Below are positions 1 through 64,000 of a stretch of DNA of 64,000 nucleotides, piece by piece. A program made the translations under genes and the position numbers. This stretch comes from an uncultured Bacillales bacterium (lineage in GTDB: Bacteria > Bacillota_I > Bacilli_A > RF39 > UBA660). The notes under the pieces are model-generated. The model had not been told where the DNA came from. It searched no databases and saw only the letters and a program-made list of their open reading frames with translations. Every line of letters starts with the position of its first letter. Within the stretch, counting starts at the first letter, position 1. The stretch lies in the NCBI GenBank assembly GCA_946539445.1, contig CAMNHK010000005.1, positions 1,025-65,024 on the forward strand, written 5' to 3'.

Positions 1-512
1 ATTTCTTGATAAGCTCTTTTGATTTCACTGGATAAATAAAACTTATCCCCTAAGAGAAATGCATGAAGATAAGGATTATGGTGCATTCGATTGATTAATA
101 TTTGTTTGACGCTGTAGTAAGGATTATGATTTTTGGATAGTACTTCGATGGAATCTATTTGAAGAAAATAAAATATATTTTGATGATTTAAATAGTCTTG
201 ATAATCCCAGAGAATAGGATCATTGGTGGAGTTTGGTTTTTGAAATCTTCCTTTGATTTTAACTTTGTCTCCTAATTGAATAGAAGTTGTATTACTAGAA
301 GTTGCGATGACAATTTCCTTATTTTTCACATAGTAATATTCTTTTCCTTTTTTTTCTTTTATTTGAATCACTCTTCCCGTAAAGGAAGAGGAATTCTCTG
401 TATAATTGGATGTCTTTGGATGTAGAATGATATATCCTACTGCCAGCAAAGAAAAAAGAAGCAATGCATAATATAAAGCATTACACAGTAATATTTTCCT
501 TAATGTTAGCAA
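1..512 (-). CDS. comEC: ComEC/Rec2-like competence channel protein, N-terminal fragment (continues beyond window start)
   Basis: Open minus-strand frame with no stop down to position 1; not in the ORF track. Hand translation gives ...LLFSLLAVGYIILHPKTS...GRVIQIKEKKGKEYYYVKN...GDKVKIKGRFQKPNSTNDPILWDYQDYLNHQNIFYFL.... This is a TM helix followed by the G-x-V...NP-x-x-(F/W)DY-x-x-YL pattern typical of ComEC N-termini, directly downstream of comEA. Start uncertain: there is an in-frame TTG at 512..510 overlapping the comEA end. Confidence 0.5.
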   Translation of the reverse strand, partial: MLTLRKILLCNALYYALLLFSLLAVGYIILHPKTSNYTENSSSFTGRVIQIKEKKGKEYYYVKNKEIVIATSSNTTSIQLGDKVKIKGRFQKPNSTNDPILWDYQDYLNHQNIFYFLQIDSIEVLSKNHNPYYSVKQILINRMHHNPYLHAFLLGDKFYLSSEIKRAYQE

Positions 513-1152
513 AAAGGGATTCTCCTATTCCAGGAACATTTTTTAACTCTTCAATGGATTGAAATGGACCATTTGCTTCCCGATAGTGGATAATATCTTT
601 TGCTTTTGATTCCCCTATTCCTGGTAACGTTTTTAATTCTTCTATCGTGGCAGTATTAAGGGAAATTTTACCGGATGAATTATTATTGGACGAAATACAA
701 GCATCATTTTGCAACTCATTTTCATTTGCTTGTTGGCATCTTTCTTGAACTAAAGCTTCTATCTCTTTCGTTTTTTGAAAGTTTTCTACTTCTTCCCGAC
801 TGTAGATAATAATCACCATTTCATCCTCTATCTTTTTACTTAAATTAATGACCGAAGTATCTGCCCATTCGGTTAATCCACCTGCTTTTTCGATGACATC
901 TACAACCCTAGAATCTTTTGGTAATGAATAGATCCCTGGGAAGGATATTTGTCCTTTTATATCTACTTTTAAGAGTATTTCTTCTTTTGTTTGTTCTTCT
1001 ATTTTTTCAACTACTACTTCTTTTTCTTTTGTTTTTTTCTTTTTGGTAGAATTTGGTTTGTAATACAAAATGGTGGAAATGATTCCAATTCCTAGAATTA
1101 GTAGAATGAGTCCTAAACGTATTTGCTTTCGATAACGGTATTGAAATGTCAT
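481..1152 (-). CDS. comEA: ComEA-like DNA receptor (SLBB domain plus tandem helix-hairpin-helix)
   Basis: N-terminal TM helix. SLBB-like VDIKGQISFPGIYSLPKDSRVVDVIEKAGG. C-terminal duplicated HhH motifs (LKTLPGIGESKAKDII ... LKNVPGIGESLFANI). Confidence 0.8.
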   Translation of the reverse strand: MTFQYRYRKQIRLGLILLILGIGIISTILYYKPNSTKKKKTKEKEVVVEKIEEQTKEEILLKVDIKGQISFPGIYSLPKDSRVVDVIEKAGGLTEWADTSVINLSKKIEDEMVIIIYSREEVENFQKTKEIEALVQERCQQANENELQNDACISSNNNSSGKISLNTATIEELKTLPGIGESKAKDIIHYREANGPFQSIEELKNVPGIGESLFANIKENITV

Positions 1153-1205
1153 CTTATCACCTCTTTTGTATTATTCGAAAAAAAAAGAAAAGTTTTGAGA
1201 CTTTT

Positions 1206-2306
1206 CTAATCTTTTTTAAAAATTGATTTCGGTTTAATCTGTTTTAATTTTATAATAGGAGGCTCTTCTATGATATCTTCTTCTTCTGAGAATCCAAGAG
1301 ATACTTTATCCATTAATTCTTGCTCTACTGCAAAGATATCTTGAGATTTAATTCTTCCTCCTGCACTTTGAGCATTTCCGCCACCTTGCATTTCTTGCAT
1401 AATTTTACCAACATTTACTTTTTTTCCACCACGAGCAGAAATATGGATGGTGTCTTCATCGACAAATCCAAGAGCAAAGGCTGCATCTAATCCTTTAAAC
1501 TTCATCATTCGATCGGCTGCTTTGGCATAATCTTCTTTTAAATAGATTTGTCTAGGATTATTGCGATTTAAAGTAAAGGATACTTGAATTGGAGCTAAAG
1601 ACTCACTATATTTTTTAATAATCGTTCCATTGATAATTAAGTTACTAATTCGACAATAACTTTCAAACTCTTCTAAAAATAGATTATTCACATAGTCAAT
1701 GTCCGCTCCATTATCTATTAACTTTTCGGCAACATCGTGTGTTTTGGATGTTGTATTATGTTTAAAGCGTTTGGTATCTAAGGAAATACCAGCTAGCAAA
1801 TAATTGGCAACATTCGCGGAATATTTTATATGAAAGCTAGTTAATAGTCTAGCCACTAGTTCACAAGCACTGGATGTTTCTAGATTGATAAATCGATAAG
1901 GAGTTTGAATCGTATTTTCATCTTCCGCATGATGATCAATTACTATGATTCTACGAAATGCATCTAAATAATCTTTTACGGAAATCATATAATCTTTATT
2001 AACATCGGCAACAATCAAAGTAGCTTTTGGATTATATAGTTCTTTAAATTCTTTATTGGTGATGATATGAAATTTTTCTCGATTTTCATCAATTATTTTT
2101 TTGACACCTGGTTCTATTTTTGATTCCTCATCATCTACAATAATATAAGATTTTTTGCCAAGAGCATCCGTTAATACTTGAAGTCCAATACAAGCTCCGA
2201 TGGAATCAAAATCTGGACTAGTATGTCCTGTGATAAAAACAATTGAACTTTTACTGATTTCCGATTCAATAATGCTTTTTAATTCTTTCAGGTCATGAGA
2301 ACTCAT
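1206..2306 (-). CDS. DHH/DHHA1 family phosphoesterase (NrnA/Pde2-like)
   Basis: Motifs GHTSPDFDSIGA, VIDHH, and a DHHA1 GGG-box (GGGNAQSAGG). The usual GGGH histidine is Asn here. Confidence 0.7.
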   Translation of the reverse strand: MSSHDLKELKSIIESEISKSSIVFITGHTSPDFDSIGACIGLQVLTDALGKKSYIIVDDEESKIEPGVKKIIDENREKFHIITNKEFKELYNPKATLIVADVNKDYMISVKDYLDAFRRIIVIDHHAEDENTIQTPYRFINLETSSACELVARLLTSFHIKYSANVANYLLAGISLDTKRFKHNTTSKTHDVAEKLIDNGADIDYVNNLFLEEFESYCRISNLIINGTIIKKYSESLAPIQVSFTLNRNNPRQIYLKEDYAKAADRMMKFKGLDAAFALGFVDEDTIHISARGGKKVNVGKIMQEMQGGGNAQSAGGRIKSQDIFAVEQELMDKVSLGFSEEEDIIEEPPIIKLKQIKPKSIFKKD

Positions 2307-2392
2307 TTTCGATTCTTCCTTTCGGTTAAAACAGCATTACTATAACATAACTCCTTTAAAAAAGCAAATGAAAGGACATTCCTTAGAATGTC

Positions 2393-3529
2393 CTATTTTT
2401 TCTTTTCTTGAAGAAGACCGTTTTCTACACTTACTCGTTGTACAATTGCAAGTGCTGCGATTAAACAGATGGTAAAACTTCCTCCATAACTCATAAATGG
2501 TAGAGGAACTCCTGTTAGAGGCATTAATCCCATAATACCTAGTAAGTTAATCGCAATATGTAAGAATATATATACGGCTATTCCATAACATAATACCGCT
2601 CCTCTATTATTGGGACTTTTACGACCAATTAAAAGAATTCGGAATAGAATAAAGATATACATTAGAATAATAAATACTCCGGTAATAACTCCTAATTCTT
2701 CTACTATAATTGCAAAGATAAAATCCGTATATGGTTCAGGTAAATATAAATACTTTTGGGTAGAATTTCCTAACCCTACTCCTGTTAATCCACCATTGTT
2801 AATCGCAATATAACAGTTACATACTTGACTACCATTTTCTAATATTTTGTCGCATGGATTGGAATAATCAAAACGTTCCATTTGTCTTTCTAGAAGTAGT
2901 CCTTTTCCAGTTCCTAGTAAGACCATTACTGCTAAAAACAATAATCCACAACTAATGAAAATAGTTTTAAACTTTATTTCTTTTTGAATGGGTTCTACTA
3001 AAAAGATTAAGCCTACAATAGCTACATAAATAATCGTTGTTCCAAGGTCTGGTTGAATAAAGATTAATCCAGCTACTAAGGCACAAACCGCAATTGGAAA
3101 TAAGGTTTTTCCCCAAGAAGACAAACGATCTTTACCGGTATCATAATAATTGGCTAGAAAGACAACGGTAATTACTTTAGCAAATTCACTGGGTTGAATA
3201 CTAATCGGTCCTAAATCAAACCAACTGATTGCTTTATTTTTGGCTGCTCCAATAAACAAAACTAACACTAAACTAGCAATCGACAGTAACAATAATCCCC
3301 AAGAAAAAACTCCATAGGATTTCGTATTAAATTTTAGAATAAAAAAGAATAAGATGAAGCCTATTAACAAAAAGGCAGCTTGTTTTAAAAAGTAATTGTA
3401 GGGACTTACAGCATGAGACATATAAGCCGTAACATTACTTGCGGAAAAAACCATGATAAGACCTAAGATAAATAATATCATGGATGCAAAAAATAATGGT
3501 TTGTCCATATATTTTAGAATCTTTCTCAT
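2393..3529 (-). CDS. FtsW/RodA/SpoVE family peptidoglycan glycosyltransferase
   Basis: About 10 TM helices and SEDS-type motifs (SIQPSEFAKV, LPEPYTDFIFA, GVPLPFMSYGGS). Confidence 0.85.
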   Translation of the reverse strand: MRKILKYMDKPLFFASMILFILGLIMVFSASNVTAYMSHAVSPYNYFLKQAAFLLIGFILFFFILKFNTKSYGVFSWGLLLLSIASLVLVLFIGAAKNKAISWFDLGPISIQPSEFAKVITVVFLANYYDTGKDRLSSWGKTLFPIAVCALVAGLIFIQPDLGTTIIYVAIVGLIFLVEPIQKEIKFKTIFISCGLLFLAVMVLLGTGKGLLLERQMERFDYSNPCDKILENGSQVCNCYIAINNGGLTGVGLGNSTQKYLYLPEPYTDFIFAIIVEELGVITGVFIILMYIFILFRILLIGRKSPNNRGAVLCYGIAVYIFLHIAINLLGIMGLMPLTGVPLPFMSYGGSFTICLIAALAIVQRVSVENGLLQEKKK

Positions 3530-3653
3530 AGAATTCTCCTTTCTATACTAACTATAGCACAAATCTTCTCTAATTCCCAAAAGAATACACTTTAAAATGC
3601 ACAAAAATTGTAAAGTAACATACGTTATAGTAGATTTGCAAAGGAGGGGTTTT

Positions 3654-3791
3654 ATGTACTACTATGGTGGATGTAATTCTTGCTATCCTAATCAAACTTA
3701 TTACTATCCTACTCATAATTCCAATTATGCTGTTGTCTTAGTCTTATTCATTTTATTAGTTATTGTTATTGGAACTAGATGGTCTAATTAG
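3654..3791 (+). CDS. Tiny Tyr/Cys-rich membrane protein (YjcZ-like tiny-TM family?)
   Basis: RBS AAAGGAGGGG lies 4 nt before the ATG at 3654. MYYYGGCNSCYPNQTYYYPTHNSNYAVVLVLFILLVIVIGTRWSN. The C-terminal VVLVLFILLVIVIG resembles the tiny-TM sporulation-associated family. The track ORF from 3597 is probably over-extended. Confidence 0.35.
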   Translation: MYYYGGCNSCYPNQTYYYPTHNSNYAVVLVLFILLVIVIGTRWSN

Positions 3792-3853
3792 AAAAAGAAC
3801 TTTGTTCTTTTTTTTTACACTCTTTTTCGGTATAATACTTCCTAGGTGGTTCG

Positions 3854-4822
3854 ATGGAAGAAAATTATTTAAAAGCCAAACAGATTGTTTTAGAACGTTT
3901 TTCAACGGATTATCCCTATTATCCTATGTTGGTATTAGGTGTTTTTGCGTTACTGAATCAATATCCTACCTATGAAGAGTTAATACGTTCTTTATTTTTA
4001 GAATTACGTCTTATTATTGAACCAGAATCTATGCTTACCATCGTCAAAAAATATCAGTTAGATTTTGCTGATTTTGCGGAAGAAGAAGAAAAAATAGAAG
4101 GTAGTTCTCAAGCTACTTTTGGAGTTTCTTCTCCGGGTAAATTCTTCACGATTGAGAATCAACATTTTCAAGAATCCATTGATCAACCTACTCTAATACT
4201 TAGTAGTCTATGCCGTTATGAAGTATTACTAAATATTTTTGTTCATGAAATGAATCATTTAATGAAGAGTCGTATCAACGCCTATGAAATCAAACAAGAA
4301 GGAGACACGGAAACTTGTTCCGTGCGTAGTGGAATTCATGTTACTATTTATGAGTATTATCCAGAAAGAGATACCGTTTCCGAGTTAGATGGTTATAGTA
4401 TTTTAGAAGAAGCAATTAACACGGTTCAAACGACCGAAATGATGCATTCCATTCTAGCCTTTGATGGAATCTATCCGGATCAAGAAGTACAAGATTATTT
4501 GGATCATTGTTCTAAAAAGAATTTAGGAAAAGATTTTGGCTATGACCGAATTGTCAAACTATTCCGTCCTTTATGGGAAGTTCCTAAATTTCGAACGTTA
4601 GTAGAAGAAAATCTAGTAGAAGGAAATCTTTCTCCTATTTGGCAACATTATGATTCTGTTATGGGGAAAGAGGAATTTGAATACCTAGCCGATTTATTGG
4701 ATGAACTGGATGAAGTGGAATGTTCTAGTGGTAGTATCAAAAGACTTCTTTCTATTCAATATCAAATAAAAAATAAAATACGTGAGTATTGTAAAAGAAT
4801 GAGTTATGTATATAAGAAATAG
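3854..4822 (+). CDS. Hypothetical protein with HExxH motif (possible zinc metallopeptidase-like)
   Basis: 322-aa ORF. Contains FVHEMNHLMKS. No other family signature recognised. Confidence 0.35.
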   Translation: MEENYLKAKQIVLERFSTDYPYYPMLVLGVFALLNQYPTYEELIRSLFLELRLIIEPESMLTIVKKYQLDFADFAEEEEKIEGSSQATFGVSSPGKFFTIENQHFQESIDQPTLILSSLCRYEVLLNIFVHEMNHLMKSRINAYEIKQEGDTETCSVRSGIHVTIYEYYPERDTVSELDGYSILEEAINTVQTTEMMHSILAFDGIYPDQEVQDYLDHCSKKNLGKDFGYDRIVKLFRPLWEVPKFRTLVEENLVEGNLSPIWQHYDSVMGKEEFEYLADLLDELDEVECSSGSIKRLLSIQYQIKNKIREYCKRMSYVYKK

Positions 4823-4879
4823 ATTTTTCTTTTCAAAATCTATTTTTTTTGTTAAAATATGTTTGTTGAGGTGGTACTA

Positions 4880-5443
4880 GTGTTAAAAACAAAAGATATC
4901 TTAGATGAAAAAGATAAAAGACTTCATACCGTTAGTAAGGAAGTAGAATTTCCATTAACCCAAAAAGATAAAGAATTAATTGATACTATGATTGAGTATC
5001 TTCATGATAGTCAAATCGATGAGTTATCTGAAAAATATAATTTACGTCCTGGTATGGGACTTTCGGCTATTCAATTGGGAGTTGCTAAAAGATTCTTTGT
5101 AGTTGTCTATGAACTTAGTAATCCAGAAGATGAGGAAAAAGAATTTGAAACTTATATTTTAATTAATCCTAAGATGATTAGTAATTCTGTAGAACAGATT
5201 TATGTAGAAGAAGGAGAAGGATGCTTATCGGTTAATCGACCAGTGGAAGGAATTGTTCCAAGATATGCTAGGGTTACTTTTGAAGCTTATGATATGGAAG
5301 GTAGAAAAATTCATGTTCGTGCAAGAGAAGATTTAGCTATTTGTTTTCAACATGAATTAGATCATTTAAATGGTATATTATTTACGGATCATATTGATCC
5401 CAAAAATCCATTCAAAGGAAAAGACCAGATGCGAGGCATCTAG
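4880..5443 (+). CDS. def: Peptide deformylase
   Basis: Motifs GLSAIQLG, EGCLS, HELDH. The GTG at 4880, preceded by GAGGTGG, gives the typical ~187-aa size; the track ATG at 4859 is probably too far upstream. Confidence 0.9.
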   Translation: MLKTKDILDEKDKRLHTVSKEVEFPLTQKDKELIDTMIEYLHDSQIDELSEKYNLRPGMGLSAIQLGVAKRFFVVVYELSNPEDEEKEFETYILINPKMISNSVEQIYVEEGEGCLSVNRPVEGIVPRYARVTFEAYDMEGRKIHVRAREDLAICFQHELDHLNGILFTDHIDPKNPFKGKDQMRGI

Positions 5444-5516
5444 TCTTTTTTTATGTCTTTTGTAAAATCATCTGTAGAATTCATATAACCAGTTGACGTA
5501 AAAAAAGAAGTATTTT

Positions 5517-8489
5517 TTACAATACTTCTTCATGATTTTCTAATCGTACACTGACTAATTTTGATACACCAGATTCTTGCATCGTTATACCATATAAAGT
5601 ATTGGCATATTCCATGGTTTTCTTTTTATGGGTAATGATTAAGAATTGAGTTTTGTCTTTATAATGATTTAAGTATTCTCCAAATCCTGCTACATTGGCT
5701 TCATCTAGAGCCGCTTCTACTTCATCAAAGATACAGAATGGTACGGTTCTAACATTTAAAATAGCAAATAATAAACTGATTGCCGTTAAGGTTTTTTCTC
5801 CTCCACTTAGTAAAGAAATAGTGGTTAGTTTTTTTCCTGGAGGGGATGCGATGATATCGACTCCTGTTGTTAGTAAATCTTCTGGATTGGTTAGTTTTAG
5901 ATCTGCATGTCCTCCATTAAATAATTCTTTGAACACTTTTTGGAATTCTTTTTGAATTTGTTCAAAGGTTGTTTGGAATTCTTCTTTCATAACCGCATCC
6001 ATCTCATTCATAATTTCTAATAGAGTTTCTTCAGCATGAAGTAAGTCTTCTCTTTGATTGGTTAAGAATTCATATCTTGTGTTTACTTTTTCATATTCTT
6101 CAATGGCATCTAAATTAACCATTCCAATTCTTTTGATATTCGCACGATATACATTTACTTTCTTACGAGCTTCTTCTGGTTCAATATCTAAGACGTATTC
6201 ATCTCTTGCTCTTTCATACGTTAATTCATATTCTGTATTTAGTGTTTCTAACATATTTTCTAGTTTCACTTCAAAACGATTGATAGAAATTTCCAAATCT
6301 TTGGCTTCTTTTTCTAAGTTATGTAAGTTACTTCGTTCTAATTTCTCATCGGCTTGATTTCTCTCTATGGTTGTTTTTAATTCACTGATGTCTTTTAGTA
6401 AACTATTTAATTTCTTTTCAATTTGTTCTTTTTCCGTTGTTTTTTCATGATATTCTTTGATTAATTCTTCTTCTTTTTGACTGATAGAATTGTGATGAAT
6501 TAAATCAAGAGATTCATATTCTTTTTGAATGCCTGCTAGACGTTCTTGAAGAGCTCTATATTCTTGTTTCTTAGCTTCTTGTTGTTCTTTTAAAGTTACT
6601 CGTTCTTTGGATATTTCAAATAGACGTTCCTCTACTTTATTATTTTCTTCATTTAACGCTAATATTTCTCTTTCGATTTCTTCTTGTTCTTGTTTTAGAA
6701 GTTTGGCTTTTTCTTCTAAATTCATTACTTCTTGTTTTAAAAGAATGGTGCTTTTTCCATTATAAGTAGATCCTCCTGATAGAGATCCTCCTACATTTAC
6801 AACGTCTCCCTCTAAAGTTACCATTTTGTATTTTGCTTTTGTCATATGAGATAGACGAGTTGCGGCATCAATATCGGTTACGACTACGACAATTCCTAAT
6901 TGGTTTTTAATAATAGAGTCATAATCTCGATTGTAGGTTACTAAATCGGATAATACTCCTAAATAGTCGGTACTATTCTTTAAAATATTAAGGGTTTCAG
7001 CATCTACATAGCGCTCTTTAATTACATCCATTGGAAAGAAAGTAGCTCTTCCAAAGTGATTATCTTTTAAGTAATTAATGGCTCTTTTGGCTGAATCTTC
7101 ATCTTTGGTAATAATGAAGTTTTTATTGGAAGCAATGGCAGTGTTTAAGGCCTTTATATATTTTTCTTCGGTACTTAAAATATTTCCAATTGTATTATGA
7201 ATTCCCGTTAAGGAAGTGTTTCTTAATACTTTTCGTACACTATTTGGCATATCTCCATTTTGATCGATTTCTATTTTTAAATTATCGATTTGATGTCTAG
7301 TGGAAATATACTCTTGATTATGAGTGGAATAATCATTGTTTAAGATATTCTTCTTTAATTTTATATTTTGAATTTCTCTTTCCACATCCATAATAGAAGC
7401 ATCTTTTTCACTGACTTTTTTATCAATGGTTTTCGTTTCTTCTTCTAGTATTTTAATCTGTCCTGTTAACTTTTCTTTTTCATTTACTAAGGTACGTATT
7501 TCTTCTTTTAATTCATTTTCTTCTTTGGTTGTTTTACTACGTTCTTTTAATAAATTTCTTTCTCCATCAATCTTTTCTTTGGCTTCCGTTACTAATACTA
7601 GTTTTCGTTGTAATTCATTTTTTTCTTCTTCTAGTTTGGCTAGTTTATTACTGTCTTCTAAATACTTGGCATCGGTTTTACTGGTACGATTGGAAATCGT
7701 TACCATTTCATTTTCTATTTTTTCTTTTCGACGTTTGTTGTTTTCTAAACTTTGATGGATATTTTCAATATCATAGGCTAATAAAGCAACTTCATACGTA
7801 TCGAGTCCTTTTTTATTTTCTAAGTATTCTTTGGCTTTTATACTTTGTTCTTTTAAGGGACCTACTTGCATCTCTAACTCGGTAATAATATCGTTTACAC
7901 GATCTAGGTTATTATGTGTTCTATCTAATTTTCGAAGAGCTTCTTCTTTTCTTTTCTTATATTTTAAAATACCGGATGCTTCTTCAAAAATCGTTCTTCG
8001 GTCATAAGCCGAATTACTTAGTATTTTATCGACTTCTCCTTGGGAAATAATATTGAAAGATTCTTTTCCCATACCAGTATCCATTAATAAATTAGTGATA
8101 TCTTTTAGTCGACATTTTTCATTGTTTAAATAATATTCATTTTCTCCACTACGATAGGCTCTCCTTTTTATGGATATTTCCGTATAGGGAATATTTAAAT
8201 AGTGATCATTATTATCAAAAATCAATTCTACGCTAGCTACATTCAATGGATTCCTAGTTTTTGATCCTGAGAATATAACATCGGCCATAGAACCTTCTCC
8301 ACGAAGAGATTTGATAGATTGTTCTCCTAATACCCAGCGAACAGCATCTACTACATTACTTTTCCCAGATCCATTTGGTCCTACAATACAAGTGGTACGA
8401 CCATCTAATTTTATTTCTAATTTATCGGCAAATGATTTAAAACCACTTGTGACGATTTCTTTTAAGTACATACTCTTCACCCTACTCAT
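5517..8489 (-). CDS. smc: Chromosome segregation protein SMC (short, ~985-990 aa)
   Basis: N-terminal Walker A (GPNGSGKSN), long coiled coils, hinge, C-terminal signature LSGGEKTLTAISLLFAI and Walker B FCIFDEVEAALD. The canonical start MYLKEI... would be at 8471. Confidence 0.9.
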   Translation of the reverse strand: MSRVKSMYLKEIVTSGFKSFADKLEIKLDGRTTCIVGPNGSGKSNVVDAVRWVLGEQSIKSLRGEGSMADVIFSGSKTRNPLNVASVELIFDNNDHYLNIPYTEISIKRRAYRSGENEYYLNNEKCRLKDITNLLMDTGMGKESFNIISQGEVDKILSNSAYDRRTIFEEASGILKYKKRKEEALRKLDRTHNNLDRVNDIITELEMQVGPLKEQSIKAKEYLENKKGLDTYEVALLAYDIENIHQSLENNKRRKEKIENEMVTISNRTSKTDAKYLEDSNKLAKLEEEKNELQRKLVLVTEAKEKIDGERNLLKERSKTTKEENELKEEIRTLVNEKEKLTGQIKILEEETKTIDKKVSEKDASIMDVEREIQNIKLKKNILNNDYSTHNQEYISTRHQIDNLKIEIDQNGDMPNSVRKVLRNTSLTGIHNTIGNILSTEEKYIKALNTAIASNKNFIITKDEDSAKRAINYLKDNHFGRATFFPMDVIKERYVDAETLNILKNSTDYLGVLSDLVTYNRDYDSIIKNQLGIVVVVTDIDAATRLSHMTKAKYKMVTLEGDVVNVGGSLSGGSTYNGKSTILLKQEVMNLEEKAKLLKQEQEEIEREILALNEENNKVEERLFEISKERVTLKEQQEAKKQEYRALQERLAGIQKEYESLDLIHHNSISQKEEELIKEYHEKTTEKEQIEKKLNSLLKDISELKTTIERNQADEKLERSNLHNLEKEAKDLEISINRFEVKLENMLETLNTEYELTYERARDEYVLDIEPEEARKKVNVYRANIKRIGMVNLDAIEEYEKVNTRYEFLTNQREDLLHAEETLLEIMNEMDAVMKEEFQTTFEQIQKEFQKVFKELFNGGHADLKLTNPEDLLTTGVDIIASPPGKKLTTISLLSGGEKTLTAISLLFAILNVRTVPFCIFDEVEAALDEANVAGFGEYLNHYKDKTQFLIITHKKKTMEYANTLYGITMQESGVSKLVSVRLENHEEVL

Positions 8490-8527
8490 GATTATACTAT
8501 AAAAAAAGGGGTTTGAGCAAATATTTT

Positions 8528-9358
8528 CTATTCGGATAGTAAGTCTTTTAATAAGACCATCTTATAGCCTTTACGTTTTAAGTAATAAATGGTATTGGAT
8601 AATTCTTTGGAAAGATACGAAGAATATGGAAAAGATAGAATCATGGCATTCTCAATTTTTTCCTTTACTTCTTCATAGGCATTCTTTTTTAATACAAGGG
8701 TTGGTAAAATGGTATGAAGTTTTTCTTCCTTACAAAAAGAGAGTATTTCTTTTTGTTCTTCTTCTGTATAGCAATATCTAGCAGGTGCTTTTTGAATGGT
8801 TTCTAAGTAAGAAATGGAGGTCCTCCATAAATCTTTTTTTGTTTCATTTTGGTATCCTAGTATTTCCCATTCCATAGATGGATTCTTTCGTATAAGTGAA
8901 CTATTTCTTTCTAAGTGTGTTCCATCGATAAAAAAGGTTCCTGGTATGTCTTCTGTCTTTAATACTTCTAATATTTCTTGAAAGCTTTCATCTTGGCGAA
9001 TGGGAAAAATGAGAGCAATTTCTTTTTTTTCAGGATTTCCTCTTTGGATATATTTATCATAATAATTATCAATTGATATTTCTGGTTTAACTTCTTTCAC
9101 TACCATTTGAGTTTCATTATAGGTTCCGTAGCGTTTCATTTTTTGATAGGTTTTCTTAACATCTAGTTTTCTTCCTTTTTTTCCACAAGTAAGAGTGTTT
9201 TCTTCTATTAAGGCGTTTTTAGGAGATACATAGTAATTGTTTTCTACTTCTTTTATTTTTTGATATATTGGATCTTGTTTTTCTTGGTTCATAAAGTATT
9301 GATTCGTTGTATAAAAACAAAAAAAGGATATTACTCCTAGAACGATATATTTTTTCAT
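8528..9358 (-). CDS. NodB/polysaccharide-deacetylase-like protein, apparently catalytically degenerate
   Basis: Signal/TM N-terminus. The layout EIALIFPIRQD...ILEVLKTEDIPGTFFIDG...EWEILGYQN mirrors NodB motifs (TFDDG / ATFF / GHEIGNH), but the Asp-Asp and His residues are replaced. Confidence 0.35.
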   Translation of the reverse strand: MKKYIVLGVISFFCFYTTNQYFMNQEKQDPIYQKIKEVENNYYVSPKNALIEENTLTCGKKGRKLDVKKTYQKMKRYGTYNETQMVVKEVKPEISIDNYYDKYIQRGNPEKKEIALIFPIRQDESFQEILEVLKTEDIPGTFFIDGTHLERNSSLIRKNPSMEWEILGYQNETKKDLWRTSISYLETIQKAPARYCYTEEEQKEILSFCKEEKLHTILPTLVLKKNAYEEVKEKIENAMILSFPYSSYLSKELSNTIYYLKRKGYKMVLLKDLLSE

Positions 9359-9408
9359 CTTATCACCTATTTATGTATATGAAAAAAAAGGTTCTATTTG
9401 AACCTTTT

Positions 9409-9723
9409 TTATTCCATTTGTTTTTTCGTCTTTAAAATGTATACAGAACCGGCTGATACGATTAGAACTCCTATCCATGCCGTTACCCCTGGTGTTGTTG
9501 CGGTATCTACAGCATCAATCACTAATACTCGATCTTCTTCTCTCGTTGGTTGAATAGGATCTTCGATGGTAACTGGTTCTTGTTCTTTAATTTCTACTTT
9601 TTCTTTTGGATTTACTTTTTTAGCTTCATTTTTCGTAGCGAGATGAATGACTAACCAAACTACAAAGACAACCACTAATACCAATAGAATCCATTTAATA
9701 ATACTTCTTAAAAAATCACCCAT
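9409..9723 (-). CDS. Small bitopic membrane protein, unknown function
   Basis: N-terminal and C-terminal hydrophobic helices and a basic C-terminal tail (KTKKQME). Confidence 0.4.
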   Translation of the reverse strand: MGDFLRSIIKWILLVLVVVFVVWLVIHLATKNEAKKVNPKEKVEIKEQEPVTIEDPIQPTREEDRVLVIDAVDTATTPGVTAWIGVLIVSAGSVYILKTKKQME

Positions 9724-9775
9724 ATCCGATATCCTCCCTACGGCTATTATAGCATATTCTACGAAAAAAAGAAGA

Positions 9776-11980
9776 TTATTCTTCGGAACTTTCTTCTTTT
9801 TCTTCTACTTTTTCTTCTTTTTCTTTCTTTTCTTTCTTCTTAGGAGCTGGTAGAGCATCTTTTCTTGAGAAGTTTTGTCTACCTTTTTTGTCAGTACCTA
9901 GTGCTTTTACTATAATTTCATCTCCTACAGAAACGACGTCTCCCGCTTTTTCTACTCTTTCATGAGCAAGTTGAGATACGTGAACTAATCCTTCACATCC
10001 TGGCCATAATTGTACGAAGCATCCGAAGTCTTCTACTTTTACTACTTTTGCTTCATAAATCTTACCAACTTCTACTTCTCTTACGATTTCTTCAATCATA
10101 GCACGTGTACGATCAATGATTTCTTGGTTAGAGTGATAAATGATAACTCTTCCATCATCTTCTAATTCTACTTTAACGGCATTAATATTGGTTACTTCCG
10201 TTACGTTAGAAGCTTCACAAATAATCTTTGTGATCGTTTCTCCACCTTTACCAATAACGTCCTTGATCTTAGCAGGATTAATTTGGAAAGTAACCATCTT
10301 AGGAGCATATTTTGATACTTCTTTACGTGGTTCTTTAATTTGTTTTGCAATTACATTTAAGATTTCCATACGAGCCTTTTTTGCTTGAGCTAACGCTTCT
10401 TTTAAAATTTGTTCCGTAATTCCACTAATCTTAATATCCATTTGTAGAGCGGTAATTCCGTTAGCCGTTCCAGCTACTTTGAAATCCATATCTCCTAAAT
10501 GGTCTTCCATTCCTTGGATATCCGTTAGAATTGTATAATCTTTTCCATGAGTAATTAGACCCATAGCAATTCCGGCAACGGGAGCTTTAATTGGAACTCC
10601 GGCAGCCATTAGAGACATACATCCAGCACAAATACTTGCTTGAGAACTTGATCCATTTGATTCTAGAATTTCCGATACAACTCTTATGGTATATGGGAAT
10701 TCTTCTTCACTTGGAATTACTTGAGCAAGAGCTTTTTCTCCTAAAGCACCGTGACCAATTTCACGTCTTCCTGGTGCTCCATATCTTCCGGTTTCTCCTA
10801 CTGAAAATTGTGGGAAGTTATAGTGAAGCATAAATCTCTTTTGATCTTCCATACTTAATCCATCAATGATTTGATGTTCGTTTAAGGCTCCTAATGTAGT
10901 AATGGATAATGCTTGTGTTTCTCCACGAGTAAATAAAGCAGACCCATGAGTTCTTGGTAATAAATCAATGTCCGTTGATAATGGTCGAATTTCATCCATC
11001 TTACGTCCATCCGAACGAATTCCTTCTTTTACTACAATACTTCTGAATAATTCATATTCGATGTCTGATACAACCATTCCAACTTTTACAAGAAGTTCTT
11101 TTAGTTCTTCTTCTTTCATGGTATCTTCATTTTCTTTGGTGAATAATTCATTCATTTCTTCTTTGATTTCATCAATTGCAGCATATTTCTTTAGCTTATC
11201 TTTGATACGAAGAGCTTTATCCATTTTTTTCGTAATTAATTTTTCGATTCTTTCTCTTAGTTCTGGTTCTGGAGTTAGAGTTTCATATTCCATTTTCTCC
11301 TCACCAATTTCTTTGATGATTTTCTCTTCGAATTTGATTAATTCTTTTACAGCTTTGTGTCCAAACATTAAAGCTTCTAGCATTACTTCTTCTGATACTT
11401 GTTTGGCACTAGACTCTACCATGTTAATAGCGTCTTTGGTTCCAGCAACGGTTAATTCTAATTCAGATACTTCTAATTCTTCTGGGGTTGGGTTAATAAT
11501 AAACTTACCATCTACTCTACCAACTTTTACTCCAGCGATAGGTCCATTAAATGGAATCTTAGAAATAGATACTGCTAGAGAAGAAGCAAGCATTGCGGTT
11601 AATTCTGGAGAACAATCTTGATCTACTGATAAAACCGTAGAAATGATTTGAACTTCATTTTTAAATCCTTCTGGGAATAATGGTCTCATTGGGCGATCAA
11701 TCATACGAGCCGCAAGAGTTGCTGCATCACTTGGACGTCCTTCTCTTTTGATAAAGCCACCTGGAATTTTTCCAACAGAATATAGTTTTTCTTGATAATT
11801 AACTGTTAATGGAAAGAAATCCGATAACAAGTTCACATTTTTAGAAACAACAGCGGCTGTTAAAATAACGGTATCATTATATCGTACTAAGACAGCTCCA
11901 TCTGCTTGTTTGGCTAATTCTCCATGTTCTACAATTATTTTTCGACCATGAAAGTCTAATTCGAATGTTTTCTTTTTCAT
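9776..11980 (-). CDS. pnp: Polyribonucleotide nucleotidyltransferase (PNPase) with Lys/Glu-rich C-terminal tail
   Basis: Two RNase PH domains, KH and S1 domains ([20 protein letters not shown]). Follows rpsO. Confidence 0.95.
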
Positions 11981-11995
11981 TTTTACCTCTCAATT

Positions 11996-12028
11996 CTAAA
12001 AAAAATAGACACTGAAAAAACGTGTCTA
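11996..12028 (-). terminator. Rho-independent terminator/attenuator between rpsO and pnp
   Basis: Minus strand: TAGACAC-9 nt-GTGTCTA hairpin overlapping the rpsO stop, followed by a T-run. Confidence 0.6.
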
Positions 12029-12295
12029 CTTTCTTAATCCTAATTTTTTAATTACTTCACGATAACTTTGGATATCTTTCTTAGCTAGATATTGTAACAT
12101 ATTTCTACGTTGTCCAACTTTCTTAAGAAGTCCTCTACGTGAATGATAATCGTGAGTGTGTACTTTTAAATGTTCTGTTAAATCGTTGATTTCTTTTGTT
12201 AGAATAGCGATTTGTACTTCTGCAGAACCAGTATCTTTTTCACTCTTGGCAAATTCTTTAATTAATGTTTGTTTTTCTTCTTTTGTTAATGCCAT
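12026..12295 (-). CDS. rpsO: 30S ribosomal protein S15
   Basis: 89 aa. [11 protein letters not shown]...[16 protein letters not shown]. Confidence 0.95.
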
Positions 12296-12423
12296 GACTC
12301 AACACTTCCTTTCTTGTAGATTCGCCTAAACCCGGGGTAAGTCGGAAATTCTTACTCTGAGAAAAGGTATTCCGAATTTCTCGGAATCAAATGTATTATA
12401 CTATAATCCTTTTTATTATGCAA
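12296..12423 (-). promoter_or_regulatory. rpsO promoter plus structured 5' leader (possible S15 autoregulatory element)
   Basis: Minus strand: TTGCAT (12423..12418), 17 nt, TATAAT (12400..12395). The ~90-nt leader contains the hairpin ATTCCGA-GAAA-TTCGGAAT and a G/C-rich segment (CCCCGGG). Confidence 0.5.
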
Positions 12424-12433
12424 GTTTTTTCTT

Positions 12434-13276
12434 TTACTCTATTGTGATTTCACTTAATCCATAACTACCATCACTTTGTTTTTTAAATACAAACTTCGTA
12501 ATTGGTAATTGATCTTTTATACGGTTATATACAGGACTATAATCTCTTCCATTATCTAATATTTCCTCTTCGGAAATATCGGTTACTTTGTTACTATCAT
12601 CAAATGGATAGGCTTTGTAAGCATTTGTTTGTGGTCCACAAGTTCCTCCACAATAGCCTGTATATAGTATTTGTGTATTTAAGGTAATGGTATCTTTGGT
12701 AGCTTCTTGATCTAGGTAAAATATATGAAGATTCGCTATTCCTATGCCATCATGCCCATGTCGTCCAGTAAAGGAATACTCATCTGTTTCGGCATTATAC
12801 TGATAAAGAATTCCATCATTTTTTACGAAACAATTAATATCTTCTAATTGGTAGTGAAAATCCTTTCCAAATAGACTTTCAATATAATCTGAAACGTCTT
12901 TTCCAAAGAACTTTCCGTTCGTACTTTTTACTCTTTGTGAAGCAAATAATAAAACATCTTGATTGGTAAGTTCTGCTGTTTTTATTGGCAAGTGTCTGGC
13001 ATGTAATCCTACTAATAAATCTAATTTTTCTATTAGGGAATCACTTACTTCTATCGTATCATTATTTTGTTCTTCCCCCTCTTTTTCTGTTATTTCTTCT
13101 TTTTCCGAAACTTCTTCTTGTTGTTTTGTATTGTCTTCTGGATGATTTGTGTCAATTAATTTGTCATAGGCAATATAGCCAATTAATAAAGCAATAATCA
13201 CACATAGAATTATTACTAGAACCGAATTCCCCTTCTTTTCTTTTTTTGTTTCTTCTATTCTTTCTTTTTCTTCCAT
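12434..13276 (-). CDS. Membrane-anchored hypothetical protein
   Basis: Acidic N-terminus, one TM helix (VLVIILCVIIALLIGYIAY), and an extracytoplasmic domain with CGGTCGP. No family recognised. Confidence 0.4.
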   Translation of the reverse strand: MEEKERIEETKKEKKGNSVLVIILCVIIALLIGYIAYDKLIDTNHPEDNTKQQEEVSEKEEITEKEGEEQNNDTIEVSDSLIEKLDLLVGLHARHLPIKTAELTNQDVLLFASQRVKSTNGKFFGKDVSDYIESLFGKDFHYQLEDINCFVKNDGILYQYNAETDEYSFTGRHGHDGIGIANLHIFYLDQEATKDTITLNTQILYTGYCGGTCGPQTNAYKAYPFDDSNKVTDISEEEILDNGRDYSPVYNRIKDQLPITKFVFKKQSDGSYGLSEITIE

Positions 13277-13368
13277 TTCTATTCCTCCATCTTTTTCATC
13301 CTATCACTTTTAAAGGGAATGGTCTATCTTTTTCTTTTTATTTATGATATCTTTAAGTTGGTGATAGT

Positions 13369-14070
13369 ATGAAATCTTTAAAAAAAATACCGAGACAAAC
13401 AAAAATGATTATACGAGGGGTTCTTGTTTTCTTACTTTTTTGGTTTAGTTCCCTATTTCAGTATATTCCTATTTCTTTTTTTCATTGGGATACGAAAACC
13501 TTAACTCCTCAACAAATTGTTTTATTATCTGTGTTTTCTAGTTTAATCATTACTTTTATTTTATTCTTTGTTTATCGAAGGGAATTAAAAAAGGAATTTC
13601 TTATTTATAAAAAGAATTTCGCTGAAAACTTTGATATCGGTTTTAAGTATTGGATGATTGGTTTTCTTATTATGATGGTTTCCAATGCTATTTTAGTTTT
13701 TCTTTTGAAAGCAGGAAGTGCTGGTAATCAACAAATTGTTCAAAAGATGGTCGATGCTCTTCCTTGGCTTATGTTAATTGATACCGCTATTATTGCTCCT
13801 TTTAATGAAGAAATTGTTTTCCGTAAAACTATTAAAGATGCTGTCTCTTCTAAATGGTTATTTGTTGCGATATCCTTTGTTTTATTTGGAGGAGCTCATG
13901 TGATTAGTACGGCATCTAGTTTTTTAGATTACCTTTACATTATTCCTTATGGAGCCTTAGGTGGTGCTTTTGCTCTTGCCTATTGGGATACGGATAGCGT
14001 ATTCACTTCTATGGTTATGCATATGATTCATAATTCTGTTTTAACCATTGGTATGATTTTTTTCTTATAA
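13369..14070 (+). CDS. CPBP (CAAX/Abi) family intramembrane metalloprotease
   Basis: Polytopic. Motif 1 NEEIVFRK, motif FGGAH, motif HMIHN. Confidence 0.8.
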   Translation: MKSLKKIPRQTKMIIRGVLVFLLFWFSSLFQYIPISFFHWDTKTLTPQQIVLLSVFSSLIITFILFFVYRRELKKEFLIYKKNFAENFDIGFKYWMIGFLIMMVSNAILVFLLKAGSAGNQQIVQKMVDALPWLMLIDTAIIAPFNEEIVFRKTIKDAVSSKWLFVAISFVLFGGAHVISTASSFLDYLYIIPYGALGGAFALAYWDTDSVFTSMVMHMIHNSVLTIGMIFFL

Positions 14071-14095
14071 GATACTGTCTAGTATCTTTTTTTTT
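14070..14095 (+). terminator. Rho-independent terminator after the CPBP gene
   Basis: AGATACT-GTCT-AGTATCT hairpin followed by T9. Confidence 0.65.
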
Positions 14096-14127
14096 GTAAA
14101 GTTTTTTGAAAAACATTGTAAATCTAT

Positions 14128-14156
14128 TTGCCTAGTTTTACATCCTATGATATATT
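14128..14156 (+). promoter_or_regulatory. Candidate sigma-A promoter of the family A1/B1 operon
   Basis: TTGCCT (14128..14133), 17 nt, TATATT (14151..14156). Overlaps the 10-nt CCTATGATAT motif also found upstream of the WXG100 genes. Confidence 0.4.
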
Positions 14157-14215
14157 GAATACAAGATAGGTGGAAATTTTTATTCCACTCTTTTGTGGAA
14201 AGGAGATGTAAAGAA

Positions 14216-14944
14216 ATGGATTTAACTTCTAAATTTACATTGAATACTAGTAATTATACGAACACTTTAAAAATGAATGATGTTATCAGTGGAAATGTTC
14301 CTCATACTGAAAATGTTTTGTATGTTCCAGGAATTGATAAAGCCGCTTTTATGGCAGCTTTAAAGGCATTAAAAGAAAATGTTTCTGCTACTGTAGAAAC
14401 AACAGATGAAATGATTCATACCATTGATAATGGTCTTGCAGAAACGAATTCGAATCGTTTTTATCGAAATGGCGATGCGGTAAAACAAGTAACCAATATG
14501 AATACTTTATCAAGCGATATGAAAGGTTTGATGGAATTATTCGGACAAATCAGTGAGGACCGTATTGCTGCTGCCATTGATTCTTATAATTCTTCTTTAG
14601 GAGCATTAAAGAGAACTACTAGAAAAGAACTATTAGAAGATGCTGCACAAGAAGCAAATGGACAAAAATGTAAAAAGACTGAAACATCTCGTGCATTTTA
14701 TCCAAATGATGGAGCTAACCATTCATACTATAATGAAGAAAAAAATGGGACTACTAAGGTTGTAACGAAACGTTATAAATCTGGCGTTGTTAGTTCCGAT
14801 GGAAAAATTGAATATATTACCAAAGTAGAAACATATACATGGATTCAATGTAGTGATAATGTATCAATTACAGAACATCGTTTCCGTGAAGTTGGCATTG
14901 ATTTGCCATATAGTCCTAGTAAAATTGTGGATATTGATTTATAG
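14216..14944 (+). CDS. Uncharacterised protein, family A copy 1 (paralog of 16740..17462), WXG100-locus associated
   Basis: RBS GGAAAGGAG lies 10 nt before the ATG at 14216; the track GTG at 14195 is probably spurious. Shares VLY-x-P-x-IDK, NSNRFYR, YN-x-x-L-x-x-LKR-x-TRK-x-L-x-x-AAQ-x-x-NG and a C-terminal LPY...IVD with copy 2. Confidence 0.7.
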   Translation: MDLTSKFTLNTSNYTNTLKMNDVISGNVPHTENVLYVPGIDKAAFMAALKALKENVSATVETTDEMIHTIDNGLAETNSNRFYRNGDAVKQVTNMNTLSSDMKGLMELFGQISEDRIAAAIDSYNSSLGALKRTTRKELLEDAAQEANGQKCKKTETSRAFYPNDGANHSYYNEEKNGTTKVVTKRYKSGVVSSDGKIEYITKVETYTWIQCSDNVSITEHRFREVGIDLPYSPSKIVDIDL

Positions 14945-14955
14945 GAGGCGTATTT

Positions 14956-15849
14956 ATGAGTGAACTAAAAAAATATGATGATAATTTCTTATCAGAATCT
15001 ATTTCTAATTCTTCTACCATAGGAAGTAATGCAGATTCTATTTCGAGTGATATTCAACATTTCTTACATTCTGTTGATCCAAGGGTTTTGGGCTATTTTG
15101 ATGCAGATGTTACTACTAAACTTAATCAATACTCTACTACTATGGAAAACGATTCCGATAATATGCAGCATTTTGGGCAATGGTTAAATGATACTTATGA
15201 TGATTATGTTCAAACGGTTACTAAGGTAAAGGAAATTGCTAATTCTATGGACTTTAATAAAGTGGATAGTACTATTAATGGAGTTCATGGAACGGAAGGA
15301 AAACCAAAAGAAGAGGAAGAAAAGAAAGAGGAAGAAGAAGTACTAGTTCTTACTCCAGAGGAAGAGGAAGAAAGAAAAAGAAAAGGCCTTATTGGAAGAA
15401 GAGGTTCCGATGGTGGAGAACAAAATGCATTTGCTGAAGGCGGAAATGGTTCAATCGGTGGACTACAAAACAATGCCGCTTCCATTTCTCGTGGTAGTGG
15501 AAATAATACAGGAAGCTATGCAAGTTTAGTTGGACTTGGAGTTGCCAGTGTATTAGAAGGTGTTGGAGCTTTAGTAGAAGAAGCCAAAGAAAAGAAGGAA
15601 GCTCAAGAAAGAATGGCTGATGAAACACTAGTAGAGGAAGAAAAGAAATCTTCTAATGATAAAGATGACAGCAAAGAGAAAGAGGAGAAAAATGATAATG
15701 TTCTTCTAGGTATGGGAATTGGTCTTGCTGCGGCAGCTGCTGCCGGTAAATTCGTTTTATCCGATGATGATAAGGATGAAGATGAAGAAAAAGCAATTCA
15801 AAAATATATGCCACAAGATTTTTCTAACTCCGATGAAAACAAAGCGTAA
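14956..15849 (+). CDS. Uncharacterised protein, family B copy 1 (paralog of 17505..19076): helical N-domain, KE-rich linkers, two Gly/Ala-zipper helices, acidic tail
   Basis: RBS TAGGAGG before the ATG. N-terminus is homologous to B2 (SI-x-NS...D-x-RVL-x-Y...DNM-x-x-FG-x-WL). Hydrophobic G/A segments YASLVGLGVASVLEGVGALV (15517..15576) and VLLGMGIGLAAAAAAGKFVL (15697..15759), then SDDDKDEDEE.... Confidence 0.7.
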   Translation: MSELKKYDDNFLSESISNSSTIGSNADSISSDIQHFLHSVDPRVLGYFDADVTTKLNQYSTTMENDSDNMQHFGQWLNDTYDDYVQTVTKVKEIANSMDFNKVDSTINGVHGTEGKPKEEEEKKEEEEVLVLTPEEEEERKRKGLIGRRGSDGGEQNAFAEGGNGSIGGLQNNAASISRGSGNNTGSYASLVGLGVASVLEGVGALVEEAKEKKEAQERMADETLVEEEKKSSNDKDDSKEKEEKNDNVLLGMGIGLAAAAAAGKFVLSDDDKDEDEEKAIQKYMPQDFSNSDENKA

Positions 15850-15853
15850 AAGA

Positions 15854-15880
15854 AATGTGTAAATCACATTCTTTTTTTTT
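15854..15880 (+). terminator. Rho-independent terminator after family B1 gene
   Basis: AATGTG-TAAAT-CACATT hairpin followed by C+T9. Confidence 0.55.
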
Positions 15881-15894
15881 GTCAAAATTTGACA
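15880..15894. promoter_or_regulatory. Perfect 15-nt palindrome TGTCAAA-A-TTTGACA (candidate operator)
   Basis: Read directly from the sequence, between the B1 terminator and the WXG100 genes. Confidence 0.3.
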
Positions 15895-16005
15895 AAAACT
15901 GTTTTTTTATTTACTCCCCTTTTCTACCTATGATATGATTATATTGTAACAGGGTAAGGTTACTTGCATATGTTATATGTATTATTTGAAAGGTGGTGTA
16001 AAAAT

Positions 16006-16290
16006 ATGGTAAGACAAGATAGTGGTGAATTAAGATCTATCGCTGCTGAAATTGATGAAAAAGGAACTGAATTCTTAAATGCTAAAACTGCAATGTTTGA
16101 TGAGATGGAAGCAAAATTAAAAGCATCTGAGGATACTGGAGCTGCTTGGTATGGTCCTAAAGCTGCAGCTTTCTTAGCTGAATTTAAGGCAAAAGAAGAT
16201 GACTTTACTAACGCTTATAACAATATCGTTCAAATGGCTGAGAACCTAAAAGCTCAAGCTGAAGCTTGGGAAAACTTCGAAAACGTTTAA
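16006..16290 (+). CDS. WXG100 family (ESAT-6/EsxA-like) protein
   Basis: 94 aa from the ATG at 16006 (RBS AAAGGTGG). Helix-turn-helix layout with a central W-Y-G motif (TGAAWYGPKAAAFLAEF). Confidence 0.8.
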   Translation: MVRQDSGELRSIAAEIDEKGTEFLNAKTAMFDEMEAKLKASEDTGAAWYGPKAAAFLAEFKAKEDDFTNAYNNIVQMAENLKAQAEAWENFENV

Positions 16291-16337
16291 TTCTGATATT
16301 ATATCAGTCGTATTTCAATTATAGGAGGTGAATACTT

Positions 16338-16649
16338 ATGGCAGTTCAATCAGGAATGAACTACGGAGAAGTAGATAACTTAGTTAAATTTTTAGATAAT
16401 AAAAAAGAAGAAATTATTGCTGTATTTGAAGAACTTCAAACAAGTACTCCAAGTAGAATCGCAGCTGCTTATGATGGTAATGCAGCAGAAGCTTATAAAC
16501 AAACTTTAGCTGCACAATCTAAAAAAATGAGTGAAACAATCGATACTATGATTGCTTCTTTAAAACAAGAGACTGCACAACAACAAGCTGATTATCAAGC
16601 TCAAGATCAAAGAATGCAAAACTCTATTGAAGCAGCTAGAGGAAATTAG
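16338..16649 (+). CDS. WXG100-like protein with degenerate motif (Y-D-G)
   Basis: 103 aa, RBS TAGGAGGTG. IAAAYDGNAAEAYKQTL and the Q-rich C-helix (QADYQAQDQRMQNSI) parallel firmicute EsxA (IAANWEGQAF...QEQDQQLS). Confidence 0.65.
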   Translation: MAVQSGMNYGEVDNLVKFLDNKKEEIIAVFEELQTSTPSRIAAAYDGNAAEAYKQTLAAQSKKMSETIDTMIASLKQETAQQQADYQAQDQRMQNSIEAARGN

Positions 16650-16658
16650 TTTTTTAAG

Positions 16659-16723
16659 GAATTACGTTTGTAATTTCTTATTAGTGCGGATTAAGTTTTT
16701 TAGTCCCTACTAATAAGAAATTA
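16659..16723 (+). promoter_or_regulatory. Two mutually exclusive RNA hairpins between the WXG100 pair and family A2
   Basis: Hairpin 1: 16659..16666 pairs with 16671..16678 (8 bp, GTTT loop). Hairpin 2: perfect 14-bp stem AATTTCTTATTAGT (16673..16686) with ACTAATAAGAAATT (16710..16723), 23-nt loop. The arms overlap at 16673..16678. Confidence 0.45.
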
Positions 16724-16739
16724 ATAAGGAGGGATTTAA

Positions 16740-17462
16740 ATGGCAGTTGTTGCGGATTCTGGGGTAGCAGGAGGAACTTTATGTACGATGGAGAGTGTTT
16801 TAAACGAAAGTTGCCCTATGGTAGCTGGAGTTTTGTATACTCCTAAAATTGACAAAGGAGCTGTTATTGGTTCTATCAGTACTTTAAAGCAAGATATTGA
16901 TTCAAATCGTTCTTCTGCAGAAGCATTAATATCGGATATTAATGGTGTTTTATCGGCTAGTAATTCTAACCGCTTTTATCGTGGAACTACTGCTACTACT
17001 CAACTTGCTACTTTAGATGATATTACCAATGATATTACTACTTTATTAGGAGTTTTATCCAATATCGATGTTTCTAAAATAGGAAATGCAGTTGATCGAT
17101 ATAATGCCAAACTTGCTAAATTAAAACGAGATACTAGAAAGAAATTAGCTTATGAGGCGGCTCAAGCTATTAATGGAAAAGTTATCAGTTCTGAATATCT
17201 TTCTACTAGTTGTGATTTGTATTGGACTCCTCCTGAACGAATAGAGCATTGCGGTGATAAAATTCATGCTTATCATTATTATAATTATGTTATGACTGAT
17301 AAAAATGATGACTATGCTTTAGCCGATTATAGTTATACAAAAGACTATATTGTTGCTATTCAATATACTAGATTTAGTATACTAGACTTAGAAGCTGCTA
17401 TTACATCTGTCGGTGGTAGTTTGCCTTACAATGTAGGCGCTATCGTTGATTACGAAGAATAA
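16740..17462 (+). CDS. Uncharacterised protein, family A copy 2 (paralog of 14216..14944)
   Basis: RBS AAGGAGGG. Motif sharing as listed for copy 1. Confidence 0.7.
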   Translation: MAVVADSGVAGGTLCTMESVLNESCPMVAGVLYTPKIDKGAVIGSISTLKQDIDSNRSSAEALISDINGVLSASNSNRFYRGTTATTQLATLDDITNDITTLLGVLSNIDVSKIGNAVDRYNAKLAKLKRDTRKKLAYEAAQAINGKVISSEYLSTSCDLYWTPPERIEHCGDKIHAYHYYNYVMTDKNDDYALADYSYTKDYIVAIQYTRFSILDLEAAITSVGGSLPYNVGAIVDYEE

Positions 17463-17504
17463 AGTGATATTATTTTTTAAATAGATAAAAAAGGAGGACT
17501 CCTA

Positions 17505-19076
17505 ATGGATCAAGGATTAGTTACTTATGATTTAGCGGGAATTGATCAAAGTATTACCAATTCTGCTAGTGTCAGAGATTATATGGAAAGTATTTCCGGT
17601 AATATTTCTACCTTTTTAGGTTCTTGTGATAATCGTGTATTATCCTATTATAGTGGTGATTTTACTTCTGCCCTACGTGGTTGCAAGAGTTCTTTTAATA
17701 ATGACTATGACAACATGGATTTATTTGGAAAGTGGCTAGCTGAACAAAATTCAGATTTAAATGTTACGAACCAAAATGTCAATGGAATTGCTAATTCTAT
17801 TAATCCTGAAACTATTAATAGTGAGATTGGGACGGTTGCTACTTCTCCTAAAGATGCTTCTTCTCTTGATTTAAGTTGTGTAGTTGGAACTCTTGGAGAT
17901 GTTCCAACGAATCCAGCAGATGTGGCTGCCTTAGGATTACATTTTATAAACCCGGAGGCTTTTCAAGCATTACCATCTGAAGTGCAAGATGCTGTAAAAG
18001 CCGCTCTTAAAAATGTAGGATATGATGATAATACAATTGCTGATATCGTGGGAGGAAAAATTGGAATTAAGGCTTGTGTCTTAGATACTGTTTCTGATAC
18101 CTTAGAAAGTGTTTTATCGGAACATCCTGACCTTCGCAAGACTGTTATTGATTTGTATGGATTTGATCCTTTCGATGACGAAGGACACGTTAACGATGAT
18201 TTATTAACCGCTATTTTACTAATTGATGCTAAAGACCCTAATGATCAATATGATATTATTAAACTATTGCATGATCAATATGGTGTGGATATTGTGGATC
18301 CTGTTCAGTTATCTACTTTAACTGGTCAGTTAGAAAGTGTTATTTCTGCTCATCCGGATATCCGAGCTATGTTATTACAAAAATATGGATTTGATATTTT
18401 TAATGCGGATGGAACTATTAACAAGAGTCGTTTAGCTATCGCTATGATTATGGATAAAGCTAGTGGTGAGGACAGTTTTGATTTATTAGCTTTCTTAAAA
18501 GCTTATAATGCCAATTCTTTAGCAGGAATTCAAAACCATCTTATCAATCCTACGATTCAAACTACTACTGGAACATCTGATATTTCTTCAAATGTTTTAA
18601 CAAACGTAGGAGCTGGTTTAGGAAACCGTTCAAAAGCTACCAGTTTAGGGGGAACTCTTCTTGGTGCTACTCATAATGTTTCATCTAACTCTACCCTTTC
18701 AGAAGAGCAACAAAAACAATTATTCCAAAACTATGTTGAAAGGGTTCAACCTACTGCCGCTAATAGTGAAGCTAAGAGACAAAACACAGCTGCTATTGCC
18801 TTAGGACTTGGTAGTCTGGGAGCTCTTGGTGTTACTGGTGGTGGAATTGCTGCTAACAAGAAGGAAAAAGAAGAGAAAGAAGAAAAAGAAGAAGTAATTA
18901 CCAAAGAGGAATTTGATTTGTTCCGTACAGGAGACGGTATTGAAAATAAAGAAGATAGTAAAAAAGACTGGTTGTATGGTCTTGGTATTGGACTAGCTGC
19001 TGCCGCTGGAGTTGGAAAAGCTCTCAGTGATGATGAAGAGGATGACGAGCAAGAATCGGATGCCTTTCAATTATAA
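17505..19076 (+). CDS. Uncharacterised protein, family B copy 2: B-type N-domain, internal tandem repeat, two Gly/Ala-zipper helices, acidic tail
   Basis: RBS AAAGGAGG. N-terminus homologous to B1. Repeats at about aa 196-268 and 271-340. G/A helices at 18786..18854 and 18969..19022. Tail SDDEEDDEQESDAFQL. Confidence 0.7.
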   Translation: MDQGLVTYDLAGIDQSITNSASVRDYMESISGNISTFLGSCDNRVLSYYSGDFTSALRGCKSSFNNDYDNMDLFGKWLAEQNSDLNVTNQNVNGIANSINPETINSEIGTVATSPKDASSLDLSCVVGTLGDVPTNPADVAALGLHFINPEAFQALPSEVQDAVKAALKNVGYDDNTIADIVGGKIGIKACVLDTVSDTLESVLSEHPDLRKTVIDLYGFDPFDDEGHVNDDLLTAILLIDAKDPNDQYDIIKLLHDQYGVDIVDPVQLSTLTGQLESVISAHPDIRAMLLQKYGFDIFNADGTINKSRLAIAMIMDKASGEDSFDLLAFLKAYNANSLAGIQNHLINPTIQTTTGTSDISSNVLTNVGAGLGNRSKATSLGGTLLGATHNVSSNSTLSEEQQKQLFQNYVERVQPTAANSEAKRQNTAAIALGLGSLGALGVTGGGIAANKKEKEEKEEKEEVITKEEFDLFRTGDGIENKEDSKKDWLYGLGIGLAAAAGVGKALSDDEEDDEQESDAFQL

Positions 19077-19077
19077 T

Positions 19078-19108
19078 AAAAAAAGCACTCATTATTAGTG
19101 CTTTTTCT
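19078..19108. terminator. Bidirectional terminator shared by convergent genes
   Basis: A-run, AGCACT-7 nt-AGTGCT, T-run. Overlaps the stop of the 19095..20000 gene. Confidence 0.7.
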
Positions 19109-20000
19109 TTTGGTAAACAACGGCTCCATCTTGCATAGAATTATTTCTCTCTAAATCACTTAATCCTGGAAAGAATAAATAATCATAGTCACTTGGGAAG
19201 TATGGAAATACTCCGCTTGGATCTAATAAATATTCACTAGGATTCTTACGATTTTGACATTCAAACATGTAATATAACAAAACAATTCCATCTTCTTTTA
19301 GACTATCCAACATATTTCGGATAGGAGCTTTGGCATTTATTTTTTTTATAAAATCGAAGATATTGGATAAGAAAATAACATCATATTGATTGGGGAAAGA
19401 CTCCGTACTGATATCTCCCGTATGAAAAGAGACTTTCGTATTCTTTATTTGCTCTTTTGCTTTTTCATACGAGGTATCGGTTGCTAAATAAGGGTTTATC
19501 TTTTCTAGAATTTCTTTTCCTTCTTCATCCGAAAAGAATAGTCTTTGTCTTACTAATTGTGAATTTTCTTCTAATAATTCTTTCCAAAATTGATAGGACT
19601 CTTTATTTTCTTCGAATAGTGTCTCCTCTATTCTTTCCCATATTTTTTTCGAAAAAGCATCTATGTTTCTTTTTCTTCCAACCCAACTAAAAAATTGAAA
19701 AAATTCTTCTCTAGATAGTTTTAAAAGAGCTGACTTCTTTAAATAATAGTATTCTTCGGTAAAAGGACAAACATCTAATACCGTAATATTCTTACATCCT
19801 TTTAAAGATGCATTTAAGGTCTGATCTGCAGAAGATCCGACTGTTAGAAGGGATTTACCCTCTAAATCAAAATTATCGATATATCCGGCTATATTTTCGG
19901 TTGCAAAAGGATATAGTTTTTGAAAGTTTGTTTTTTGAAAAATATTAGGTCGTTTCCCTACTATTTTTTTCGCTAATTGTATTTTTTCTTGTATCTCCAT
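19095..20000 (-). CDS. Class I SAM-dependent methyltransferase-fold protein (DUF3419/BtaA-like)
   Basis: LLTVGSSADQTLNASLKGCKNITVLDVCPFTEEYYYLKKSALLKLSREEFFQFF matches my recollection of the DUF3419 N-terminal pattern. Also DVIFLSNIFD. Confidence 0.45.
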   Translation of the reverse strand: MEIQEKIQLAKKIVGKRPNIFQKTNFQKLYPFATENIAGYIDNFDLEGKSLLTVGSSADQTLNASLKGCKNITVLDVCPFTEEYYYLKKSALLKLSREEFFQFFSWVGRKRNIDAFSKKIWERIEETLFEENKESYQFWKELLEENSQLVRQRLFFSDEEGKEILEKINPYLATDTSYEKAKEQIKNTKVSFHTGDISTESFPNQYDVIFLSNIFDFIKKINAKAPIRNMLDSLKEDGIVLLYYMFECQNRKNPSEYLLDPSGVFPYFPSDYDYLFFPGLSDLERNNSMQDGAVVYQKKKH

Positions 20001-20058
20001 AGTAATCCCCTTTTTCTTGGTTCCCTATTATATCACATTTTATTCAAAAAGAAAAGAA

Positions 20059-20625
20059 CTATCGTTCTTTTTGGTCTAATATTATTAAAAGGAAACTTAC
20101 TATTGTTTGAAATAGAATGGTGGTAGAGACCATTCGAACAAGATAAGAAAATGTCATTCCATCTGTATATTGTAGCAATTGAAAAAATACGAAAATAATA
20201 CAAGATAGAATATAACATCCTAATTGCCATCCTATATTTTTATGATTCTTTAGAATATATAAATATATCAATAAGTTTATAAATTGACTGACTACATATC
20301 CACAAAAATCTCCTGCTAAAGAGAGAAGAATCAAATCACTATTCATTATAAAAGATAAGATAGAAGTAAAACTGACAAATATTACAGAAGAGATAGCAAT
20401 AGCAGATACTCCTTTTTTATAATCAAATCTTTTGGTAATAAAGTTTATAATATAATAGGAAAATGGTAAAAGAAATAGAGAAAAAGAAAATCTAGTTCCC
20501 CAGAATGGAAATGTATAACTCTTGATGGATTGATATAAAATCATCAAGGTTGTTACAAATAAAACATATTCTCCACTATCTTCTTTTTTATTTCTTTTTT
20601 TCATCCTTTCTTCTCCTTTTGACAT
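20059..20625 (-). CDS. Polytopic membrane protein, unknown function
   Basis: 5-6 predicted TM helices. Start uncertain because it overlaps the upstream gene. No confident family assignment. Confidence 0.4.
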   Translation of the reverse strand: MSKGEERMKKRNKKEDSGEYVLFVTTLMILYQSIKSYTFPFWGTRFSFSLFLLPFSYYIINFITKRFDYKKGVSAIAISSVIFVSFTSILSFIMNSDLILLSLAGDFCGYVVSQFINLLIYLYILKNHKNIGWQLGCYILSCIIFVFFQLLQYTDGMTFSYLVRMVSTTILFQTIVSFLLIILDQKER

Positions 20626-21289
20626 TATCCATTAAACTATAGATAGCTAGACAAATAACACATCCTAACATAACGGTTATGACAATTAAGTAACCGCCTA
20701 CTCCTGCTGATGTTGGGATAGGTTCTAACACACTTTCTTGTTTATCCTTATTTAAGGTATAATCACTATTTAAATTATAGGTATACCATAAGTTATAAGT
20801 TCCTGGTGTTTCCGTTTCTTCTAGAACACAGCCAAATGTTTCACTGATATCCGTGTAGTGAAAAGGGATTTGATAAGTCATACTACTCTGTATTTTTTTC
20901 TCTAATTGCACTTCGTCATAATAGTTATCCATATCATAAGGAGAATTGGATAAGTTTTCTAAAATAGAATATAAATAAAAAGATTCAATATTATTCTCAA
21001 TGATCGGAATAGTAGGATTTTCTCCCATCATAATTACTCGTCCGGAACCAAAATAAAGTTTATTATCTCTCCATTGATAAGGAATCGATACAAGACGAGA
21101 ATCGGAACCTTCTAACTGTACTTCAATGGTGGTATCTTGCATTTTTACATGCGTTATTTTGATATTTTCATCCACTACTGTATTTTCAATTTTATTGATC
21201 ACTTGTATTACCTCTTCTTGAGTATCAAGAGCAAGTATTTGGATAGGAAAAAGGCAAATAATAAGTAATAGATATAGGTATTTTTTCAT
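20588..21289 (-). CDS. Secreted protein with C-terminal membrane anchor, unknown function
   Basis: Signal peptide MKKYLYLLLIICLFPIQILA. C-terminal TM helix plus basic tail KRRRKDEKKK. Confidence 0.45.
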   Translation of the reverse strand: MKKYLYLLLIICLFPIQILALDTQEEVIQVINKIENTVVDENIKITHVKMQDTTIEVQLEGSDSRLVSIPYQWRDNKLYFGSGRVIMMGENPTIPIIENNIESFYLYSILENLSNSPYDMDNYYDEVQLEKKIQSSMTYQIPFHYTDISETFGCVLEETETPGTYNLWYTYNLNSDYTLNKDKQESVLEPIPTSAGVGGYLIVITVMLGCVICLAIYSLMDNVKRRRKDEKKK

Positions 21290-21366
21290 ATCATCACCTA
21301 TCCTTTATATTATTATTTTACCATACTAAAAAATAGAAGAAAAGAAAAAGATTGAATTCCTCAATC

Positions 21367-21714
21367 TTATTTTTCTTTTTCTTTTATTTCTTCAATCATT
21401 TTTTCAATATGTTCTCCATATTCTATGGAATTATCATATAGAAATTTTAATTCAGGAGTATGTCTAACTTCCACTCTTTCTGCTAATTTGCTGCGAATGA
21501 AAGGAGATGCTTTTTGTAAAGCTTCCGCCGTTTCTTTTTGTCTTTCACGATTTAAAACGGTGTAATAGACTTTTGCATAACTTAAATCACTGGATGTTTC
21601 TACTCCTGTTATCGTTACAAATTTAATATCTTCGTCTTTAATCTCACGCATAAGTATTACACTTATTTCTTCTTGAAATGCATGATTTAAACGTTCAATT
21701 TTAATACTAGCCAT
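21367..21714 (-). CDS. rbfA: Ribosome-binding factor A
   Basis: 115 aa, typical RbfA sequence (RLNHAFQEEISVIL...VTITGVETSSDLSYAKVYY). Position after infB. Confidence 0.9.
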   Translation of the reverse strand: MASIKIERLNHAFQEEISVILMREIKDEDIKFVTITGVETSSDLSYAKVYYTVLNRERQKETAEALQKASPFIRSKLAERVEVRHTPELKFLYDNSIEYGEHIEKMIEEIKEKEK

Positions 21715-21728
21715 ATTACTCCTTTCGT

Positions 21729-22118
21729 TTATTTTATTTCATAAACTAAATATTTATTTAATGGTTGATTTGGAAATTTTTTTTGATAAGCCATTGCTAG
21801 AAAATCACATTCTTCAAAATTATGTTCTGATAAATAATAAAGTCTTTCTAGTTGCATTCCTTTTTCTGTTCTCTTAAAAATAGCAATTGTATCTTGGGAT
21901 TCATTGATTTGTAATCCTCTATCTAAAAAATCTTCAAATTCTTCTATAGGAACTGCCTTTAACAAATGATCTTTTATGCTATTCGTTGCTGTATCTATAA
22001 AGCGAACACTTATATCGATTCCATTGGGACTAGCTATATATTGAAGAAGAGAATTATCTTCTATCATATCCTCTTTTATTACAATTCTACTTCTTTCTTC
22101 TCTTATACTTTTTTTCAT
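21729..22118 (-). CDS. Hypothetical protein (occupies the ylxP position between infB and rbfA)
   Basis: 129-aa ORF in an operon context. No DUF503-like features recognised. Confidence 0.4.
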   Translation of the reverse strand: MKKSIREERSRIVIKEDMIEDNSLLQYIASPNGIDISVRFIDTATNSIKDHLLKAVPIEEFEDFLDRGLQINESQDTIAIFKRTEKGMQLERLYYLSEHNFEECDFLAMAYQKKFPNQPLNKYLVYEIK

Positions 22119-22128
22119 ATTCTAATAC

Positions 22129-24279
22129 TTATCGTTTTACTTCTACTAATTCGTATACTTCGATAATGTCTCCTTCTTTATAATCTTGACAGTTTTCTAA
22201 AGTAATACCACAATCCATATCTTTTTTTATTTCTTTTACTTGCTCTTTTTCATGTTGTAGAGTATTAACAGCTCCATTATATACTACTATATCATCACGA
22301 ATAATACGAGCTTTACTATTATTTTTAACAATACCACTTGTTACATGGCATCCAGCGATTAATCCTACTTTTGAGAACTTGAAGATTTGACGAATTTCTG
22401 CTGTTCCGATTACTTTTTCTTCGAATTCTGGATCTAGTAATCCTTTCATAGCATTTTCCATATCTTCTACTGCTTTATAAATAATGTCATACGTTTTAAT
22501 CTCAATACCATATTGTTTGGCGATATCCGCTGCGGATGATGAAGCACGTACATTGAATCCAATAATAATAGCATGAGATGCAGATGCTAGAACGACATCG
22601 CTTTCGGTAATAGCTCCGACTCCTCCACGGATAACGGATACTTTTACTCCTTCTACATCTATTTTTTCTAACGCATTACGAACGGCTTCTAAGGAACCAT
22701 TTACATCGGCTTTTAAGACAACATTTATTTCTTTTTGTCCTTCTTTAATGCGACCAAATAAATCTTCTAAGGTCATACCACTAAAGTTCGTATCTTGTTC
22801 TTTGGAACGAAGAGCACGGGATGCAGCAATGTCTTTGGCTTGTTTTTCAGATTCAAATGCCATAAATTTGTCTCCAGCACTTGGTACTTCTGAAATACCT
22901 GTTACTTCTACTGGAGTAGATGGACCTGCTTCTACGATATTTTGTCCTTTATCGTTTTTTAGTGTTCTAACTTTTCCAGCATAGTTTCCGATAACAATTG
23001 GATCTCCTAAGCGAAGAGTACCATTTTGAATTAATAATGTTGCGATAGAACCAACTTTTGAATCTTTCTTAGCTTCTACTACCGCTCCTGTTGCATAACG
23101 AGATGGATTGGCTTTGTATTCTTGCATTTCGGCTACTAGCAAGATATTTTCTAATAGGTTTTCTACTCCTTCTCCTGTTTTGGCAGAAATCTTGTTTACA
23201 ATGATATCTCCACCCCATTCTTCTGGAGTTAAGCCATTTTCTACTAAACCAGTCATAATACGTTCAATGTTCGCTTCTGGTTTATCAATTTTGTTAATAG
23301 CTACAATAATTGGTACTCCAGCGGCTTTGGCATGATCGATAGCTTCTCTTGTTTGAGGCATAATTCCATCATCTGCTGCGACTATAATAATTACAATATC
23401 GGTTATTTGAGCTCCACGAGCACGCATTTCGGTAAAGGCTGCATGTCCTGGTGTATCAATAAACGTAATTACTTTGTCTTTGCAGGTTACTGAATAAGCA
23501 CCAATTGCTTGGGTAATTCCTCCGGCTTCTCCACTTACTACGTTACTATTACGAATGTAGTCTAATAGAGTTGTTTTTCCATGGTCAACGTGTCCCATAA
23601 TGGTTACTACTGGAGGACGTTCTACTAAATCTTCTGGACGATCTTCTATTTCATATTGTTCAAAATTAGAGATATCTGCGGTTTCTTCTTTCTTTAATAC
23701 TTTGTCATAATCCGAAGAGATTACTTCTGCTGTATCATAATCAAGAGATTGATTTAGGGAAGCCATAACTCCTAGTGCCATACATTTTTTTACTAGTTCT
23801 ACAGGAGCTACTTCTAATATATTAGCTAAATCTGTAACGGTCATTCCTTCTTTATAAAGAATTACGTTTTCATCTTGAGGAGTTTCATTACTTTGTAATT
23901 TTTCACGATGTTTGTAGATTTTTTTTCTTTCTTTTAAGAAATCTTTCTTATTGTTATCCGTTTTCTTAGCTTGTTTATTTTGTTTTACTTTTGTAAAATT
24001 TTGTTCATTATCCATATCAATTTTGGTGGAATAAGCTAATTCTTCGGCTTTATCTTCTACTTCTTCTTCTAATCGTCTTTCTTCATAATCCGGAGTATCC
24101 TCCTCTTTTTCTGCTGTCTCTTCAGCCAATTGATTGTCTAATAGAGTAATGCTAATATCATCTAGTAATGTGTTTTCATCTTCGTAATGAATTCCTACTT
24201 TATCACATATGGCTTTTATTTCTTCTACGGATTTGCCAACGTCTAAAGCATAATCTTCTAATGTCATCATGATGACCAC
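22129..24279 (-). CDS. infB: Translation initiation factor IF-2
   Basis: G-domain (GHVDHGKTTLLD, DTPGH, NKID), charged N-terminal region, conserved C-terminal domains. Confidence 0.95.
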   Translation of the reverse strand: MVIMMTLEDYALDVGKSVEEIKAICDKVGIHYEDENTLLDDISITLLDNQLAEETAEKEEDTPDYEERRLEEEVEDKAEELAYSTKIDMDNEQNFTKVKQNKQAKKTDNNKKDFLKERKKIYKHREKLQSNETPQDENVILYKEGMTVTDLANILEVAPVELVKKCMALGVMASLNQSLDYDTAEVISSDYDKVLKKEETADISNFEQYEIEDRPEDLVERPPVVTIMGHVDHGKTTLLDYIRNSNVVSGEAGGITQAIGAYSVTCKDKVITFIDTPGHAAFTEMRARGAQITDIVIIIVAADDGIMPQTREAIDHAKAAGVPIIVAINKIDKPEANIERIMTGLVENGLTPEEWGGDIIVNKISAKTGEGVENLLENILLVAEMQEYKANPSRYATGAVVEAKKDSKVGSIATLLIQNGTLRLGDPIVIGNYAGKVRTLKNDKGQNIVEAGPSTPVEVTGISEVPSAGDKFMAFESEKQAKDIAASRALRSKEQDTNFSGMTLEDLFGRIKEGQKEINVVLKADVNGSLEAVRNALEKIDVEGVKVSVIRGGVGAITESDVVLASASHAIIIGFNVRASSSAADIAKQYGIEIKTYDIIYKAVEDMENAMKGLLDPEFEEKVIGTAEIRQIFKFSKVGLIAGCHVTSGIVKNNSKARIIRDDIVVYNGAVNTLQHEKEQVKEIKKDMDCGITLENCQDYKEGDIIEVYELVEVKR

Positions 24280-24280
24280 C

Positions 24281-24544
24281 TCACTTTTCTATACAATTTT
24301 TTATTTTTTCATAGACTTCATCATCTATTTTTACTTCTAAGCGTTTTTCCAAAATATTGGATTTACGAGCTTTTTCTAAGACCTCAAGGTCCTTTTTAAT
24401 ATATGCTCCTCTTCCATTTAATTTTCCTGTTTCATCGACTTCAATATCTCCTTCTGGAGTACGAACGATTCTTAATAATTCTTTCTTAGGAAGAGATTCT
24501 TTGGTTACCACACAGGTACGTAGTGGAATCTTCTTTTGTTTCAT
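24281..24544 (-). CDS. ylxR: YlxR/RnpM family RNA-binding protein (DUF448)
   Basis: PLRTCVVTKE...ELLRIV...GRGAYI. Lies between nusA and infB. Confidence 0.85.
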   Translation of the reverse strand: MKQKKIPLRTCVVTKESLPKKELLRIVRTPEGDIEVDETGKLNGRGAYIKKDLEVLEKARKSNILEKRLEVKIDDEVYEKIKNCIEK

Positions 24545-24555
24545 AGGATTCCTCC

Positions 24556-25764
24556 TTATCTAAAGTTTATTCCAGCCTCTCTGGCTTGTTCTGATGTTTT
24601 AATATCAATCTTCTTAAACTTCGTTAATTTGGTTGCTAGACGGGCATTTTGTCCTTTTTTACCAATGGCTAATGAGAAGTTATCTCCATCGGCTATTACC
24701 ATAGCTTCTAACTTTTTAGGGTCTGTGATTGCTACTGTTAATTCTTTTGCAGGAGACAAGGCATTTTCAATAAAGACAGCTGGATCTGGATCATATTTAA
24801 CAACGTCTAATTTTTCTCCATGTAATTCATTAATAATTCTTGCAATACGAGATCCTTTTTCTCCAATACATGCTCCTATTGGATCTACATTTGGATTTTC
24901 AGAATAAACCGCTACTTTACTTCTGTTTCCTGCGTCTCTTGCAACACTATAAATCATAACCGTTCCATCATTGATTTCTGGTATTTCTAATTCAAATAAA
25001 CGTTTTACAAATCCATAATGAGATCTACTTAATAAGATTAATAAATTTTTTCCATTATTATCTACTTTCGAAACATAAACTTTTATTTGAGAACCCATTT
25101 CAATTGTTTCTCCTGGAATGATATCTTTCTTTGGTAAAATTCCATTTGTTCTTCCTAAATCAATAAAATAATTATCGGTGTCTTCTAGGGCAACGGTACC
25201 AATTAATAATTCATCTTGTTTGTCTCCAAATTCTTCCATGATGCTATTTCTTTCCGCTTCACGAATCTTTTGAACAACTACTTGTTTGGCAGTAGATGCT
25301 GCTACACGTCCAAAGTCTTTTGGTGTTACTTCGGTATCAATCGTGTCTCCTATTTCAAGAGATTTATCAATTTTCTTGGCGTCGCTTAATTTGATTTCTG
25401 TTTCTGGATTGAAGAAAGTCATTTGTGGTTTTTCTTCTTCAGATGCTTCTTCTGTTGTTTCCTCTCCTTCTTCTGTCTCTTCTGGTTTTGTATCTAATTC
25501 ATCATCTTCTGCATATTTTTCAAATAGATCATCATCATATTCTTCTTTCGTCATTTTGTCATCTGGTACAACGGTTAAGAAAGAGTATACTTTGATTTCT
25601 CCTGTTACTCGATCAAATAATACTTTTACATTTGTTTTTGAATTAAAATTCTTTTTGTAAGCAGATGTTAAGGCTAATTCCATAGCACTGTATACTACTT
25701 CTGGATCAATATCTTTTTCCGCTACAATGTTATCCAATGCTTTTTTAAATTCTTTTCCATTCAT
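24556..25764 (-). CDS. nusA: Transcription termination/antitermination factor NusA (with acidic insertion)
   Basis: N-terminal domain, S1 and two KH domains (GACIGEKGSRIARI, AIGKKGQNARLA). An extra ~45-aa D/E-rich insert sits at about aa 70-118. Confidence 0.9.
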   Translation of the reverse strand: MNGKEFKKALDNIVAEKDIDPEVVYSAMELALTSAYKKNFNSKTNVKVLFDRVTGEIKVYSFLTVVPDDKMTKEEYDDDLFEKYAEDDELDTKPEETEEGEETTEEASEEEKPQMTFFNPETEIKLSDAKKIDKSLEIGDTIDTEVTPKDFGRVAASTAKQVVVQKIREAERNSIMEEFGDKQDELLIGTVALEDTDNYFIDLGRTNGILPKKDIIPGETIEMGSQIKVYVSKVDNNGKNLLILLSRSHYGFVKRLFELEIPEINDGTVMIYSVARDAGNRSKVAVYSENPNVDPIGACIGEKGSRIARIINELHGEKLDVVKYDPDPAVFIENALSPAKELTVAITDPKKLEAMVIADGDNFSLAIGKKGQNARLATKLTKFKKIDIKTSEQAREAGINFR

Positions 25765-25765
25765 T

Positions 25766-26023
25766 TTATTCTTCTCCCTTCTCTTTTGAGAAAATGTCTA
25801 ACTCATCGGCATCTTCCATAACACTTTCATTCTCATCCATTATTTTATTAATAATTCTAGATGCTTCTGTAATTTTATTTAAATCAATTACTTCCTCACT
25901 ATCTAATACAATGTTAAAACGTTTCTTTCCTTCTTCTGTATCTATAAATGCATCACTTACAAAGACATTTAAATCTTTGATAGCTTCGTTTACTAGATTC
26001 TCTACGGTTTCTTTCATAAACAC
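25766..26023 (-). CDS. rimP: RimP-like ribosome maturation factor, N-terminal domain only (85 aa)
   Basis: Position immediately upstream of nusA. N-domain-like sequence that ends where SPG plus the C-terminal barrel would normally follow. Confidence 0.55.
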   Translation of the reverse strand: MFMKETVENLVNEAIKDLNVFVSDAFIDTEEGKKRFNIVLDSEEVIDLNKITEASRIINKIMDENESVMEDADELDIFSKEKGEE

Positions 26024-26106
26024 CTCCCAAATAATAAGAGTGGGACTTTTTCTTTCCCACTCCTTTCTGTTTGTATTATAACATATTTTTTTATTTTTAC
26101 AAGTAT

Positions 26107-27201
26107 TTATCGTTTAACTATATTATTTTCTGTTATATTATTATATTCTTGCATCGTAATAAAATGAGGAACTCTTAAATCTTCTGAAAATAGAATATAG
26201 TTTCCATTCATCCAAGTAATAGATCCTTCATTTAAAGTCATAAGAGTATCAATATCTGTTTCATACATTCTCGTAATGTCTTCTAAGCTTTGATTTCCTA
26301 CTTTGATAGTATAAGTATAATACATTAAATCCTCTTCTGGAATGGTATATGGAATACGGATGTGATCTCCTGCATATATCGTGGTTCCATGAATGTGATT
26401 GATATCTTGTATTTCTTCGATAGGAGTTCTAGCATTTTCAGATATTTCTGATAAAGTATCTCCTTTGGGAATTCTATAATTTCTCATTAAGGTATACGTT
26501 TTATTTTCTTCTCTCGATACTGTTTCTACTTGTTCTTCCACAATCGGTGTTGCTTCTGGTATATATCCTAGTTCTGTTGGTTCTTTGCCTTTTATACTAG
26601 CAGCTGTTATCAAAGTTCCTGCTACTAGAATTCCCCCTATTAATCCTCGATTTCTGAGAACAAATCTTGGAAAATTATCTTTGGTAATATAACCAAGTTT
26701 TCGAATTTGATATAGGGCCTCTCCGAATACATGAACGGTTCCTTGTCCCATACGAAAGGCTACTTCTTTGGGAAATGAATCTACTTTTCCTTCAAATTCA
26801 TGACGGAATAACTGATTGAAGGCTGTGTGCCGTGAGATAAAATCATAAGATTGTTCGTCTTGACGAACTTCTTTATAGGCTTGAGTCCAACTATTTTGTC
26901 TCTTTTTTTCTTCTTGGGCTCTTTGGAAAGCTTCCTCTTCTTGTCTTACTTCTTCTAAATAACGCGCGTATAATTTATCATATTCTTCTCTTTTTTCTTG
27001 AGAAGATAATGTTTCATAGGCTTTGGATGCTATTTTAAACTTTTGAGTTAAGGTTGCTTTTTCTTCATTGGATAATATTTTTCCAATTGCAATATCTGGA
27101 TGATATTGTTTTAACTTGTTGTAGTAAGCTTCCATAATTTCTTCTTTGGTGGCTTTGGAATCTACACCTAATATTTTATAGTAGTTTTGCATTAGCATCA
27201 C
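26107..27201 (-). CDS. J-domain / TM helix / double LysM protein
   Basis: J-domain YYKILGV...YHPD. TM helix GLIGGILVAGTLITAASI. Two LysM-like repeats (YRIPKGDTLSEISE...IYAGDHIRIP; YTIKVGNQSLEDITRMY...). Confidence 0.7.
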   Translation of the reverse strand: MMLMQNYYKILGVDSKATKEEIMEAYYNKLKQYHPDIAIGKILSNEEKATLTQKFKIASKAYETLSSQEKREEYDKLYARYLEEVRQEEEAFQRAQEEKKRQNSWTQAYKEVRQDEQSYDFISRHTAFNQLFRHEFEGKVDSFPKEVAFRMGQGTVHVFGEALYQIRKLGYITKDNFPRFVLRNRGLIGGILVAGTLITAASIKGKEPTELGYIPEATPIVEEQVETVSREENKTYTLMRNYRIPKGDTLSEISENARTPIEEIQDINHIHGTTIYAGDHIRIPYTIPEEDLMYYTYTIKVGNQSLEDITRMYETDIDTLMTLNEGSITWMNGNYILFSEDLRVPHFITMQEYNNITENNIVKR

Positions 27202-27210
27202 TCCTCTACT

Positions 27211-28095
27211 TTATGATTCTATTATATCTTTCTTTTTCTCAGAAGCAAAGTTTTTCCACACTTTTAATTCTTGATTTTCTACTTCATAAATTCCCAACAA
27301 TTCGTTTTCAAAGGAACGAAATATTACTTTATCCTCAATTTCCCAATCATTTGATATTCTTACTCCGTTACGAATTTTCTTTTCTAACTCATTTGTCACC
27401 GGAACAATAGGATATGGTAAAACGTCTTCTATCGAGTAAACTTTGTAATTTCCTTTTTCTAATTCTTCTAAGGTATAAGCTTCTTCTATGGAAACATTTC
27501 CTTGTTTGGTACGAACTAGAGATGTCATCACTGCCCCGGTTCCTAGGGACTTTCCTATCTCATGAATGAGACTACGGATATAACACCCTTTGGTAACTTT
27601 TGTATGAAATAGAAAAGTATTGTCTTTCTTTTCTATTAATTGAATTTCTTTGATGGTTACTTCTTTTTTTGGCAATTCTACTTCTTGATGGTTTCTTGCA
27701 TACTCGTATAGTTTTTTACCATTTACTTTTACAGCGGAATAGATAGGAACTTCTTGAAGGTATGTTTTTTGAAATGAGTGAAGTGTTTCTTCTATTGGTA
27801 AGTTTTTAGGAACTTCTTTGTTCTCTAATACTTCTCCTTCTATATCATAAGTGTCTGTTTCAATTCCTAGTTGAACACCTGCTGTATACTCTTTATCCGT
27901 TGCGGTTAATAATTCGACAATTTTAGTTGCTTTTCCTAAGCAAATGATTAAGACTCCTTCTGCCATAGGATCGAGTGTTCCCGTATGTCCTACTTTTTTG
28001 GTATGAAAATACTTGCTTACTTGTCGTACTACATCAAAGGAAGTAATTCCTTTCGGTTTGTTGATTACAATGACTCCATCCATTTCTATCACCAA
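27211..28095 (-). CDS. truB: tRNA pseudouridine(55) synthase
   Basis: GVIVINKPKGITSFDVV...VGHTGTLDPMAEGVL. Probable start at 28083. Confidence 0.9.
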   Translation of the reverse strand: MVIEMDGVIVINKPKGITSFDVVRQVSKYFHTKKVGHTGTLDPMAEGVLIICLGKATKIVELLTATDKEYTAGVQLGIETDTYDIEGEVLENKEVPKNLPIEETLHSFQKTYLQEVPIYSAVKVNGKKLYEYARNHQEVELPKKEVTIKEIQLIEKKDNTFLFHTKVTKGCYIRSLIHEIGKSLGTGAVMTSLVRTKQGNVSIEEAYTLEELEKGNYKVYSIEDVLPYPIVPVTNELEKKIRNGVRISNDWEIEDKVIFRSFENELLGIYEVENQELKVWKNFASEKKKDIIES

Positions 28096-28144
28096 TTTTA
28101 TTATATCATAAAAAAGAACATCCTTAGATGTTCCTTTTTGTTTC

Positions 28145-29206
28145 TTATTGATTGACAGATTTTACTAATAGATTTACGTAGATTCCAAGTCCAACGGTAA
28201 GAGAGATAAATCCTACTAAGCCACCTAAGACAGGAATTAATTCTACTAGGAAAATTGCTAGTAAAGAAACTGTTAGTAATAAGTAATCATTTTTAATTTT
28301 ATCTTTTAGAATCCATTTACCAAAATAGTAAGCAGTTGGAATGGCAGAAAGATAAATTAGTACTCCATATAGCATTAACGTAAGAACACTAAGTGGGATT
28401 CCAATTACTGTGATCATAACGATAATTGCCATAATAGGAGCTGCTACTAAAGTAAGGAATCCAGTACCAAATAATTTTAATACTTCCATTCCTTCTTTTT
28501 TTGTTTTGTCTATCTTCTTATAAAGATCTTTTCTTAATAGTAATAGTAATAAAGCGATTAATAATAGACTTAAGAAAGACATCATTTTAGAGAAGATTCT
28601 AGCATATGGAGATGGATGATAATCAATCTCTACTACTCCATCACTAGATTTATACGTTTCTTTCTTTCCAATTTCGGCTTTTGAATGAATGACTGGTTTT
28701 ACCTCTTTTGGATATTTGAAAGTACCCGTAATAACCGCATTTTCTCCTAATTCAATATCTTCTCCCGCAACCACTACATCTCCTTCAATTTTGGAATTGA
28801 TGAAAATCGTATTTCCAGCAAGATAAGCATTACGAGAAATATCGGATGCGATTTCAATTGTTTCTGCTGCAGCGTATAAATCACGAATCGTAGAAGATTC
28901 TATTGTTATGTCATTTCCGGCTACAAAAGCATCTTTCGTCTCAATATCTTTCAAATACACACTGTTTCCAGCAGCAAACAAATAATCTTGTTTACTAGAA
29001 ATGCTAATCTTGTTTCCAGCAACAAAGTTAATTCCATCAATCTCAGATGCTGTTTTCACATGATTTCCGGCTACAAAATTGGTTGCTGCAATATTCTTTT
29101 CTAACGTAACATTATTATCTGCTGTTAGGTTTTCCTCTAAAGCAAATACTGGCATTGCTAAAATGGTTACTAAAATTACTAATAAAACACTAATTTTCTT
29201 TTTCAT
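28145..29206 (-). CDS. Secreted beta-helix-type repeat protein with polytopic C-terminal membrane domain
   Basis: Signal peptide. Repeated F-V/A-AGN-x-(I/V) units (six or more). C-terminal half has about 4 TM helices. Confidence 0.45.
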   Translation of the reverse strand: MKKKISVLLVILVTILAMPVFALEENLTADNNVTLEKNIAATNFVAGNHVKTASEIDGINFVAGNKISISSKQDYLFAAGNSVYLKDIETKDAFVAGNDITIESSTIRDLYAAAETIEIASDISRNAYLAGNTIFINSKIEGDVVVAGEDIELGENAVITGTFKYPKEVKPVIHSKAEIGKKETYKSSDGVVEIDYHPSPYARIFSKMMSFLSLLLIALLLLLLRKDLYKKIDKTKKEGMEVLKLFGTGFLTLVAAPIMAIIVMITVIGIPLSVLTLMLYGVLIYLSAIPTAYYFGKWILKDKIKNDYLLLTVSLLAIFLVELIPVLGGLVGFISLTVGLGIYVNLLVKSVNQ

Positions 29207-29226
29207 ATTTCCTCCTTCTATTTATC

Positions 29227-29262
29227 ATTATAACAAAAAAGAAACTGTATGACTACAATTTC
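29227..29262 (-). promoter_or_regulatory. Terminator-like hairpin abutting an extended -10 promoter (TGTTATAAT) for the 28145..29206 gene
   Basis: Minus strand: GAAATTGTA-GTCA-TACAGTTTC (one mismatch), T6, then TGTTATAAT (29235..29227), about 20 nt before the RBS GAAGGAGG. Confidence 0.4.
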
Positions 29263-29485
29263 TATTTTCTTATATTAATTTATTCTTCTAAAAGATTTGA
29301 GATATTTCATATTTAAAATATTATGAATTCTATATATCCATTTAAACTATTGAAGATATCATCTTTATTAGCATCTTATTCAATACATCACTAATCTATG
29401 ATTAACACTTGGCATTCAAGTATTAATTACTATATCGGTATTTTTTTCATCTCTTTCATATTAAAACAGATAAAATGATACAGTA

Positions 29486-30775
29486 TTAAGCAATCCGGAA
29501 AGCTGGCGAAACCCCGTGAGTAGCAGTAGAATCGGTGTTACCCCAATTACCATTATTTTTCACGTAGCTGAAAAACGCGTTATGATTGGAGTGAGCCGAG
29601 CGCAGCCACCAATTAGCGTTTATACCATTTCTTTGCTTAATTGCTCCTGAACAATTTGATGTTGTAATATTTAATCCTGCATAGTAGTCTAATTGTCTTG
29701 TATTATTATAAGATGAATCATAATAATCTATGCCAATACTTGGATTTCCATCTGCCTCTTCCCATACTTCATGGGTAGATAATAAATATAGTTTATCAGT
29801 TGAAGTAAAATTAGTCTCTCCTGTAGTTGAACCATGTCCTGATACTACTGTTGTGTCAATAATGGCATTCTTAATTACTGTTGGTAAGGCATTATAAATA
29901 TCATTATTTACATATGTCCTTAATTCTCTAGCAGGCCATCCTCCAACATTTGTAGCAGGACTATTCATATTATGCATTGTAATAATGTCTGCAAATTCTA
30001 ATACTACTCCACAGGCTGTTTGACTAAATCCTGTTGTTGCACATTCACTAGGAGTAGACATATTTGCTATTCTCAAAGTATGAGTACCTAAACTATTTCC
30101 TAACTCTACTGTCTTCGTATCACCAACATTATAGGTATCAAATAATCCTCTTTTAGCTGCACACACAACAGTTTCCCAACTATCAGTAGAAAAATCACTT
30201 GGAGAACATACTTCAACAGCATTCTCATCTGCTTGGACATAAGTTACACTAAAACTAAATGTTTTGTTTTGTGTTTGTGCTGGTAAGTCACTAGCGTTAA
30301 TGTTCGCTTTATAACCAATACGTACTTTATAGGTTTCTGTCTCTCCGGTTTTTAAGTATTGATTAGGAGCTAATTCTATTCCATCACTATAAGTAACAGA
30401 ATACTCCATATAAGCAGGTAATGTCGTTATTTCTACTCCGTTCATTTTACTAGTAACGGATTCTACCATTCCATCGATGGTACCTTTATTTACGGCATCG
30501 ACCGTGAATTCATAGAAGTCTCCGGGTTCCTTTAAAGTAATGGCATAGGTCACTTCTGTTGTGGATTCTGATATTGTCGCAGCCGTATTTCCACTAGATA
30601 GTTCTACACTATTGGGATTAACCACTAAATTATTAAAGTGAATATTCCAATTTGCTCCCAAAAAATCTGCGGTACCATTAATTTGCAATTCTGTTTGTAA
30701 AAATGCGTATCCTATTCCTAAAAAACACATCAATACAAATAAAGCTAAATACATTTTCCTACTATTTCTTTTCAT
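29486..30775 (-). CDS. Secreted protein with DUF6273-like C-terminal domain
   Basis: N-terminal signal/anchor. C-terminal NWWLRSAHSNHNAFFSYV...GVSPAFRI matches the WWLRS...GVRPA signature I associate with DUF6273. The 3' end is markedly G+C-richer than its surroundings. Confidence 0.55.
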   Translation of the reverse strand: MKRNSRKMYLALFVLMCFLGIGYAFLQTELQINGTADFLGANWNIHFNNLVVNPNSVELSSGNTAATISESTTEVTYAITLKEPGDFYEFTVDAVNKGTIDGMVESVTSKMNGVEITTLPAYMEYSVTYSDGIELAPNQYLKTGETETYKVRIGYKANINASDLPAQTQNKTFSFSVTYVQADENAVEVCSPSDFSTDSWETVVCAAKRGLFDTYNVGDTKTVELGNSLGTHTLRIANMSTPSECATTGFSQTACGVVLEFADIITMHNMNSPATNVGGWPARELRTYVNNDIYNALPTVIKNAIIDTTVVSGHGSTTGETNFTSTDKLYLLSTHEVWEEADGNPSIGIDYYDSSYNNTRQLDYYAGLNITTSNCSGAIKQRNGINANWWLRSAHSNHNAFFSYVKNNGNWGNTDSTATHGVSPAFRIA

Positions 30776-30863
30776 TATTCCACTCCCATTTTATAGCTTA
30801 AGGATAATATAGCTTTAATATTTTTGTCAATAAATCTCAACACTGTCATTTTTTTGTTTACGT

Positions 30864-30897
30864 AAATAAAAAAGAATGTAGACTTTCCTACATTCTT
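30864..30897 (-). terminator. Rho-independent terminator after polC
   Basis: Minus strand: AGAATGTAG-6 nt-CTACATTCT (9 bp) followed by a T-run. Confidence 0.75.
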
Positions 30898-33800
30898 TAG
30901 AATAATGTTAACTGATTGGAATCTGGTAATCCTTCAAAGATTCCCATTTCTTTCATTTTATCAATTAATGTTTGAGATACTTTGGCTCTTTTTTGTACAT
31001 CTTCGATACTAATAAAGTTTCCTTTTTCTCTTTCGGCTACAATGTTTTTGGCTACAGTATCCCCTAAGCCATCAATGGCATTAAATGGTGGGTAGATTTC
31101 GGTATCACTTTTTACCACCCAGACAGTAGCATCGCTTTTGTATAAATCTACTGGCAAGAATTTCATTCCTCTAGCAGTGGCTTCAAGAGCTACTTTTAAA
31201 GATTCGGATTGACCATTTTCTTTGTTGGATGCTTCAAATCCTTTTTCTTGAATGTCTTCGATTCTTGCCTTAATGGTATTATATCCTTTTACCATACTAT
31301 CTAAATCGATATCCGTTGCTTTGGAAGATAGCCAAGATGCATAGAAATAAACAGGCATATGCACTTTATACCAAGCAATACGGAATGCGGAAATAACATA
31401 AGCAGCTGCGTGAGCTTTGGGGAACATATATTTAATTTTGGCACAAGAATTAATAAACCATTCTGGAATATTGGCTTCTTGCATTGTCTTAACATGTTCT
31501 TGCCAAGCTTCTGGTTCTTTGGAGGCTTTTCCTTTACGAACAAACTCCATTATTTTAAAGGCTTTTAATGGTTTTACTCCATTGTACATTAAATACACCA
31601 TAATATCGTCACGACAGCCTATTGTATCTTTAAAAGGAACAATATTATTTTGAATTAATTCTTGGGCATTTCCAAGCCATACATCGGTACCATGAGAAAG
31701 ACCTGAAATCTTAATTAATTCTCCAAAAGTTGTAGGCTTGGTATCCTCTACTAATTTAATGGTAAAGGAAGTACCAAATTCTGGGATTCCAAGTGTCCCC
31801 GTATTACACATAATTTGTTCTTTGGTTACTCCTAAGGCTTCCGTTGAAGTAAAGATACTCATCGTCGCTTTATCATCTAATGGTACTTTTAGAATATCCG
31901 TTCCAGATTGATTTTGAATTAAACGTAATTGAGTTGGATCTGAATGTCCTAAAATATCTAGTTTTAATAAACACTGATCAATCGAATGGTAATCAAAGTG
32001 AGTCGTTTTCCATTCAGCCGTTGCATCTTCGGCTGGAAATTGGTATGGAGTAAAATCGGATACATCTTTATAATCGGGAATAACGACAATTCCACCTGGA
32101 TGTTGTCCCGTTGTTCTCTTTACTCCTGTACAACCAATTGCTAGACGTTCTACCTCGGCGGTACGCATATCTCCTAATCCTTTTTCTTCACAGTATCCTT
32201 TGACGAATCCAAAGGCGGTTTTATCGGCTACGGTACCAATGGTTCCCGCACGATAGACATTGTTTTCTCCGAACAATACTTTTGTATAAGCATGCGCACT
32301 GGCTTGATTTAAATCTGAAAAGTTCAAGTCAATATCAGGAACTTTATCGGCATTAAATCCTAAGAATGTAGCAAATGGCATATCTTGCCCGTCTTTAATC
32401 ATCGGTATATGGCAATTAGGACAGTCTTTATCTGGTAAATCAAAACCAGAAGAGTAATCGGCTCCATATGGTTTTCCATTTTCATCTTCAAATATACTTA
32501 ACTTACATTTTTCACAACGATAGTGAGCTGCTAGTGGATTAACCTCAGTAATTCCCATCATCGTTGCGACAAAGCTTGATCCTACGGACCCACGGGAACC
32601 TACTAAATATCCTTCATCATTCGAGTGTTTTACCAAACGTTGGGCAATTAAGTAAATTGGATCGAATCCTCCTCCAATAACTCCTCCTAACGCTTTTTTG
32701 GTAGCTTTTTCTAATCCTTTTTCATCTAGTTCTTCTTCGGATGTCCGTTTTACATACTCTTTTACATACTCTACTACTTTATCTTTTCCTTGAAGAATAA
32801 TATCATGAAGTTTTTTATGGGATTGTTTTTGAAATTCTTCATCTGATAAGTTTTCTTTTTGTAATTCTTCTGTTACAATTCGATAAACAATATCTCCATA
32901 CAATTCGGTTGCGATTCTTTCTTCAATGGCATAGGGAAGTGGATCTCCATACCAGTCGGCTACTTTTGTATATACAAGGTCGGTTACAACTACTGGACAG
33001 TCTAGGTAAGATTCTCCATCATCACTTTTAACTCTTGGAGAGAATGGGATACCACCGGTATCTGGTATAACTTCCACAATGTCACACATATCGGCTATTT
33101 TATTGGTATTTTCTACTACAATTTCATACGCTTTTTCGGCCCCTAAGAATTGGAAATCTTCGAGCATTTCATTGGTCGTACGGAAATGGTTGGATGGAAT
33201 TTCTTTAATTCCATTTCTGGCGAGTGGATGTCTTCCTCCTCCAGGAACTTTTTGATTTACAATAATCTCACGATAGATTTTGTCATCTCTTTTAATATGA
33301 TGAACATCTCCTGTTGCCACAATAATCTTTCCAGCTTCTTCGGTAACTCTAACAACCTTTTCGATATTCGCAGCTACTTCTACTCTCGTTGCAAAATCCC
33401 CCGTTTGAATTAAGTGATCATAGCATTCCATTGGTTGTACTTCTACATAATCATAGAATCGAATAATATTTGATAATTCATCATCACTTTTGGATTTTGC
33501 TTCGTTAAATACTTCTCCTTCATAGCAACCACTACCAATTAATAGACCTTCTCGATATTCTTCTACTACGCTTCTTAAAATTCTTGGTGTTTTATATAGA
33601 TACGTTGTATTAGCAAGGGATATTAATTGAAATAAGTGTTTTAAACCAATTTGATTTTTTACTAAAATATTGATGTGATGAGCACGTCCATATTTATGAA
33701 TTTCTTCTTTGCTAACTAAACGATCTAAATCAGACATTTTTTCAATGTTACGATTGGATAATTTCTTTAGCATTTTATGGAAGACTAGAGCGGTTCCTTC

Positions 33801-35525
33801 GGCATCATAATCTCCTCTATGATGAGCATCTTCATCCCATGGTACTTCATACCGTTTTACTAAGGCTGACAAGGAATGTCTAGCATAGGTATTATCTAAT
33901 GTTCTTGATAATTCTAGGGTATCGATTACAGGATTTTGAAACGTTCCTAAATTATATTTTTTATAAGCCATTTCTAGGAAGGAAGTATCAAATTTGGCGT
34001 TATGAGCCACCATTGGGCAATCACCAAACCATTCGATAAAGCGTTTTACGGCATTTTCTTCGTTGTCTTTTCCTTCTAACATAGCATCGGTAATATTGGT
34101 TAATTCTACTATTTTTTCTGGTAATGGTCTTCCTGGATTGATTAATTCATCATATCTTTCTAGGATTTCTCCATTTTTAATTTTTACGGCTCCTATTTCG
34201 ATGATGGAATCCGCTCCACCGGCATTAAAACCAGTCGTTTCAAAGTCAAAAACCACATAGGTTTGATCTAACATAATTTCATCGTTTGGACGAACGACTA
34301 TATTAACCGAATCGTCAATCATGGTTAATTCTGCTCCATAGATGGCTTTAAATGGTTCTTGTCCTTCTTCTAATTTTTTATTATTACTCGTTACCATATT
34401 AAAGACATGTGGAAATCCTTGTACTCCATTGTGATCGGTAATAGCTACGGCTTTCATACCAAACTTCATAGCTGTTTTCACAATATCGGTTTCATCGGCC
34501 ACTCCGTCCATTTGACTCATTTTGGTATGACAATGTAATTCTACTCTTTTTACTTCGGCTGTATCTTTTACAGTTGTTTCTTCTTTTTCAATCGCAATAA
34601 TATCTCTAGCATTTAATACTAATTCTTTGGCAAAGGTATCATTTTTGGTATATCCTCGAATTTTATACCAATTTCCTTCTTTCAATTCTTTGCATAGTCT
34701 TTTGTATTCCTCTTCTTCTCTTACAAAAACTTTGCAATAAATACTATCTGAAAAATCCGTTATTTTTAAGGTAATAATTTTAAAATCGGTTTTACTGGAT
34801 TCAAAGTAATCTACTCCAAATACTTTGGCTTCTACTACGACATTATTATCTTCTCCTAATAATGTCTTTATCTTAATCGGATCTTCTTTAATTCCTCTTC
34901 CTATGATACTGTTTGGATCTTTCGCCTCTCGATGATATTTTTTCTTTTCTCCTGTTGTTGCCTCTTCGGTGGAAGTTTTTTTCTTTTTCTCTACTACTGG
35001 CATTTCATAATTATTTAATTCTTGCTGAATCTCTTCTAGTATATTTTTATCTTGATGTATCTTTACTTCTATATTAAAGGCATATCCTAATTGTTTATAA
35101 AAACGATTTATTTTATCTAGACATTTTTCTATTTTTTCTTTTTCTAATTCATTGGATACAAATAATACTAAAAAGTCATCTTCTATTTGAAGAGAATCTT
35201 CATATAATTCTAATACCTTTAAATCTTCTTTTAATTGTTTTAATAAGTATGGATAATAGGATTGAAATAATTCTAATGGTTTTTCTTCTGGATTCCAATA
35301 AAATTCTATTTTACTGGCATTTTTATCTAGAGCCATTTTTTTCTCTTGTAATTCTTCAAATACTTCTATTGGTGGCAATTTATCTATATCTATCATTACT
35401 TGCCAACTATCTACTTTGGAATTTACTTTAATTTTAGGAATTTTGGCCGCAGAAAAGTATTGATAAGAGTTCTCATCAATACTTATTTTGTCTAACAATA
35501 CTTTTATTTTCTCGTCCATTTTCAT
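30897..35525 (-). CDS. polC: DNA polymerase III alpha subunit, PolC type
   Basis: 1542 aa. PHP domain (VELHCHTKMSQMDG), embedded DEDD exonuclease (YVVFDFETTG...HNAKFDTSFL), Zn-finger CEKC...CPNC, polymerase core. Confidence 0.95.
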   Translation of the reverse strand: MKMDEKIKVLLDKISIDENSYQYFSAAKIPKIKVNSKVDSWQVMIDIDKLPPIEVFEELQEKKMALDKNASKIEFYWNPEEKPLELFQSYYPYLLKQLKEDLKVLELYEDSLQIEDDFLVLFVSNELEKEKIEKCLDKINRFYKQLGYAFNIEVKIHQDKNILEEIQQELNNYEMPVVEKKKKTSTEEATTGEKKKYHREAKDPNSIIGRGIKEDPIKIKTLLGEDNNVVVEAKVFGVDYFESSKTDFKIITLKITDFSDSIYCKVFVREEEEYKRLCKELKEGNWYKIRGYTKNDTFAKELVLNARDIIAIEKEETTVKDTAEVKRVELHCHTKMSQMDGVADETDIVKTAMKFGMKAVAITDHNGVQGFPHVFNMVTSNNKKLEEGQEPFKAIYGAELTMIDDSVNIVVRPNDEIMLDQTYVVFDFETTGFNAGGADSIIEIGAVKIKNGEILERYDELINPGRPLPEKIVELTNITDAMLEGKDNEENAVKRFIEWFGDCPMVAHNAKFDTSFLEMAYKKYNLGTFQNPVIDTLELSRTLDNTYARHSLSALVKRYEVPWDEDAHHRGDYDAEGTALVFHKMLKKLSNRNIEKMSDLDRLVSKEEIHKYGRAHHINILVKNQIGLKHLFQLISLANTTYLYKTPRILRSVVEEYREGLLIGSGCYEGEVFNEAKSKSDDELSNIIRFYDYVEVQPMECYDHLIQTGDFATRVEVAANIEKVVRVTEEAGKIIVATGDVHHIKRDDKIYREIIVNQKVPGGGRHPLARNGIKEIPSNHFRTTNEMLEDFQFLGAEKAYEIVVENTNKIADMCDIVEVIPDTGGIPFSPRVKSDDGESYLDCPVVVTDLVYTKVADWYGDPLPYAIEERIATELYGDIVYRIVTEELQKENLSDEEFQKQSHKKLHDIILQGKDKVVEYVKEYVKRTSEEELDEKGLEKATKKALGGVIGGGFDPIYLIAQRLVKHSNDEGYLVGSRGSVGSSFVATMMGITEVNPLAAHYRCEKCKLSIFEDENGKPYGADYSSGFDLPDKDCPNCHIPMIKDGQDMPFATFLGFNADKVPDIDLNFSDLNQASAHAYTKVLFGENNVYRAGTIGTVADKTAFGFVKGYCEEKGLGDMRTAEVERLAIGCTGVKRTTGQHPGGIVVIPDYKDVSDFTPYQFPAEDATAEWKTTHFDYHSIDQCLLKLDILGHSDPTQLRLIQNQSGTDILKVPLDDKATMSIFTSTEALGVTKEQIMCNTGTLGIPEFGTSFTIKLVEDTKPTTFGELIKISGLSHGTDVWLGNAQELIQNNIVPFKDTIGCRDDIMVYLMYNGVKPLKAFKIMEFVRKGKASKEPEAWQEHVKTMQEANIPEWFINSCAKIKYMFPKAHAAAYVISAFRIAWYKVHMPVYFYASWLSSKATDIDLDSMVKGYNTIKARIEDIQEKGFEASNKENGQSESLKVALEATARGMKFLPVDLYKSDATVWVVKSDTEIYPPFNAIDGLGDTVAKNIVAEREKGNFISIEDVQKRAKVSQTLIDKMKEMGIFEGLPDSNQLTLF

Positions 35526-35542
35526 TCCCCCTGTACTTCTTG

Positions 35543-36376
35543 TTATACGGCTACGTTTTTTTCTTCCTTCGTTTCTCGAATCATGTATCGTTTGTTACGA
35601 ATGCAGAATTCAATAAACTCTTCTATGTCCATTTTCTTTAATTCTTTTTCATAAGCATATTTATTTGCTTCAAATACGATCTTATCTCGCATCATATATT
35701 GTTCAAATTCTTCTTTAGGAACGCCTAAATACATTAACCAATATGGATAAATACATCTTTTTAATGGTAATAGTGAAGGGCTTCCACTTTGGTAGCAGCT
35801 TCTACCGCTAATTCTCGTTGCATATTCATTTAAAACAGCCAATTCTAAGATTGCTTTTTTAAAATCTTCGTATTCTTCTTTGTATCTTTTTATATTATTT
35901 TTGATAATTACCATATTCATTTCTAATAATAGTTTTAATGGTTCTTTTTTGTCCATTTCTTTTCCTACAATTAGATTGTGTTCTTCCGTATGATCAATTA
36001 TATTTAATTCTTTGTTCACAATAAAAACAGAATAATCTGGTATTTTTTTACGAATCATATTTTTGTATAAATGATCTGTTTCTTTTTTATTTTTATCCCA
36101 AATTCGCATCACTTCGATACGATATTTATCGGCTTGTTTTCTTAGTTTTTCATAATCTTTACTATCTAATACTATGTTATAGACGGTATCGTCATTTGGT
36201 ATAAAATTTTTATAGTCTTTCATTATTTGGGATTTGTCTTTGAAACTTTCATTATATTCATTTTTATAAGTATCCCAAATTCTTTGTTTTAATTTATATA
36301 TAGGTTCTGAAATGGAAGCTCCAAATAATAAATTCCAGATCAAAACATAATCATCTACTATGAAGTTTGTGTTCAT
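35543..36376 (-). CDS. Hypothetical cytoplasmic protein
   Basis: 277-aa ORF tightly following the upstream gene. No motif recognised. Confidence 0.4.
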   Translation of the reverse strand: MNTNFIVDDYVLIWNLLFGASISEPIYKLKQRIWDTYKNEYNESFKDKSQIMKDYKNFIPNDDTVYNIVLDSKDYEKLRKQADKYRIEVMRIWDKNKKETDHLYKNMIRKKIPDYSVFIVNKELNIIDHTEEHNLIVGKEMDKKEPLKLLLEMNMVIIKNNIKRYKEEYEDFKKAILELAVLNEYATRISGRSCYQSGSPSLLPLKRCIYPYWLMYLGVPKEEFEQYMMRDKIVFEANKYAYEKELKKMDIEEFIEFCIRNKRYMIRETKEEKNVAV

Positions 36377-36442
36377 ATTCTTCCATCACCCATATCTATC
36401 ATATCAAAAAAAAAGAGAAAGTTGAACATAAACTTTTCCCTT

Positions 36443-37333
36443 TTAAAAAAATCTTTGATAGATATAAATTCCGGCTAATGAAAGCACGACAACCACTAAG
36501 AAAAACAACAATAATTTGATCCATAATGGAAGTGTTTTATCTTTAAATTCATCACTCATATCGAAGTCTTTATCGGATAAATCCATACTTCTGGTATAAA
36601 AATCTGTATCTTTTTCTACTTTGGAGTTTTCTTTCGTTTCTTCGATTTTTGTTGGTTCTTTTTCTTCTGATATTTCTTCTTGTGGTTTCTTTTCTTCTGT
36701 TTCTTCTACCACTTCTTCCTTGATTTCAGGATTTTCTTTGGTTGGAGCAACTTTATCTAGCATATTAGTTGCCATTAAGTCACTTAAAAGATCCACTGTG
36801 GTTTCTTTATCTAATTCTCCTGCTAGTGTCTTAGAAGCAATGGTATCAATTAAATCTCGGATTTCTTCTTCTTCGGGAGTTAATATTTTTTTTCTTTTTT
36901 CTTCTCGATATTTTTCTAGTTCTTCTTTGTTTACTCCCGATAAGATATTATAAGCATTGTTCTTTAGTTTTCTCTTTTCTTCTAATTCATCTTTATCGGA
37001 ACGATTTTTTCTAGCATTTTCTAGGACACTATTTATATCATATACTTTATTTTCTCTTTTTTGATATAGGTGATTATAATCTTCTAATTCTTTTTTCTCT
37101 GGTGAAATTGGTTCAAAGTTTTTAAACTTTTGCATTTGTTGATAAGACTCTCGTGATTGATGAGCAGAAGAGGTTTCTTTGCCAATTTCAAAAGCATTGG
37201 CGTTTGTTACATCCGTAATATTGGTATAAATAGCGTTATTTGATACGTCTTGATATAAGTTTTGATTTTTTTCTACTCTACTAAGACGATTGGTCGTTTC
37301 ACTATAGCGATCCATTCTCTTCATACTACTCAC
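36443..37333 (-). CDS. Hypothetical protein with charged coiled region and C-terminal TM anchor
   Basis: 296 aa. C-terminal LWIKLLLFFLVVVVLSLAGIYIY. Confidence 0.4.
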   Translation of the reverse strand: MSSMKRMDRYSETTNRLSRVEKNQNLYQDVSNNAIYTNITDVTNANAFEIGKETSSAHQSRESYQQMQKFKNFEPISPEKKELEDYNHLYQKRENKVYDINSVLENARKNRSDKDELEEKRKLKNNAYNILSGVNKEELEKYREEKRKKILTPEEEEIRDLIDTIASKTLAGELDKETTVDLLSDLMATNMLDKVAPTKENPEIKEEVVEETEEKKPQEEISEEKEPTKIEETKENSKVEKDTDFYTRSMDLSDKDFDMSDEFKDKTLPLWIKLLLFFLVVVVLSLAGIYIYQRFF

Positions 37334-37488
37334 CTTCTATTATCATTTTAGCACACTAACTATAAAAACAAAAGAGATTATCGGGGCCTTTACGTCAAAG
37401 AGAATTTGGAAACCCTACTTTTCTGTTCTCTATCTCTTTACCTTCTATTTTTTTTCCGGTATAATAGTTTATGAAAGGAAAGATGTAC

Positions 37489-37680
37489 ATGAAAGTTAAA
37501 GTAAATCAAGAAGCATGTATTGGATGTGGAGCTTGCCTTGCTATTGCAGAAGAACTATTCGAAATTAATGAAGATGGAGTATCTCAAACTAAAGTAGATG
37601 TTGTTCCAGAAGATAAAAAAGATAAAGCAAAAGAAGCTATTGAAAGTTGCCCAACAGGAGCTATCCAAGAAGCTGAATAA
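37489..37680 (+). CDS. Ferredoxin (single [4Fe-4S]/[3Fe-4S] type)
   Basis: CIGCGAC...CP motif. RBS AAAGGAAAG before the ATG at 37489. Candidate promoter TTTACC-17-TATAAT upstream. Confidence 0.8.
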   Translation: MKVKVNQEACIGCGACLAIAEELFEINEDGVSQTKVDVVPEDKKDKAKEAIESCPTGAIQEAE

Positions 37681-37712
37681 AAAAAGAACTACTTTGATAG
37701 TTCTTTTTTTTG
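37678..37712. terminator. Bidirectional terminator between ferredoxin and rluB
   Basis: A-run, AAGAACTA-6 nt-TAGTTCTT, T-run. Confidence 0.7.
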
Positions 37713-38432
37713 TGTCTTTTTCAAGTTATAGATGGTTGCTACTTCTTTTGGAGTTAATTTTCGATATTCTCCAGAAGCTAAGTGATCTACGGTGAAGATT
37801 CCTACTCTTTCTCTTGTTAATTTATCTACTAGGAAACCAACTTTTTCAAACATTCTCTTTACTTGATGATTCTTTCCTTCATGAATGGTTATTTCTACCA
37901 TACAGGTATTATTCTCTTTGTTTACTTTTTTTAGTTTTACACGAGAAGCTTTCACCATAGTATCATCTAATAGAATTCCTTCTTTTAATGCTTCAATTTG
38001 TTCTACTTTAATAATACCTTTTAGTTTGGCAAGATATACTTTATCAATTTCATTTCCTGGATGCATCAACAGATTTGCAAAATCTCCATCGTTTGTTAGT
38101 AGTAAAACTCCTGTTGTGTCATAGTCTAGTCTTCCAACCGGATATATTCTTGCGTTTGTATCGATGAAATCAACCACTGTTTTTCGTCCTTTTTCATCTT
38201 TGGTTGTTGTGACTACTCCTCTTGGTTTATTTAGTAAGTAATATTCTTTTTCTTCTTTGGCTAATAGATTTCCATCTACTTCAATTTCTTCTTTTCCGGT
38301 TACTTTTGTTCCTAATTCTTTTATTACTATGCCATTTACTTTCACTTTTCCGGCTAAAATCATTTCTTCTGCTTTTCTTCTAGAAGTAATTCCCGATGCA
38401 GCTATTACTTTTTGTAATCGTTCCATATTCAT
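37689..38432 (-). CDS. rluB: rRNA pseudouridine synthase (RluB/RsuA family, S4 domain)
   Basis: S4 domain RLQKVIAASGITSRRKAEEMI. Catalytic GRLDYDTTGVLLLTNDG. The start is taken at the internal Met (38432 or 38426); the track start at 38522 looks over-extended. Confidence 0.85.
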   Translation of the reverse strand: MNMERLQKVIAASGITSRRKAEEMILAGKVKVNGIVIKELGTKVTGKEEIEVDGNLLAKEEKEYYLLNKPRGVVTTTKDEKGRKTVVDFIDTNARIYPVGRLDYDTTGVLLLTNDGDFANLLMHPGNEIDKVYLAKLKGIIKVEQIEALKEGILLDDTMVKASRVKLKKVNKENNTCMVEITIHEGKNHQVKRMFEKVGFLVDKLTRERVGIFTVDHLASGEYRKLTPKEVATIYNLKKTQKKELSK

Positions 38433-38545
38433 CCCTCTTTTTATACAAGTTTTCAACTGATGCTCATTATAACATATTTTTTTTCTCTTGACTAGGGAAT
38501 AACGATTTTTTTCTTTTTTCATACATTATAGTAAAGGAGGTTTTT

Positions 38546-38788
38546 ATGTATTCCAATTATTCTCCTATGAGGAGCAATTCCACTACTACCACTTCTTATT
38601 ATCCAGAAGAAGATCGGTTCTTTTTGGCACCATTTTTGGTTGGAGGTTTAGCTGGAACGGCCTTGGGATATGGATTAGCGAATAATCAATATAATAGTCC
38701 TGGTTATTATCCAATCCCTATGTATCCAGTTTATTCACCTTATCCAATTTATCCAACTTATTCTAGTAATAATAATTACTACTATTAA
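38546..38788 (+). CDS. Small Tyr/Pro-rich protein with central Gly-rich hydrophobic segment
   Basis: RBS AAAGGAGG. 80 aa ending in ...YPVYSPYPIYPTYSSNNNYYY. Central FLAPFLVGGLAGTALGYGL. Confidence 0.45.
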   Translation: MYSNYSPMRSNSTTTTSYYPEEDRFFLAPFLVGGLAGTALGYGLANNQYNSPGYYPIPMYPVYSPYPIYPTYSSNNNYYY

Positions 38789-38797
38789 AAAGTCTTT

Positions 38798-39406
38798 TTA
38801 GACTTTTTCTTTTGGCAAACGAATTAATACTTTCGTTCCTAAATTTATTTTGGACTCTAATATCATTTTCCCACCATGAGATTCAATGACTTTTCGAATG
38901 AAAGGGATTCCTAAGCCTGTTCCATGTTTTTTGGTGGTATAGTGCCCTTTTTGAACTTTACTCATGACTTCTTCTGACATTCCACAGCCATTATCCACTA
39001 TGGAAATCTCATAGGAATCTTTTTTAGAAATAGTCTTAATCACCACAATTAGTTTTTGATTATTTTTTGCTTCAAAGGCATTTTTTAAGATATTTAATAA
39101 TGCTTGTTTTAGTTTTTCATAATCTCCTTGAATATAGTATTCTCCTTCATTCAACATTATGATTTCACTATTGTTTTTTTGAAATAAGTCTTCTAATACT
39201 TCTGTACTGTCTTCAATTAGTAAGTTTAAATCCAATTCTTCTTTTTTCATTTGAGCAGAGTTCCAAGTTTGTATCAATGACAAACTACGATTGATTTCTT
39301 CTTCTAGGATTTGATAATGATTCGGCAAATCCATTTCGATATAGCCTTTACAAATTGCTAAAGAATTCTTTATTTCATGTAATAAGTCATTTATTGTATG
39401 TTCCAT
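38798..39406 (-). CDS. Minimal orphan histidine kinase (DHp plus HATPase_c only)
   Basis: RBS AGGTGA before the ATG at 39406. H-box LLHEIKNSL, N-box LLNILKNAFEA, G-boxes DNGCGM and GTGLGIPF. No TM or sensor domain and no adjacent response regulator. Confidence 0.7.
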   Translation of the reverse strand: MEHTINDLLHEIKNSLAICKGYIEMDLPNHYQILEEEINRSLSLIQTWNSAQMKKEELDLNLLIEDSTEVLEDLFQKNNSEIIMLNEGEYYIQGDYEKLKQALLNILKNAFEAKNNQKLIVVIKTISKKDSYEISIVDNGCGMSEEVMSKVQKGHYTTKKHGTGLGIPFIRKVIESHGGKMILESKINLGTKVLIRLPKEKV

Positions 39407-39454
39407 TTTTTTCACCTTTTTTAGTATATAAAATGGATTCTGAAAAAATTGTCG

Positions 39455-39485
39455 AAAAAAGAAAAAAATGACATAAATGTCATTT
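39455..39485 (-). terminator. Terminator after the EIIB-like gene
   Basis: Minus strand: AATGACA-loop-TGTCATT hairpin followed by T7. Confidence 0.5.
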
Positions 39486-39794
39486 AATTTCATCAATATA
39501 TTTTTTTAATTGCTTGGAATCGGATCCTAAAATAATTTTCAATTGATTATCAATTTCTACTATTCCTTTGGCTCCTAATTTTTGAATGCCTTCTTTATTT
39601 GCTAGAGAAACATCTTTTAACGTTACTTTGAAACGAGACATATTTGTCTCTGTATTTATGATATTATCTTTTCCTCCTAATAATTCTACTAGTTTATTGA
39701 AATCTAGACCAGCATCTTTTTTCGTTGCTTTTAAGATAGCTAGTAAAATTACTAATAAAACTAAGGCAATAATTCCATACTCTAAATAATCCAT
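39480..39794 (-). CDS. Membrane-anchored PTS EIIB-like domain protein lacking the active-site Cys
   Basis: TM helix followed by LVELLGGKDNIINTETNMSRFKVTLKD. This aligns to the EIIB(Glc) pattern lGG-x-NI...hC-x-TRLR-x-x-v-x-D with Cys replaced by Met. Confidence 0.55.
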   Translation of the reverse strand: MDYLEYGIIALVLLVILLAILKATKKDAGLDFNKLVELLGGKDNIINTETNMSRFKVTLKDVSLANKEGIQKLGAKGIVEIDNQLKIILGSDSKQLKKYIDEIK

Positions 39795-39842
39795 ATCATC
39801 ACCAATACCATTATATATTACTTTTCTTAAAAAGAAAAGTTT

Positions 39843-40586
39843 TTATTTTTGATTCAATTGGTTAATCTTCTTCAAAAAATCTTTACTTTTAATATATAAT
39901 CCGGTAAATCTTTCATAATAATCATCTAAGAATTCATTTATCTCATCGGTTATTTCTTTTTTTACTTCTAGTTTTGTTATATTTTTGATATCTACATAAT
40001 AATACATGCGAATCATCTTAATAGTTTTATCGGATACCAAAGGTTCATTGTTATAGCAGTCTTTACAAACATATCCACCAGCATCACTCGATAAGGTTAC
40101 AATTTGTTTATTACTGCCACAATGAGCACAACAATCGATACTTGGAGAGACTCCTAAATAATCTAATAGTTTTAGTTCTAAAATATTCGTTAAAACGATA
40201 GGGTCCAGTCCTTCTTCTATTTTTAAAAGGGTATCTTTTAGCAATTCAAATATTCCTTCTTCTTCGGTTTGTCTTACCACTTGAAGAACCAAATCTAAGA
40301 GAAAGGAAGAATAGGATATTTTTTCCAAATCCATCATGGTTTTGGAAAAAGAGTTTTTTACATCCACTCCAATTAAAGTGGATAAACCATTTTCTTTATA
40401 GTAAATATGAAATGTTCCATATACGAGTTTTCTGCTTACTCCTCTTAATTTGCTTTTTAGATTACGACATCCTTTTGACATAACTCCTATGAGTCCGTGT
40501 TCTTGAGTTAAAACATTTAATATTTTACTCGATTCACTATAATTGGTCTCACTTAGAACAATTCCTTCTACGCTTTCAATTTTCAT
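39843..40586 (-). CDS. recO: DNA repair protein RecO
   Basis: OB-fold N-terminus, Zn-finger CAHCG...CKDC, position after era. Confidence 0.85.
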   Translation of the reverse strand: MKIESVEGIVLSETNYSESSKILNVLTQEHGLIGVMSKGCRNLKSKLRGVSRKLVYGTFHIYYKENGLSTLIGVDVKNSFSKTMMDLEKISYSSFLLDLVLQVVRQTEEEGIFELLKDTLLKIEEGLDPIVLTNILELKLLDYLGVSPSIDCCAHCGSNKQIVTLSSDAGGYVCKDCYNNEPLVSDKTIKMIRMYYYVDIKNITKLEVKKEITDEINEFLDDYYERFTGLYIKSKDFLKKINQLNQK

Positions 40587-40718
40587 CCTATCACTTCTTT
40601 TTTATTTGCATTAATAAATTATAATATCGAATATCTCCTGTTTTTTGAAATAAATACCATAATAGTTTTAAATTCATAAAATCACCTCTACTTTTATAGT
40701 GGTGATTTTTTCTTTTTT

Positions 40719-41609
40719 TTATTCATCTTCTTCTTTTAAACCTAATTCCAAGAAATACTTTTCTTCATCTCTCCAGTTTTTTAGAGTTTTTACATAGGTT
40801 TCTAAGAATACTTTTTTCCCTAGAAAATCTTCCATATCTTTTCTAGCTCTCATACCAATTTCTTTCAACAAAGCGCCTTGTTTTCCAATAATAATCTTTT
40901 TTAAATTATCTCGGTCTACTACAATTAGTACTTGAATATGAACTACATTTTTCTTTTCTTCATAATTTTCCACATAACAAGTTACGGTATGAGGTATTTC
41001 ATCATGGGTTAATTCTAGTATTTTTTCACGGACAAATTCGGCCATTATGAAGCGCGTTGAAACATTGGTTAATTCTTCTTCCGAAAAGATTTGTTCGCTT
41101 TCTGGTAGTTGTTTTTTGATACATTGTAGTAATAAATCTATATTATCTTTTTTTTCTGCAGAGATTGGAATAATTTCTGCAAAATCATATAGATTTTTTA
41201 TTTCATCAATATCTTTCAGTAATTTTTCTTTATTTTTAACAAGATCAATTTTATTTAATAATAGGAAAACTGGTATATCTTTTTCTTTTAGACGATCTAA
41301 GATAAATTGATCTCCTCTACCAAATCCTTTTGAAATATCGATTAGGAATAAAATTACATCTACTCCTTCGGTGTTATTATAGGCTTTTTTATTCATCAAA
41401 CTTCCTAGTTTATTACTAGGTTTATGAATTCCTGGTGTATCGACAAATACTATTTGAGAATCTTCGTCATTATAAATCCCTTGAATCACATTTCTAGTAG
41501 TTCCACTGACATTCGATGTAATGGCTAGTTTCATTCCTAGAATACTATTTAACAAGGTACTTTTTCCAACATTGGGTCTTCCTACTAAACTAACAAATCC
41601 ACATTTCAT
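40719..41609 (-). CDS. era: GTPase Era
   Basis: GRPNVGKSTL, DTPG, NKID, C-terminal KH domain. The start at 41609 (MKCGFVSLVG) overlaps the cdd stop. Confidence 0.9.
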   Translation of the reverse strand: MKCGFVSLVGRPNVGKSTLLNSILGMKLAITSNVSGTTRNVIQGIYNDEDSQIVFVDTPGIHKPSNKLGSLMNKKAYNNTEGVDVILFLIDISKGFGRGDQFILDRLKEKDIPVFLLLNKIDLVKNKEKLLKDIDEIKNLYDFAEIIPISAEKKDNIDLLLQCIKKQLPESEQIFSEEELTNVSTRFIMAEFVREKILELTHDEIPHTVTCYVENYEEKKNVVHIQVLIVVDRDNLKKIIIGKQGALLKEIGMRARKDMEDFLGKKVFLETYVKTLKNWRDEEKYFLELGLKEEDE

Positions 41610-41992
41610 TTTAAATCTTCCTCTCCAAATGGATAAGGGCATATTTGAGATACCGTGTAATCTTCTATTTTGCCATCTATTGTTACACAATGAATCATGC
41701 AATCTTTGTCAAATAATTCTGAAATTACTTGTCTGCATAGAAAGCATGGCATTCCTACTTTTTCGGAAGAAACCATGACGTATAATTCTTTAAAATCTCC
41801 TTTGTGATATCCATTACTAATAGCGGAAAGAATGGCACTTCTTTCGGCACAAATGGTTGCTCCATAGGAAGCATTTTCTACATTAACTCCTACGAATTCT
41901 CTTCCATCTTTCATAACGGCAATGGCACTTACTTTATAATGGGAATAAGGACTATAACTATTGTTTTGTAATTCTCTTAATTTTTCTATCAT
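41606..41992 (-). CDS. cdd: Cytidine deaminase
   Basis: CAERSA and PCFLCRQ zinc motifs. The ATG at 41992 forms an ATGA overlap with the dgkA stop, with GGAGAA as RBS. Confidence 0.9.
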   Translation of the reverse strand: MIEKLRELQNNSYSPYSHYKVSAIAVMKDGREFVGVNVENASYGATICAERSAILSAISNGYHKGDFKELYVMVSSEKVGMPCFLCRQVISELFDKDCMIHCVTIDGKIEDYTVSQICPYPFGEEDLK

Positions 41993-42441
41993 ATGATTTC
42001 TCCTATCCATTCTACTATTTTTGGAATAAAGATAATGAGACCAATAATAGCGGAAATAATGGCCATCATTAACACTCCTGCACTAGCGGTATCTTTCGCT
42101 GCTTTGGCTAATGGATGAATCTTAGGACTTGCTAAATCCACGACATATTCGATTGCGGTATTAAAAAATTCAGCCATTAACACTAAACCGATTAGTACTA
42201 AACAAACGAGCCATTCTACGTAATTTATATTTAGTAAAAAACCAAATATCACTACTAAAACCGCCATTACAGTATGAATCTTTAAGTTTTGTTCTCCTTT
42301 ATAAGACTGAACAATTCCTTGAAAAGCATATTTAAAACTGTTCACTAATCGTTTTTCATCAATCCCTATTTTTTTCTTTACTTTATTTCTAACTTTCTCT
42401 TCTAATTCCATAAGCTTCAAGCACCTCCTCTTGTTTTCCAA
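41989..42441 (-). CDS. dgkA: Diacylglycerol/undecaprenol kinase (DgkA family)
   Basis: 3 TM helices. EFFNTAIEYVVDL motif. Start may be at 42411. Confidence 0.85.
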   Translation of the reverse strand: MENKRRCLKLMELEEKVRNKVKKKIGIDEKRLVNSFKYAFQGIVQSYKGEQNLKIHTVMAVLVVIFGFLLNINYVEWLVCLVLIGLVLMAEFFNTAIEYVVDLASPKIHPLAKAAKDTASAGVLMMAIISAIIGLIIFIPKIVEWIGEII

Positions 42442-42844
42442 ACATCACTTTTTCTTCTTCTGGAGTTGCATGATCGTATCCTAATAAATGATAAAAGCCA
42501 TGTACTGCTAGGAATGATAATTCTCTTAATAAGGAATGTCCATATTCTTCTGCTTGTTGTTTGGCTTTGTCAATGGAAATATAAATATCTCCTAATATTC
42601 GCTCTTCGGAAGGTAAAACAAGGGTATCTTCATCTTCTAAAGCAAATGTTATAACATCTGTTTCCCGATCTATCTTACGGTACATTCTATTTAATTCATG
42701 AATATAAGAATTATCCACAATGATTAGATTAAAGGAAACGTTTTCTAGATTTTCTTTTTCAATGGCACTATAAAGTACTTTTTCTACGGTTTCTAATTCT
42801 TTTATTTCTTCTTCTACTTGTACAAATACTTCTATTTTACTCAT
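42389..42844 (-). CDS. ybeY: rRNA maturation endoribonuclease YbeY
   Basis: HGFYHLLGYDH zinc motif. Start taken at MSKIEVF (42844). Confidence 0.9.
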   Translation of the reverse strand: MSKIEVFVQVEEEIKELETVEKVLYSAIEKENLENVSFNLIIVDNSYIHELNRMYRKIDRETDVITFALEDEDTLVLPSEERILGDIYISIDKAKQQAEEYGHSLLRELSFLAVHGFYHLLGYDHATPEEEKVMFGKQEEVLEAYGIRRES

Positions 42845-42852
42845 AACTTCTC

Positions 42853-43500
42853 CTATATTAAAACAATCATGATTAATGCTATCAATACTAAGATGGATAA
42901 AACATCCAAAAACCATTCTTTATGGCAAAAGGCTGGTAGTTTTTGACTAATAATTCGTAATAGATTATAGATTCCAAATCCTAAAATGCTTCCAACAATA
43001 TTTAATATTAAATCATCTACGTCAAATACTCTTCCTATCAGCATTTGAACTACTTCAATAGATATGGAAGCAATTACGGTTAATAAAAGTGGCAAATATA
43101 TTTTTTCCACTTTTAAATAATAACTTGTAAAAAATCCAAATGGTAGAAACATAATCATATTTCCTAAAACATTTTTTATAAATAAACGACTGGTAATATG
43201 ATATCTTAATATTTCACGAAATGGGATAAAATTATTACTGGCCCAAGCTGTATCATCTTGAAAGGTTACCACTTGGAATAAACATAGAATATAAACACCA
43301 AATATTAACATCGATAATTCTTTGTAAATTACAATTCTTTCTTTGTTTTTTATTAAATAACAAATTCGGAAAGATATCATAATAACCATTGAAATAACTA
43401 TCATTGGCCAAGTAAAATGAATAACTCCTTGGATGGTGCTAGAAATTGGGTTTTGCATCTCTTCATCCCCTTTCTCATTCTGTTTTTTCTGGAAGGTCAC
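42853..43500 (-). CDS. VanZ family membrane protein
   Basis: 4-5 TM helices. NFIPFREI and GNMIMFLPFGF motifs. Confidence 0.7.
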   Translation of the reverse strand: MTFQKKQNEKGDEEMQNPISSTIQGVIHFTWPMIVISMVIMISFRICYLIKNKERIVIYKELSMLIFGVYILCLFQVVTFQDDTAWASNNFIPFREILRYHITSRLFIKNVLGNMIMFLPFGFFTSYYLKVEKIYLPLLLTVIASISIEVVQMLIGRVFDVDDLILNIVGSILGFGIYNLLRIISQKLPAFCHKEWFLDVLSILVLIALIMIVLI

Positions 43501-44629
43501 TATAGTCTGTTATATCTTCCTTCACACGCAAAAAAACTTCTACTTCTATTTTACTATTTTTTTGTTGTTTTTTCAAAACTTTTTTCTCTAGGATCTGTTC
43601 TTCTTTTGATAGATTTTGTCGCATTTTATCCGCTGCTATTTTACATGCTATGGAATCGACGTTTTTTGTAGAATAGTTTTTTTCAATTGTGCTTGTTTTT
43701 TGATATTTTCCTATAGCTATTCTAAACGGCAGAATAGAACTATCTAATATATTATACACATCTTTTTTATAGGTCGACCATCGACTATTCCAATCAAACT
43801 CTTTCGTTCCTAACTGAAGATTGATTCCATAGGATGTTTTAGAATCTAATTTTTCTTTTGTTATGGTATTGGGAATTAATACTTTTACAAGATACCATGT
43901 TTCTCCATAAATCTGTCCAGTAGCACATTGACTTGCTACTATTTCTTCTTTGTTGTGAATCCAGCCACTGATTAGTATTTCCCCTTTTTCTACATAGTCT
44001 CCCTTTTTTTTCATTACTTCTCCACTTGATGCATGAATTTCTAGTATATTGGCTTTTTTCTTGGCCACCACATTTCGACCTATACATTCTTCCTTTGGTA
44101 TTTCTTTTTTCTTTTCTTCTATCTGAATCATGTATTTACAGCCAACTCTTTCTATTTCTATCCATTCTACTATGTTTTTTTCTTTTTCCAATATGGTCTT
44201 TTTTATGGCGTTTTCTTTTTCTTTGGATGGCTTCCAATTATATTTTTTTATTCCCAGCTCCGCTAAGTCTTTCTGAATGATTTTCTTCATTGATTCTTTT
44301 GGGTGATGAATTTCTATGCCCCAAATGAATTGTGATAGTCCTATATTTATTCCGATTCCTAGTAAGAATAGTCCTACCCAAATTCGATAATTCCAACCTA
44401 GTTGTTTCCATTTTTCCCAACCATAGTGATGAATAATATGCATTTTGTAAATGGTAGGAATGGATTGTAATTTTTTCCAGTCTTTTTTGGATATGCGAAT
44501 CACCATGGAATGTTTTTTTAAATCCAAGAAATATATATTAATATTATGATAGAGTATTTTTTTTAAGAAGTATTTAGGATTATGTCCCTTTATTTCTACG
44601 TCAATTAGACTTTTCATTTTGAACCTCAA
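43475..44629 (-). CDS. yqfD: Sporulation protein YqfD (stage IV)
   Basis: Size, single central TM helix and conserved position after yqfC. Sequence pattern IEIHHP...GIKKYNW... Confidence 0.75.
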   Translation of the reverse strand: MRFKMKSLIDVEIKGHNPKYFLKKILYHNINIYFLDLKKHSMVIRISKKDWKKLQSIPTIYKMHIIHHYGWEKWKQLGWNYRIWVGLFLLGIGINIGLSQFIWGIEIHHPKESMKKIIQKDLAELGIKKYNWKPSKEKENAIKKTILEKEKNIVEWIEIERVGCKYMIQIEEKKKEIPKEECIGRNVVAKKKANILEIHASSGEVMKKKGDYVEKGEILISGWIHNKEEIVASQCATGQIYGETWYLVKVLIPNTITKEKLDSKTSYGINLQLGTKEFDWNSRWSTYKKDVYNILDSSILPFRIAIGKYQKTSTIEKNYSTKNVDSIACKIAADKMRQNLSKEEQILEKKVLKKQQKNSKIEVEVFLRVKEDITDYSDLPEKTE

Positions 44630-44849
44630 TCGTAGATATTATACCTTCTATTAATAGTTCTTTTTCTAATATTTTTTTTAGGACAAAGAGAGAACCTTTT
44701 ATCGTGTATTTTTGATTTTTGGTTTGGAAGGTTATCCTATTTTCTTCTAAAGAAATAATTCTAGTAAAATTCATAATATGTATTTTATTTTCAAAAATGG
44801 TAAAGCGAAATTCTAAATCATTAATATAATGATTCATTCTGTCTAACAT
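44601..44849 (-). CDS. yqfC: Sporulation protein YqfC
   Basis: 82 aa with a YabP/YqfC-like pattern (ISLEENRITFQT...YTIKGSLFVLKKI). Lies upstream of yqfD. Confidence 0.75.
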   Translation of the reverse strand: MLDRMNHYINDLEFRFTIFENKIHIMNFTRIISLEENRITFQTKNQKYTIKGSLFVLKKILEKELLIEGIISTIEVQNEKSN

Positions 44850-44919
44850 ATACTCACCTATTTAACTATATGTTTTTTTTCCATAAAAAAAACATTAATC
44901 TTATGATTAATGCTTCTCT

Positions 44920-45357
44920 TTATTGTAGTTTTCCACGAATGATTGTGGATACTTCTTTCATGTCTGCTTTTCCTTTTAATTTTGCTTGAGCAAGTCCCAT
45001 TACTTTTCCCATATCTTTTGGTCCTTCTGGTTTTACTTCTGCAAAAATTTCATCAATGATTTTTTCCACTTCTTCTTGGGATAATTGTTCTGGCAAGTAA
45101 GCTAAAAGTACCTTGATTTCTTCTTGTGTTTTATCGATTAAATCTTGTCGATTTCCTTTTTCAAATTCTGCTATAGAATCTTTTCTCATTTTGATTTGTT
45201 TATTTACAACATCTATTAATAATTCATCATTGATTTCTTTTTTATGATCGATTTGTTCTTGTTTTAAAGAAGCTTTTACCATACGGATAACAGTTAATCG
45301 ATCTTTTTCTTTATTTTTCATGGCTTCTATCATATCTTTATCTAATTTTTCAATCAT
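44920..45357 (-). CDS. yqeY: GatB/YqeY domain protein
   Basis: MIEKLDKDMIEAMKNKEKDRLTVIRMVKASL...DMGKVMG. The track ORF is over-extended into rpsU. Confidence 0.85.
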   Translation of the reverse strand: MIEKLDKDMIEAMKNKEKDRLTVIRMVKASLKQEQIDHKKEINDELLIDVVNKQIKMRKDSIAEFEKGNRQDLIDKTQEEIKVLLAYLPEQLSQEEVEKIIDEIFAEVKPEGPKDMGKVMGLAQAKLKGKADMKEVSTIIRGKLQ

Positions 45358-45442
45358 ATTCTCATCTCCTGCTACTATTATATATTTTTTTTGTTTATTA
45401 TTCAATGAAAAAATAGTACCCAATTGGATACTATTTGAACTT

Positions 45443-45646
45443 TTAATAATCTTTGCTACGATTTGCACGATCTCTTTTTCTGGAATTTTTAATTCCTTCT
45501 TTCTTTGCTGCTCTTCTTCTAACTCCTGGCTTATCGTAAGCTTCTCTTTTTTTCCATTCAGAAGGGACACCGTCTCTTGCTACTTTTTGTTTGAACTTTC
45601 TTAGAGCTTGATCTAAATTTCCTCTAACAGTTACTTTAGTTGCCAT
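45443..45646 (-). CDS. rpsU: 30S ribosomal protein S21
   Basis: 67 aa. LDQALRKFKQKVARDG...REAYDKPGVRRR. Confidence 0.95.
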   Translation of the reverse strand: MATKVTVRGNLDQALRKFKQKVARDGVPSEWKKREAYDKPGVRRRAAKKEGIKNSRKRDRANRSKDY

Positions 45647-45681
45647 CTACTTTTTCCCTCCCTTCGCTTTAACTAAAATGA

Positions 45682-45710
45682 ATTATATCAAATGTTTTTT
45701 TCATTTTCAA
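45682..45710 (-). promoter_or_regulatory. Near-consensus sigma-A promoter of rpsU
   Basis: Minus strand: TTGAAA (45710..45705), 17 nt, TATAAT (45687..45682). Confidence 0.65.
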
Positions 45711-45717
45711 CCGTTTT

Positions 45718-45870
45718 TTAAGAAAAAACAACGAAAAAATACAAATTTCGTAAAAAAACACCAATATATACACCTAAATTAAAAACAAATCGAATGAGAA
45801 TGGGTAAAATCATTATTATGAAAAGAATAAGGATTCCTATCAGTATTTGTTTGACTATTTTAACGGACAT
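45718..45870 (-). CDS. 50-aa double-TM ORF, candidate bacteriocin immunity protein
   Basis: Hand translation: MSVKIVKQILIGILILFIIMILPILIRFVFNLGVYIGVFLRNLYFFVVFS. Its ATG overlaps the 3' end of peptide B. Below the ORF-track cut-off. The SD is weak. Confidence 0.4.
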   Translation of the reverse strand: MSVKIVKQILIGILILFIIMILPILIRFVFNLGVYIGVFLRNLYFFVVFS

Positions 45871-46028
45871 AACTGATCTTCACTAATTCGTCTTATTCCA
45901 GAGCCAACTGCATATCCTGCATCCTTTATTAATGTGAAAATATCTACTAAAGCATTTAAAATGGTTCCTGTTATGGTACTGGTTCCACCCTTTATTTGAT
46001 TTAGAGATTCTTTCTTTATTCGTTTCAT
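45855..46028 (-). CDS. Double-glycine-leader bacteriocin-like peptide B (57-aa precursor)
   Basis: Hand translation: MKRIKKESLNQIKGG/TSTITGTILNALVDIFTLIKDAGYAVGSGIRRISEDQLCPLK. SD AAGGTG lies 6 nt upstream. The ATG overlaps the peptide A stop (ATGA). Confidence 0.7.
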   Translation of the reverse strand: MKRIKKESLNQIKGGTSTITGTILNALVDIFTLIKDAGYAVGSGIRRISEDQLCPLK

Positions 46029-46180
46029 TCATTACACCTTTCTGGATTCACGATTCCTTCTATGACCCCGGCTATAAAGATAATCAAGGCCGCTATGGCA
46101 ACTCCAACCCATATTGGGGCGCTTGTTCCCCCTTTTATACTTTCTAGTGCTTCTGTATTTAAAACTCTAATGCTAATCAC
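46025..46180 (-). CDS. Double-glycine-leader bacteriocin-like peptide A (51-aa precursor)
   Basis: Hand translation: (GTG)MISIRVLNTEALESIKGG/TSAPIWVGVAIAALIIFIAGVIEGIVNPERCNE. GTG is the only possible start after an in-frame TAA. It overlaps the accessory-gene stop (GTGATTAG), and the SD is poor, suggesting translational coupling. Confidence 0.6.
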   Translation of the reverse strand: MISIRVLNTEALESIKGGTSAPIWVGVAIAALIIFIAGVIEGIVNPERCNE

Positions 46181-46601
46181 CTTCCCATATTATTTTAAAA
46201 ATTTTTATTAATTGTATATTATTTTTATGAATGGATATTTCTATCATATCCTGTATTTTATAGTCGGTTGATTTCTTTAAATGAATCCATAATTCTCGAT
46301 ATTCTTGATTCTTTTTTGTGACAATTTTACCTCTATCCTCTTCGATTTCAAAAGGTATTTTTTTGTTCTTTATATATAAATTTTTGTTTTGTTGAAATAA
46401 CTTTGCTTCTTCTTGATTCACAATAATTGCTGCTAAGTCCTTTCTAACTATTACTCCTCCTATTTTTTGAAATGTTTCGATTTTTATTTGAGTTAATAAA
46501 AAAATAGTAACTCCTTGTGATAGGATTAGTATTATAGCTAATAGTTGAATGAGGGATTGTCTTTCATAATTTCTAATTTTCATATACTCTCCCGTTGGCA
46601 A
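46173..46601 (-). CDS. Small single-TM protein, candidate minimal bacteriocin-export accessory factor
   Basis: N-terminal TM helix (LIQLLAIILILSQGVTIFLL) followed by a ~100-aa beta-rich domain. Sits between the C39-ABC exporter and the peptides, where an HlyD/LcnD-type protein usually lies, but is far shorter. Confidence 0.35.
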   Translation of the reverse strand: MPTGEYMKIRNYERQSLIQLLAIILILSQGVTIFLLTQIKIETFQKIGGVIVRKDLAAIIVNQEEAKLFQQNKNLYIKNKKIPFEIEEDRGKIVTKKNQEYRELWIHLKKSTDYKIQDMIEISIHKNNIQLIKIFKIIWEGD

Positions 46602-48645
46602 TTTTTATGGTTCGATCAAATAAAAACTGATTATTAAAGCGATGAGATATCACTATGATGGTCTTATCCGATAAATAGTTAAATATATTCTTTAGTATTT
46701 TCTTTTCCTTTGAAATGTCGATTCCTGTTAGTGCTTCATCTAAAATATAGATGTTACTTTTTTTGATGATACTTCTTGCGAGAATAATTCGTTGTCTTTC
46801 TCCATGACTATAATTAAAACCATTTTCTTCTATTACCATATCATACCCTGTGATTCCTTTTTTTAGTAGTTCATCTACATAACATATTTTACATACTGTT
46901 TGAAACTCTTCCTCTGAATATTCTTTAAATAATTCTATATTGTTTCTTAACGTATCCGTAAATAAATATTCATCACTTGTGACATAGGTAATATTCGAAC
47001 GAATATTTTCTAAATGATAATGATTGATATCAATATTAGAGATGGATATTATCCCATAGTCTACTTCTATGTATCGTAAAAGCATTTTCAATAATGTACT
47101 TTTCCCAATTCCACTACTTCCTGTTAATAAAATTTTACTTCCTTTTTTTATTTCTAAATTGAGGTTACGAAATAATACTTTACTGCCAATAGTATAATTT
47201 AAGTTTTTTATTCGAATATCCCCATCTAATTGATAAGGAAGATAGAAGTAGTTGTTTTGAAAATTATCTTCTTCTATCATAAATAATTCTTCCACTCTGT
47301 CTAGAGAGATTTTATAGGAATTGTATTCTTCTATCACCGCTAGAATATGATTGAAACAAGTTGAAAAGTATGAAAAAAAGGTTTGATATACAATGAGACT
47401 ACTTAATGTTAGTTCTTCTTGAATTACATAGAATGCTCCGATTCCATAAATACATACTAATACCCAATCATTTATATTATTTTTTAGATAATAGTAGATT
47501 TCTTCCCAGGTTGTCCATTGATATACTTTTTCTAAAAAGGAGCGATAGTTTAGAGAAAATTTATCAATCATCCTTTTTTCTAAATGACTGCCTTTCATCG
47601 TATCTACATTACTTATTCCTTGGATGATATAAGAATTAATTGTATCTTCTCCTTTCACTATTTCTTGTTTTTTTTGTTTTTTTCTCTTTTGAAAAACGAT
47701 GGTTAAAATCGTGATGACTCCAAAAAGAATCATTAGAATGATGGTTAATTCTTTTTGAAAACGAAATAAGAATATGAGAAAAATACCGGCATTTAAAATA
47801 TCGGTTGAGACTACACAAAATAGATTACTAATATAAGATCGAACTCTATTCAAATCTTTGAATCTAGAAACAACCTCTCCTGTTGTCCTATTTTTATAAT
47901 ATAAATATGGAAGTAAAAGAATTTGTTTATAAGTAAGAGTGGTTGTTTCATAGTCAAAGATCATAGTCCATTTATATAGTAAAATATTTCTTACGAAAAT
48001 ATTTGAATTTTTTAAAAGATAGAAACTAATCATCATGTAACTAAGAATGATTAAATTATTTTGATTATTATTATCTATTGAATATTCAAGAATGTATTTA
48101 AAATGAAATGAGGTTATTAAATTTATAATAAAATAAGAGAATGTTAATAGAACAATTAACCATAGTAATTTATGATTTGATTGAATTAGTTTTTTACTAT
48201 TCTGATAGATAATATTTTTCTTCTTCATGATGGGAAGTTTCTTGAATGGTTTTAATAATAAGTAGTTGGAACTTGATAATAGATGAAACTCTGAAAAAGA
48301 AATTGTTTTTTTCCCTTTTGATGGATCCATAATCGTTACTTTCTTTTTTCTTTTGTGTATTTCATAAATAACGACAAAATGATGAATATTTTTATGAATT
48401 ACAATATGAGCAATACAGGGTAAGTTATTTACTTCTATGTTTTCTAGTGATCCTGTAACGCCTATCGAATCCAAACCTATTCTTTTTGCTCCTTCCATTA
48501 AATTATAGAAGGAGGTACCTTCTTTTGTAGTATGGGTTATTTCTCTTAAAAATTCTTTCGATACTTCTCCTCCATAAAATCGAATAATTGATAAAAGACA
48601 ACAAATACCACAATCTTTTATTCCATCCTGTAGGACAATTTTCAC
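46573..48645 (-). CDS. Bacteriocin-processing ABC transporter with N-terminal C39 peptidase domain
   Basis: C39 motifs (QDGIKDCGICCL, HHFVVIYEI), 6-TM domain, Walker A GSSGIGKST, signature SHGERQR, Walker B IYILDEAL. GTG start with RBS AGGAGGTG. Confidence 0.85.
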   Translation of the reverse strand: MKIVLQDGIKDCGICCLLSIIRFYGGEVSKEFLREITHTTKEGTSFYNLMEGAKRIGLDSIGVTGSLENIEVNNLPCIAHIVIHKNIHHFVVIYEIHKRKKKVTIMDPSKGKKTISFSEFHLLSSSNYLLLKPFKKLPIMKKKNIIYQNSKKLIQSNHKLLWLIVLLTFSYFIINLITSFHFKYILEYSIDNNNQNNLIILSYMMISFYLLKNSNIFVRNILLYKWTMIFDYETTTLTYKQILLLPYLYYKNRTTGEVVSRFKDLNRVRSYISNLFCVVSTDILNAGIFLIFLFRFQKELTIILMILFGVITILTIVFQKRKKQKKQEIVKGEDTINSYIIQGISNVDTMKGSHLEKRMIDKFSLNYRSFLEKVYQWTTWEEIYYYLKNNINDWVLVCIYGIGAFYVIQEELTLSSLIVYQTFFSYFSTCFNHILAVIEEYNSYKISLDRVEELFMIEEDNFQNNYFYLPYQLDGDIRIKNLNYTIGSKVLFRNLNLEIKKGSKILLTGSSGIGKSTLLKMLLRYIEVDYGIISISNIDINHYHLENIRSNITYVTSDEYLFTDTLRNNIELFKEYSEEEFQTVCKICYVDELLKKGITGYDMVIEENGFNYSHGERQRIILARSIIKKSNIYILDEALTGIDISKEKKILKNIFNYLSDKTIIVISHRFNNQFLFDRTIKIANGRVYEN

Positions 48646-48689
48646 TTATAATTCTTTCACCTCCTACTAGATTATTCTCTTTATTTTGA

Positions 48690-48727
48690 AAAAAAAACAA
48701 AAAAAAGAAGAGAAAACTCTTCTTTTT
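48690..48727 (-). terminator. Terminator after the 48851..49534 gene
   Basis: AAGAAGAG-AAAA-CTCTTCTT hairpin flanked by long A/T runs. Structurally bidirectional. Confidence 0.65.
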
Positions 48728-48850
48728 GGGATAAACTCTTAACCAAACGCGTGATAATGATTAAAAATTATAGAAAACAAAATTATCTATATTTCCATCC
48801 CATTATCATTTTAGCATATTTTCTTTTTAATATCAATGGTTGGTAATCTC

Positions 48851-49534
48851 TTACTTGTTCTTCTTTTTTAGAACTACGAAAGTAAAAGTTAAAATAGATA
48901 GTAAAACTCCGATTAATACACCAAATACAATAGGAATTAAGAAACTTCCTTTGTCTTTGTCTTTTTCTTTTGTTTTGTCTAACGCATTTGGCGTTTCTAC
49001 TTCCTCTTCTTCTACTTCCGTTTTTGTTTCTGGTTCATAGGCTGAATCTGCTTCTTGATTATCTTCATTATTGTTTATTGTTATTTCCTCTGCTGCTTCT
49101 TCCACTTCCGTTCCTTCTCTATATATATTTTGAGAAGGGATAATTAGGGCACTTCCTGTAAATGATTCATAAGCCAAAGGCTTAGGAGCTTTAATGCTTA
49201 AAGATCCATTTCCTGTAAATGTTACTTTGCTTGAAATATCAATTCCGACATCAGAGGCAGTTATAGAGTTTTCTCCTTCTAATTCTATAATAAATACCAT
49301 ATCGGATTGTCCTGTTCCATAGCAAACTAATTGTAAGCCTGTTCCATTATAGTTGTTCAATTTTAAAGTAACTGTTTTCCCATCTTTTTCTAGACTGGCA
49401 GTACCAGCTTGGTTTGGTTGTCCAACATTGATGTGTTCCTCTCCTGATACCCATTCATATGGTACACTTGCTGCTTGGGCATATGGTAGTAAAAGTCCTA
49501 ATACTAATATTAATAATCCTTTTAATTTTTTCAC
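48851..49534 (-). CDS. Secreted protein with C-terminal membrane anchor, unknown function
   Basis: Signal peptide (LLPYAQA/AS), acidic linker, C-terminal TM helix plus KKKNK tail. No LPXTG. Confidence 0.45.
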   Translation of the reverse strand: MKKLKGLLILVLGLLLPYAQAASVPYEWVSGEEHINVGQPNQAGTASLEKDGKTVTLKLNNYNGTGLQLVCYGTGQSDMVFIIELEGENSITASDVGIDISSKVTFTGNGSLSIKAPKPLAYESFTGSALIIPSQNIYREGTEVEEAAEEITINNNEDNQEADSAYEPETKTEVEEEEVETPNALDKTKEKDKDKGSFLIPIVFGVLIGVLLSILTFTFVVLKKKNK

Positions 49535-49589
49535 TTATTTTCACCTCTATTTTCATTTTATCATAAATCAATATAAATTCAATTAGAAA

Positions 49590-49613
49590 TAAAAAAAAGA
49601 CTTTAAAAGTCTT
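49590..49613 (-). terminator. Terminator after tRNA-Ala
   Basis: Minus strand: AAGACTT-loop-AAGTCTT hairpin followed by T8. Confidence 0.6.
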
Positions 49614-49625
49614 CTCATTTCTTAA

Positions 49626-49701
49626 TGGTGGAGCATAGGAGGATCGAACTCCTGACCTCCACGGTGCAAACGTGGCGCTCTCCCAGCTGAGCTAATGCCC
49701 C
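49626..49701 (-). tRNA. tRNA-Ala (anticodon UGC), CCA encoded
   Basis: Minus strand: GGGGCATTAGCTCAGCTGGGAGAGCGCCACGTTTGCACCGTGGAGGTCAGGAGTTCGATCCTCCTATGCTCCACCA. Folds as a cloverleaf, has the G3:U70 alanine identity pair, and the anticodon loop is TTTGCAC. Confidence 0.9.
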
Positions 49702-49773
49702 AAAAACTAACTTTTTCTCACAGCCAGTAATTGAATTATAGCAAAGCCAGTTCGTAAAGTCAACTATTTTTTA

Positions 49774-50511
49774 TTAGTTTTCAAACTTTTTGCGCAAATA
49801 CTCTTCTTCTAGATAATAGTTTTTATCTTGTTCAATTATATGTTTTTTTCCCCGAAAAAAATGGTTCCTATTATGAATAATCTTTGTTTTTTTATAATTA
49901 TATTTATGAAGATATCGTTCTAATAGAAATTTATGATAAATTCTTTCTGTTTTTTGTTGTTCTTTAAAAATGATGATTCCTAATACAATCGTTAAAATCC
50001 AGATGTTTCCTAGTTTATTTGGATGATTCCATAAAAGAAAAAGAATCATACTATAACTTATCATAATAACGATTTTGAAACTTATTTTGAAGGGAAGAAT
50101 TCTCTCTATCAAAATCTTTATCATTTTACCACCATCTAATGGATAAATCGGTAGTAAATTAAAAATCAAAATACTTTCATGATAGAGTTTAATCATTGCT
50201 TGTTTTTCTGGAAAAAGATTTATTAAGAGATAATAAGCAATTGTCTGAAAAAATGGACCAAACCAAAGTATAATCCATTCTTTCCAAGCTTCGATATTAT
50301 AATCCATTACTAGTTTGGAAATTCCTCCTACTGGATATATTTCAACTTCTTGAACGGGTATATGAAAAAAATGGGCTGCTAGACAATGTCCTATCTCGTG
50401 AATTCCTATTAATGAATAAATTACTATGATTTGATAAAAAGATCCTGTTAGAACGGATACTAAGGCAAATAAATAAGTGCTTATATGTATTTTACATATA
50501 CTGCTTATAAT
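49774..50511 (-). CDS. spoIVFB: Site-2 (M50) intramembrane metalloprotease, SpoIVFB-like; probable non-canonical ATT start
   Basis: NLLPIYPLDGG in the track ORF. The HEIGH motif and first TM helix (KIHISTYLFALVSVLTG...IGIHEIGH) lie in the same frame upstream of the first ATG. The frame opens right after a TAG, with ATT at 50511 and GGAGAG 7 nt upstream. Confidence 0.7.
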   Translation of the reverse strand: MISSICKIHISTYLFALVSVLTGSFYQIIVIYSLIGIHEIGHCLAAHFFHIPVQEVEIYPVGGISKLVMDYNIEAWKEWIILWFGPFFQTIAYYLLINLFPEKQAMIKLYHESILIFNLLPIYPLDGGKMIKILIERILPFKISFKIVIMISYSMILFLLWNHPNKLGNIWILTIVLGIIIFKEQQKTERIYHKFLLERYLHKYNYKKTKIIHNRNHFFRGKKHIIEQDKNYYLEEEYLRKKFEN

Positions 50512-51037
50512 CTAGATACTCTCCATTCTTTTGAAATGTTAGATATAAATAGTCTTCCTCCATCGAACCTATTATTTCGCCTTTTTCTACATAGTCATAT
50601 AGTTTTTTTGAGGAGTTTATGTTTTGATAGGCAACTTCTACTCCATTTACTTGTTCTACAATCATCATATGGTTTTTCAAATATACAATTACTCCTGTTT
50701 CTAAACTAGATACAGGACTTGATATTCCTAGTTTTATACGTACTCCTTCTCCACTTTCTTCGATATTTTGAAATCCGGTTTCTTCCGATAAAACTGGTTC
50801 TAGTGAGGTGTTTCCTATGGATAATACATTTCCAAAATATTGGTTATATAATTTACTTATAGAAGGAAATGATAGACTTCTTTCGTATAATACTTTGTGA
50901 AACGTTTCTTTGTATTTTTCTTGCTCTTTTACTAAGATCATACCTACTAATAAAATAATAATGGATATTAAACATTTACTAAAAAAAATTTTAATTTTTG
51001 GTTTTAATACTAGTCTTTTTTCTATTCTTTTATTCAT
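50492..51037 (-). CDS. spoIVFA: SpoIVFA-like protein (TM helix plus degenerate LytM/M23 domain)
   Basis: N-terminal TM helix. C-terminal M23-like fold pattern without the catalytic His residues. Position between mreD and spoIVFB as in Bacillus. Confidence 0.6.
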   Translation of the reverse strand: MNKRIEKRLVLKPKIKIFFSKCLISIIILLVGMILVKEQEKYKETFHKVLYERSLSFPSISKLYNQYFGNVLSIGNTSLEPVLSEETGFQNIEESGEGVRIKLGISSPVSSLETGVIVYLKNHMMIVEQVNGVEVAYQNINSSKKLYDYVEKGEIIGSMEEDYLYLTFQKNGEYLDYKQYM

Positions 51038-51081
51038 ATAATTCTCCTTACTTCAATATATGAATAAAAAAAATAAGTATG

Positions 51082-51588
51082 TTAATTTATACTTATTTTT
51101 TTATATTTTTTGGGAATCCATTTCATAATCAAATAAATGATTTCTGTATAAAGAATATTTAAAATCAGACTATGCATTATTTTATAAATAACTTTTGGTA
51201 TGGTAATTGGTACCATTTGAAATATCCACAAGATTAGTGCATAACAAGATTCATATAAGATAATAATTATCGCAATATATAAAATGTTTCTAATAAAAGT
51301 TATTTCGTAATTCTTATAGATCCATTTCGTAAAGATTGCAATTGCTAAAAATAATACTCCATTTAGAAATAAAAGATTGGTATAAAACAAATCATATAAG
51401 AGGCCTATTATAAAGGCAATCCAATAATACTTTTTCTCTTGTTTTCGAAAAAATGGATAAATAATAAAAATGGATACTAAGGTTAATAAAGGAGTAAAGA
51501 GTGATAATTGATTTACTAAAAATGGTAAATAGTTTGTTAGAATTCCATCCAAAAGAAATGACACTATTACAATGATAATTGGGATCAT
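51082..51588 (-). CDS. mreD: Rod shape-determining protein MreD
   Basis: 168-aa protein with about 5 TM helices, overlapping the mreC stop. Confidence 0.75.
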   Translation of the reverse strand: MIPIIIVIVSFLLDGILTNYLPFLVNQLSLFTPLLTLVSIFIIYPFFRKQEKKYYWIAFIIGLLYDLFYTNLLFLNGVLFLAIAIFTKWIYKNYEITFIRNILYIAIIIILYESCYALILWIFQMVPITIPKVIYKIMHSLILNILYTEIIYLIMKWIPKKYKKISIN

Positions 51589-52388
51589 GCTTTCACCTTC
51601 AATACGGTGACATAGTGTATATCATTAAAGTTTTGATAGGTTTTTATATAAAGAGTTTTACTCAAATTGTATTTATCATTCTCTATCTCTTCTACGGTAC
51701 CTATATATATTCCTCCTGGGAATTTCTCTCCTAATCCACTAGTAAGTACAACATCTCCTCGAATAATTTCGGTTGTTTTATCAATTCCTGTAACTTTCAA
51801 TAAACCTGTTTCTTTATCATATCCATTCAAGATAGCATAGTGGTCGATTTCATTTGTTTTGATTGCTACACTTACTTTAAAATGTATATCATCTGAAGTA
51901 ATTAACTTTACTTCACTAGAATTATCCGATACTTTTGATATCTTCCCTACTAAACCATTTTTGGTAATCACTGCCATATTGGTCTCTATTCCAGAGGAAG
52001 AACCTTTATCAATCGTGATGGTATTAAACCAGTAACTTTTATTTCGCGATAGAATCGTTGCATTAATAGGAGTATACTCTGTTAGAGTCTTATTTAATTC
52101 TAGAGATTCCTTTAATTCTTGTATTTCTTTTTCAAGAGATGAATTCACGTTTTTTTGAATCAAGTAACTTTCCGTTTGTGTTTGATTTTTTTCTTTATTT
52201 AAAGATGTAAAAGGAGCCATTACGATTTTATTGACCATCATCGTAACGTCTTTTAAAATGTTTTCTACTCTTCCTACTTTACGATTGGTTGCAAGCATCG
52301 AGATCCCTAGCAACATAATAATCAAAATAGGGCTTAGAAATAGCAAAACCTTCTTATTTTTTCTTTTGGATTTATACATCTTCATCAT
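51585..52388 (-). CDS. mreC: Rod shape-determining protein MreC
   Basis: N-terminal TM helix, coiled coil and beta-barrel domains (GLVGKISKV...GDVVLTSGLGEKFPGGIYIG). Confidence 0.85.
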   Translation of the reverse strand: MMKMYKSKRKNKKVLLFLSPILIIMLLGISMLATNRKVGRVENILKDVTMMVNKIVMAPFTSLNKEKNQTQTESYLIQKNVNSSLEKEIQELKESLELNKTLTEYTPINATILSRNKSYWFNTITIDKGSSSGIETNMAVITKNGLVGKISKVSDNSSEVKLITSDDIHFKVSVAIKTNEIDHYAILNGYDKETGLLKVTGIDKTTEIIRGDVVLTSGLGEKFPGGIYIGTVEEIENDKYNLSKTLYIKTYQNFNDIHYVTVLKVKA

Positions 52389-52435
52389 CTCAATTCTATT
52401 ATAGTATATTTTTTTTTCGGATACAATTATTGATT

Positions 52436-53110
52436 CTATAATTTATGATCATAAAAACTATAAAATCCGTTTTCTCCTACAATAATATGATCCACTACTG
52501 GAATTCCTTGTATTTCTCCTGTTTGAAATAAATGGTTTGTAAATTCCTGATCTGCTTGACTAGGAGTTGTATCGTTCGATGGATGATTGTGCAAACAAAC
52601 AATATAAGAAGCACTTACTTGATAAGCTTGACGAAATATCTCTCTGGTATGAGTACTTGCTTGATTGATGGTTCCAATAAAGATTCTCTTTCTTAGAATC
52701 AATTGTTGTTTGTGATTAAAATAATATCCATAAAAATATTCTTGCTTTAATCCCCAAAACCAATACTTGGCATCTTCCCAAATTTGTTTTGGATTATCCA
52801 TTTTTACGAGTTCTTTTGAATGACGTAGAAAAATCCTTTTCCCCATTTCTATTGAAGCTAATAATTCAATTGCTTTTACTTCTCCTATTCCTTTTATTTT
52901 CATTAAGTCATAGATACTTATTTCTTGTAATTCTTCCCATGAATATTTTTTTAGTAATTCTGTTGCGAGGGAAAATACATTTTTATCTTTCGTCCCTGTT
53001 TTTAAAATAATGGATAATACTTCTATATCGGAAAGGTTTTCTCCCCCTACTTCTTTTAATCTTTCCCTTGGACGTTCTGATAATGGAATTTCCTTCATTT
53101 TGTAGCTCAT
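52436..53110 (-). CDS. radC: RadC-like JAB domain protein
   Basis: HhH region (ELLASIEMGKR) and JAMM motif HNHPS...PSQAD. Confidence 0.85.
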   Translation of the reverse strand: MSYKMKEIPLSERPRERLKEVGGENLSDIEVLSIILKTGTKDKNVFSLATELLKKYSWEELQEISIYDLMKIKGIGEVKAIELLASIEMGKRIFLRHSKELVKMDNPKQIWEDAKYWFWGLKQEYFYGYYFNHKQQLILRKRIFIGTINQASTHTREIFRQAYQVSASYIVCLHNHPSNDTTPSQADQEFTNHLFQTGEIQGIPVVDHIIVGENGFYSFYDHKL

Positions 53111-53136
53111 TCTATCCCTTTTTATTATTCTCCTTT

Positions 53137-53589
53137 TTAGGAATTTTTACTACTTCTTTTTATCATTTCTTCATAACTTGCTAGAACCACTTCTTCAATT
53201 GTTAAGATTTGTTCTTCTTCCTCTGTGTCTTTAATCAATAAGTCAAATTGATCCACATTGGTTGAGAATTCTTCAGAAGATAAAACTCGCTGTACTGGAT
53301 AAATAGAGAATCCTTTTTTTTCATATATTTTTTGAATCTTTTCCGCTATGTCTTTGTCTTTTGTTATTCCTACATAGACGTAGTATTTATTATCTCTTTT
53401 ATCAATGATCTTTTTCGATATTTTGACTAAAGATTTTTTTAAAGTGTCTTCATCGGAATATATTCCTTCTTGAAGAAAAAAATAAGTTGCGGTATTTTTC
53501 TTCCCTATTGGGAGATTGGTAAGAATCCCTTTTCCAAATCCAAAACTTACTGTCAATAAGATTATCAGTCCTACGATTCCTTTTTTCAT
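53137..53589 (-). CDS. Membrane-anchored SPOR-like domain protein (SpoIIB position)
   Basis: TM helix followed by YFFLQEGIYSDEDT...YYVYVGITKDKDIAEKIQKIYEKKGF, resembling a SPOR repeat. Lies upstream of radC, where B. subtilis has spoIIB-maf. Confidence 0.45.
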   Translation of the reverse strand: MKKGIVGLIILLTVSFGFGKGILTNLPIGKKNTATYFFLQEGIYSDEDTLKKSLVKISKKIIDKRDNKYYVYVGITKDKDIAEKIQKIYEKKGFSIYPVQRVLSSEEFSTNVDQFDLLIKDTEEEEQILTIEEVVLASYEEMIKRSSKNS

Positions 53590-53659
53590 AGTATCACCAT
53601 GTTTACTATATCAAGTGTTTTCCACTGTTTTTGTCGAAAAAAAAGAATACCAGATGGTA

Positions 53660-55912
53660 TTACTTTTTATTGGTTTCTTTGTATGTTACAAATCCTATGA
53701 TAGCAAGTCCTCCAATTAATAGATATAACCAGAATGGAATTGTTTCCCATAAATCTCGTAATTGGATTAAGATATTTAATATAGTAATAATAATTCCTGT
53801 CACAAAGAAGGATTTCAATTCCTTTAAATGGTATCCTAATAAAATGACAATAATTCCTACAATTCCAATATAGATTCCTATTGTTACATTTGTTTCAAAC
53901 ATTACTTCTATTATGGCAACTATTACTCCAATTAAACCTACTATATTCTTACTATCCGAAGTTTTACATAGGAATTTAACGATTATGAATGTCAAATATA
54001 GTAGTAAAATACTGATCATAATCATTTTATAAGTTATGTTGAAGTCAAAATAATTTATGATACCTAATAATGGAATTATGATAGCAAAATAATTTGTCTT
54101 TTTTACTATTTCATTATTCCATAATAATATTGTGGATACTAATATTCCAAGGAAAATAAGATCTATTGCTACATCTGAAATTACTAAAATATTAATGTTT
54201 TTCAACAAATTGTAAATACTAATTAATAAAATGATATAAGAAATGGTAAACCATGCTTTTTTTGTATTATTGTTTTGATATTCTTGATAACTAGTTAATG
54301 TTGAAACAGTTGTAGGTACTAATACTAATAATGCTGGTAAAACTTCTTTGTCTATATTAATTTGAATGCTGGCAATTGTTCCTATTAAGGCTGCCATTAA
54401 ATATAATTTTTTGATATTGTTTTCTTTATAGAAATAATAGCAAACAATATAAACAATAGTGGCTATTGCAAAAATCATGGAAAAACTTATTTCCCAATTT
54501 AATTCCTTTATTTTGAAGAAGGCAGCTAGAGAAATTAGAATGGCTACTGGTTCTATATAGCTAGCATATTTTACAACATGAGATTTTTCTATTCTTTGAG
54601 ATGCTAATATATTCATGAATAAAAATCCTAAAGAAATAATGAAACCTACTATAGAATCTTCTGCTGTACTTACGACAAAAATTATTAGAGAAGCAATACT
54701 AAATAATCCATAATTAATATTGTTCAATAATTTAAAGTGTTCTTTTGTATTAATTTTTATTAATAATGTATAGACACATAATACGCAGAACAATAGAATA
54801 CTTGCATAAGAACTCGTACTGAAATTATAAACAGAAAAGAATAATAATATATAAGTAATGCCAATCATAAAGATGGATTCTAGTGTATCGTCTGATCGAT
54901 ACATTAAGTATACTAAAGTTGCTATATTAAGGATGGAAGCAAGTAGAATCCATACTTCATTATAGCCATTGATACTTCGAATGATGAAAACAAACATAAT
55001 CATAGATAATAATTTCGAAGTTTGAAATAAGGTGGAATCTTTTTTTGAAAAGATAGTAACTCCTAGTAAAATACTAGATAAAATAATCATTACAATGGAT
55101 TCATCGATTGGAAAATAAGCTAAAAAATTATAGATTACTAAAAAGGCACTTCCATAAAATCCAAATAACAAATACTCTTTTGATAGTTTTAAATAACTTG
55201 CATAACATAATCCAGCAACCGTGAAGCAAGTAATGGCATAAGCTAATTTTGAACTTACTCCATCATAAGATAAGGAACCTAAGACTCCAAAATATAATAA
55301 AGCTATAATCGAAAATAAATAAAATGACATACTTACTATCCAGTACATATAAGAACTACGATATAGTTTTAATTTTATTTCTGTAAATAAAGATAAACAT
55401 AGGAATAAACTACCAAATACTAATAAGAAAATAGCTTTGGCGGCATCAGAAACAAATGACCAAGATGTGGTAGCAAATAGAATTCCTGATATTAAAACCA
55501 TTCCTACTCCGAGTTTTAATAGAATATCAATTCTACGCATTTCCGGATTCACGACTTTTTTCACTCTTACTGGCGGTCCATTAATCGGATTGATACTATC
55601 TTCTCCATTCGATAAATTAGAATAAGCTAAAAAGACAAAAATACTGGCAATAAAGTTTATAAATATTTGAGAAAATGCCAAAAGGAAGACTCCTACGTTA
55701 TAATTATGTAGTTCTTCTTCGGACATATTACTTAGATGCCATAATACTATTGCACTAACGATTCCTATCAAACTGTAATAGTTAAAAAAAAGGATAGAGG
55801 AACTAATTAAATTTAGTATTGCTGCTATCCTAAAAAATCTTTGATACTTTTTCATATCAGTCACCTCTATTATTCTATTATCATTATAAAGGAATCTATA
55901 TTTTTTGTCCAT
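53660..55912 (-). CDS. Large polytopic membrane protein (~20 TM helices), unknown function
   Basis: 750 aa, almost entirely hydrophobic helices. Its start overlaps the rel stop by 17 nt. Confidence 0.5.
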   Translation of the reverse strand: MDKKYRFLYNDNRIIEVTDMKKYQRFFRIAAILNLISSSILFFNYYSLIGIVSAIVLWHLSNMSEEELHNYNVGVFLLAFSQIFINFIASIFVFLAYSNLSNGEDSINPINGPPVRVKKVVNPEMRRIDILLKLGVGMVLISGILFATTSWSFVSDAAKAIFLLVFGSLFLCLSLFTEIKLKLYRSSYMYWIVSMSFYLFSIIALLYFGVLGSLSYDGVSSKLAYAITCFTVAGLCYASYLKLSKEYLLFGFYGSAFLVIYNFLAYFPIDESIVMIILSSILLGVTIFSKKDSTLFQTSKLLSMIMFVFIIRSINGYNEVWILLASILNIATLVYLMYRSDDTLESIFMIGITYILLFFSVYNFSTSSYASILLFCVLCVYTLLIKINTKEHFKLLNNINYGLFSIASLIIFVVSTAEDSIVGFIISLGFLFMNILASQRIEKSHVVKYASYIEPVAILISLAAFFKIKELNWEISFSMIFAIATIVYIVCYYFYKENNIKKLYLMAALIGTIASIQINIDKEVLPALLVLVPTTVSTLTSYQEYQNNNTKKAWFTISYIILLISIYNLLKNINILVISDVAIDLIFLGILVSTILLWNNEIVKKTNYFAIIIPLLGIINYFDFNITYKMIMISILLLYLTFIIVKFLCKTSDSKNIVGLIGVIVAIIEVMFETNVTIGIYIGIVGIIVILLGYHLKELKSFFVTGIIITILNILIQLRDLWETIPFWLYLLIGGLAIIGFVTYKETNKK

Positions 55913-57344
55913 TTAATTGTTTAATTTTTTGTTTTGCCGTGGAAGTCGTTGCGAAAGATTCCCAATGTTCGTGATTGATAATACCATTGGTTAAAATTTG
56001 TACTCGATCATTGTTCTTTAAGACAGAATTTAAAGGTACTTCTTTTCCGTTTACGAGGATTCCTGTCATACGATCTAATTGATTGGGAAATACTTGACAA
56101 GCAAAATCTAAGGCGGTAGAACCTTTTGGCAATTCAATAATATCCCCATTATGACTATAAGCATATACATGATCGGTTAATAATTCTCGATTAATTTGAG
56201 CAATAAAGTCAGCATTATCGGTAAAAGATTCATCTAATTCTATTAATTTTTTGGCAAATTGACATTTTTCCACTAAATCTGCTTGCGTTTCTTCTTTGGT
56301 TTTTCCTCCTTTAATATTCCAAAGAGCTGGAATTCCAAAGGCAGCTACTTTATCCATATCAAAGGTTCTTATTTTTACTTTTACTAATTTACCATTATCA
56401 GAAACGGTAGTATGAAGAGATTGATACATATTGGTTTTGGGATTAAAAATATAATCTTTAAATCTTCCATTAATAGGAGGATGATTTTGATGAACGACAC
56501 ATAATGTTTGATAACACTCTTCTATTTGATCTACTAATATTTTTAAATAGAATAAGTCATAAATATTTTCTAGTTTGTACCCTTTTTTCATTTTTTTATA
56601 AATACTACAGATAGTTTGACTACGGAAAATCATTTCATTTGGAATGTCTTTTTGAGTTAAAATGGCTTGTATTTTTTGACTAATTTCTTGAATATAAGAA
56701 GCTTCTGTTAATTGAAGAAGCGATTTTGCTTCCTGTATTCTTTTATATTCTTCTGGTTCAATATATTGTAAGGATAAATCTTCTAATTCATTTTTGATTC
56801 GATATGCCCCTATCGTTAAAGCTAATGGAACAAATAATTGCATTGTTTCTATCGCATTTTCTCTTTGTTTTTCTGGACTTTTAAATTGTAGAGTTTGCAT
56901 ATTATGTAGACGGTCTGCAAGTTTTATTAATATAATTCGAACATCTTTGGTTAAACCATTAATAATTTTTCTAGTATTAGCTAGTGTTTGATCCTTTTTT
57001 GTATAAAAGTTCATTCGTCTCATTTTAGTAACCCCATCTACTAATTCTGCCACTTCTGGATTAATTAGTGAGGCTACGTCTTCTTTGGTAAAATCTTCTT
57101 CCGCATCCTCAATGGTATCGTGTAATAATGCCGCACTAATGGTATCTGGATCATATACTTCCATCTTAAGCAAGTTATTGGCTACATTTAATGGATGAAT
57201 AATATATGGTTCTCCGCTTTGTCTTGTTTGATTCTTATGAATACTTTCAGCAATTCTATAACTCTTCTCTACTTCTTGTATTTTTTCTTCAGAAATATTA
57301 TGTTCTCTTAAGCAACTTGTAATAGTATCTATTGTTATCATCAA
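55896..57344 (-). CDS. RelA/SpoT homolog: HD hydrolase, divergent synthetase and TGS domains; lacks the C-terminal ZFD/ACT region
   Basis: Hydrolase motifs are intact (HPLNVA, LLHDTIEDA, KLADRLHNMQTL). The synthetase region GRFKDYIFNPKTNMYQSLHTTV is present, but the canonical E-x-Q-IRT reads VKVKIRT. TGS domain (ELPKGSTALDFA). The protein ends after 482 aa. Confidence 0.75.
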   Translation of the reverse strand: MMITIDTITSCLREHNISEEKIQEVEKSYRIAESIHKNQTRQSGEPYIIHPLNVANNLLKMEVYDPDTISAALLHDTIEDAEEDFTKEDVASLINPEVAELVDGVTKMRRMNFYTKKDQTLANTRKIINGLTKDVRIILIKLADRLHNMQTLQFKSPEKQRENAIETMQLFVPLALTIGAYRIKNELEDLSLQYIEPEEYKRIQEAKSLLQLTEASYIQEISQKIQAILTQKDIPNEMIFRSQTICSIYKKMKKGYKLENIYDLFYLKILVDQIEECYQTLCVVHQNHPPINGRFKDYIFNPKTNMYQSLHTTVSDNGKLVKVKIRTFDMDKVAAFGIPALWNIKGGKTKEETQADLVEKCQFAKKLIELDESFTDNADFIAQINRELLTDHVYAYSHNGDIIELPKGSTALDFACQVFPNQLDRMTGILVNGKEVPLNSVLKNNDRVQILTNGIINHEHWESFATTSTAKQKIKQLNGQKI

Positions 57345-57518
57345 ATTACCTCCTAATTAAAAAACGACCCAATTAATGCCTAATGGAATCGTTATGCGAT
57401 TTACTCGTTCTGTGGGGATATAATAATATTATTTTCTTTGAAATACTCTTTTTCATACTTCACCTCACGTTTGTTAGTTACACTTATATCAAATTTTTAG
57501 AAAGAAGTCAAATTTATA

Positions 57519-57550
57519 GCAAAAAACTCTAGTTTTTCCACTAGAGTTTT
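57519..57550 (-). terminator. Rho-independent terminator after valS
   Basis: AACTCTAGT-6 nt-ACTAGAGTT hairpin flanked by A/T runs. Overlaps the valS stop. Confidence 0.75.
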
Positions 57551-60077
57551 ATTTTGTTAATTCTTCTAACTTTTTCTTTTCTTCCACTAATTTTTGACGG
57601 TCCATTTCTACGATGTTTGCAGGAGCTTTCTTGACATAGTTTTCATTAGATAATAATCCCTCTCTACGTTTAATGGAAGCTTCTAATAATTTGATTTGAG
57701 CTTCTTTGGCTGCTTTTTCTGCTTCTGATTCTATTTTTTCAAAGAAGATAGTAGCTTTGATACGATTAGAGAATACTTTGTATGCTTTTTTTCCTAATGG
57801 TTCTTTGACAATGCTTTCATCTAGTTTCAACATTTTAACGATTAATTCATTATCATCTTCTGTATCAAACATTACTTTTAATTCTTTGGTCATATTGTTT
57901 TCTGCTTTTATATTACGGAAGTTTTTGATAAATTCAACGGCATCATCTACTGCATATTCTTCTTTTTCAAATACATATTTTTTATTATATTTTGGATATT
58001 CGGAAATCATGATAGACTCTGCATCTTTTACTGGTAACTTTGAATAAATCTCTTCTGTTACAAATGGCATAAATGGATGTAACATTTTTAATATTCCGGT
58101 AAGTACAAAACATAATGTTGATTTCGTTGCCATAGAGTCTAGTGAATATTTTGCCATTTCAATGTAATAATCACAGAAATAATTCCAAGCAAAATTGTAA
58201 ATCTCAGACCCTGCTAAATTAAATTCATATTTATCCATATGTTTGGTTACGGATTTAACTACATGTTCATATTTGGATATAATCCATTTATCTTCTGGTT
58301 TTAAATACTCTAATTTAATATCTTTGATATCTTCCATATTCATTAAGGCAAATCGGGAAGCATTCCAAATTTTGTTGATGAAATTCCAAGTTGCAGTTAA
58401 TTTTACTTCATCAAAACGTAAATCCATTCCCATAGAACCATCCGTTGTTAGATAGTAACGAAGAGAGTCTGCTCCATACTTATCTACCATATCAAATGGA
58501 TCTACTCCATTTCCTAATGATTTTGACATTTTTCTTCCTTGTTTATCACGAATTAATCCATGGATTACACAATCTTTAAATGGACGTGCTCCTAAAGTAT
58601 ATTCGGTTTGGAATGCCATTCTCGCAACCCAGAAGAAGATAATATCATATCCTGTTACGAGACAGTCGGTTGGAAAATAGCGTTCGAAGTCTTTCGTTTT
58701 TTCTGGCCAACCTAGTGTTGAGAATGGCCATAGAGCACTACTAAACCAAGTATCTAGTACATCCTCATCTTGCGTCCAGCCTTCTCCTTCTGGGGCTTCC
58801 ATTCCAACATAGGTTTCATCTCCTCTATACCAAGCTGGAATTCTATGTCCCCACCATAATTGACGTGATATGCACCAGTCATAAGAAATATCCATCCAGT
58901 GTCTCAATACTTTTTCAAAACGTTTTGGAACAAAGTTAATTTTCTTTTCTTTATCATCTTGAAATTCTAAAACCGTTCTTGCAAGTGGCTCCATTCTAAC
59001 AAACCATTGTTTTTTAATCATTGGTTCTACCATAACTCCCGTTCTCTCACTATGTCCAACTTCATGAACTAATGGTTCTATTTCAAGTAATAGTCCTTGT
59101 TCTTTTAAATCTTCTATTACTTTTTCACGGCATTCTTCTCTTGTTAATCCGGTATATCCTGGAGCATTTTCATTCATTGTTGCATCGTCATTCATAATAA
59201 CGATTCTTTCTAGATTATGACGATTTCCAACTTCAAAGTCGTTAGGGTCATGAGCTGGTGTAATTTTAACAACACCGGTTCCTTTTTCCATATCCGCATG
59301 TTCATCGGTTATGACAGGAATAGGCTTATTTACTAATGGTAAAATAACATTTTTCCCAACAAATTTTTTGTAACGTTCATCTGCTTCATTTACAGCTACT
59401 GCTGTATCACCAAAAAGTGTTTCTGGACGTGTCGTTGCTACATCTAGGAAATCTTCAGAGTCTTCTAATTTATATTTTATATGATAGAAGGCACTCTTTT
59501 CTGATTTATAGATAACTTCTTCATTGGATAGTGCTGTTTGAGCGGCTGGATCCCAGTTAATAATTTTTTCTCCACGATAAATTAATCCTTTGTTATAGTA
59601 ATCAACAAATATTTTTCTTACCGCTTTGTTTAAGTCTTCATCCAAAGTAAATCTTTCTCTTGTATAATCTACTGATAATCCAAGTGCTGCCCATTGAGAA
59701 CGAATACTATCTCCATATTCATGAGTCCAATCCCAGCAAGCCTCTAAGAATTTATCTCTACCATACTCATATTTGTCAATTCCTTGATCTTTTAGTTTTT
59801 TAACAACTTTTGCTTCTGTAGCAATGGCAGCATGATCCATTCCTGGTAACCATAAGGTATCAAATCCTTGCATTCTTTTGTATCGAACGATAGCATCTTG
59901 AATGGCTGTATCATAAGCATGCCCAATGTGTAGTTTTCCGGTAACATTTGGAGGTGGAATTACGATACAAAAAGGAGTTTTATCGGATGTATTATCGGCC
60001 TTAAAATATCCTTTTTCTTTCCATATATTATATTTTCCTTGTTCTGTTTCTTTATGATTATATTTTTTTTCTAACAT
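57549..60077 (-). CDS. valS: Valine--tRNA ligase
   Basis: HIGH motif (PPPNVTGKLHIGHA), KMSKS, editing domain, C-terminal coiled coil. Confidence 0.95.
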   Translation of the reverse strand: MLEKKYNHKETEQGKYNIWKEKGYFKADNTSDKTPFCIVIPPPNVTGKLHIGHAYDTAIQDAIVRYKRMQGFDTLWLPGMDHAAIATEAKVVKKLKDQGIDKYEYGRDKFLEACWDWTHEYGDSIRSQWAALGLSVDYTRERFTLDEDLNKAVRKIFVDYYNKGLIYRGEKIINWDPAAQTALSNEEVIYKSEKSAFYHIKYKLEDSEDFLDVATTRPETLFGDTAVAVNEADERYKKFVGKNVILPLVNKPIPVITDEHADMEKGTGVVKITPAHDPNDFEVGNRHNLERIVIMNDDATMNENAPGYTGLTREECREKVIEDLKEQGLLLEIEPLVHEVGHSERTGVMVEPMIKKQWFVRMEPLARTVLEFQDDKEKKINFVPKRFEKVLRHWMDISYDWCISRQLWWGHRIPAWYRGDETYVGMEAPEGEGWTQDEDVLDTWFSSALWPFSTLGWPEKTKDFERYFPTDCLVTGYDIIFFWVARMAFQTEYTLGARPFKDCVIHGLIRDKQGRKMSKSLGNGVDPFDMVDKYGADSLRYYLTTDGSMGMDLRFDEVKLTATWNFINKIWNASRFALMNMEDIKDIKLEYLKPEDKWIISKYEHVVKSVTKHMDKYEFNLAGSEIYNFAWNYFCDYYIEMAKYSLDSMATKSTLCFVLTGILKMLHPFMPFVTEEIYSKLPVKDAESIMISEYPKYNKKYVFEKEEYAVDDAVEFIKNFRNIKAENNMTKELKVMFDTEDDNELIVKMLKLDESIVKEPLGKKAYKVFSNRIKATIFFEKIESEAEKAAKEAQIKLLEASIKRREGLLSNENYVKKAPANIVEMDRQKLVEEKKKLEELTK

Positions 60078-60862
60078 TTTACTTTCTCCTCTATATAGTT
60101 TTCAATTGTTTTACGAATTTCTTCTAGTTGTTTTTGCATTTTCTCATTTTGATTTCTTTCTTTATATATGTCAATCACTCGATTAAAGTAATCTTTTTCT
60201 TTTAAAATTCGAAAACTTTCTGGATAGTTAATATCAAAGGCAAATCCTAAAGCAACGGATAAGATATCTCCTTTGGTTTTTAAGTTTTCCTTTAATATTT
60301 CTTTTTTGTGAATCAAATTCTCATATACTTGATCACTAAATGGTTCGTTTTTTAAATCTAGTTTAATGTCATCGGTTGTATATAAGTATAAAATATCAAT
60401 TTTATCGGCATCACGAACAATATTACAAAATACTTTTTCCTTTTCGGTTAAGCCTTCTTTGATTTTAAATTTATTATGATAACGAATACTATTCATTACG
60501 ATATCATAAATCGATTCTTCTGTGAAATACTTCTTATAATAATCCTTTGTATTTAATATTTGAATTCCTAATTCTGCATGATCTTCACTTTTAGAATCTT
60601 CAAATGTTTGATACTTTTTCCACTGCTCAAAACGACCAATATCATGCAATAGTCCACATAATTCTGCTACTTCTATTTCTTTTTTTGATAAAGATAAAGA
60701 TTTAGCAATTTGTTTGCATAAGGCCTCGACTCGAAATGTATGATTGATTTTTAAGACACATCTTTCGCCTACTTTTCGATAAGGATCGGTATATTGTAAA
60801 AATTCTTGTTTTGCATTTTCTAAATTCATCTGATTCACCTCTACATAAAAAAAGTAATTCAT
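60071..60862 (-). CDS. HD-domain phosphohydrolase, function unknown
   Basis: H...HD...D pattern (NHTFRV, LLHDIGRFEQ, VRDADKIDIL). Overlaps the valS start by 7 nt. Confidence 0.65.
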   Translation of the reverse strand: MNYFFYVEVNQMNLENAKQEFLQYTDPYRKVGERCVLKINHTFRVEALCKQIAKSLSLSKKEIEVAELCGLLHDIGRFEQWKKYQTFEDSKSEDHAELGIQILNTKDYYKKYFTEESIYDIVMNSIRYHNKFKIKEGLTEKEKVFCNIVRDADKIDILYLYTTDDIKLDLKNEPFSDQVYENLIHKKEILKENLKTKGDILSVALGFAFDINYPESFRILKEKDYFNRVIDIYKERNQNEKMQKQLEEIRKTIENYIEEKVKC

Positions 60863-61070
60863 CCAAAAGGACGAATTACTCGTGGTACCACCTTAGTTTC
60901 TATCAAATTGATAGCTTATTTGGATAACGGGATTTTCCCGGAATTTCTTAAAGTTATTTTCAGAAATTATGCTCCTCTGCTACCTTCTTTATTCTTTTTT
61001 ATTCATTTTCACCAACCATGAACTCTCTTAAAAAAAAGATATAAATACTCCTCAGATTCCTCGCATCTGT
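60848..61070 (-). promoter_or_regulatory. T-box riboswitch leader, probable Val (GUA) specifier
   Basis: Minus strand: stem I with GA/K-turn elements and AGAGA...GGTGAAA. Specifier loop GAAG-GUA-G (GUA at 60983..60981). T-box sequence AAGGTGGTACCACG (about 60880..60895). Terminator AGTAATTC-12 nt-GAATTACT plus T7 (60848..60880). Confidence 0.8.
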
Positions 61071-61075
61071 ATGTA

Positions 61076-61104
61076 ATTATATCTTATTGTTCCTTATTTT
61101 TCAA
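61076..61104 (-). promoter_or_regulatory. Near-consensus sigma-A promoter driving the T-box leader
   Basis: Minus strand: TTGAAA (61104..61099), 17 nt, TATAAT (61081..61076). The -35 element lies within the 3' end of the DUF4176 gene. Confidence 0.65.
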
Positions 61105-61375
61105 TACTTTTATGATTTCTTATTTTTAAATTTTCTAAAAATTCTCTTTCTTCATAATTCATAAATCCTTGAAAGATTACTTCTTTTATTTCAGAATGAT
61201 TAAAAACACAAATGGTATCGGAGCGAATGGTTCCTTCTGGATACATACATCCGCAGTAATCAAATATGTGGTCTGGATACTCTGGTGTACTGACGGAATA
61301 TCCTGTAATCATTAATTTCTTTTTTCCACTATTTAATATTACAATACTACCTAATGGTAAATAATTATTTGTCAT
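61094..61375 (-). CDS. DUF4176 family protein (T7SS-locus-associated small protein)
   Basis: MTNNYLPLGSIVILNSGKKKLMITGY...FDYCGCMYPEGTIRSD...FNHSEIKEVIFQGF matches the DUF4176 pattern as I recall it. The ATG at 61375, with RBS GAGGAGGAA, overlaps the upstream gene's end. Confidence 0.7.
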   Translation of the reverse strand: MTNNYLPLGSIVILNSGKKKLMITGYSVSTPEYPDHIFDYCGCMYPEGTIRSDTICVFNHSEIKEVIFQGFMNYEEREFLENLKIRNHKSIEK

Positions 61376-62534
61376 CGTCTGATTCCTCCTCGAATAAATA
61401 AGATTCTCCATAGAATTTATTTAGAACTTCTCGATCTCTCTCGGCTTGATAAGGAACTGGATCATAATCGTCTAACATAAACTCTGTATTGTTGTGATGC
61501 TCTATTGGTTGATAGTTATCTTCCTCATTCGATATAGGTTCCTTATAATCTTCTAATTTGAAATTCTTTTTGGATTTTTGCTCGCTAGCTACTACAGCAG
61601 CAATGGATCCAGCAATGCCGGCGGCTCCAATCCCAATTCCAATCGGAACGGTATTTATGTCATTAGACGTTTCCGTTGGAGTCTCTGGGGTTGGGATAAC
61701 AGTCGTTTGTGTTTCATTATTTCCATAATTATTTAATTCTCTTAAAACTTTATTTCCTATTTCTCCCAATCTCTTTTTTGTTTCTTCTACTTTTATAAAT
61801 GATTCGGTTGCGGATTCTTCATATTGATTTTGGATGGTTGCTAGTCTAGTAGCCTCTTCTCTTGTGACTCCATATTTTGTTTGATATTCTTCCCGAATTA
61901 GATTTATATTGTTTTGCTCTTTGGCAAAATTCGAAGAAGCTAAACTGGTTACAGAAGCCCCTGTTCTTTCTTGTCTCCAAATAGCCATATCTTGATTTAC
62001 TTTGTTCATTTTTTCCAATTCATCTAGTTGTGGATATTTTTTTTCTAATTCTTCTGCCCATTCCTCTAATGAATGATAATTATCTGGGTAATCGGTTAAA
62101 TTATTATTGATCATATAGTTTTGAATGGTATCATCTATATTTTCTCGATAAGTATCTACACTTTGAGATATTTGAATTTCCCCACTAGGTAAGACTACTT
62201 CTTTCTTAGGAGAATATAGTTTCATAATACTTTTCAAATCTTCTTTTCCTAGAGAATCCGTACTATAATCCCGTATTGTTTTTGTAAGAGATTCTTCCAA
62301 TTCTAATACTTTTCTTTCTACTGAGTCCAACAAACTAAATATAGAATCCATAGAGTCTTTATAATCATTTAAACAGTTGTTGTGTTCAAAGTTGATATCT
62401 TTTATTACGCTTTCTATCTCTAAAAAGATTCCTGATAGGTCTCTTGTTTCTAAGCATCCTTCGATAGAGGATAAGGTTTCGATGGAGGTGGTTAAGCGAT
62501 CTACATCGATACAACAAGTATATCCATTAGCCAT
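61365..62534 (-). CDS. Uncharacterised protein: helical N-domain, Gly-zipper TM helix (61584..61649), acidic C-tail
   Basis: 389 aa. VPIGIGIGAAGIAGSIAAVVA followed by a 70-aa D/E/Y-rich tail. Same end architecture as family B proteins and the partial ORF at 63485..64000. Confidence 0.65.
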   Translation of the reverse strand: MANGYTCCIDVDRLTTSIETLSSIEGCLETRDLSGIFLEIESVIKDINFEHNNCLNDYKDSMDSIFSLLDSVERKVLELEESLTKTIRDYSTDSLGKEDLKSIMKLYSPKKEVVLPSGEIQISQSVDTYRENIDDTIQNYMINNNLTDYPDNYHSLEEWAEELEKKYPQLDELEKMNKVNQDMAIWRQERTGASVTSLASSNFAKEQNNINLIREEYQTKYGVTREEATRLATIQNQYEESATESFIKVEETKKRLGEIGNKVLRELNNYGNNETQTTVIPTPETPTETSNDINTVPIGIGIGAAGIAGSIAAVVASEQKSKKNFKLEDYKEPISNEEDNYQPIEHHNNTEFMLDDYDPVPYQAERDREVLNKFYGESYLFEEESDDDK

Positions 62535-62545
62535 ATTATCCCCTC

Positions 62546-63058
62546 CTATATTGAACGAATCGCATCTAAGCGTTCTTTTAACTTATTAATGCGATTATTG
62601 GTATCATCAATAATATCATCCAAACGTAATTGTTGAACATTTTTTATATTTCCATTTTGATTCATTTTATCTCGTAGTAATAAGGTATTATTTAAAATTT
62701 TTTCTTCTTCTAATATTTTGGAACCTAAGGCTTCCATCAACTGTTCTTTCTCTATTTGTTTTTGAATGGTGGAATCCTTTATTATTTTTTTCTTTAATGA
62801 ATCATATTCTCTTTGAATTGCTTCAATTTCTTCTAATATTTCTTTTGCTTTCTCATGCGCAGGAGATGTTCCCATAATATTTAAAGAAAGAGTATCTAGT
62901 CCTCCATAAAACATTTCTTGTTTGATTCCTTCGGCTATTACGGAATTCATATAGGTATGATACGTTTGAAATTGATCTTCTATTTTTTCCACTACTTTCG
63001 TTGGATTTATAAGATCATTTCCTTCTGTTTTCCATGTTATCCAATCTACTTTCGGCAT
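62546..63058 (-). CDS. Helical (coiled-coil) protein, unknown function, first gene of a three-gene unit
   Basis: 170 aa from the ATG at 63058 (RBS TAGGAG). Heptad-rich C-terminal half. Confidence 0.5.
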   Translation of the reverse strand: MPKVDWITWKTEGNDLINPTKVVEKIEDQFQTYHTYMNSVIAEGIKQEMFYGGLDTLSLNIMGTSPAHEKAKEILEEIEAIQREYDSLKKKIIKDSTIQKQIEKEQLMEALGSKILEEEKILNNTLLLRDKMNQNGNIKNVQQLRLDDIIDDTNNRINKLKERLDAIRSI

Positions 63059-63087
63059 ATTTACCAACTCCTACTATTCTATAGTAT

Positions 63088-63116
63088 ATTATATCTTTTT
63101 TTTTTAGAGAAAGCAA
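63088..63116 (-). promoter_or_regulatory. Sigma-A promoter inside the DUF4176 locus
   Basis: Minus strand: TTGCTT (63116..63111), 17 nt, TATAAT (63093..63088). Confidence 0.6.
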
Positions 63117-63120
63117 ACGA

Positions 63121-63150
63121 TAAAAAAAGAAGGTTATTTCTAACCTTCTT
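63121..63150 (-). terminator. Terminator after the upstream DUF4176 gene
   Basis: Minus strand: AGAAGGTTA-GAAA-TAACCTTCT (9 bp) followed by T7. Overlaps the stop codon. Confidence 0.7.
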
Positions 63151-63466
63151 GTTGTTGTCTTAATTCAGCTAATCCACCATTTAATACTTTAGAAATCTCT
63201 TTTTGATTATCGGTTTCATAACCCTTAAAGCAAACTTTATCAATTCTATCGTGATTAAAAGCAAATACTTGATCACTTGTAATCATACCTTCTGGATAGA
63301 AGCAAGCTCCATAGTCAAATATTTGACCATCGATTTCAACTTTTCCGTTTTTGTCATAAACTTCTCCCGTTGGCATAATGCAATAACTTGTAATCATTAA
63401 TTCTCTTTTACCACCTTTTAATAATACTACTGTACCGATAGGTAAAAATTTGTCATCCATTTCCAT
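63140..63466 (-). CDS. DUF4176 family protein, second copy
   Basis: FLPIGTVVLLKGGKRELMITSY...FDYGACFYPEGMITSDQVFAFNHDRIDKVCFKGY. RBS AAGGGAGGAA. Confidence 0.7.
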   Translation of the reverse strand: MEMDDKFLPIGTVVLLKGGKRELMITSYCIMPTGEVYDKNGKVEIDGQIFDYGACFYPEGMITSDQVFAFNHDRIDKVCFKGYETDNQKEISKVLNGGLAELRQQQEG

Positions 63467-63484
63467 TCTAATTCCTCCCTTTTA

Positions 63485-64000
63485 TTATAAATCGGTTAAT
63501 TCGTCGTTGCCTCTAGCAACGTAACCATCATTTTCAATTGCTTGATAACTGAAATCGTCTTCATCTTCTAAATAGTTTTCTTTATCAGCTTCTGATGTAT
63601 CTTCATAAGAGAATTCCATATCGTTTTCTTCGTCTCCGTCCCACTCTTCTGTGTAGATATCATCATCTCCACCATTATCACTATTCTTCTTACGATCTAT
63701 GTATGCTTTAGCTCCTATTCCGGCAGCTGCTGCAGCACTTAATCCGGCTGCAATTGGAATTACTGCGCTACCTCCACTTCTACTTGTTGGAGAAAGTGGG
63801 GTTGAAGATGTAGGAACTTTTGAATATTTATTTCCTTTAATAATATCATCAATTGATGTGGTTGAACCATCCACTAAATCTGCTAAATCAACATCATCAT
63901 ATGGTGAACTTGGTGTATATCCTTCACCACTATATCCGCCACCACCATGGTTGTTATTAGTTGGTGATTCTGGATTAACTCCTGGATTAAATGGTGTTGT
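63485..64000 (-). CDS. C-terminal part of a larger protein (continues past window end): Gly/Ala-zipper TM helix (63701..63766) plus acidic tail
   Basis: The frame stays open from 64000 (…TTPFNPGVNPESPTNNNHGGGGYSGEGYTPSSPYDDVDLADLVDG…). The track 'M' at 63874 is an internal GTG. VIPIAAGLSAAAAAGIGAKAYI is followed by a D/E-rich tail. Confidence 0.6.
   Translation of the reverse strand, partial: TTPFNPGVNPESPTNNNHGGGGYSGEGYTPSSPYDDVDLADLVDGSTTSIDDIIKGNKYSKVPTSSTPLSPTSRSGGSAVIPIAAGLSAAAAAGIGAKAYIDRKKNSDNGGDDDIYTEEWDGDEENDMEFSYEDTSEADKENYLEDEDDFSYQAIENDGYVARGNDELTDL

What the first reader, a model, noticed from the sequence alone, without database searches (positions are those of the whole stretch)
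14216..19076. WXG100 gene pair sandwiched between two paralogous copies of an uncharacterised two-gene module, with no type VII machinery in sight
The layout on the + strand is A1-B1 | terminator | esx-like, esx-like | hairpin | A2-B2 | terminator. The two ~100-aa proteins have the WXG100 helix-turn-helix signature (AAWYGPKAAAF and a degenerate AAAYDGNAAEAY). These are the hallmark substrates and co-factors of type VII secretion. They are flanked on both sides by diverged duplicates of the same gene pair. Family A (242 and 240 aa) shares VLY-x-P-x-IDK, NSNRFYR, LKR-x-TRK...AAQ-x-x-NG and a terminal LPY...IVD. Family B (297 and 523 aa) shares an ~100-aa N-domain (DNM-x-x-FG-x-WL). I do not recognise either family as EsaA, EssA, EssB, EssC, EsaB, LXG, Lap or any known T7SSb component. 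No FtsK/SpoIIIE-type ATPase lies within 64 kb. The duplication with divergence, variable middle regions and WXG100 linkage look like a polymorphic effector or effector-chaperone cassette. It could equally be an unrecognised secretion or anchoring accessory system.
Basis: partly seen in the sequence, partly recalled or inferred. Interest (0 to 1): 0.85.

Follow-up and report, generated by a model that had tools for sequence, protein, structure and literature searches.

The report
Type VII secretion substrate operon, duplicated
An uncultured low-GC gut bacterium carries a conserved four-gene operon, made of two divergent ESAT-6-like (WXG100) proteins and two protein families with no known relatives, of which the last two genes have been duplicated; it is most likely cargo for a type VII secretion system encoded elsewhere in the genome.

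Summary
The six genes exist as described. A1/A2 (30% identity, E 2e-26) and B1/B2 (N-domain 38%, E 2e-17) are true paralogs.

The layout is not a WXG pair sandwiched between two modules. The ancestral unit is a four-gene operon, E1-E2-A-B. It is intact and in the same order in about 20 loci from uncultured 'Mollicutes/Bacilli' gut and rumen MAGs. The window's species has an extra upstream A-B copy.

E1 and E2 fall below Pfam/NCBIfam cutoffs themselves, but their families are WXG100: 22 of 25 E2 relatives and 6 of 16 E1 relatives hit PF06013. Both keep the bipartite WxG + ΦxxxD/E export motif. In one related MAG their homologs sit directly after EssC and a YukD-like gene.

A and B match nothing in Pfam, NCBIfam, PDB, PHROGs or PADLOC. 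A is a three-helix plus small β-sheet protein with no fold match. B has a WXG-like N-terminal hairpin, a new helical repeat and Gly/Ala-rich hydrophobic segments.

No EssC lies in the window. Two DUF4176 (T7SSb toxin chaperone) genes lie at 61-63.5 kb.

A 23-bp RNA hairpin between E2 and A is conserved, with covariation, in all 10 loci aligned.

The module is conserved, syntenic and has no recognisable immunity gene, so a polymorphic-toxin cassette is not supported. Verdict: T7SSb substrate operon with new cargo families. EssC in the same genome remains untested.

The parts
14216..14944 (+). A1: family-A paralog (242 aa), extra upstream copy
   Evidence: ORF. 30% identical to A2, E 2e-26. 57.6% identical to the equivalent upstream copy in L008/L009. 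No Pfam or NCBIfam family.
14956..15849 (+). B1: short family-B paralog (297 aa). It has the WXG-like N-domain, an E/K-rich low-complexity middle, two Gly/Ala-rich hydrophobic segments (189-207, 249-267) and an acidic tail. It lacks the helical repeat.
15850..15898 (+). Terminator-like hairpin with a U9 run after B1, followed by the palindrome TTGTCAAAATTTGACAA (15879-15895)
   Evidence: Sequence. Fold -13.1 kcal/mol, z -2.57. A near-identical palindrome is shared with L008 only.
15910..15969 (+). Promoter of the E1-E2-A2-B2 operon (TTTACT-18-TG-TATGAT, 15910-15939) and a conserved leader element (15944-15969, TTGTAACAGGGTAAGGTTACTTGCAT)
   Evidence: Promoter scan. Promoter and leader blocks are conserved upstream of E1 in 9 loci.
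16006..16290 (+). E1: divergent WXG100 protein (94 aa). It has W48-x-G50 and a C-terminal W88-x-x-F91-E92.
   Evidence: TIGR03930 19.9 bits, E 6e-4; PF06013 15.6 bits. In 16 family members W48, G50, W88 and F91 are invariant, and 6 of 16 hit PF06013. 33% identical to the EssC-linked L016 homolog, E 9e-13.
16338..16649 (+). E2: divergent WXG100 partner (103 aa). It has Y45-x-G47 and Y86-x-x-x-D90.
   Evidence: TIGR03930 25.2 bits, E 1.4e-5. 22 of 25 family members hit PF06013. G47 and Y86 are invariant. Top PDB profile hits are ESAT-6-like and EsxA proteins. The L016 homolog scores 37.0 bits against a cutoff of 27.3.
16671..16723 (+). Conserved 23-bp RNA hairpin between E2 and A2. There is no U-tract, and the RBS follows within about 6 nt.
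   Evidence: -25.9 kcal/mol, z -4.9. Present in all 10 aligned species-level loci, including EssC-linked L016; 6 pairs show compensatory changes. The exact 13-mer occurs once per locus in 16 loci and a close variant in 9 of 10 later loci. No Rfam family.
16740..17462 (+). A2: family-A protein (240 aa). Three long helices (39-73, 83-107, 111-144) with an RFYxG turn, then a 4-strand sheet plus a helix, then a C-terminal LPY...IVD.
   Evidence: AF2 pLDDT 85.6, pTM 0.76. No PDB or BFVD fold match, best E 0.14 and 0.058. 79 cluster representatives among 1.84e9 proteins.
17505..19076 (+). B2: family-B protein (523 aa). N-terminal helical hairpin (10-40, 53-98), disordered linker, two copies of a new helical repeat (~197-262 and ~269-335), Gly/Ala-rich hydrophobic segments (430-448, 490-508) and an acidic tail.
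   Evidence: AF2 model. The N-hairpin superposes on HP0062, EsxA and EsxB structures with TMt 0.5-0.8, but E > 1. Internal repeat 37% identical, E 2e-17. Hydropathy. 222 homologs.
19080..19106 (.). Bidirectional intrinsic terminator shared with the convergent DUF3419 methyltransferase-like gene
61094..64000 (-). Associated context, not part of the operon. A second substrate-like cluster: a partial PT-rich protein with a C-terminal hydrophobic anchor and acidic tail (63485-64000+), DUF4176 (63140-63466), a 173-aa coiled-coil protein (62546-63067), a 389-aa protein with a helical N-terminus and the same C-terminal architecture as B (61365-62534), and DUF4176 (61094-61411).

Best explanation
The region is a type VIIb secretion (T7SSb) substrate operon whose machinery is encoded elsewhere.

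E1 and E2 are a divergent EsxA/EsxB-like WXG100 pair. Each carries the bipartite export signal: an aromatic-x-Gly turn plus a C-terminal Φ-x-x-x-D/E.

A and B are the conserved co-transcribed cargo. B has a WXG/LXG-like N-terminal helical hairpin that would serve as the targeting domain. It also has a lineage-specific helical repeat and Gly/Ala-rich hydrophobic segments that would put it in or on a membrane. A is a B-specific partner, either a chaperone or a co-targeting factor. Its first two helices also meet in an aromatic-x-Gly turn.

The conserved hairpin after E2 probably sets a higher E1/E2 to A/B expression ratio. It lies where S. aureus esxA has its terminator.

In the lineage of the window's species and L008/L009, the A-B pair was duplicated upstream with its own terminator, and B1 lost the repeat domain.

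Shown: gene content, paralogy, operon conservation, WXG100 family membership, export motifs, EssC linkage of homologs in one relative, and DUF4176 genes in the window. Inferred: export by EssC, A-B interaction, membrane targeting of B, and the role of the hairpin.
For: 1. Family-level WXG100 membership. 22 of 25 E2 relatives and 6 of 16 E1 relatives hit PF06013. 12 of 36 E2 homologs carry a precomputed PF06013 hit and JGI names some 'YukE'. The top PDB profile hits of E2 are ESAT-6-like and EsxA proteins.

2. Export motifs. S. intermedius EsxA has W43, G45 and D87 (PMC13355648). E1 has W48, G50 and E92. E2 has Y45, G47 and D90. The spacing is the same, and these residues are invariant or nearly so across the families.

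3. EssC linkage. In L016 the order is EssC (1532 aa, FHA + FtsK_SpoIIIE), a YukD-like 83-aa gene, the E1 homolog, the E2 homolog, a 92-aa gene, a 761-aa effector-like gene, a 231-aa gene and DUF4176.

4. DUF4176, a T7SSb toxin chaperone family (PMC12478183). Two copies lie in the window and one lies 3 kb upstream of the cassette in L013/L018.

5. Operon conservation. E1-E2-A-B is intact and in the same order in about 20 loci across three chromosomal contexts.

6. The N-domain of B is a helical hairpin like Esx proteins. It aligns weakly with the N-terminus of the L016 761-aa protein (p 0.0035) and with the E2 turn.

7. None of the six proteins has an N-terminal hydrophobic segment.

8. S. aureus esxA has a hairpin 14 bp after its stop codon and is transcribed separately (PMC3313859).
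Against: - No EssC, EssB, EsaA or YukD gene lies in the 64-kb window, or within 10 kb of the cassette in at least 11 other loci with full flanks. I could not check whole genomes.
- The window's own E1 and E2 are below the curated cutoffs.
- The homology of A and B to WXG/LXG domains rests on weak profile alignments (p 0.003-0.03) and a generic hairpin fold (Foldseek E > 1).
- In L007- and L018-type B proteins the same repeat domain lies on both sides of the hydrophobic segment. That is awkward for a simple transmembrane anchor.
- The B2 model is poor overall (pLDDT 57).
Confidence: 0.55

Rival explanations
1. B is an antibacterial, membrane-permeabilising T7SS toxin of the TelE/TspA type, acting through its Gly/Ala-rich zipper-like segments. 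A is its neutralising partner or immunity protein. The duplication reflects diversification under interbacterial conflict. This is essentially the first reader's polymorphic-effector idea.
For: B1 and B2 each have two small-residue-rich hydrophobic segments. These resemble the C-terminal glycine zipper needed for TelE toxicity (PMC10434224). TelE is kept soluble by a multi-protein complex that includes binders of its N-terminal, central and C-terminal parts (10.64898/2026.03.12.711312). The middle of B varies in length and repeat number between lineages. A-B pairs have been duplicated.
Against: - No membrane or DUF5085-type immunity gene follows B in any locus. The downstream genes are housekeeping or convergent.
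- A is soluble, encoded upstream and conserved end to end, unlike immunity proteins.
- The cassette is single-copy, syntenic and vertically inherited among core genes rather than in variable islands.
- The hydrophobic segments are mostly GxxG or small-xxx-small, not strict GxxxGxxxG.
- No toxin domain was detected.
Confidence: 0.2
2. The four proteins form an EssC-independent complex. On this view WXG100-like helical hairpins have been co-opted for a cytoplasmic or membrane-proximal envelope function in this reduced-genome lineage, and B is tail-anchored with its bulk in the cytoplasm.
For: The cassette always sits among housekeeping genes and never within 10 kb of EssC when A-B are present. 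It is conserved like a core gene set. B ends in hydrophobic segments followed by charged tails, like tail-anchored proteins. The repeat domain lies on both sides of the hydrophobic segment in some B proteins.
Against: The export-motif residues of E1 and E2 are strictly conserved. That is hard to explain without an exporter. E1/E2 homologs are EssC-adjacent in L016. DUF4176 chaperones are described as found throughout T7SSb-containing bacteria (PMC12478183), and they occur in the same window.
Confidence: 0.15
3. E1 and E2 are not the core EsxA of the system. They are Lap-like targeting factors dedicated to B, forming with the B N-domain (and A) a multipartite secretion signal like LapA3-LapA4-TelA(LXG). 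This sub-hypothesis is compatible with T7SS export.
For: E1-E2 sit immediately upstream of A-B in every locus. This mirrors the lap1-lap2-LXG gene order (PMC10801868). EsxA itself does not bind LXG complexes (PMC13355648), so dedicated small partners are the rule.
Against: E1 and E2 match WXG100, not the Lap families; there are no DUF3130, TIGR04197, DUF3958 or DUF5082 hits. In L016 they occupy the position next to EssC and YukD, with a different 92-aa protein directly before the large effector. The extra A1-B1 pair has no small partners of its own.
Confidence: 0.25

Closest known systems
EsxA/EsxB-type WXG100 pairs of T7SS (PF06013, TIGR03930; e.g. S. aureus EsxA 2VRZ, M. tuberculosis ESAT-6/CFP-10 3FAV)
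   Same: About 100 aa with a helix-turn-helix. An aromatic-x-Gly motif sits at the turn and a C-terminal Φxxx(D/E) at the same spacing. The genes form a tandem pair. A hairpin follows the gene(s). Homologs lie next to EssC in L016.
   Different: The window's copies score below the curated cutoffs. E2 has Y instead of W. The pair is unlinked from EssC and fixed in an operon with two unknown families.
LXG toxin / Lap1-Lap2 targeting complexes of T7SSb (TelA-LapA3-LapA4; PMC10801868)
   Same: Two small helical proteins are encoded just upstream of a large protein whose N-terminus is a long helical hairpin. A disordered middle region follows.
   Different: B has no LXG (PF04740) hit. There is no C-terminal toxin domain and no immunity gene. 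An additional 240-aa partner (A) has no counterpart. The module is conserved rather than polymorphic.
TelE (S. gallolyticus) and TspA (S. aureus) membrane-active T7SSb effectors
   Same: A helical N-terminal targeting domain plus a C-terminal small-residue or glycine-rich hydrophobic segment. Several co-expressed partner proteins are needed to keep the effector soluble.
   Different: No immunity protein (TipE/DUF5085 or a polytopic membrane protein). B has acidic tails after the hydrophobic segments and a unique helical repeat. There is no sequence similarity.
DUF4176 (Ltc) toxin-specific chaperones
   Same: A small partner encoded next to a T7SS substrate that has a disordered middle region. 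Two real DUF4176 genes serve other substrate-like genes in this window.
   Different: A is not DUF4176. It has a different fold (three helices plus a β-sheet), is encoded upstream and is twice the size.

Membership tests
WXG100 (PF06013 / TIGR03930) | Profile score at or above the curated cutoff | tested here: inconclusive
   The window's E1 scores 15.6 bits on PF06013 (cutoff 27.3) and 19.9 on TIGR03930 (cutoff 44.85). E2 scores 25.2 on TIGR03930, E 1.4e-5, with no PF06013 hit. At family level 22 of 25 E2 relatives and 6 of 16 E1 relatives hit PF06013 at E <= 0.01. The L016 E2 homolog passes the cutoff with 37.0 bits.
WXG100 (PF06013 / TIGR03930) | About 100 aa, with W-x-G at the central turn | tested here: met
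   E1 is 94 aa; W48 and G50 are invariant in 16 sequences. E2 is 103 aa with Y45-x-G47; G47 is invariant and Y45 is at least 90% conserved in 25 sequences. E2 therefore has a W-to-Y variant.
WXG100 (PF06013 / TIGR03930) | C-terminal Φxxx(D/E) half of the bipartite export signal (PMC13355648) | tested here: met
   E1 has W88-x-x-x-E92, with W88 and F91 invariant and E/D92 in all 16 sequences. E2 has Y86-x-x-x-D90, with Y86 invariant and D/E at +4 in 24 of 25 sequences. The spacing to the turn is 44-45 residues, as in S. intermedius EsxA (W43 to D87).
WXG100 (PF06013 / TIGR03930) | Genomic linkage to an EssC/FtsK-SpoIIIE ATPase | tested here: inconclusive
   Not met in the window or in at least 11 related loci with 10-kb flanks. 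Met for the E1/E2 homologs in L016. Whole genomes could not be scanned.
WXG100 (PF06013 / TIGR03930) | EssC-dependent secretion | not testable with these tools
   Needs an experiment.
LXG polymorphic toxins (PF04740) | N-terminal LXG domain detectable by profile | tested here: not met
   No PF04740 hit for B1, B2, A1 or A2 at E <= 1. The N-domain of B is a ~90-aa helical hairpin resembling Esx structures only at fold level (Foldseek E > 1, TMt 0.5-0.8).
LXG polymorphic toxins (PF04740) | Variable C-terminal toxin domain followed by a cognate immunity gene | tested here: not met
   No toxin domain. The genes after B are convergent or housekeeping in every context.
Lap1/Lap2 targeting factors (DUF3130/TIGR04197, DUF3958, DUF5082) | Profile match | tested here: not met
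   None of these families was reported for E1, E2, A1 or A2.
DUF4176 / Ltc chaperones (PF13780) | Profile match | tested here: not met
   A1 and A2 have no hit. The true DUF4176 genes are at 61094-61411 and 63140-63466.
TelE/TspA-like glycine-zipper membrane toxins | GxxxGxxxG-type hydrophobic C-terminal segment | tested here: inconclusive
   B2 430-448 (AIALGLGSLGALGVTGGGI) and 490-508 (LYGLGIGLAAAAGVGKALS), and B1 189-207 and 249-267, are Gly/Ala-rich. The spacing is mostly GxxG or small-xxx-small rather than the strict motif.
TelE/TspA-like glycine-zipper membrane toxins | Adjacent immunity protein; toxicity on expression | tested here: not met
   No immunity candidate is conserved next to B. 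Toxicity is not testable here.
T7SSb core machinery (EssC, EssB, EsaA, EssA, EsaB/YukD) | Presence in the window | tested here: not met
   tblastn with L016 EssC and its YukD-like protein finds nothing in the window. Pfam scans of 10 window ORFs, including 7 of the 11 of 400 aa or more, show no FtsK_SpoIIIE or YukC domain.

The most novel reading that the evidence does not exclude
B1, B2, the 389-aa protein and the PT-rich protein at 61-64 kb may form a class of proteins exported N-terminus-first by a T7SS and then held at the cell surface by a C-terminal hydrophobic anchor with a charged tail. In that case this reduced-genome gut Bacilli lineage would use type VII secretion as a surface-display route rather than only for toxins. 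Family A would be a new kind of substrate chaperone, and the conserved E2-A hairpin a dedicated RNA regulator of T7SS cargo expression. An alternative is that the four-gene cassette works without any EssC.
Probability: 0.18. Interest if true: 0.75.

Novelty: new variant of a known kind. Interest (0 to 1): 0.55.

Why it matters
T7SSb biology rests almost entirely on Staphylococcus, Bacillus, Streptococcus and Listeria, where the cargo is dominated by polymorphic LXG toxins with immunity genes. This case differs: an uncultured, low-GC gut and rumen lineage (annotated Mollicutes, Bacilli or Bacillales MAGs) keeps a fixed, vertically inherited operon.

In that operon a WXG100 pair is tied to two protein families with no relatives in Pfam, NCBIfam or PDB. 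One of them is confidently modelled yet has no fold match.

If the operon is T7SS cargo, it adds new substrate and partner families. It also suggests a conserved, non-toxin role for type VII secretion in commensals.

It further supplies a strongly conserved, covarying RNA hairpin at the WXG100-cargo junction that has no Rfam family. Such an element could be a general handle on how T7SS substrate stoichiometry is set.

Tried and rejected
- Pfam, NCBIfam, PHROGs and PADLOC scans of all six proteins. Only sub-threshold WXG100 hits for E1 and E2; nothing for A or B. Phage and defence-system readings are rejected.
- PDB sequence-profile searches with the A and B alignments found nothing.
- Foldseek of the A model against PDB and BFVD found nothing below E 0.05.
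- Foldseek of the B2 model matched only the N-hairpin to Esx-like hairpins. The 145-335 repeat domain had no match.
- Pfam on A-family members with long N-terminal extensions found no informative domain.
- The search for related loci with the A alignments failed because no stretch was conserved enough.
- The genome-contig scan with B gave only 5 loci.
- I tried to see beyond the window's right end through the DUF4176 gene. The only long contig ends 950 bp further on.
- No paper in the library links T7SS to the RF39, RFN20 or Acholeplasmatales lineages.
- Rfam has no family for the E2-A hairpin.
- The hairpin is not a dispersed repeat. There is one exact copy in the window, and near matches are at chance level.
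- The CPBP/Rce1-like gene upstream of A1 is unlikely to be an immunity gene. It is adjacent only in the window's lineage, not in the other contexts.
- L021 looked like a second downstream A-B duplication. Its extra genes are not A/B homologs by tblastn or Pfam.

Full report
**Observation.** A1 and A2 are 30% identical over 235 residues (E 2e-26). B1 and B2 share a 107-residue N-domain (38%, E 2e-17) and a C-terminal hydrophobic segment (E 8e-5). E1 and E2 are not detectably similar to each other by BLAST.

A hairpin followed by nine U's sits directly after B1 (15850-15880). A 23-bp hairpin lies between E2 and A2 (16671-16723; -25.9 kcal/mol, z -4.9). A bidirectional terminator follows B2 (19080-19106).

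The surrounding genes are housekeeping: smc, pnp, rpsO and a CPBP protease upstream; a DUF3419 methyltransferase-like gene, rbfA, infB, nusA and polC downstream. Base composition shows no island signature.

**What the unit really is.** The exact locus occurs on 12 metagenome contigs. Relatives were recovered by protein searches, a genome scan, a metagenome scan and look-ups of encoding contigs.

In every locus that carries A or B, the order is E1-E2-A-B on one strand with short gaps. These are about 20 loci, from MAGs named 'uncultured Mollicutes bacterium UMGS532', 'uncultured Bacilli bacterium', 'Bacillales bacterium UBA3789', rumen hRUG889 and others.

The cassette occupies three different chromosomal settings, all among core genes:
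- between a gltD-like pair and a tilS-like gene (L007, L010, L011, L013, L018, L020);
- between rluB and a ferredoxin/polC region (L033, L034);
- between rpsO/CPBP and DUF3419/rbfA (the window and L008/L009).

Only this last group has the additional upstream A-B pair. A1 is much closer to the L008 upstream copy (57.6%) than to A2 (30%). The duplication therefore predates the split of those species. The 'sandwich' is thus a four-gene operon plus a tandem duplicate of its last two genes. A promoter with an extended -10 and a conserved leader lie upstream of E1 in nine loci, including the window, where they follow the B1 terminator.

**E1 and E2.** The window's copies are sub-threshold. PF06013 gives 15.6 bits for E1 only. 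TIGR03930 gives 19.9 bits (E 6e-4) for E1 and 25.2 bits (E 1.4e-5) for E2, against a cutoff of 44.85.

At family level the assignment is solid:
- 12 of 36 E2 homologs have a precomputed WXG100 hit, and JGI calls some 'YukE'.
- Scanned individually, 22 of 25 E2 relatives and 6 of 16 E1 relatives hit PF06013, and no other family comes close.
- An E2 profile ranks ESAT-6-like MAB_3113, S. aureus EsxA and T. curvata EsxB first among all PDB sequences (E 0.017-0.05).

The functional motifs are present. The T7SSb export signal is bipartite: WxG at the turn plus a C-terminal ΦxxxD, which in S. intermedius EsxA are W43, G45 and D87 (PMC13355648). E1 has W48-x-G50 and W88-x-x-x-E92. E2 has Y45-x-G47 and Y86-x-x-x-D90. 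The spacing is the same, and these residues are invariant or nearly so across 16 and 25 sequences.

**Link to type VII secretion.** In locus L016 (GCA_947625215.1) the E1 homolog (33%, E 9e-13) and the E2 homolog (30%, E 1.6e-11; PF06013 37.0 bits, above cutoff) directly follow a 1532-aa EssC (FHA + FtsK_SpoIIIE) and a YukD-like 83-aa protein. They precede a 92-aa helical protein, a 761-aa effector-like protein, a 231-aa protein and DUF4176.

[quoted passage not shown] The window has two DUF4176 genes at 61094-61411 and 63140-63466 (86.5 and 84 bits). Each sits next to a signal-peptide-less protein with a helical N-terminus or a PT-rich linker. Each of those proteins ends in a Gly/Ala-rich hydrophobic segment, basic residues and an acidic tail, the same C-terminal design as B1 and B2. 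L013/L018 has a similar cluster of an LXG-like protein, DUF4176 and a coiled-coil protein 3 kb upstream of its cassette.

No EssC-like sequence is in the window (tblastn). None lies within 10 kb of the cassette in at least 11 other loci. I could not scan whole genomes. The presence of EssC in the window's organism is therefore inferred, not shown.

**Family A.** An exhaustive HMMER search of 1.84 billion representatives found only 79 clusters (58 at E <= 1e-10). Most are matched end to end, and a few have unexplained N-terminal extensions. AlphaFold2 with a 46-sequence alignment gives a confident model (pLDDT 85.6, pTM 0.76). It has three long helices (39-73, 83-107, 111-144), a four-stranded sheet (148-207) and a short helix.

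The conserved SNSNRFYRG motif forms the turn between helices 1 and 2. hhalign places it on the aromatic-x-G turn of E2 (p 0.013), which is suggestive only. Foldseek finds no match in PDB (best E 0.14) or BFVD (best E 0.058). A PDB sequence profile finds none either. A is conserved along its whole length, so it is not a polymorphic toxin.

**Family B.** There are 222 homologs. The B2 model is poor overall (pLDDT 57), but two regions are usable:
- Residues 10-98 form a helical hairpin (pLDDT about 70-76) whose turn holds DNRVLSYYSG.
- Residues 145-335 form a better-defined all-helical region (pLDDT 74-90).

The hairpin superposes on HP0062, EsxA, EsxB, CFP-10 and EsxGH structures (TMt 0.5-0.8). 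The Foldseek E-values are above 1, so this is fold-level resemblance only. It aligns weakly with the N-terminus of the EssC-linked 761-aa protein of L016, through a shared D-x-R-I-L motif (p 0.0035).

The 145-335 region is two copies of a repeat (37% identical, E 2e-17) with no match anywhere. B1 lacks it. B proteins of other lineages have three or four copies, some after the hydrophobic segment. B1 and B2 each have two Gly/Ala-rich hydrophobic stretches separated by a highly charged loop and followed by an acidic tail. None of the six proteins has an N-terminal signal-like hydrophobic segment.

**The RNA hairpin.** The stem-loop between E2 and the next gene is present in all ten species-level loci aligned. 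That includes L016, where the next gene is not A. The lower stem (AAUUUCUUAUUAGUG / UACUAAUAAGAAAUU) is nearly invariant, even though the flanking proteins are only 25-50% identical. The upper stem covaries, and 6 of the 23 pairs show compensatory changes.

The exact 13-mer TTTCTTATTAGTG occurs once per locus in 16 loci, and a close variant in 9 of 10 later loci. It is not a dispersed repeat and has no Rfam family. It has no U-tract and ends about 6 nt before the RBS of A. An upstream GAAAUUAC can pair alternatively with the 5' strand of the stem.

S. aureus esxA likewise has a 13-bp inverted repeat 14 bp after its stop codon and is transcribed separately from the downstream ess genes (PMC3313859). 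The likeliest role is therefore to uncouple WXG100 expression from cargo expression. The sequence conservation hints at a specific binding partner.

**Interpretation.** The best-supported reading (about 0.55) is a T7SSb substrate operon. It comprises a core-like WXG100 heterodimer, a cargo protein B with a WXG/LXG-like targeting hairpin and membrane-active or anchoring segments, and a dedicated partner A. The machinery lies elsewhere.

The closest mechanistic models are two:
- the LXG-Lap tripartite signal (PMC10801868);
- the multi-partner complex that keeps the glycine-zipper toxin TelE soluble.

The module fails the membership tests for LXG, Lap, DUF4176 and toxin-immunity pairs.

The polymorphic-toxin reading (about 0.2) is weakened by the lack of any immunity gene, by end-to-end conservation and by core-genome synteny. 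An EssC-independent complex (about 0.15) cannot be excluded without whole genomes. It is disfavoured by strict conservation of the export-motif residues and by the DUF4176 genes nearby. Whether E1 and E2 act as core EsxA or as B-specific Lap-like factors is open.

**Verdict.** This is a new variant of a known kind of system: known WXG100 substrates fixed in an operon with two uncharacterised families and a conserved RNA element, in a poorly studied uncultured lineage. Interest is moderate (0.55). It would rise if B proves to be a T7SS-displayed surface protein or if the cassette works without EssC.

Noticed in passing
window 61094-64000 (minus strand); L032:2-3325: A second T7SS-substrate-like cluster. 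It has two DUF4176 chaperone genes, a 173-aa coiled-coil protein and a 389-aa protein, and a partial PT-rich protein. The 389-aa and PT-rich proteins end in a Gly/Ala-rich hydrophobic segment, basic residues and an acidic tail, like B1 and B2. The only long metagenome contig ends 950 bp beyond the window, so what lies upstream is unknown.
   Followed up: partly
window 16671-16723; also L007:9088-9141, L008, L010, L012-L014, L016:10286-10365, L018, L020, L021: The E2-A intergenic hairpin is a conserved, covarying RNA element: 23 bp, 6 compensatory pairs, and a near-invariant lower stem. It has no Rfam family, occurs once per locus, and is also present in the EssC-linked locus. An upstream GAAAUUAC offers an alternative pairing.
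   Followed up: partly
window 15910-15969; alignment A9: A promoter with an extended -10, plus a short conserved leader (GCAAGGTAG...CTTGC-like stem), lies upstream of E1 in nine loci.
   Followed up: partly
window 15879-15895: A perfect palindrome, TTGTCAAAATTTGACAA, lies between the B1 terminator and the E1 promoter. A near-identical one (TTGTCAAAAAATGACAA) is present only in L008. It could be an operator or part of a compound terminator.
   Followed up: no
L016:3752-4842: In the related MAG the EssC / WXG100 / effector / DUF4176 / toxin-antitoxin block starts about 1 kb after smpB and a tmRNA-like sequence (read by eye, not confirmed with a tool). That is a classic island integration site. 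No EssB, EsaA or EssA gene is called in the locus.
   Followed up: no
L007:10001-11758, L018:11279-13378: In these B homologs, copies of the same helical repeat lie on both sides of the central Gly-rich hydrophobic segment. That does not fit a simple transmembrane anchor and remains unexplained.
   Followed up: no
window 53660-55912 (minus strand): A 750-aa protein that looks polytopic-membrane by eye, with no Pfam hit. It lies immediately downstream of relA and overlaps it by 17 nt.
   Followed up: no
window 46573-48645 (minus strand): A C39-peptidase ABC transporter (bacteriocin-type exporter). The small neighbouring ORFs were not examined.
   Followed up: no
window 13369-14070 (+): A CPBP/Rce1-like intramembrane protease gene lies directly upstream of A1 on the same strand, also in L008. 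From memory, this family often acts in bacteriocin self-immunity. It is not adjacent to the cassette in the other chromosomal contexts.
   Followed up: partly
L015:446-2164 (P0185) and P0140, P0160, P0187, P0192: Some family-A proteins carry 100-340-residue N-terminal extensions with no recognisable domain. In L015 such a protein directly follows a WXG100 gene.
   Followed up: partly

Follow-up and report, generated by a model that had tools for sequence, protein, structure and literature searches.

The 64-kb window, meaning the whole stretch of DNA analyzed here, contains two separate loci that encode four proteins with a common C-terminal plan. B1 and B2 are encoded at locus 1, and C389 (a 389-aa protein) and D (a partial ORF) are encoded at locus 2. 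In each protein, a Gly/Ala-rich, uncharged helix near the C-terminus precedes a tail with a strong net negative charge. All four begin with a helical domain, and helical partner proteins are encoded alongside. The features of locus 1 are given below, with insertion energies (dG19, in kcal/mol) calculated on a simplified Hessa scale.

13369..14070, plus strand: CPBP/Rce1-like intramembrane protease (PF02517, E 7e-16; NCBIfam CPBP models below cutoff)
14195..14944, plus strand: A1, a soluble 249-aa partner protein of an uncharacterized family with conserved NSxRFY and LPY, 11 nt upstream of B1
14956..15849, plus strand: B1, 297 aa, with a conserved helical N-domain (residues 1-100), variable middle, helix 1, KE-rich linker, helix 2, and acidic tail
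15517-15576, plus strand: B1 helix 1, YASLVGLGVASVLEGVGALV, residues 188-207 (dG19 +3.9; hydrophobic moment 0.25-0.34)
15700-15759, plus strand: B1 helix 2, VLLGMGIGLAAAAAAGKFVL, residues 249-268 (dG19 +2.8)
15760-15846, plus strand: B1 acidic tail, SDDDKDEDEEKAIQKYM..., beginning SDDDKDEDEE (11 D/E versus 5 K/R)
15964..16290, plus strand: W1, a WXG100-like small helical protein (TIGR03930, E 9.5e-4; PF06013, E 0.035; both below cutoff)
16338..16649, plus strand: W2, a WXG100-like small helical protein (TIGR03930, E 1.4e-5, below cutoff)
16740..17462, plus strand: A2, paralogue of A1 (paralogy search) and partner of B2
17505..19076, plus strand: B2, 523 aa, with a B-type N-domain, duplicated module of ~85 aa, helix 1, KE linker, helix 2, and acidic end
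18786-18854, plus strand: B2 helix 1, AAIALGLGSLGALGVTGGGIAA, followed by NKKEK (dG19 +3.2)
18969-19025, plus strand: B2 helix 2, WLYGLGIGLAAAAGVGKAL (dG19 +4.8)
19026-19073, plus strand: B2 acidic end, SDDEEDDEQESD, read from the sequence
19080..19106: terminator-like hairpin that closes the locus 1 operon and is common to the convergent gene

A1 and A2 are paralogous (30% identity, E 3e-26) and belong to a family with 47 representatives in a library of 1.84 billion proteins. The family has no match in Pfam or the PDB, including a search of PDB sequences with the family profile. The A gene always lies immediately 5′ of a B-like gene in the loci examined, and the W-W-A-B cassette is found again in loci L027, L031, and L032 and in GCA_016648615.1. 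W1, which probably starts at the ATG near 16006, has a counterpart in L029 that matches PF06013, as do counterparts of the W genes in L027. B1 and B2 are themselves paralogous, with 38% identity over the N-terminal 107 aa (E 2e-17), and the B2 plan is common to the B2-like proteins of L001, L031, and L032. One B-like protein, in L027/L028, no longer carries helix 2 or the tail. B1 has only six database homologues, and its mean pairwise identity by segment is 0.69 for the N-domain, 0.42 for the middle, 0.64 for helix 1, 0.44 for the linker, 0.89 for helix 2, and 0.79 for the tail. Residues G252, G254, G256, LAAAA, G264, K265, L268, S269, D271, D274, E277, and A280 are invariant across B1, its homologues, and B2. 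The AlphaFold2 (AF2) model of B1, based on eight sequences, has a pLDDT of 33 and is unusable. The polytopic CPBP protease adjoins locus 1 on its upstream side. Its gene also adjoins the cassette in L001 and L003, lies ~2 kb upstream in L032, and is absent nearby in L027 and L031; the protease could be an immunity or processing factor, with an association that is not universal.

Locus 2 lies on the opposite strand and runs into the end of the window.

63485..64000, minus strand: D, the C-terminal 171 aa of a large protein that the window end truncates (homologues of 476-1410 aa)
63698-63766, minus strand: D helix, VIPIAAGLSAAAAAGIGAKAYI, preceded by the juxtamembrane motif TSIDDIIKGNKYSKVPTS and followed by DRKK (dG19 +3.6)
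63488-63697, minus strand: D acidic tail, with final residues ARGNDELTDL; the 74-aa tail counted from the helix end has 28 D/E versus 6 K/R
63140..63466, minus strand: small DUF4176 protein, 108 aa, immediately 3′ of D (PF13780, E 7.6e-24; 9DCS, E 1.6e-7)
62546..63067, minus strand: H173, helical partner of C389, with N-terminal VDWITWKT, directly upstream of the C389 gene
61365..62534, minus strand: C389, with a conserved helical N-domain (residues 1-110, NFEHxNC), variable helical middle, P/T/E-rich spacer, helix, Lys-rich flank, and acidic tail
61584-61649, minus strand: C389 helix, VPIGIGIGAAGIAGSIAAVVAS (dG19 +1.6)
61407-61454, minus strand: conserved element within the C389 acidic tail, PYQAERDREVLNKFYG
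61094..61411, minus strand: small DUF4176 protein downstream of C389 (PF13780, E 1.3e-24); the listed ORF overlaps the C389 stop, and the likely start is the ATG at 61375

Gene order is fixed across loci as D - DUF4176 - (D - DUF4176) - H - C. In the window, HD and valS genes come after locus 2. D is present in zero to two copies, whereas the H-C pair at the 3′ end is single-copy and adjacent in all 22 loci examined. A DUF4176 gene follows D in most loci, and C389 has its own in 8 of the 22. H173 is 37-69% identical to its counterparts and has no match in Pfam or NCBIfam. C389 has 39 homologues; its N-domain is modeled by AF2 as a helical bundle with a pLDDT of 80-92, for which Foldseek returned no PDB match at E ≤0.001 when the C389 model was searched, and the family profile found nothing among PDB sequences. 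The solved structure nearest to both window DUF4176 proteins, as their best PDB match, is 9DCS; the protein downstream of C389 matches it at E 9.3e-13, versus 0.87 for the large LtcA protein 9DCR. A role for the C389 tail motif as the DUF4176 binding site was considered and set aside, as the motif is kept in loci without an adjacent DUF4176 gene.

A preliminary description of this DNA had reported the Gly/Ala helix and acidic tail in these four proteins of two loci. The sequences that it quoted for all four lie where it placed them, and the resemblance is confirmed by a survey of the 69 window ORFs of at least 100 aa. When the module is defined as an uncharged stretch (15 aa or longer, G+A fraction 0.5 or higher) lying no more than 130 aa from the C-terminus, with a tail after it whose net charge is -6 to -22, only B1, B2, C389, and D contain it. 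The remaining hydrophobic helices of the window have a G+A fraction of 0.27 or less and a tail net charge of -2 or higher. The module is thus specific to the four proteins and reflects more than chance. It consists of a low-complexity, S/T/P/E-rich spacer; a Gly/Ala helix with small-xxx-small spacing; a Lys-rich flank; and a polyacidic sequence of 20-75 aa with a conserved terminal element, the element being a second Gly/Ala helix in B1 and B2. The tails measure 72 aa in C389 (22 D/E versus 9 K/R), 74 aa in D, 33 aa in B1, and 19 aa in B2, those of B1 and B2 coming after the second helix. To describe them simply as acidic captures their net charge and misses that the final residues of each form a conserved element particular to its family, namely PYxAxRxKExLNKFY for C389 and its homologues, KYDARSsEELADLQ-COOH for D, and AIQKYM for B1. 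Alignments show that the architecture is kept in orthologues and that the module is the best-conserved segment of each family. A signal peptide is absent from all four proteins, as read from their sequences.

The six module helices have dG19 values of +1.6 to +4.8 kcal/mol, as compared to a range of -0.4 to -4.5 among 13 ordinary membrane helices in the window. Their hydrophobicity is marginal and, on this scale, predicted to be too weak for the helix to partition into a membrane alone. The label of glycine zipper, applied to them initially, holds in a relaxed sense. Segments contain GxxxGxxxAxxxG or other small-xxx-small ladders, with relaxed ladders of four in 4 of the 6, and GxxxG occurs once each in B1 helix 2, B2 helix 1, B2 helix 2, and C389, and not in D. 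The strict motif, (G/A/S)xxxGxxxG or GxxxGxxx(G/S/T), was found by regular expression in none of the six segments. The suggested check against glycine-zipper HMMs was negative: the C-terminal fragments of all four proteins match no Pfam glycine-zipper family (Gly-zipper_Omp, _OmpA, _YMGG, and relatives) at E ≤10. The B2 fragment gives a sub-threshold match to DUF6732 (E 1.7e-4, 21.8 bits versus a cutoff of 27). Because a Glu within B1 helix 1 is conserved, as in the orthologue version GAGLSQAIEGVDAIL, this helix is amphipathic and not an evident membrane span.

The charges that flank the helices differ between families. In the C389 family, 0-1 K/R precede the helix and 2-7 follow it, with a mean net charge of -2.4 before and +1.3 after. 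Because K/R are concentrated after the helix, the C389-family tail would be expected to lie inside the cell rather than outside. The D family has K/R on both sides and no asymmetry, and KKK or DRKK follows the B2-like and D helices. In its low-complexity spacer, C-terminal hydrophobic helix, and basic residues, the module resembles Gram-positive LPXTG sorting signals. It differs in that the basic patch precedes 20-75 acidic residues, the helix is far less hydrophobic, and the proteins, as read from their sequences, have no LPXTG-like motif or N-terminal signal peptide. Processing as a sortase, exosortase, or CPBP sorting signal was dropped as an explanation, given that no signature motif is present and that linkage to the CPBP gene is inconsistent.

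Relationships among the four proteins are uneven. BLAST among window proteins detects no N-terminal similarity of C389 or D to B1 or B2, in agreement with the initial statement that the N-terminal region of C389 is unrelated to those of the B proteins. Of the cross-family comparisons, only that of the C389 and D C-modules shows profile similarity (hhalign probability 72%, E 3.5e-5), and in a set of 1475 ORFs an HMM of the D module picks out C389 proteins with E values of 3e-6 to 1e-3. A Y-x-A-R terminal motif common to C389 and D is unsupported, since the profile alignment ends before it. Comparisons between the loci are weak, with hhalign probabilities of 5-35%. However, D-type helices occur in B2-like proteins elsewhere (VLPIAAGL in L027 and IIPIMAGL plus KKK in L032), and the L027 protein reaches E 1.5e-7 with the D-module HMM, a better score than that of any unrelated ORF. 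Homology of the module across loci is suggested by these intermediates rather than by hhalign, which did not establish it. Across loci, D keeps its C-module nearly invariant, with variable N-terminal and middle parts. That diversity was taken from individual loci, as a homologue search with the D tail gave only short contig-end fragments.

The gene neighborhoods point to type VIIb secretion. L024 and L023 have genes for EssC-like FHA-FtsK/SpoIIIE proteins (1524 and 1487 aa, respectively) at a distance of 4-5 kb from the C389 homologues, and in L024 the H-C pair is directly beside essC. A 92-aa ORF after the EssC-like gene of L024 is putatively YukD-like by position and size, and an IS3 transposase gene lies immediately 5′ of essC in L023. 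Two genes of 91-112 aa precede D in L005, L011, and L023. The window itself contains no T7SS core gene; its 1542-aa ORF (30897-35525), considered as a candidate EssC, was identified as PolC. WXG100-like and DUF4176 genes in the window, together with EssC genes near C389 homologues in related genomes, tie the two loci to type VIIb secretion. Two small helical (Lap/WXG100-like) partner genes beside the toxin gene, which mark LXG systems, are present as W1 and W2, with their below-cutoff scores. Association with DUF4176, which marks the membrane-toxin class, is found at locus 2 only, and locus 1 has no DUF4176 gene. The LXG domain (PF04740) was not matched by B1, B2, C389, or the L011 D and C proteins at E ≤0.1, or by nine D-family proteins and one B-like protein at E ≤0.05. 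The C389 N-domain, a confidently modeled helical bundle, could still have a fold that resembles LXG in structure, although Foldseek gave no significant hit. Pfam and NCBIfam searches with the locus proteins, C-terminal fragments, and ten related full-length proteins returned only DUF4176, weak WXG100, and CPBP. [quoted passage not shown] No membrane immunity gene is consistently linked to either locus across the loci compared.

Because these gene neighbors link the proteins to type VII secretion, the most likely reading is that they are exported effectors of a new variety, which attack membranes. We hold this view tentatively, with confidence just short of even. The four proteins would be T7SSb effectors acting like TspA, TelD, TelE, EsxX, and YfjB, with export, chaperoning, membrane insertion, and toxicity being the steps that we infer. 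In the producer cell, the helix would be held soluble by its charged flanks and a dedicated binding protein, which would be the small DUF4176 protein in the case of D and C389, with A as a less certain candidate for B1 and B2. Together with the helical partners, the N-terminal domain would form the signal for the EssC ATPase. The candidate partners are the two WXG100-like proteins and the A protein at locus 1, and H173 plus two small helical proteins at locus 2, the latter judged from relatives to lie just past the window end. After export, the freed helix would enter the membrane of a neighboring cell, where helices may self-associate via their flat small-residue faces and thereby depolarize or permeabilize the membrane.

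Several observations bear on this proposal. The preliminary description had offered secreted, membrane-inserting effectors as one of two readings, and it is strengthened by the WXG100-like, DUF4176, and EssC context and by the low hydrophobicity of the helices; the LXG domain, strict zipper, and consistently linked immunity gene expected of such effectors were not found. Strong conservation of the module supports it, as does fast evolution of the proteins, with B1 at 42% and A2 at 38% identity where PNPase, IF2, and NusA are at 92-95%. In the AF2 model, the C389 helix is not buried within a soluble fold, which also supports the proposal; because the pLDDT of the helix and tail is ~30, the models of the module carry no structural weight. 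By contrast, both loci are syntenic and vertically inherited, unlike polymorphic toxin arsenals. A single helix with a 70-aa acidic tail would not easily span a target membrane from outside, and the flank charges of the C389 family are, as predicted topology goes, the signature of an N-out/C-in span inserted in the producer. Both points count against an effector role.

Precedents for a T7SS N-domain joined to one or more C-terminal Gly-rich helices are TelE, EsxX, TspA, and YfjB. TspA of S. aureus and TelD of S. intermedius, likened to the window proteins by description, are T7SSb membrane-depolarizing toxins. Genes for small DUF4176 proteins cluster with such systems, and the DUF4176 proteins of the window are closest to 9DCS, a protein required for the stability and export of TelD (PMC12478183). 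The authors of that study speculate that the small DUF4176 protein binds membrane-inserting helices (PMC12478183). Long disordered middle regions are a described feature of DUF4176-associated toxins, and D has one. The polytopic DUF443-type immunity proteins of TspA and TelD, often encoded in arrays, are absent from the window loci. TelE of S. gallolyticus and EsxX of S. aureus are LXG toxins with an extended C-terminal glycine zipper. Both are T7SSb substrates whose partners are two small helical Lap proteins plus a DUF4176 protein bound to the central region, an arrangement with counterparts at the window loci. Toxicity requires their conserved Gly-rich C-terminal helix, to which the window helices are likened, and in the cytoplasm of the producer a soluble partner sequesters the zipper. 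However, TelE and EsxX have a Pfam LXG domain and strict GxxxGxxxG motifs, neither found in the window proteins, and are neutralized by DUF5085 proteins and polytopic membrane proteins, for which the window loci have no genes. TelE also differs from isolate to isolate; C389, by comparison, shows 98-99.7% identity across 20 sequences from a single related species.

The two-helix B proteins resemble YfjB, the T7SS-dependent YFJ toxin of the B. subtilis yfjABCDEF operon, with which they were compared by description. The C-terminal half of YfjB contains two Gly-rich helices whose weak hydrophobicity falls short of the usual Kyte-Doolittle threshold; it is described as lower than that of typical TM domains. 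YfjB is encoded with the WXG100 protein YfjA and the mid-sized, soluble, chaperone-like (EspG-like) YfjC, an arrangement reminiscent of the W-W-A-B cassette. It differs in its strict GxxxGxxxG motifs and membrane antitoxins YfjD/E. Outside type VII secretion, the glycine-zipper bacteriocins and effectors CdzC/D, Tse4, and VacA likewise use short helices, rich in Gly/Ala and marginally hydrophobic, to enter membranes from outside, and these helices self-associate. Gly/Ala-rich viral fusion peptides behave in the same way. All of these use other export routes, have no sequence relationship to the window proteins, and lack the Lys-rich flank and long polyacidic tail.

Membrane-depolarizing T7SSb toxins (TspA, TelD, TelE, EsxX, YfjB) are a young field, and its questions include the means by which inserting helices are prevented from doing harm before export and the binding targets of the small DUF4176 proteins. 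The loci described here provide compact, naturally paired test cases, in which a short, sharply delimited, and highly conserved candidate helix lies beside its own small DUF4176 protein, with a second family (B) that has a different soluble partner, A. They would also widen the T7SS effector repertoire to proteins that LXG and Gly-zipper domain models miss entirely.

A possible but doubtful alternative is that the proteins are T7SSb-dependent and remain anchored in the producer. The N-terminal part would be exported while the helix stays in the producer membrane (N-out/C-in), leaving the Lys-rich flank and the acidic tail with its conserved terminal element in the cytoplasm, in contact with a chaperone or the secretion machinery; the proteins themselves would be surface-displayed factors or apparatus accessories rather than toxins. 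The charge asymmetry of the C389 family fits this arrangement, as do the KKK or DRKK after the B2-like and D helices and the S/T/P-rich or PEEPK-repeat spacers, which recall wall-spanning stalks. A near-invariant helix and conserved C-terminal motifs (ELADLQ, PYxAxRxKExLNKFY), combined with variable N-terminal and middle regions, suggest a conserved partner in the same cell. The missing immunity gene, synteny, high within-species identity of C389, and universal single-copy H-C pair, found even beside essC in L024, point the same way. However, D-family flanks show no asymmetry, the helices are far less hydrophobic than genuine anchors of the same genome, and the association with small DUF4176 proteins points to a helix that is soluble before export. 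Moreover, the L027/L028 B-like protein dispenses with helix 2 and tail, and literature searches gave no T7SSb substrate retained by a C-terminal span. Somewhat more doubtful is the further claim that the module is a new type VII anchoring or retention signal, with its helix in the producer membrane and its acidic tail bound in the cytoplasm to the machinery or a chaperone. If anchoring is correct, it would represent a new T7SS-dependent route for displaying proteins without signal peptides on the Gram-positive surface, and the small DUF4176 proteins and H partner would gain a defined client.

C389 and H173 could instead be an accessory or protective factor for D-type proteins, which we consider improbable. 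A single-pass C389 helix might, for example, pair with the D helix and block self-intoxication, or hand D to the machinery. The fixed gene order, with H-C always present once at the 3′ end while D varies in copy number, would suit such a role, as would the profile similarity between the C389 and D modules and the recovery of C389 proteins by the D-module HMM. However, L024 and L022 have the H-C pair and no D-type gene, and C389 looks like a substrate itself, with a helical partner and, in some loci, its own DUF4176 protein. Known immunity proteins against such toxins are also polytopic or of the DUF5085 type.

Slightly less probable again is that the two-locus resemblance is a compositional coincidence, the B-type and C389/D-type tails being independent and possibly without a common function. 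The low cross-locus hhalign probabilities and blank BLAST comparisons between window proteins of the two loci would be expected in that case. The D-type helices in the L027 and L032 B2-like proteins, the D-module HMM score of the former, the T7SS context common to both loci, and the occurrence of the feature nowhere else in the window argue otherwise.

Acidic segments can be pushed outward by the membrane potential. The least probable reading is that these are classical tail-anchored proteins of the producer, with a cytoplasmic N-terminus, a helix inserted post-translationally, and the acidic tail exposed outside, as the preliminary description had also offered: the outward push on the tail, missing signal peptide, and one hydrophobic segment near the C-terminus would agree with it, but tail anchors are strongly hydrophobic single helices within ~30 residues of the C-terminus, whereas here tails of 33-74 aa (B2, with 19 aa, excepted) are long for unassisted translocation, dG19 is positive, Lys/Arg are concentrated on the tail side in the C389 family, and the WXG100-like, DUF4176, and EssC context is left unexplained.

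The host belongs to an uncultured gut or rumen lineage of Bacilli that is probably spore-forming, and an effector role for these proteins would extend the known T7SS effector repertoire to such bacteria. Elsewhere in these genomes, a classical toxin-immunity island encodes a small two-helix membrane protein after its toxin.

Four proteins of two separate loci had been described from the sequence as ending in Gly/Ala-zipper helices and a polyacidic tail, and every sequence quoted for them was confirmed in place. This recurrence is borne out by a composition screen that required 15 or more consecutive uncharged residues close to the C-terminus, with a G+A fraction no lower than 0.5, and behind them a tail whose net charge lies between -6 and -22. 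It was passed by only 4 of the 69 window ORFs of at least 100 aa:

14956-15849: B1, whose final 110 residues (15517-15849) are the range first noted
17505-19076: B2
61365-62534, minus strand: C389, 389 aa
63485-64000, minus strand: D, a partial ORF

In the remaining hydrophobic helices of the window, G+A does not exceed 0.27, and the net charge of their tails is never below -2. The six Gly/Ala segments score +1.6 to +4.8 kcal/mol on a simplified Hessa scale without position dependence, as compared to -0.4 to -4.5 kcal/mol for 13 ordinary membrane helices of the same window. They are thus marginally hydrophobic rather than ordinary anchors. The glycine-zipper label survives only in a loose sense: the segments form Ala-containing small-xxx-small ladders with at most one GxxxG (none in the D helix), but no segment fits the strict definition of the T7SS literature, and no Pfam glycine-zipper model matches the C-terminal parts of the four proteins. 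Helix 1 of B1 includes a conserved Glu, and the B1 orthologues show it as an amphipathic helix. The tails are not merely acidic, as each is closed by a conserved, family-specific element. Structure prediction was of little help. For C389 it gives a confident helical bundle for the N-domain, with no significant PDB neighbours, and a pLDDT of ~30 for the helix and tail, so that the helix is at least not confidently buried in a soluble fold; the B1 model was unusable.

The gene context points to type VIIb secretion (T7SSb). Locus 1 has the order A1-B1-W1-W2-A2-B2. W1 and W2 are WXG100-like with scores under the curated cutoffs, and their counterparts in other loci match PF06013; a cassette of two small helical genes, A and B is also found in four further genomes. 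Locus 2, on the minus strand, comprises D, a small DUF4176 gene, H173 (H), C389 (C) and another small DUF4176 gene, so that DUF4176 directly follows both C389 and D (E about 1e-24). Across 22 related loci, the order is D - DUF4176 - (D - DUF4176) - H - C - (DUF4176), with H adjoining C in 22/22. The window DUF4176 proteins belong to the small class (93-108 aa), and in the PDB they are closest to 9DCS (E 1.6e-7 and 9.3e-13), versus E 0.87 for the large LtcA. TelD, a toxin that depolarises membranes, needs the 9DCS protein to be stable and to be exported, and the authors of that work speculated that the membrane-inserting helices of TelD-like toxins are bound by small DUF4176 proteins (PMC12478183). 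As listed, one DUF4176 ORF overlaps the C389 3′ end by 47 nt (61365-61411). Its Pfam match begins at residue 17, and the internal ATG at 61375 is a likelier start; because an 11-nt overlap remains even from there, the sequence suggests translational coupling of the two genes.

No core T7SS genes lie within the 64-kb window, and a 1542-aa ORF considered as EssC is PolC. EssC-like genes (FHA plus two FtsK/SpoIIIE stretches) occur 4-5 kb from C389 homologues in two related loci, L024 and L023, the latter with an IS3 transposase directly upstream of essC. The L024 region (561-17630) encodes a 1524-aa EssC, a 92-aa ORF that could be YukD-like, judged by position, and four small helical proteins. 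Three genes then intervene: two on the minus strand, for a polytopic membrane protein of 375 aa and a Cys-rich protein of 134 aa, and a third that is a 90-aa ORF. Beyond them are an H-C pair and a protein of 2300 aa that combines a transglutaminase core (PF01841, E 5e-9) with Gly-rich hydrophobic stretches and is probably a giant T7SS effector. Classical T7SS toxin islands, in which small DUF4176 genes stand in tandem, are also present in related genomes. What looks like such an island lies downstream of valS in L026 (14999-19389). It comprises small DUF4176 genes, three in tandem, together with genes for a helical protein of 145 aa and for a 453-aa protein that has several Gly/Ala-rich hydrophobic segments, followed by a 126-aa two-helix membrane protein that is an immunity-like candidate. 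This arrangement is missing from the loci of the window. Another competition-type system, unrelated to the four proteins, lies at 46573-48645 of the window (minus strand): an ABC exporter whose N-terminal domain is a C39 peptidase, as in exporters of double-glycine bacteriocins or peptides.

The best-supported reading of the observed architecture, specificity, conservation, hydrophobicity estimate and gene context, held at slightly below even odds, is that B1, B2, C389 and D are T7SSb substrates with the Gly/Ala helix as a membrane-active element; export, chaperoning, insertion and toxicity are steps that we infer. In the producer, the helix would be kept soluble by its weak hydrophobicity, by its highly charged flanks (KE linker and polyacidic tail) and by a dedicated binder, the small DUF4176 protein for D and C389 and possibly the A protein for the B proteins. 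Once exported, it would be deployed against another membrane. This model matches several precedents. TelE has a conserved Gly-rich C-terminal helix essential for toxicity, two Lap-like partners and DUF4176 on its central region; the EsxX zipper is sequestered in the cytoplasm by soluble ExiAB; TspA and TelD are membrane-depolarising toxins. T7SSb membrane-depolarising or pore-forming toxins are the nearest known systems functionally. By sequence, the four proteins fall outside the LXG toxins and the glycine-zipper motifs and families, but they share the toxins' context of helical partner genes and, at locus 2, small DUF4176; in relatives, EssC-like genes lie near C389 homologues. Relative to described cases, the long polyacidic tails with conserved terminal elements look new, as do the uncharacterised A and H partner families and the absence of recognisable immunity genes. 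The usual polymorphic-toxin logic also appears newly reversed, with one conserved C-terminal module (Gly/Ala helix and acidic tail) on variable N-terminal bodies.

Confidence is only moderate because several observations count against this reading. Besides the missing strict zipper, no LXG or other domain was found in any of the module-protein families, and no immunity gene is consistently linked: CPBP is adjacent in only some loci, and locus 2 runs directly into HD and valS genes. The module loci are syntenic and conserved within species. Furthermore, C389-family helices are preceded by 0-1 Lys/Arg and 1-4 acidic residues and followed by 2-7 Lys/Arg, a pattern classically seen in spans that enter the membrane from the producer cytoplasm and keep the tail inside. 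The spacers ahead of the helix, of low-complexity S/T/P or PEEPK sequence, would suit a wall-spanning stalk, although disordered middle domains have also been described for DUF4176-associated toxins. These points support an alternative in which the T7SS exports the N-terminal part while the helix holds the protein in the producer membrane as an anchor. A plain anchor is, however, disfavoured by the weak hydrophobicity, and literature searches found no precedent for T7SS substrates retained by a C-terminal helix. If true, anchoring would be considerably more interesting than an effector role. Tail-anchored producer proteins with the acidic tail exposed, one of two options in the preliminary description, fit worst, since the C389-family flanks put the tail inside.

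BLAST found no similarity between the window proteins of locus 1 and locus 2. Profile comparison of the C-terminal modules joined B1 to B2 (97% probability) and D to C389 (72%, E 3.5e-5), with only 5-35% for cross-locus pairs. B2-like proteins of other genomes, reached via the A family, have VLPIAAGL... (L027) or IIPIMAGLGATGATAGGLGVYMKKK (L032) as helix 1. Judged by sequence, this is a D-type helix with its basic stop, making these proteins intermediates between the loci. When a D-module HMM was searched against 1475 ORFs from the window and all fetched loci, all D proteins ranked first, followed by the L027 B-like protein (E 1.5e-7), C389 proteins (3e-6 to 1e-3) and window B2 (0.019), with unrelated ORFs lower. 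One ancestral module, consisting of spacer, Gly/Ala helix, basic flank, acidic region and terminal element, is therefore probable but unproven, with composition bias as a caveat. In the B family, a second helix, DWLYGLGIGLAAAA, forms the terminal element.

B1 and B2 are paralogues (38% identity over the N-terminal 107 aa, E 2e-17) whose last helices also match, as are A1 and A2, encoded just upstream of them (30%, E 3e-26). B1 has only six database homologues; pairwise identity in the family alignment is highest in helix 2 (0.89) and the tail start (0.79), as compared to 0.69 in the N-domain and 0.42 in the middle. A related organism has the entire six-gene cassette between rpsO/CPBP and rbfA. 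Its PNPase, IF2 and NusA are 92-95% identical to those of the window, versus 42% for B1, 38% for A2, 54% for B2 and 47-55% for the non-core genes flanking the cassette. The whole rpsO-rbfA block (12026-24279), which holds CPBP, the six cassette genes, a DUF3419-type methyltransferase, a 188-aa polytopic protein and a 233-aa secreted anchored protein, shows 38-75% identity to L001 between translation genes at 92-95%, and behaves as a rapidly evolving island whose chromosomal position is fixed. The CPBP/Rce1-like intramembrane protease (13369-14070) is encoded directly upstream of locus 1. L001 and L003 keep it in the same place, L032 has a copy ~2 kb ahead of the cassette, and no copy lies near the cassette in L027 or L031. 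Because CPBP/Abi proteins are known bacteriocin self-immunity factors, it could be a facultative immunity or processing partner. B2 residues ~196-335 (18090-18509) contain two copies of an ~85-aa module, LESVLSEHPDLRKTVIDLYGFDPFDDEGHVNDDLLTAILLID... and LESVISAHPDIRAMLLQKYGFDIFNADGTINKSRLAIAMIMD..., that matches no Pfam model and loosely resembles an EF-hand or dockerin-type Ca-binding loop. Its core, ELYGFDIFNxDGTINKxxLAxAMIMDGK, is kept in B2-like proteins of L027, L030, L031 and L032, and in L030 it flanks the two Gly/Ala helices on both sides. A B2-like protein of L027 and L028 (6744-8138), identical in these two independent samples, terminates ...KEWLYGLGIRRPDQH before a terminator hairpin and is, by its sequence, a natural variant without most of helix 2 and the acidic tail.

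All family matches come from uncultured gut or rumen Bacilli, labeled 'Mollicutes' or Erysipelotrichaceae in MAG records; the window encodes the sporulation protein YqfD. C389 has 39 homologues with an N-domain of ~110 aa (invariant N48, F49, H51, C54, Y58 and K59), a variable or missing middle, the nearly invariant helix INTVPIGIGIGAAGIAGSIGAVI, a Lys-rich flank and an acidic tail with PYxAxRxKExLNKFY. Since 20 sequences from one related species are 98-99.7% identical, C389 is not polymorphic within species. Residues 1-59 (62358-62534, minus strand) also show frequent Cys at 7, 8 and 27, and together with the invariant residues these could form a metal or disulfide site in the confidently predicted bundle. 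D is the C-terminal end of a large protein with relatives of 476-1410 aa. Their N-terminal and middle parts vary, whereas the last ~130 aa are almost invariant: TSIEDVIKGSKyTKIPTS, an S/T-rich stretch, VIPIAAGLSAAAAAGIGAKAYMDRK, ~60 acidic residues and a C-terminal KYDARSsEELADLQ. Long D-family proteins have a second Gly-rich, marginally hydrophobic region right behind the N-terminal domain, e.g., AGVATGYLAMGGLLSGYAA (estimated insertion energy, dG19, +3.8 to +4.9 kcal/mol), located at residues ~110-300 in L011 (6642-9110) and ~196-275 in the L016 D protein. A GEGF... motif like that of this region also occurs in the giant L024 protein.

What the first reader, a model, noticed from the sequence alone, without database searches (positions are those of the whole stretch)
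45718..48645. Unannotated two-peptide bacteriocin-like operon (exporter first; peptides and a tiny membrane ORF last, all overlapping)
Downstream of a C39-peptidase ABC exporter and a 142-aa single-TM protein, hand translation reveals three small overlapping ORFs that the ORF track misses. Peptide A is MISIRVLNTEALESIKGG/TSAPIWVGVAIAALIIFIAGVIEGIVNPERCNE. Peptide B is MKRIKKESLNQIKGG/TSTITGTILNALVDIFTLIKDAGYAVGSGIRRISEDQLCPLK. The third is a 50-aa double-TM ORF. Both peptides carry the double-glycine leader cleaved by C39 exporters. Both predicted mature parts begin with TS and contain GxxxG motifs (GVIEG; GYAVG), as in class IIb two-peptide bacteriocins. Each mature peptide has exactly one Cys within its last four residues, so an intermolecular disulfide or thiol-dependent pairing is conceivable (inference only). 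Three features are atypical. The gene order is inverted, with the exporter upstream of its substrates. The accessory protein is far shorter than LcnD/ComB-type partners. There is no pheromone, kinase or regulator module. Peptide A starts at GTG with almost no SD and overlaps the upstream stop, implying coupled translation and fixed stoichiometry.
Basis: partly seen in the sequence, partly recalled or inferred. Interest (0 to 1): 0.7.

Follow-up and report, generated by a model that had tools for sequence, protein, structure and literature searches.

The report
Conserved two-peptide export operon beside rpsU

Summary
On the minus strand, 48645-45718 holds five overlapping genes:
- a C39-peptidase ABC exporter (PCAT)
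- a 136-aa single-pass accessory protein
- two double-glycine-leader peptides, A (51 aa) and B (57 aa)
- a 50-aa hydrophobic ORF C

All five recur in more than 25 divergent metagenomic lineages. A and B are under purifying selection (dN/dS about 0.2-0.3). Their GxxxG glycines and one C-terminal Cys each never change.

New points:
1. The operon always lies directly upstream of rpsU. It was present in 10 of 10 places sampled by S21 alone, so it is a core, vertically inherited locus.
2. The accessory protein founds a large new family of about 197 clusters. It has no solved fold relative and is not HlyD-like. It is weakly related to the mycoplasma MAG1140 family.
3. The mature peptides are neutral to anionic. 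Peptide A only brushes class IIb models, and the mature part of B is a new family.
4. ORF C is degenerate in five lineages that keep A and B.
5. An undescribed structured RNA with its own terminator precedes the exporter in most lineages.

Export and cleavage are well supported. Antimicrobial function is plausible but unproven. I rate this a new variant of a known kind.

The parts
46573..48645 (-). PCAT: a C39-peptidase ABC exporter, 690 aa, GTG start. The peptidase domain is encoded at about 48247-48642.
   Evidence: - Pfam: Peptidase_C39 1.9e-29, ABC_membrane 4.8e-27, ABC_tran 3.4e-24.
- Closest solved structures: PCAT1 4ry2 (276 bits, full length) and ComA 8hf7.
- Gln6, Cys12, His89 and Asp107 align with the catalytic residues of PCAT1. 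Cys12 aligns with the Ala of the Cys-to-Ala entry 7n87.
- Below every NCBIfam cut-off (TIGR01193 322 < 524; Mbov_0121 family 291 < 500).
46173..46583 (-). Accessory protein, 136 aa from the conserved ATG (the ORF extends to a TTG at 46601). It has an N-terminal TM helix followed by a small beta-rich domain that ends in ...IWEGD.
   Evidence: - Always follows the exporter.
- Exhaustive phmmer found 197 clusters at E<=1e-3, all about 135 aa.
- AF2 model has pLDDT 93.
- No Foldseek PDB hit better than E 1e-2.
- 17 of 76 members weakly hit NCBIfam MAG1140_fam, best E 8.5e-7. The window protein scores 18.7 bits against a cut-off of 35.
46025..46180 (-). Peptide A precursor, 51 aa. The leader MISIRVLNTEALESIKGG is encoded at 46127-46180. 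The mature part TSAPIWVGVAIAALIIFIAGVIEGIVNPERCNE is encoded at 46028-46126.
   Evidence: - Conserved in all 30 loci that reach it.
- Invariant G17 G18 (cleavage site), F35, G38, G42, P46 and C49.
- dN/dS 0.27.
- Pfam Bacteriocin_IIc 21.2 bits against GA 27.1.
- 20 of 25 orthologues hit Bacteriocin_IIc weakly.
- 19 of 25 hit NF038034 and 16 of 25 hit TIGR03949 weakly.
45855..46028 (-). Peptide B precursor, 57 aa. The leader MKRIKKESLNQIKGG is encoded at 45984-46028. The mature part TSTITGTILNALVDIFTLIKDAGYAVGSGIRRISEDQLCPLK is encoded at 45858-45983.
   Evidence: - Conserved in all 31 loci.
- Invariant L9, G14 G15, A37 G38, G42 S43, R46 R47 and C54 P55.
- dN/dS 0.22.
- Only leader-level weak family hits.
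- No solved relative.
- The AF2 model is helical but low confidence, pLDDT 57.
45718..45870 (-). ORF C, a 50-aa hydrophobic protein. Its ATG lies inside the Leu-Cys-Pro codons of peptide B.
   Evidence: - Same frame and start in 24 distinct versions of 39-54 aa, with a conserved P..P.I.F.F.LG.Y.G.FLR..Y motif.
- The second codon position is the least variable; dN/dS 0.52.
- Degenerate or deleted in L056, L070, L062 and L067 and truncated in L079.
- No family hit.
48657..48676 (-). Ribosome-binding site AGGAGGTGA (48665-48657) of the exporter gene, preceded by a conserved AATAAT (-10-like, 48676-48671).
   Evidence: Read from the sequence. The motif ..GAATAAT..N8-10..TAGGAGGTGA is kept in every lineage, with or without the upstream RNA. 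Its role as a promoter is inferred.
48702..48836 (-). Upstream transcription unit. It has an extended -10 promoter (48836-48808), a structured RNA with a three-way junction (48801-48728) and an intrinsic terminator (48727-48702). It is either a leader or attenuator of the operon, or a separate small RNA.
   Evidence: - Promoter and terminator scan.
- Fold energy -28.9 kcal/mol, z -4.6.
- No Rfam family.
- Same position in at least 15 lineages.
- Pair counts: 87.6% paired, 10 of 26 pairs with double changes.
45443..45710 (-). rpsU (ribosomal protein S21, 45646-45443) with its own promoter-like site TTGAAA-17-TATAAT (45710-45682), which begins 8 nt after the ORF C stop. No terminator separates the operon from rpsU.
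   Evidence: -.
- rpsU follows peptide B within 183-227 nt in every contig long enough, except L057 and L058.
- 10 of 10 S21-anchored places carry the operon.

Best explanation
This is a dedicated, translationally coupled two-peptide export module.

How it works:
1. Precursors A and B are made from overlapping genes in roughly fixed proportion.
2. Each carries a 15-18-residue double-glycine leader, with hydrophobic residues at -4, -7 and -12.
3. The C39 domain of the ABC exporter cuts after Gly-Gly while the transporter moves the peptide out.
4. The exporter works with a family-specific 136-aa single-pass partner rather than an HlyD-type adaptor.

Products:
- Mature A has 32-35 residues and is essentially one transmembrane helix with an invariant G-x-x-x-G. 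It ends in NP-x-x-C.
- Mature B has 41-43 residues. It is probably helical (only a low-confidence model supports this), has an invariant AG-x-x-x-GS-x-x-RR and ends in L-C-P.

Most likely the two peptides act together in a membrane, packed helix to helix through the GxxxG motifs as class IIb two-peptide bacteriocins do. Their two invariant cysteines may link them covalently. ORF C is an auxiliary small membrane protein, possibly protective, and is dispensable.

Shown by sequence and comparison: the genes, their conservation, the intact protease and ATPase motifs, and the leaders.

Inferred: cleavage and export (from PCAT1 and ComA), joint action of A and B, any disulfide, and antimicrobial activity.

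The confidence figure is for the whole statement, including bacteriocin-like action. For 'a real PCAT operon exporting A and B' alone it is about 0.9.
For: - Gene structure and overlaps.
- PCAT domains and catalytic residues.
- Canonical leaders, with GG invariant in 25-26 aligned orthologues of each peptide.
- Purifying selection on A and B.
- Invariant GxxxG glycines and single Cys.
- Cys conservation is independent of the overlapping signals. L032 has a separate SD, and loci without ORF C keep the Cys-Pro of B (LCPL, VCPL or ICPL).
- Weak but recurrent similarity of A to class IIb families: Bacteriocin_IIc 20/25, NF038034 19/25, TIGR03949 16/25.
- A small hydrophobic gene lies directly after the peptides.
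- No modification enzymes, kinases or regulators nearby.
Against: - All family scores for the window peptides are below curated cut-offs. The mature part of B matches nothing.
- Mature peptides are not cationic. Mean net charge is -0.96 for A and +0.3 for B.
- The locus is core and syntenic in every genome sampled through S21. It shows no compositional anomaly and has no plasmid relatives. Purifying selection is strongest on the mature C-termini. This is unlike the usual patchy, fast-changing bacteriocin loci.
- ORF C is lost in five lineages that keep A and B. This argues against a self-toxic product that needs this gene for immunity.
- These are anaerobic gut and rumen organisms, where extracellular disulfides are less favoured (general knowledge).
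Confidence: 0.55

Rival explanations
1. The exported peptides are not weapons. They are a conserved physiological factor of this clade. For example, a membrane-anchored A-B heterodimer could act on the producer's own envelope. The PCAT and its small partner would then be a housekeeping export route, homologous to the 'orphan' C39 ABC systems of mycoplasmas.
For: - Present upstream of rpsU in 10 of 10 S21-anchored places, while the upstream neighbours differ.
- Strong purifying selection, and almost identical mature cores across lineages whose accessory proteins are only 23-40% identical.
- Non-cationic peptides.
- ORF C is dispensable.
- The accessory family is weakly but significantly related to the mycoplasma MAG1140 family over its full length.
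- Mycoplasmas, including JCVI-syn3A, keep C39 ABC transporters with no known GG substrate (PMC6609329).
Against: - No positive evidence for any such function.
- One natural allele has peptide A split by an integrase element, so the system is not essential.
- Peptide A does resemble class IIb bacteriocins weakly.
- I could not check whether MAG1140 and the Mbov_0121-type exporter are adjacent in mycoplasmas, or whether peptides lie next to them.
Confidence: 0.3
2. A and/or B are quorum-sensing pheromones of the ComC/BlpC type, exported by the PCAT.
For: - GG leaders and a PCAT are shared with ComC/ComA.
- A few orthologues give weak ComC or EntF-induction-factor hits.
- The review abstract in PMC7018657 states that PCAT cargo includes signals.
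Against: - No histidine kinase or response regulator within the neighbourhood, in any lineage.
- Mature peptides are long (33-42 aa), very hydrophobic (A), and conserved across species rather than split into pherotypes.
- The weak hits cover the leader only.
Confidence: 0.07
3. The small ORFs are chance reading frames in an intergenic tail between the exporter and rpsU.
For: ORF C is short, has low-complexity hydrophobic composition and only moderate constraint (dN/dS 0.52). It is missing in some lineages.
Against: - A and B keep frame, length, leader and motifs in more than 25 lineages, with variation biased to the third codon position.
- ORF C keeps its start, frame and motif in 24 versions.
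Confidence: 0.02

Closest known systems
Class IIb (two-peptide, unmodified) bacteriocins, e.g. lactococcin G/enterocin 1071, lactobin A/cerein 7B, plantaricin EF/JK
   Same: - Two adjacent genes for double-glycine-leader peptides.
- A dedicated C39 ABC exporter.
- GxxxG motifs in both peptides.
- A small hydrophobic gene next to them.
- Peptide A orthologues hit NF038034 and TIGR03949 weakly.
   Different: - Scores are below the family cut-offs, and B's mature part is unrelated to any model.
- Peptides are neutral or anionic.
- One invariant Cys in each peptide.
- No LcnD-type accessory.
- Core chromosomal locus fixed next to rpsU across a clade.
- The putative immunity gene is often lost.
PCAT1 of Clostridium (Acetivibrio) thermocellum and ComA of Streptococcus (solved peptidase-containing ABC transporters)
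   Same: - Full-length homology: 276 and 240 bits.
- Conserved Gln/Cys/His/Asp of the C39 domain.
- Walker A and B motifs present.
   Different: - Only distant identity.
- Below the cut-off of TIGR01193 and all other NCBIfam models.
- Always paired with a 136-aa partner of a new family.
Mycoplasma Mbov_0121-family C39 ABC transporter, the MAG1140 family protein (NCBIfam NF045998, NF045999) and JCVI-syn3A gene 0401
   Same: - The exporter hits NF045998 (291 bits).
- The accessory family hits NF045999 over nearly its full length (17 of 76 members, best E 8.5e-7).
- Both accessory families are about 126-136 aa with an N-terminal TM.
   Different: - All scores are below the cut-offs.
- In mycoplasmas no GG peptide has been identified (PMC6609329), whereas here two are obvious.
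- Gene adjacency in mycoplasmas was not checked here.
LcnD/ComB/HlyD-type accessory (membrane fusion) proteins of Gram-positive bacteriocin exporters
   Same: Single N-terminal TM, extracytoplasmic beta-rich domain, encoded next to the exporter.
   Different: - One third of the size.
- No HlyD Pfam hit.
- Foldseek gives only insignificant matches to MexA, AcrA and BesA (E 0.45-0.73, TM 0.3-0.39).

Membership tests
Class IIb two-peptide bacteriocin | Two adjacent co-transcribed genes encoding peptides with double-glycine leaders | tested here: met
   The 4-nt ATGA overlap holds in this window; spacing differs in some lineages. The leaders have GG and hydrophobic residues at -4, -7 and -12 in all lineages.
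Class IIb two-peptide bacteriocin | GxxxG (small-xxx-small) helix-packing motif in both peptides | tested here: met
   G38 and G42 are invariant in A, and G38 and G42 are invariant in B.
Class IIb two-peptide bacteriocin | Sequence membership in a curated bacteriocin model (PF10439, TIGR03949, NF038034) above its cut-off | tested here: not met
   Window peptide A scores 21.2 < 27.1, 17.8 < 21.5 and 13.3 < 37. Peptide B has no hit. Orthologues give recurrent weak hits only.
Class IIb two-peptide bacteriocin | Cationic mature peptides (typical, not absolute) | tested here: not met
   Net charge of A ranges from -2 to +1 (mean -0.96). Net charge of B ranges from -2 to +2 (mean +0.3).
Class IIb two-peptide bacteriocin | Cognate immunity gene in the operon | tested here: inconclusive
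   ORF C is in the expected place. It has no family and is degenerate in five lineages that keep A and B.
Class IIb two-peptide bacteriocin | Antimicrobial activity that needs both peptides | not testable with these tools
   Needs synthetic or purified peptides.
Peptidase-containing ABC transporter (PCAT / AMS exporter) | N-terminal C39 domain with catalytic Cys/His/Asp and the oxyanion Gln | tested here: met
   Q6, C12, H89 and D107 align with PCAT1. C12 aligns with the mutated Ala of 7n87.
Peptidase-containing ABC transporter (PCAT / AMS exporter) | ABC_membrane plus ABC_tran domains, with full-length similarity to solved PCATs | tested here: met
Peptidase-containing ABC transporter (PCAT / AMS exporter) | Score above the cut-off of TIGR01193 or another named subfamily | tested here: not met
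   322.5 < 523.85. All other models are also below cut-off, so this is a separate subfamily.
MAG1140 family (NCBIfam NF045999) | Score of at least 35 bits against the model | tested here: not met
   The window protein scores 18.2-18.7 bits. 17 of 76 relatives hit with E<=0.01, best 8.5e-7. This is a distant relative, not a member.
MAG1140 family (NCBIfam NF045999) | Encoded next to a C39 ABC transporter | tested here: inconclusive
   True here in every locus.
HlyD/LcnD/ComB membrane fusion accessory | HlyD-type domains (coiled-coil hairpin, lipoyl, beta-barrel), about 400-470 aa | tested here: not met
   136 aa, no HlyD Pfam hit, no significant structural match.
ComC/BlpC-type peptide pheromone system | Adjacent histidine kinase and response regulator | tested here: not met
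   None in the window neighbourhood or in any related locus.

The most novel reading that the evidence does not exclude
The operon is an ancient core-genome peptide export system of a Mollicutes-related branch of Bacilli, not an antagonistic bacteriocin. Its exporter and small-partner pair would be the walled-cell counterpart of the orphan C39 ABC transporters that mycoplasmas retain, including in the minimal cell JCVI-syn3A. Peptides A and B would show what kind of substrate those transporters handle. The undescribed structured RNA in front of the exporter would be its cis-regulator.
Probability: 0.15. Interest if true: 0.8.

Novelty: new variant of a known kind. Interest (0 to 1): 0.55.

Why it matters
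- It defines three new, well-populated protein families from uncultured herbivore-gut Bacilli: peptide A, peptide B and the 136-aa PCAT partner. All are tied to one exporter.
- A bacteriocin-like two-peptide module can be a fixed core locus, glued to rpsU across a whole clade. That raises the question of whether such peptides always serve competition.
- The invariant cysteine pair gives a concrete chemical hypothesis to test: a covalent heterodimer.
- The weak but full-length link between the accessory protein and the mycoplasma MAG1140 family gives a handle on an open question: what the C39 ABC transporters of mycoplasmas and of the minimal cell export.
- The upstream RNA is a candidate new regulatory RNA.

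Tried and rejected
- **Genome scan.** The genome-contig scan with the exporter found only distant ABC proteins (23-28% identity) and no relative of the operon.
- **Metagenome scan.** The peptide B alignment worked instead.
- **HlyD-like accessory.** Rejected: no Pfam hit and no significant Foldseek match. The profile search against PDB sequences gave nothing.
- **Solved relatives of A and B.** None. The ARX1 and GldL matches are chance level.
- **Cys invariance as a by-product of overlapping signals.** I considered the SD for B inside A and the ORF C start inside B. Rejected, because lineages with a separate SD or without ORF C keep the Cys.
- **Horizontal island.** No GC anomaly and no plasmid relatives.
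- **Rfam.** Searches of the upstream RNA found nothing.
- **Structure-aware MAFFT.** Not installed. The plain MAFFT/RNAalifold alignment was poor, so I used a covariance model instead.
- **Literature.** Searches found nothing on Mbov_0121/MAG1140 function or on disulfide-linked two-peptide bacteriocins.
- **Taxonomy.** Only 'Bacilli bacterium' could be recovered from a source name.
- **AF2 of peptide B.** Confidence too low to use.


Full report
**1. Observation**

| Gene | Coordinates | Length | Start |
|---|---|---|---|
| ABC exporter | 48645-46573 | 690 aa | GTG |
| Accessory | 46601-46173 | 142 aa (136 aa from the ATG at 46583) | TTG / ATG |
| Peptide A | 46180-46025 | 51 aa | GTG |
| Peptide B | 46028-45855 | 57 aa | ATG |
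| ORF C | 45870-45718 | 50 aa | ATG |

Every neighbouring pair overlaps, by 11, 8, 4 and 16 nt in order. The quoted translations are correct. Public gene callers had already called A and B, and in one lineage ORF C, on metagenome contigs that carry the identical exporter. None has a name or a Pfam domain.

**2. The genes are real**

Word-indexed searches with A and B found a handful of relatives at 60-79% identity. Their contigs show the same five genes in the same order.

The accessory protein led to much more distant lineages, at 23-40% identity, that again carry A, B and C. A metagenome scan with the conserved core of B added 25 loci from rumen, sloth and other gut samples.

I extracted 27 distinct nucleotide versions of A and of B, and 24 of ORF C.
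- Variation in A and B is concentrated at third codon positions.
- Pairwise dN/dS is about 0.27 for A and 0.22 for B. Synonymous sites are close to saturation, so these values are approximate.
- ORF C is less constrained (0.52). It keeps its start, frame, length of 39-54 aa and a P..P.I.F.F.LG.Y.G.FLR..Y motif.

**3. Exporter**

The 690-aa protein has Peptidase_C39, ABC_membrane and ABC_tran domains. It aligns over its full length with the solved PCAT1 (276 bits) and ComA (240 bits).

Gln6, Cys12, His89 and Asp107 align with the catalytic residues of PCAT1. Cys12 falls on the Ala of the Cys-to-Ala entry 7n87. The protease is therefore predicted to be active and is not a degenerate C39-like domain.

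It lies below the cut-off of every NCBIfam model, including TIGR01193 and the mycoplasma Mbov_0121 family.

**4. Accessory protein**

An exhaustive phmmer search found 197 clusters (50% identity level) at E<=1e-3, all about 135 aa. Every context I could fetch is this same operon.

The AlphaFold model is confident (pLDDT 93). It shows an N-terminal TM helix, a small beta-rich domain and a C-terminal helix. Foldseek against the PDB gives nothing better than E 0.014, and only insignificant matches to MexA, AcrA and BesA. A profile search of PDB sequences is also empty. It is not an LcnD/ComB/HlyD-type adaptor.

The only family signal is NCBIfam MAG1140_fam. The window protein scores 18.7 bits against a cut-off of 35. 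Seventeen of 76 relatives hit at E<=0.01, best 8.5e-7, over nearly the full model. This points to distant homology with a mycoplasma family, not membership.

**5. Peptides**

Both leaders fit the double-glycine consensus: GG, with hydrophobic residues at -4, -7 and -12.

The start of A varies between lineages. Many have a GTG overlapping the accessory stop. Others have an ATG at -15, -17, -18 or -21.

Mature A has 32-35 residues and is one hydrophobic helix. F35, G38, G42, P46 and C49 are invariant.

Mature B has 41-43 residues. A37 G38, G42 S43, R46 R47 and C54 P55 are invariant.

The two cysteines are not explained by the overlapping signals. L032 keeps the Cys of A although its SD for B lies outside A. 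Lineages without ORF C keep the Cys-Pro of B (LCPL, VCPL or ICPL).

'Mature part begins with TS' is lineage-specific.

Family scans:
- A orthologues hit Pfam Bacteriocin_IIc (20 of 25), NF038034 lactococcin G-beta/enterocin 1071B (19 of 25) and TIGR03949 lactobin A/cerein 7B (16 of 25). These hits are weak. The window peptide is below all cut-offs.
- B matches only through its leader.
- Neither has a solved relative.

Mature peptides are not cationic. Mean net charge is -0.96 for A and +0.3 for B. A single-chain AF2 model of B is helical but of low confidence.

**6. ORF C**

It sits where an immunity gene would. It has no family. It is reduced to remnants in L056 and L070, deleted in L062 and L067, and truncated in L079. 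All of these keep intact A and B.

**7. Context**

In every contig long enough, rpsU follows peptide B within 183-227 nt. The exceptions are L057 and L058.

A consensus-like promoter for rpsU starts 8 nt after the ORF C stop. No terminator-like site lies between the operon and rpsU.

As an independent test, I looked up the exact S21 protein of the window. Ten of ten distinct places carry the operon directly upstream. Their upstream neighbours differ: an M50 peptidase, a 226-aa anchored protein, a rhomboid, a LysR regulator and others.

The operon is therefore a core, vertically inherited unit with rpsU. It is not a variable island. Its GC content equals the flanks, and no plasmid carries relatives.

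In one place (L084) a large serine integrase element is inserted inside peptide A, at ...GVIEG|ITNPERCNG. L080 has the intact allele. The system is therefore not essential.

No kinase, regulator or modification enzyme is nearby.

The organism is an uncultured low-GC 'Bacilli bacterium' from herbivore guts. Sporulation genes are present in this lineage.

**8.

Between the previous gene and the exporter lie three elements in order:
- a strong extended -10 promoter (48836-48808)
- a 74-nt three-way-junction RNA (48801-48728)
- an intrinsic terminator (48727-48702)

The RNA has an invariant loop UAUCACGCGU and a U-rich second loop. It matches no Rfam family.

It occupies the same place in at least 15 lineages. 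A second sequence class has a fully compensated closing stem. A covariance model found it in loci not used for training, always 100-190 nt before the exporter start, and nowhere else in the 64-kb window.

On the model-fitted alignment, 87.6% of cells pair and 10 of 26 pairs show double changes. That alignment leans towards the structure.

The RNA is absent in L026/L078, L057/58, L071 and L080, and reduced to a remnant in L066. A conserved AATAAT just before the exporter's SD is kept with or without the RNA. The operon may therefore have its own promoter. I cannot tell whether the RNA is an attenuator or a separate sRNA.

**9. Mechanism and rivals**

Well supported: A and B are made together, recognised through their leaders, cut after GG by the C39 domain and exported by the ABC transporter with its small partner.

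Inferred: the two mature peptides act together in a membrane through GxxxG packing, as class IIb bacteriocins do. The invariant cysteines may link them.

The main rival is that these peptides serve a conserved, non-antagonistic role. It rests on these points:
- the locus is in the core genome and is glued to rpsU
- purifying selection is strong
- the peptides are not cationic
- ORF C can be lost
- the accessory protein is linked to mycoplasma systems

A published model of JCVI-syn3A notes that its C39 ABC protein 0401, and those of other mycoplasmas, have no identified GG peptide (PMC6609329).

A pheromone role is unlikely, because there is no sensor and no pherotype variation.

**10. Verdict**

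This is a new variant of a known kind. It combines new peptide and accessory families, unusual genomic fixity and a candidate new RNA. Interest is moderate to fairly high.

Noticed in passing
window 48702-48836 (-); also L032 4578-4654, L062 1227-1302, L076 1326-1410, L077 1336-1398, L079 1393-1476: An undescribed structured RNA lies directly upstream of the exporter in at least 15 lineages. It is a three-way junction with an invariant loop UAUCACGCGU, its own extended -10 promoter and its own terminator. It has no Rfam match. Covariation supports the fold. It could be a leader or attenuator of the operon, or an independent sRNA.
   Followed up: partly
L084 2397-4110 (compare L080 3940-4110): A large serine integrase (PHROG 95, E 2e-134), with small unknown genes upstream of it, is inserted inside peptide A at ...GVIEG|ITNPERCNG. 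The conserved peptide gene therefore serves as an attachment site for a mobile element or prophage.
   Followed up: partly
window 44920-45646 (-); L001 9076-9726: On the public contigs identical to the window, the gene caller did not call rpsU (45646-45443). It called instead a 216-aa YqeY ORF extended upstream in another frame. Related lineages have separate rpsU (67 aa) and YqeY (about 146 aa) genes.
   Followed up: no
L026/L078, L080, L085 versus window 43475-44849 and 49774-51037: Close relatives lack yqfC/yqfD, and L026 also lacks the M23 and M50 (SpoIVFA/FB-like) genes that the window lineage has. The operon is kept either way. This suggests sporulation genes were lost within the clade, and that the operon is independent of sporulation.
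   Followed up: no
window 48677-48701 (-) and the same place in L026, L032, L039, L042, L066: The tract after the terminator, T8-G-T7-9, is conserved upstream of the exporter whether the terminator belongs to the RNA or to the preceding protein gene. It may serve as the -35/UP region of the operon promoter.
   Followed up: no
window 60864-61070 (-) and 49629-49701 (-): A T-box leader (142 bits) and a tRNA gene are the only Rfam matches in the window.
   Followed up: no
window 46173-46190 (-): The conserved C-terminus of the accessory protein (..IWEGD/G) is encoded by TGGGAAGGTGAT. This sequence also provides the SD-like GAAGGTGA and the GTG start of peptide A. In L026 the same sequence serves as the SD for an ATG 3 nt after the stop. 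Part of that protein motif may be held in place by its role in translating peptide A.
   Followed up: partly
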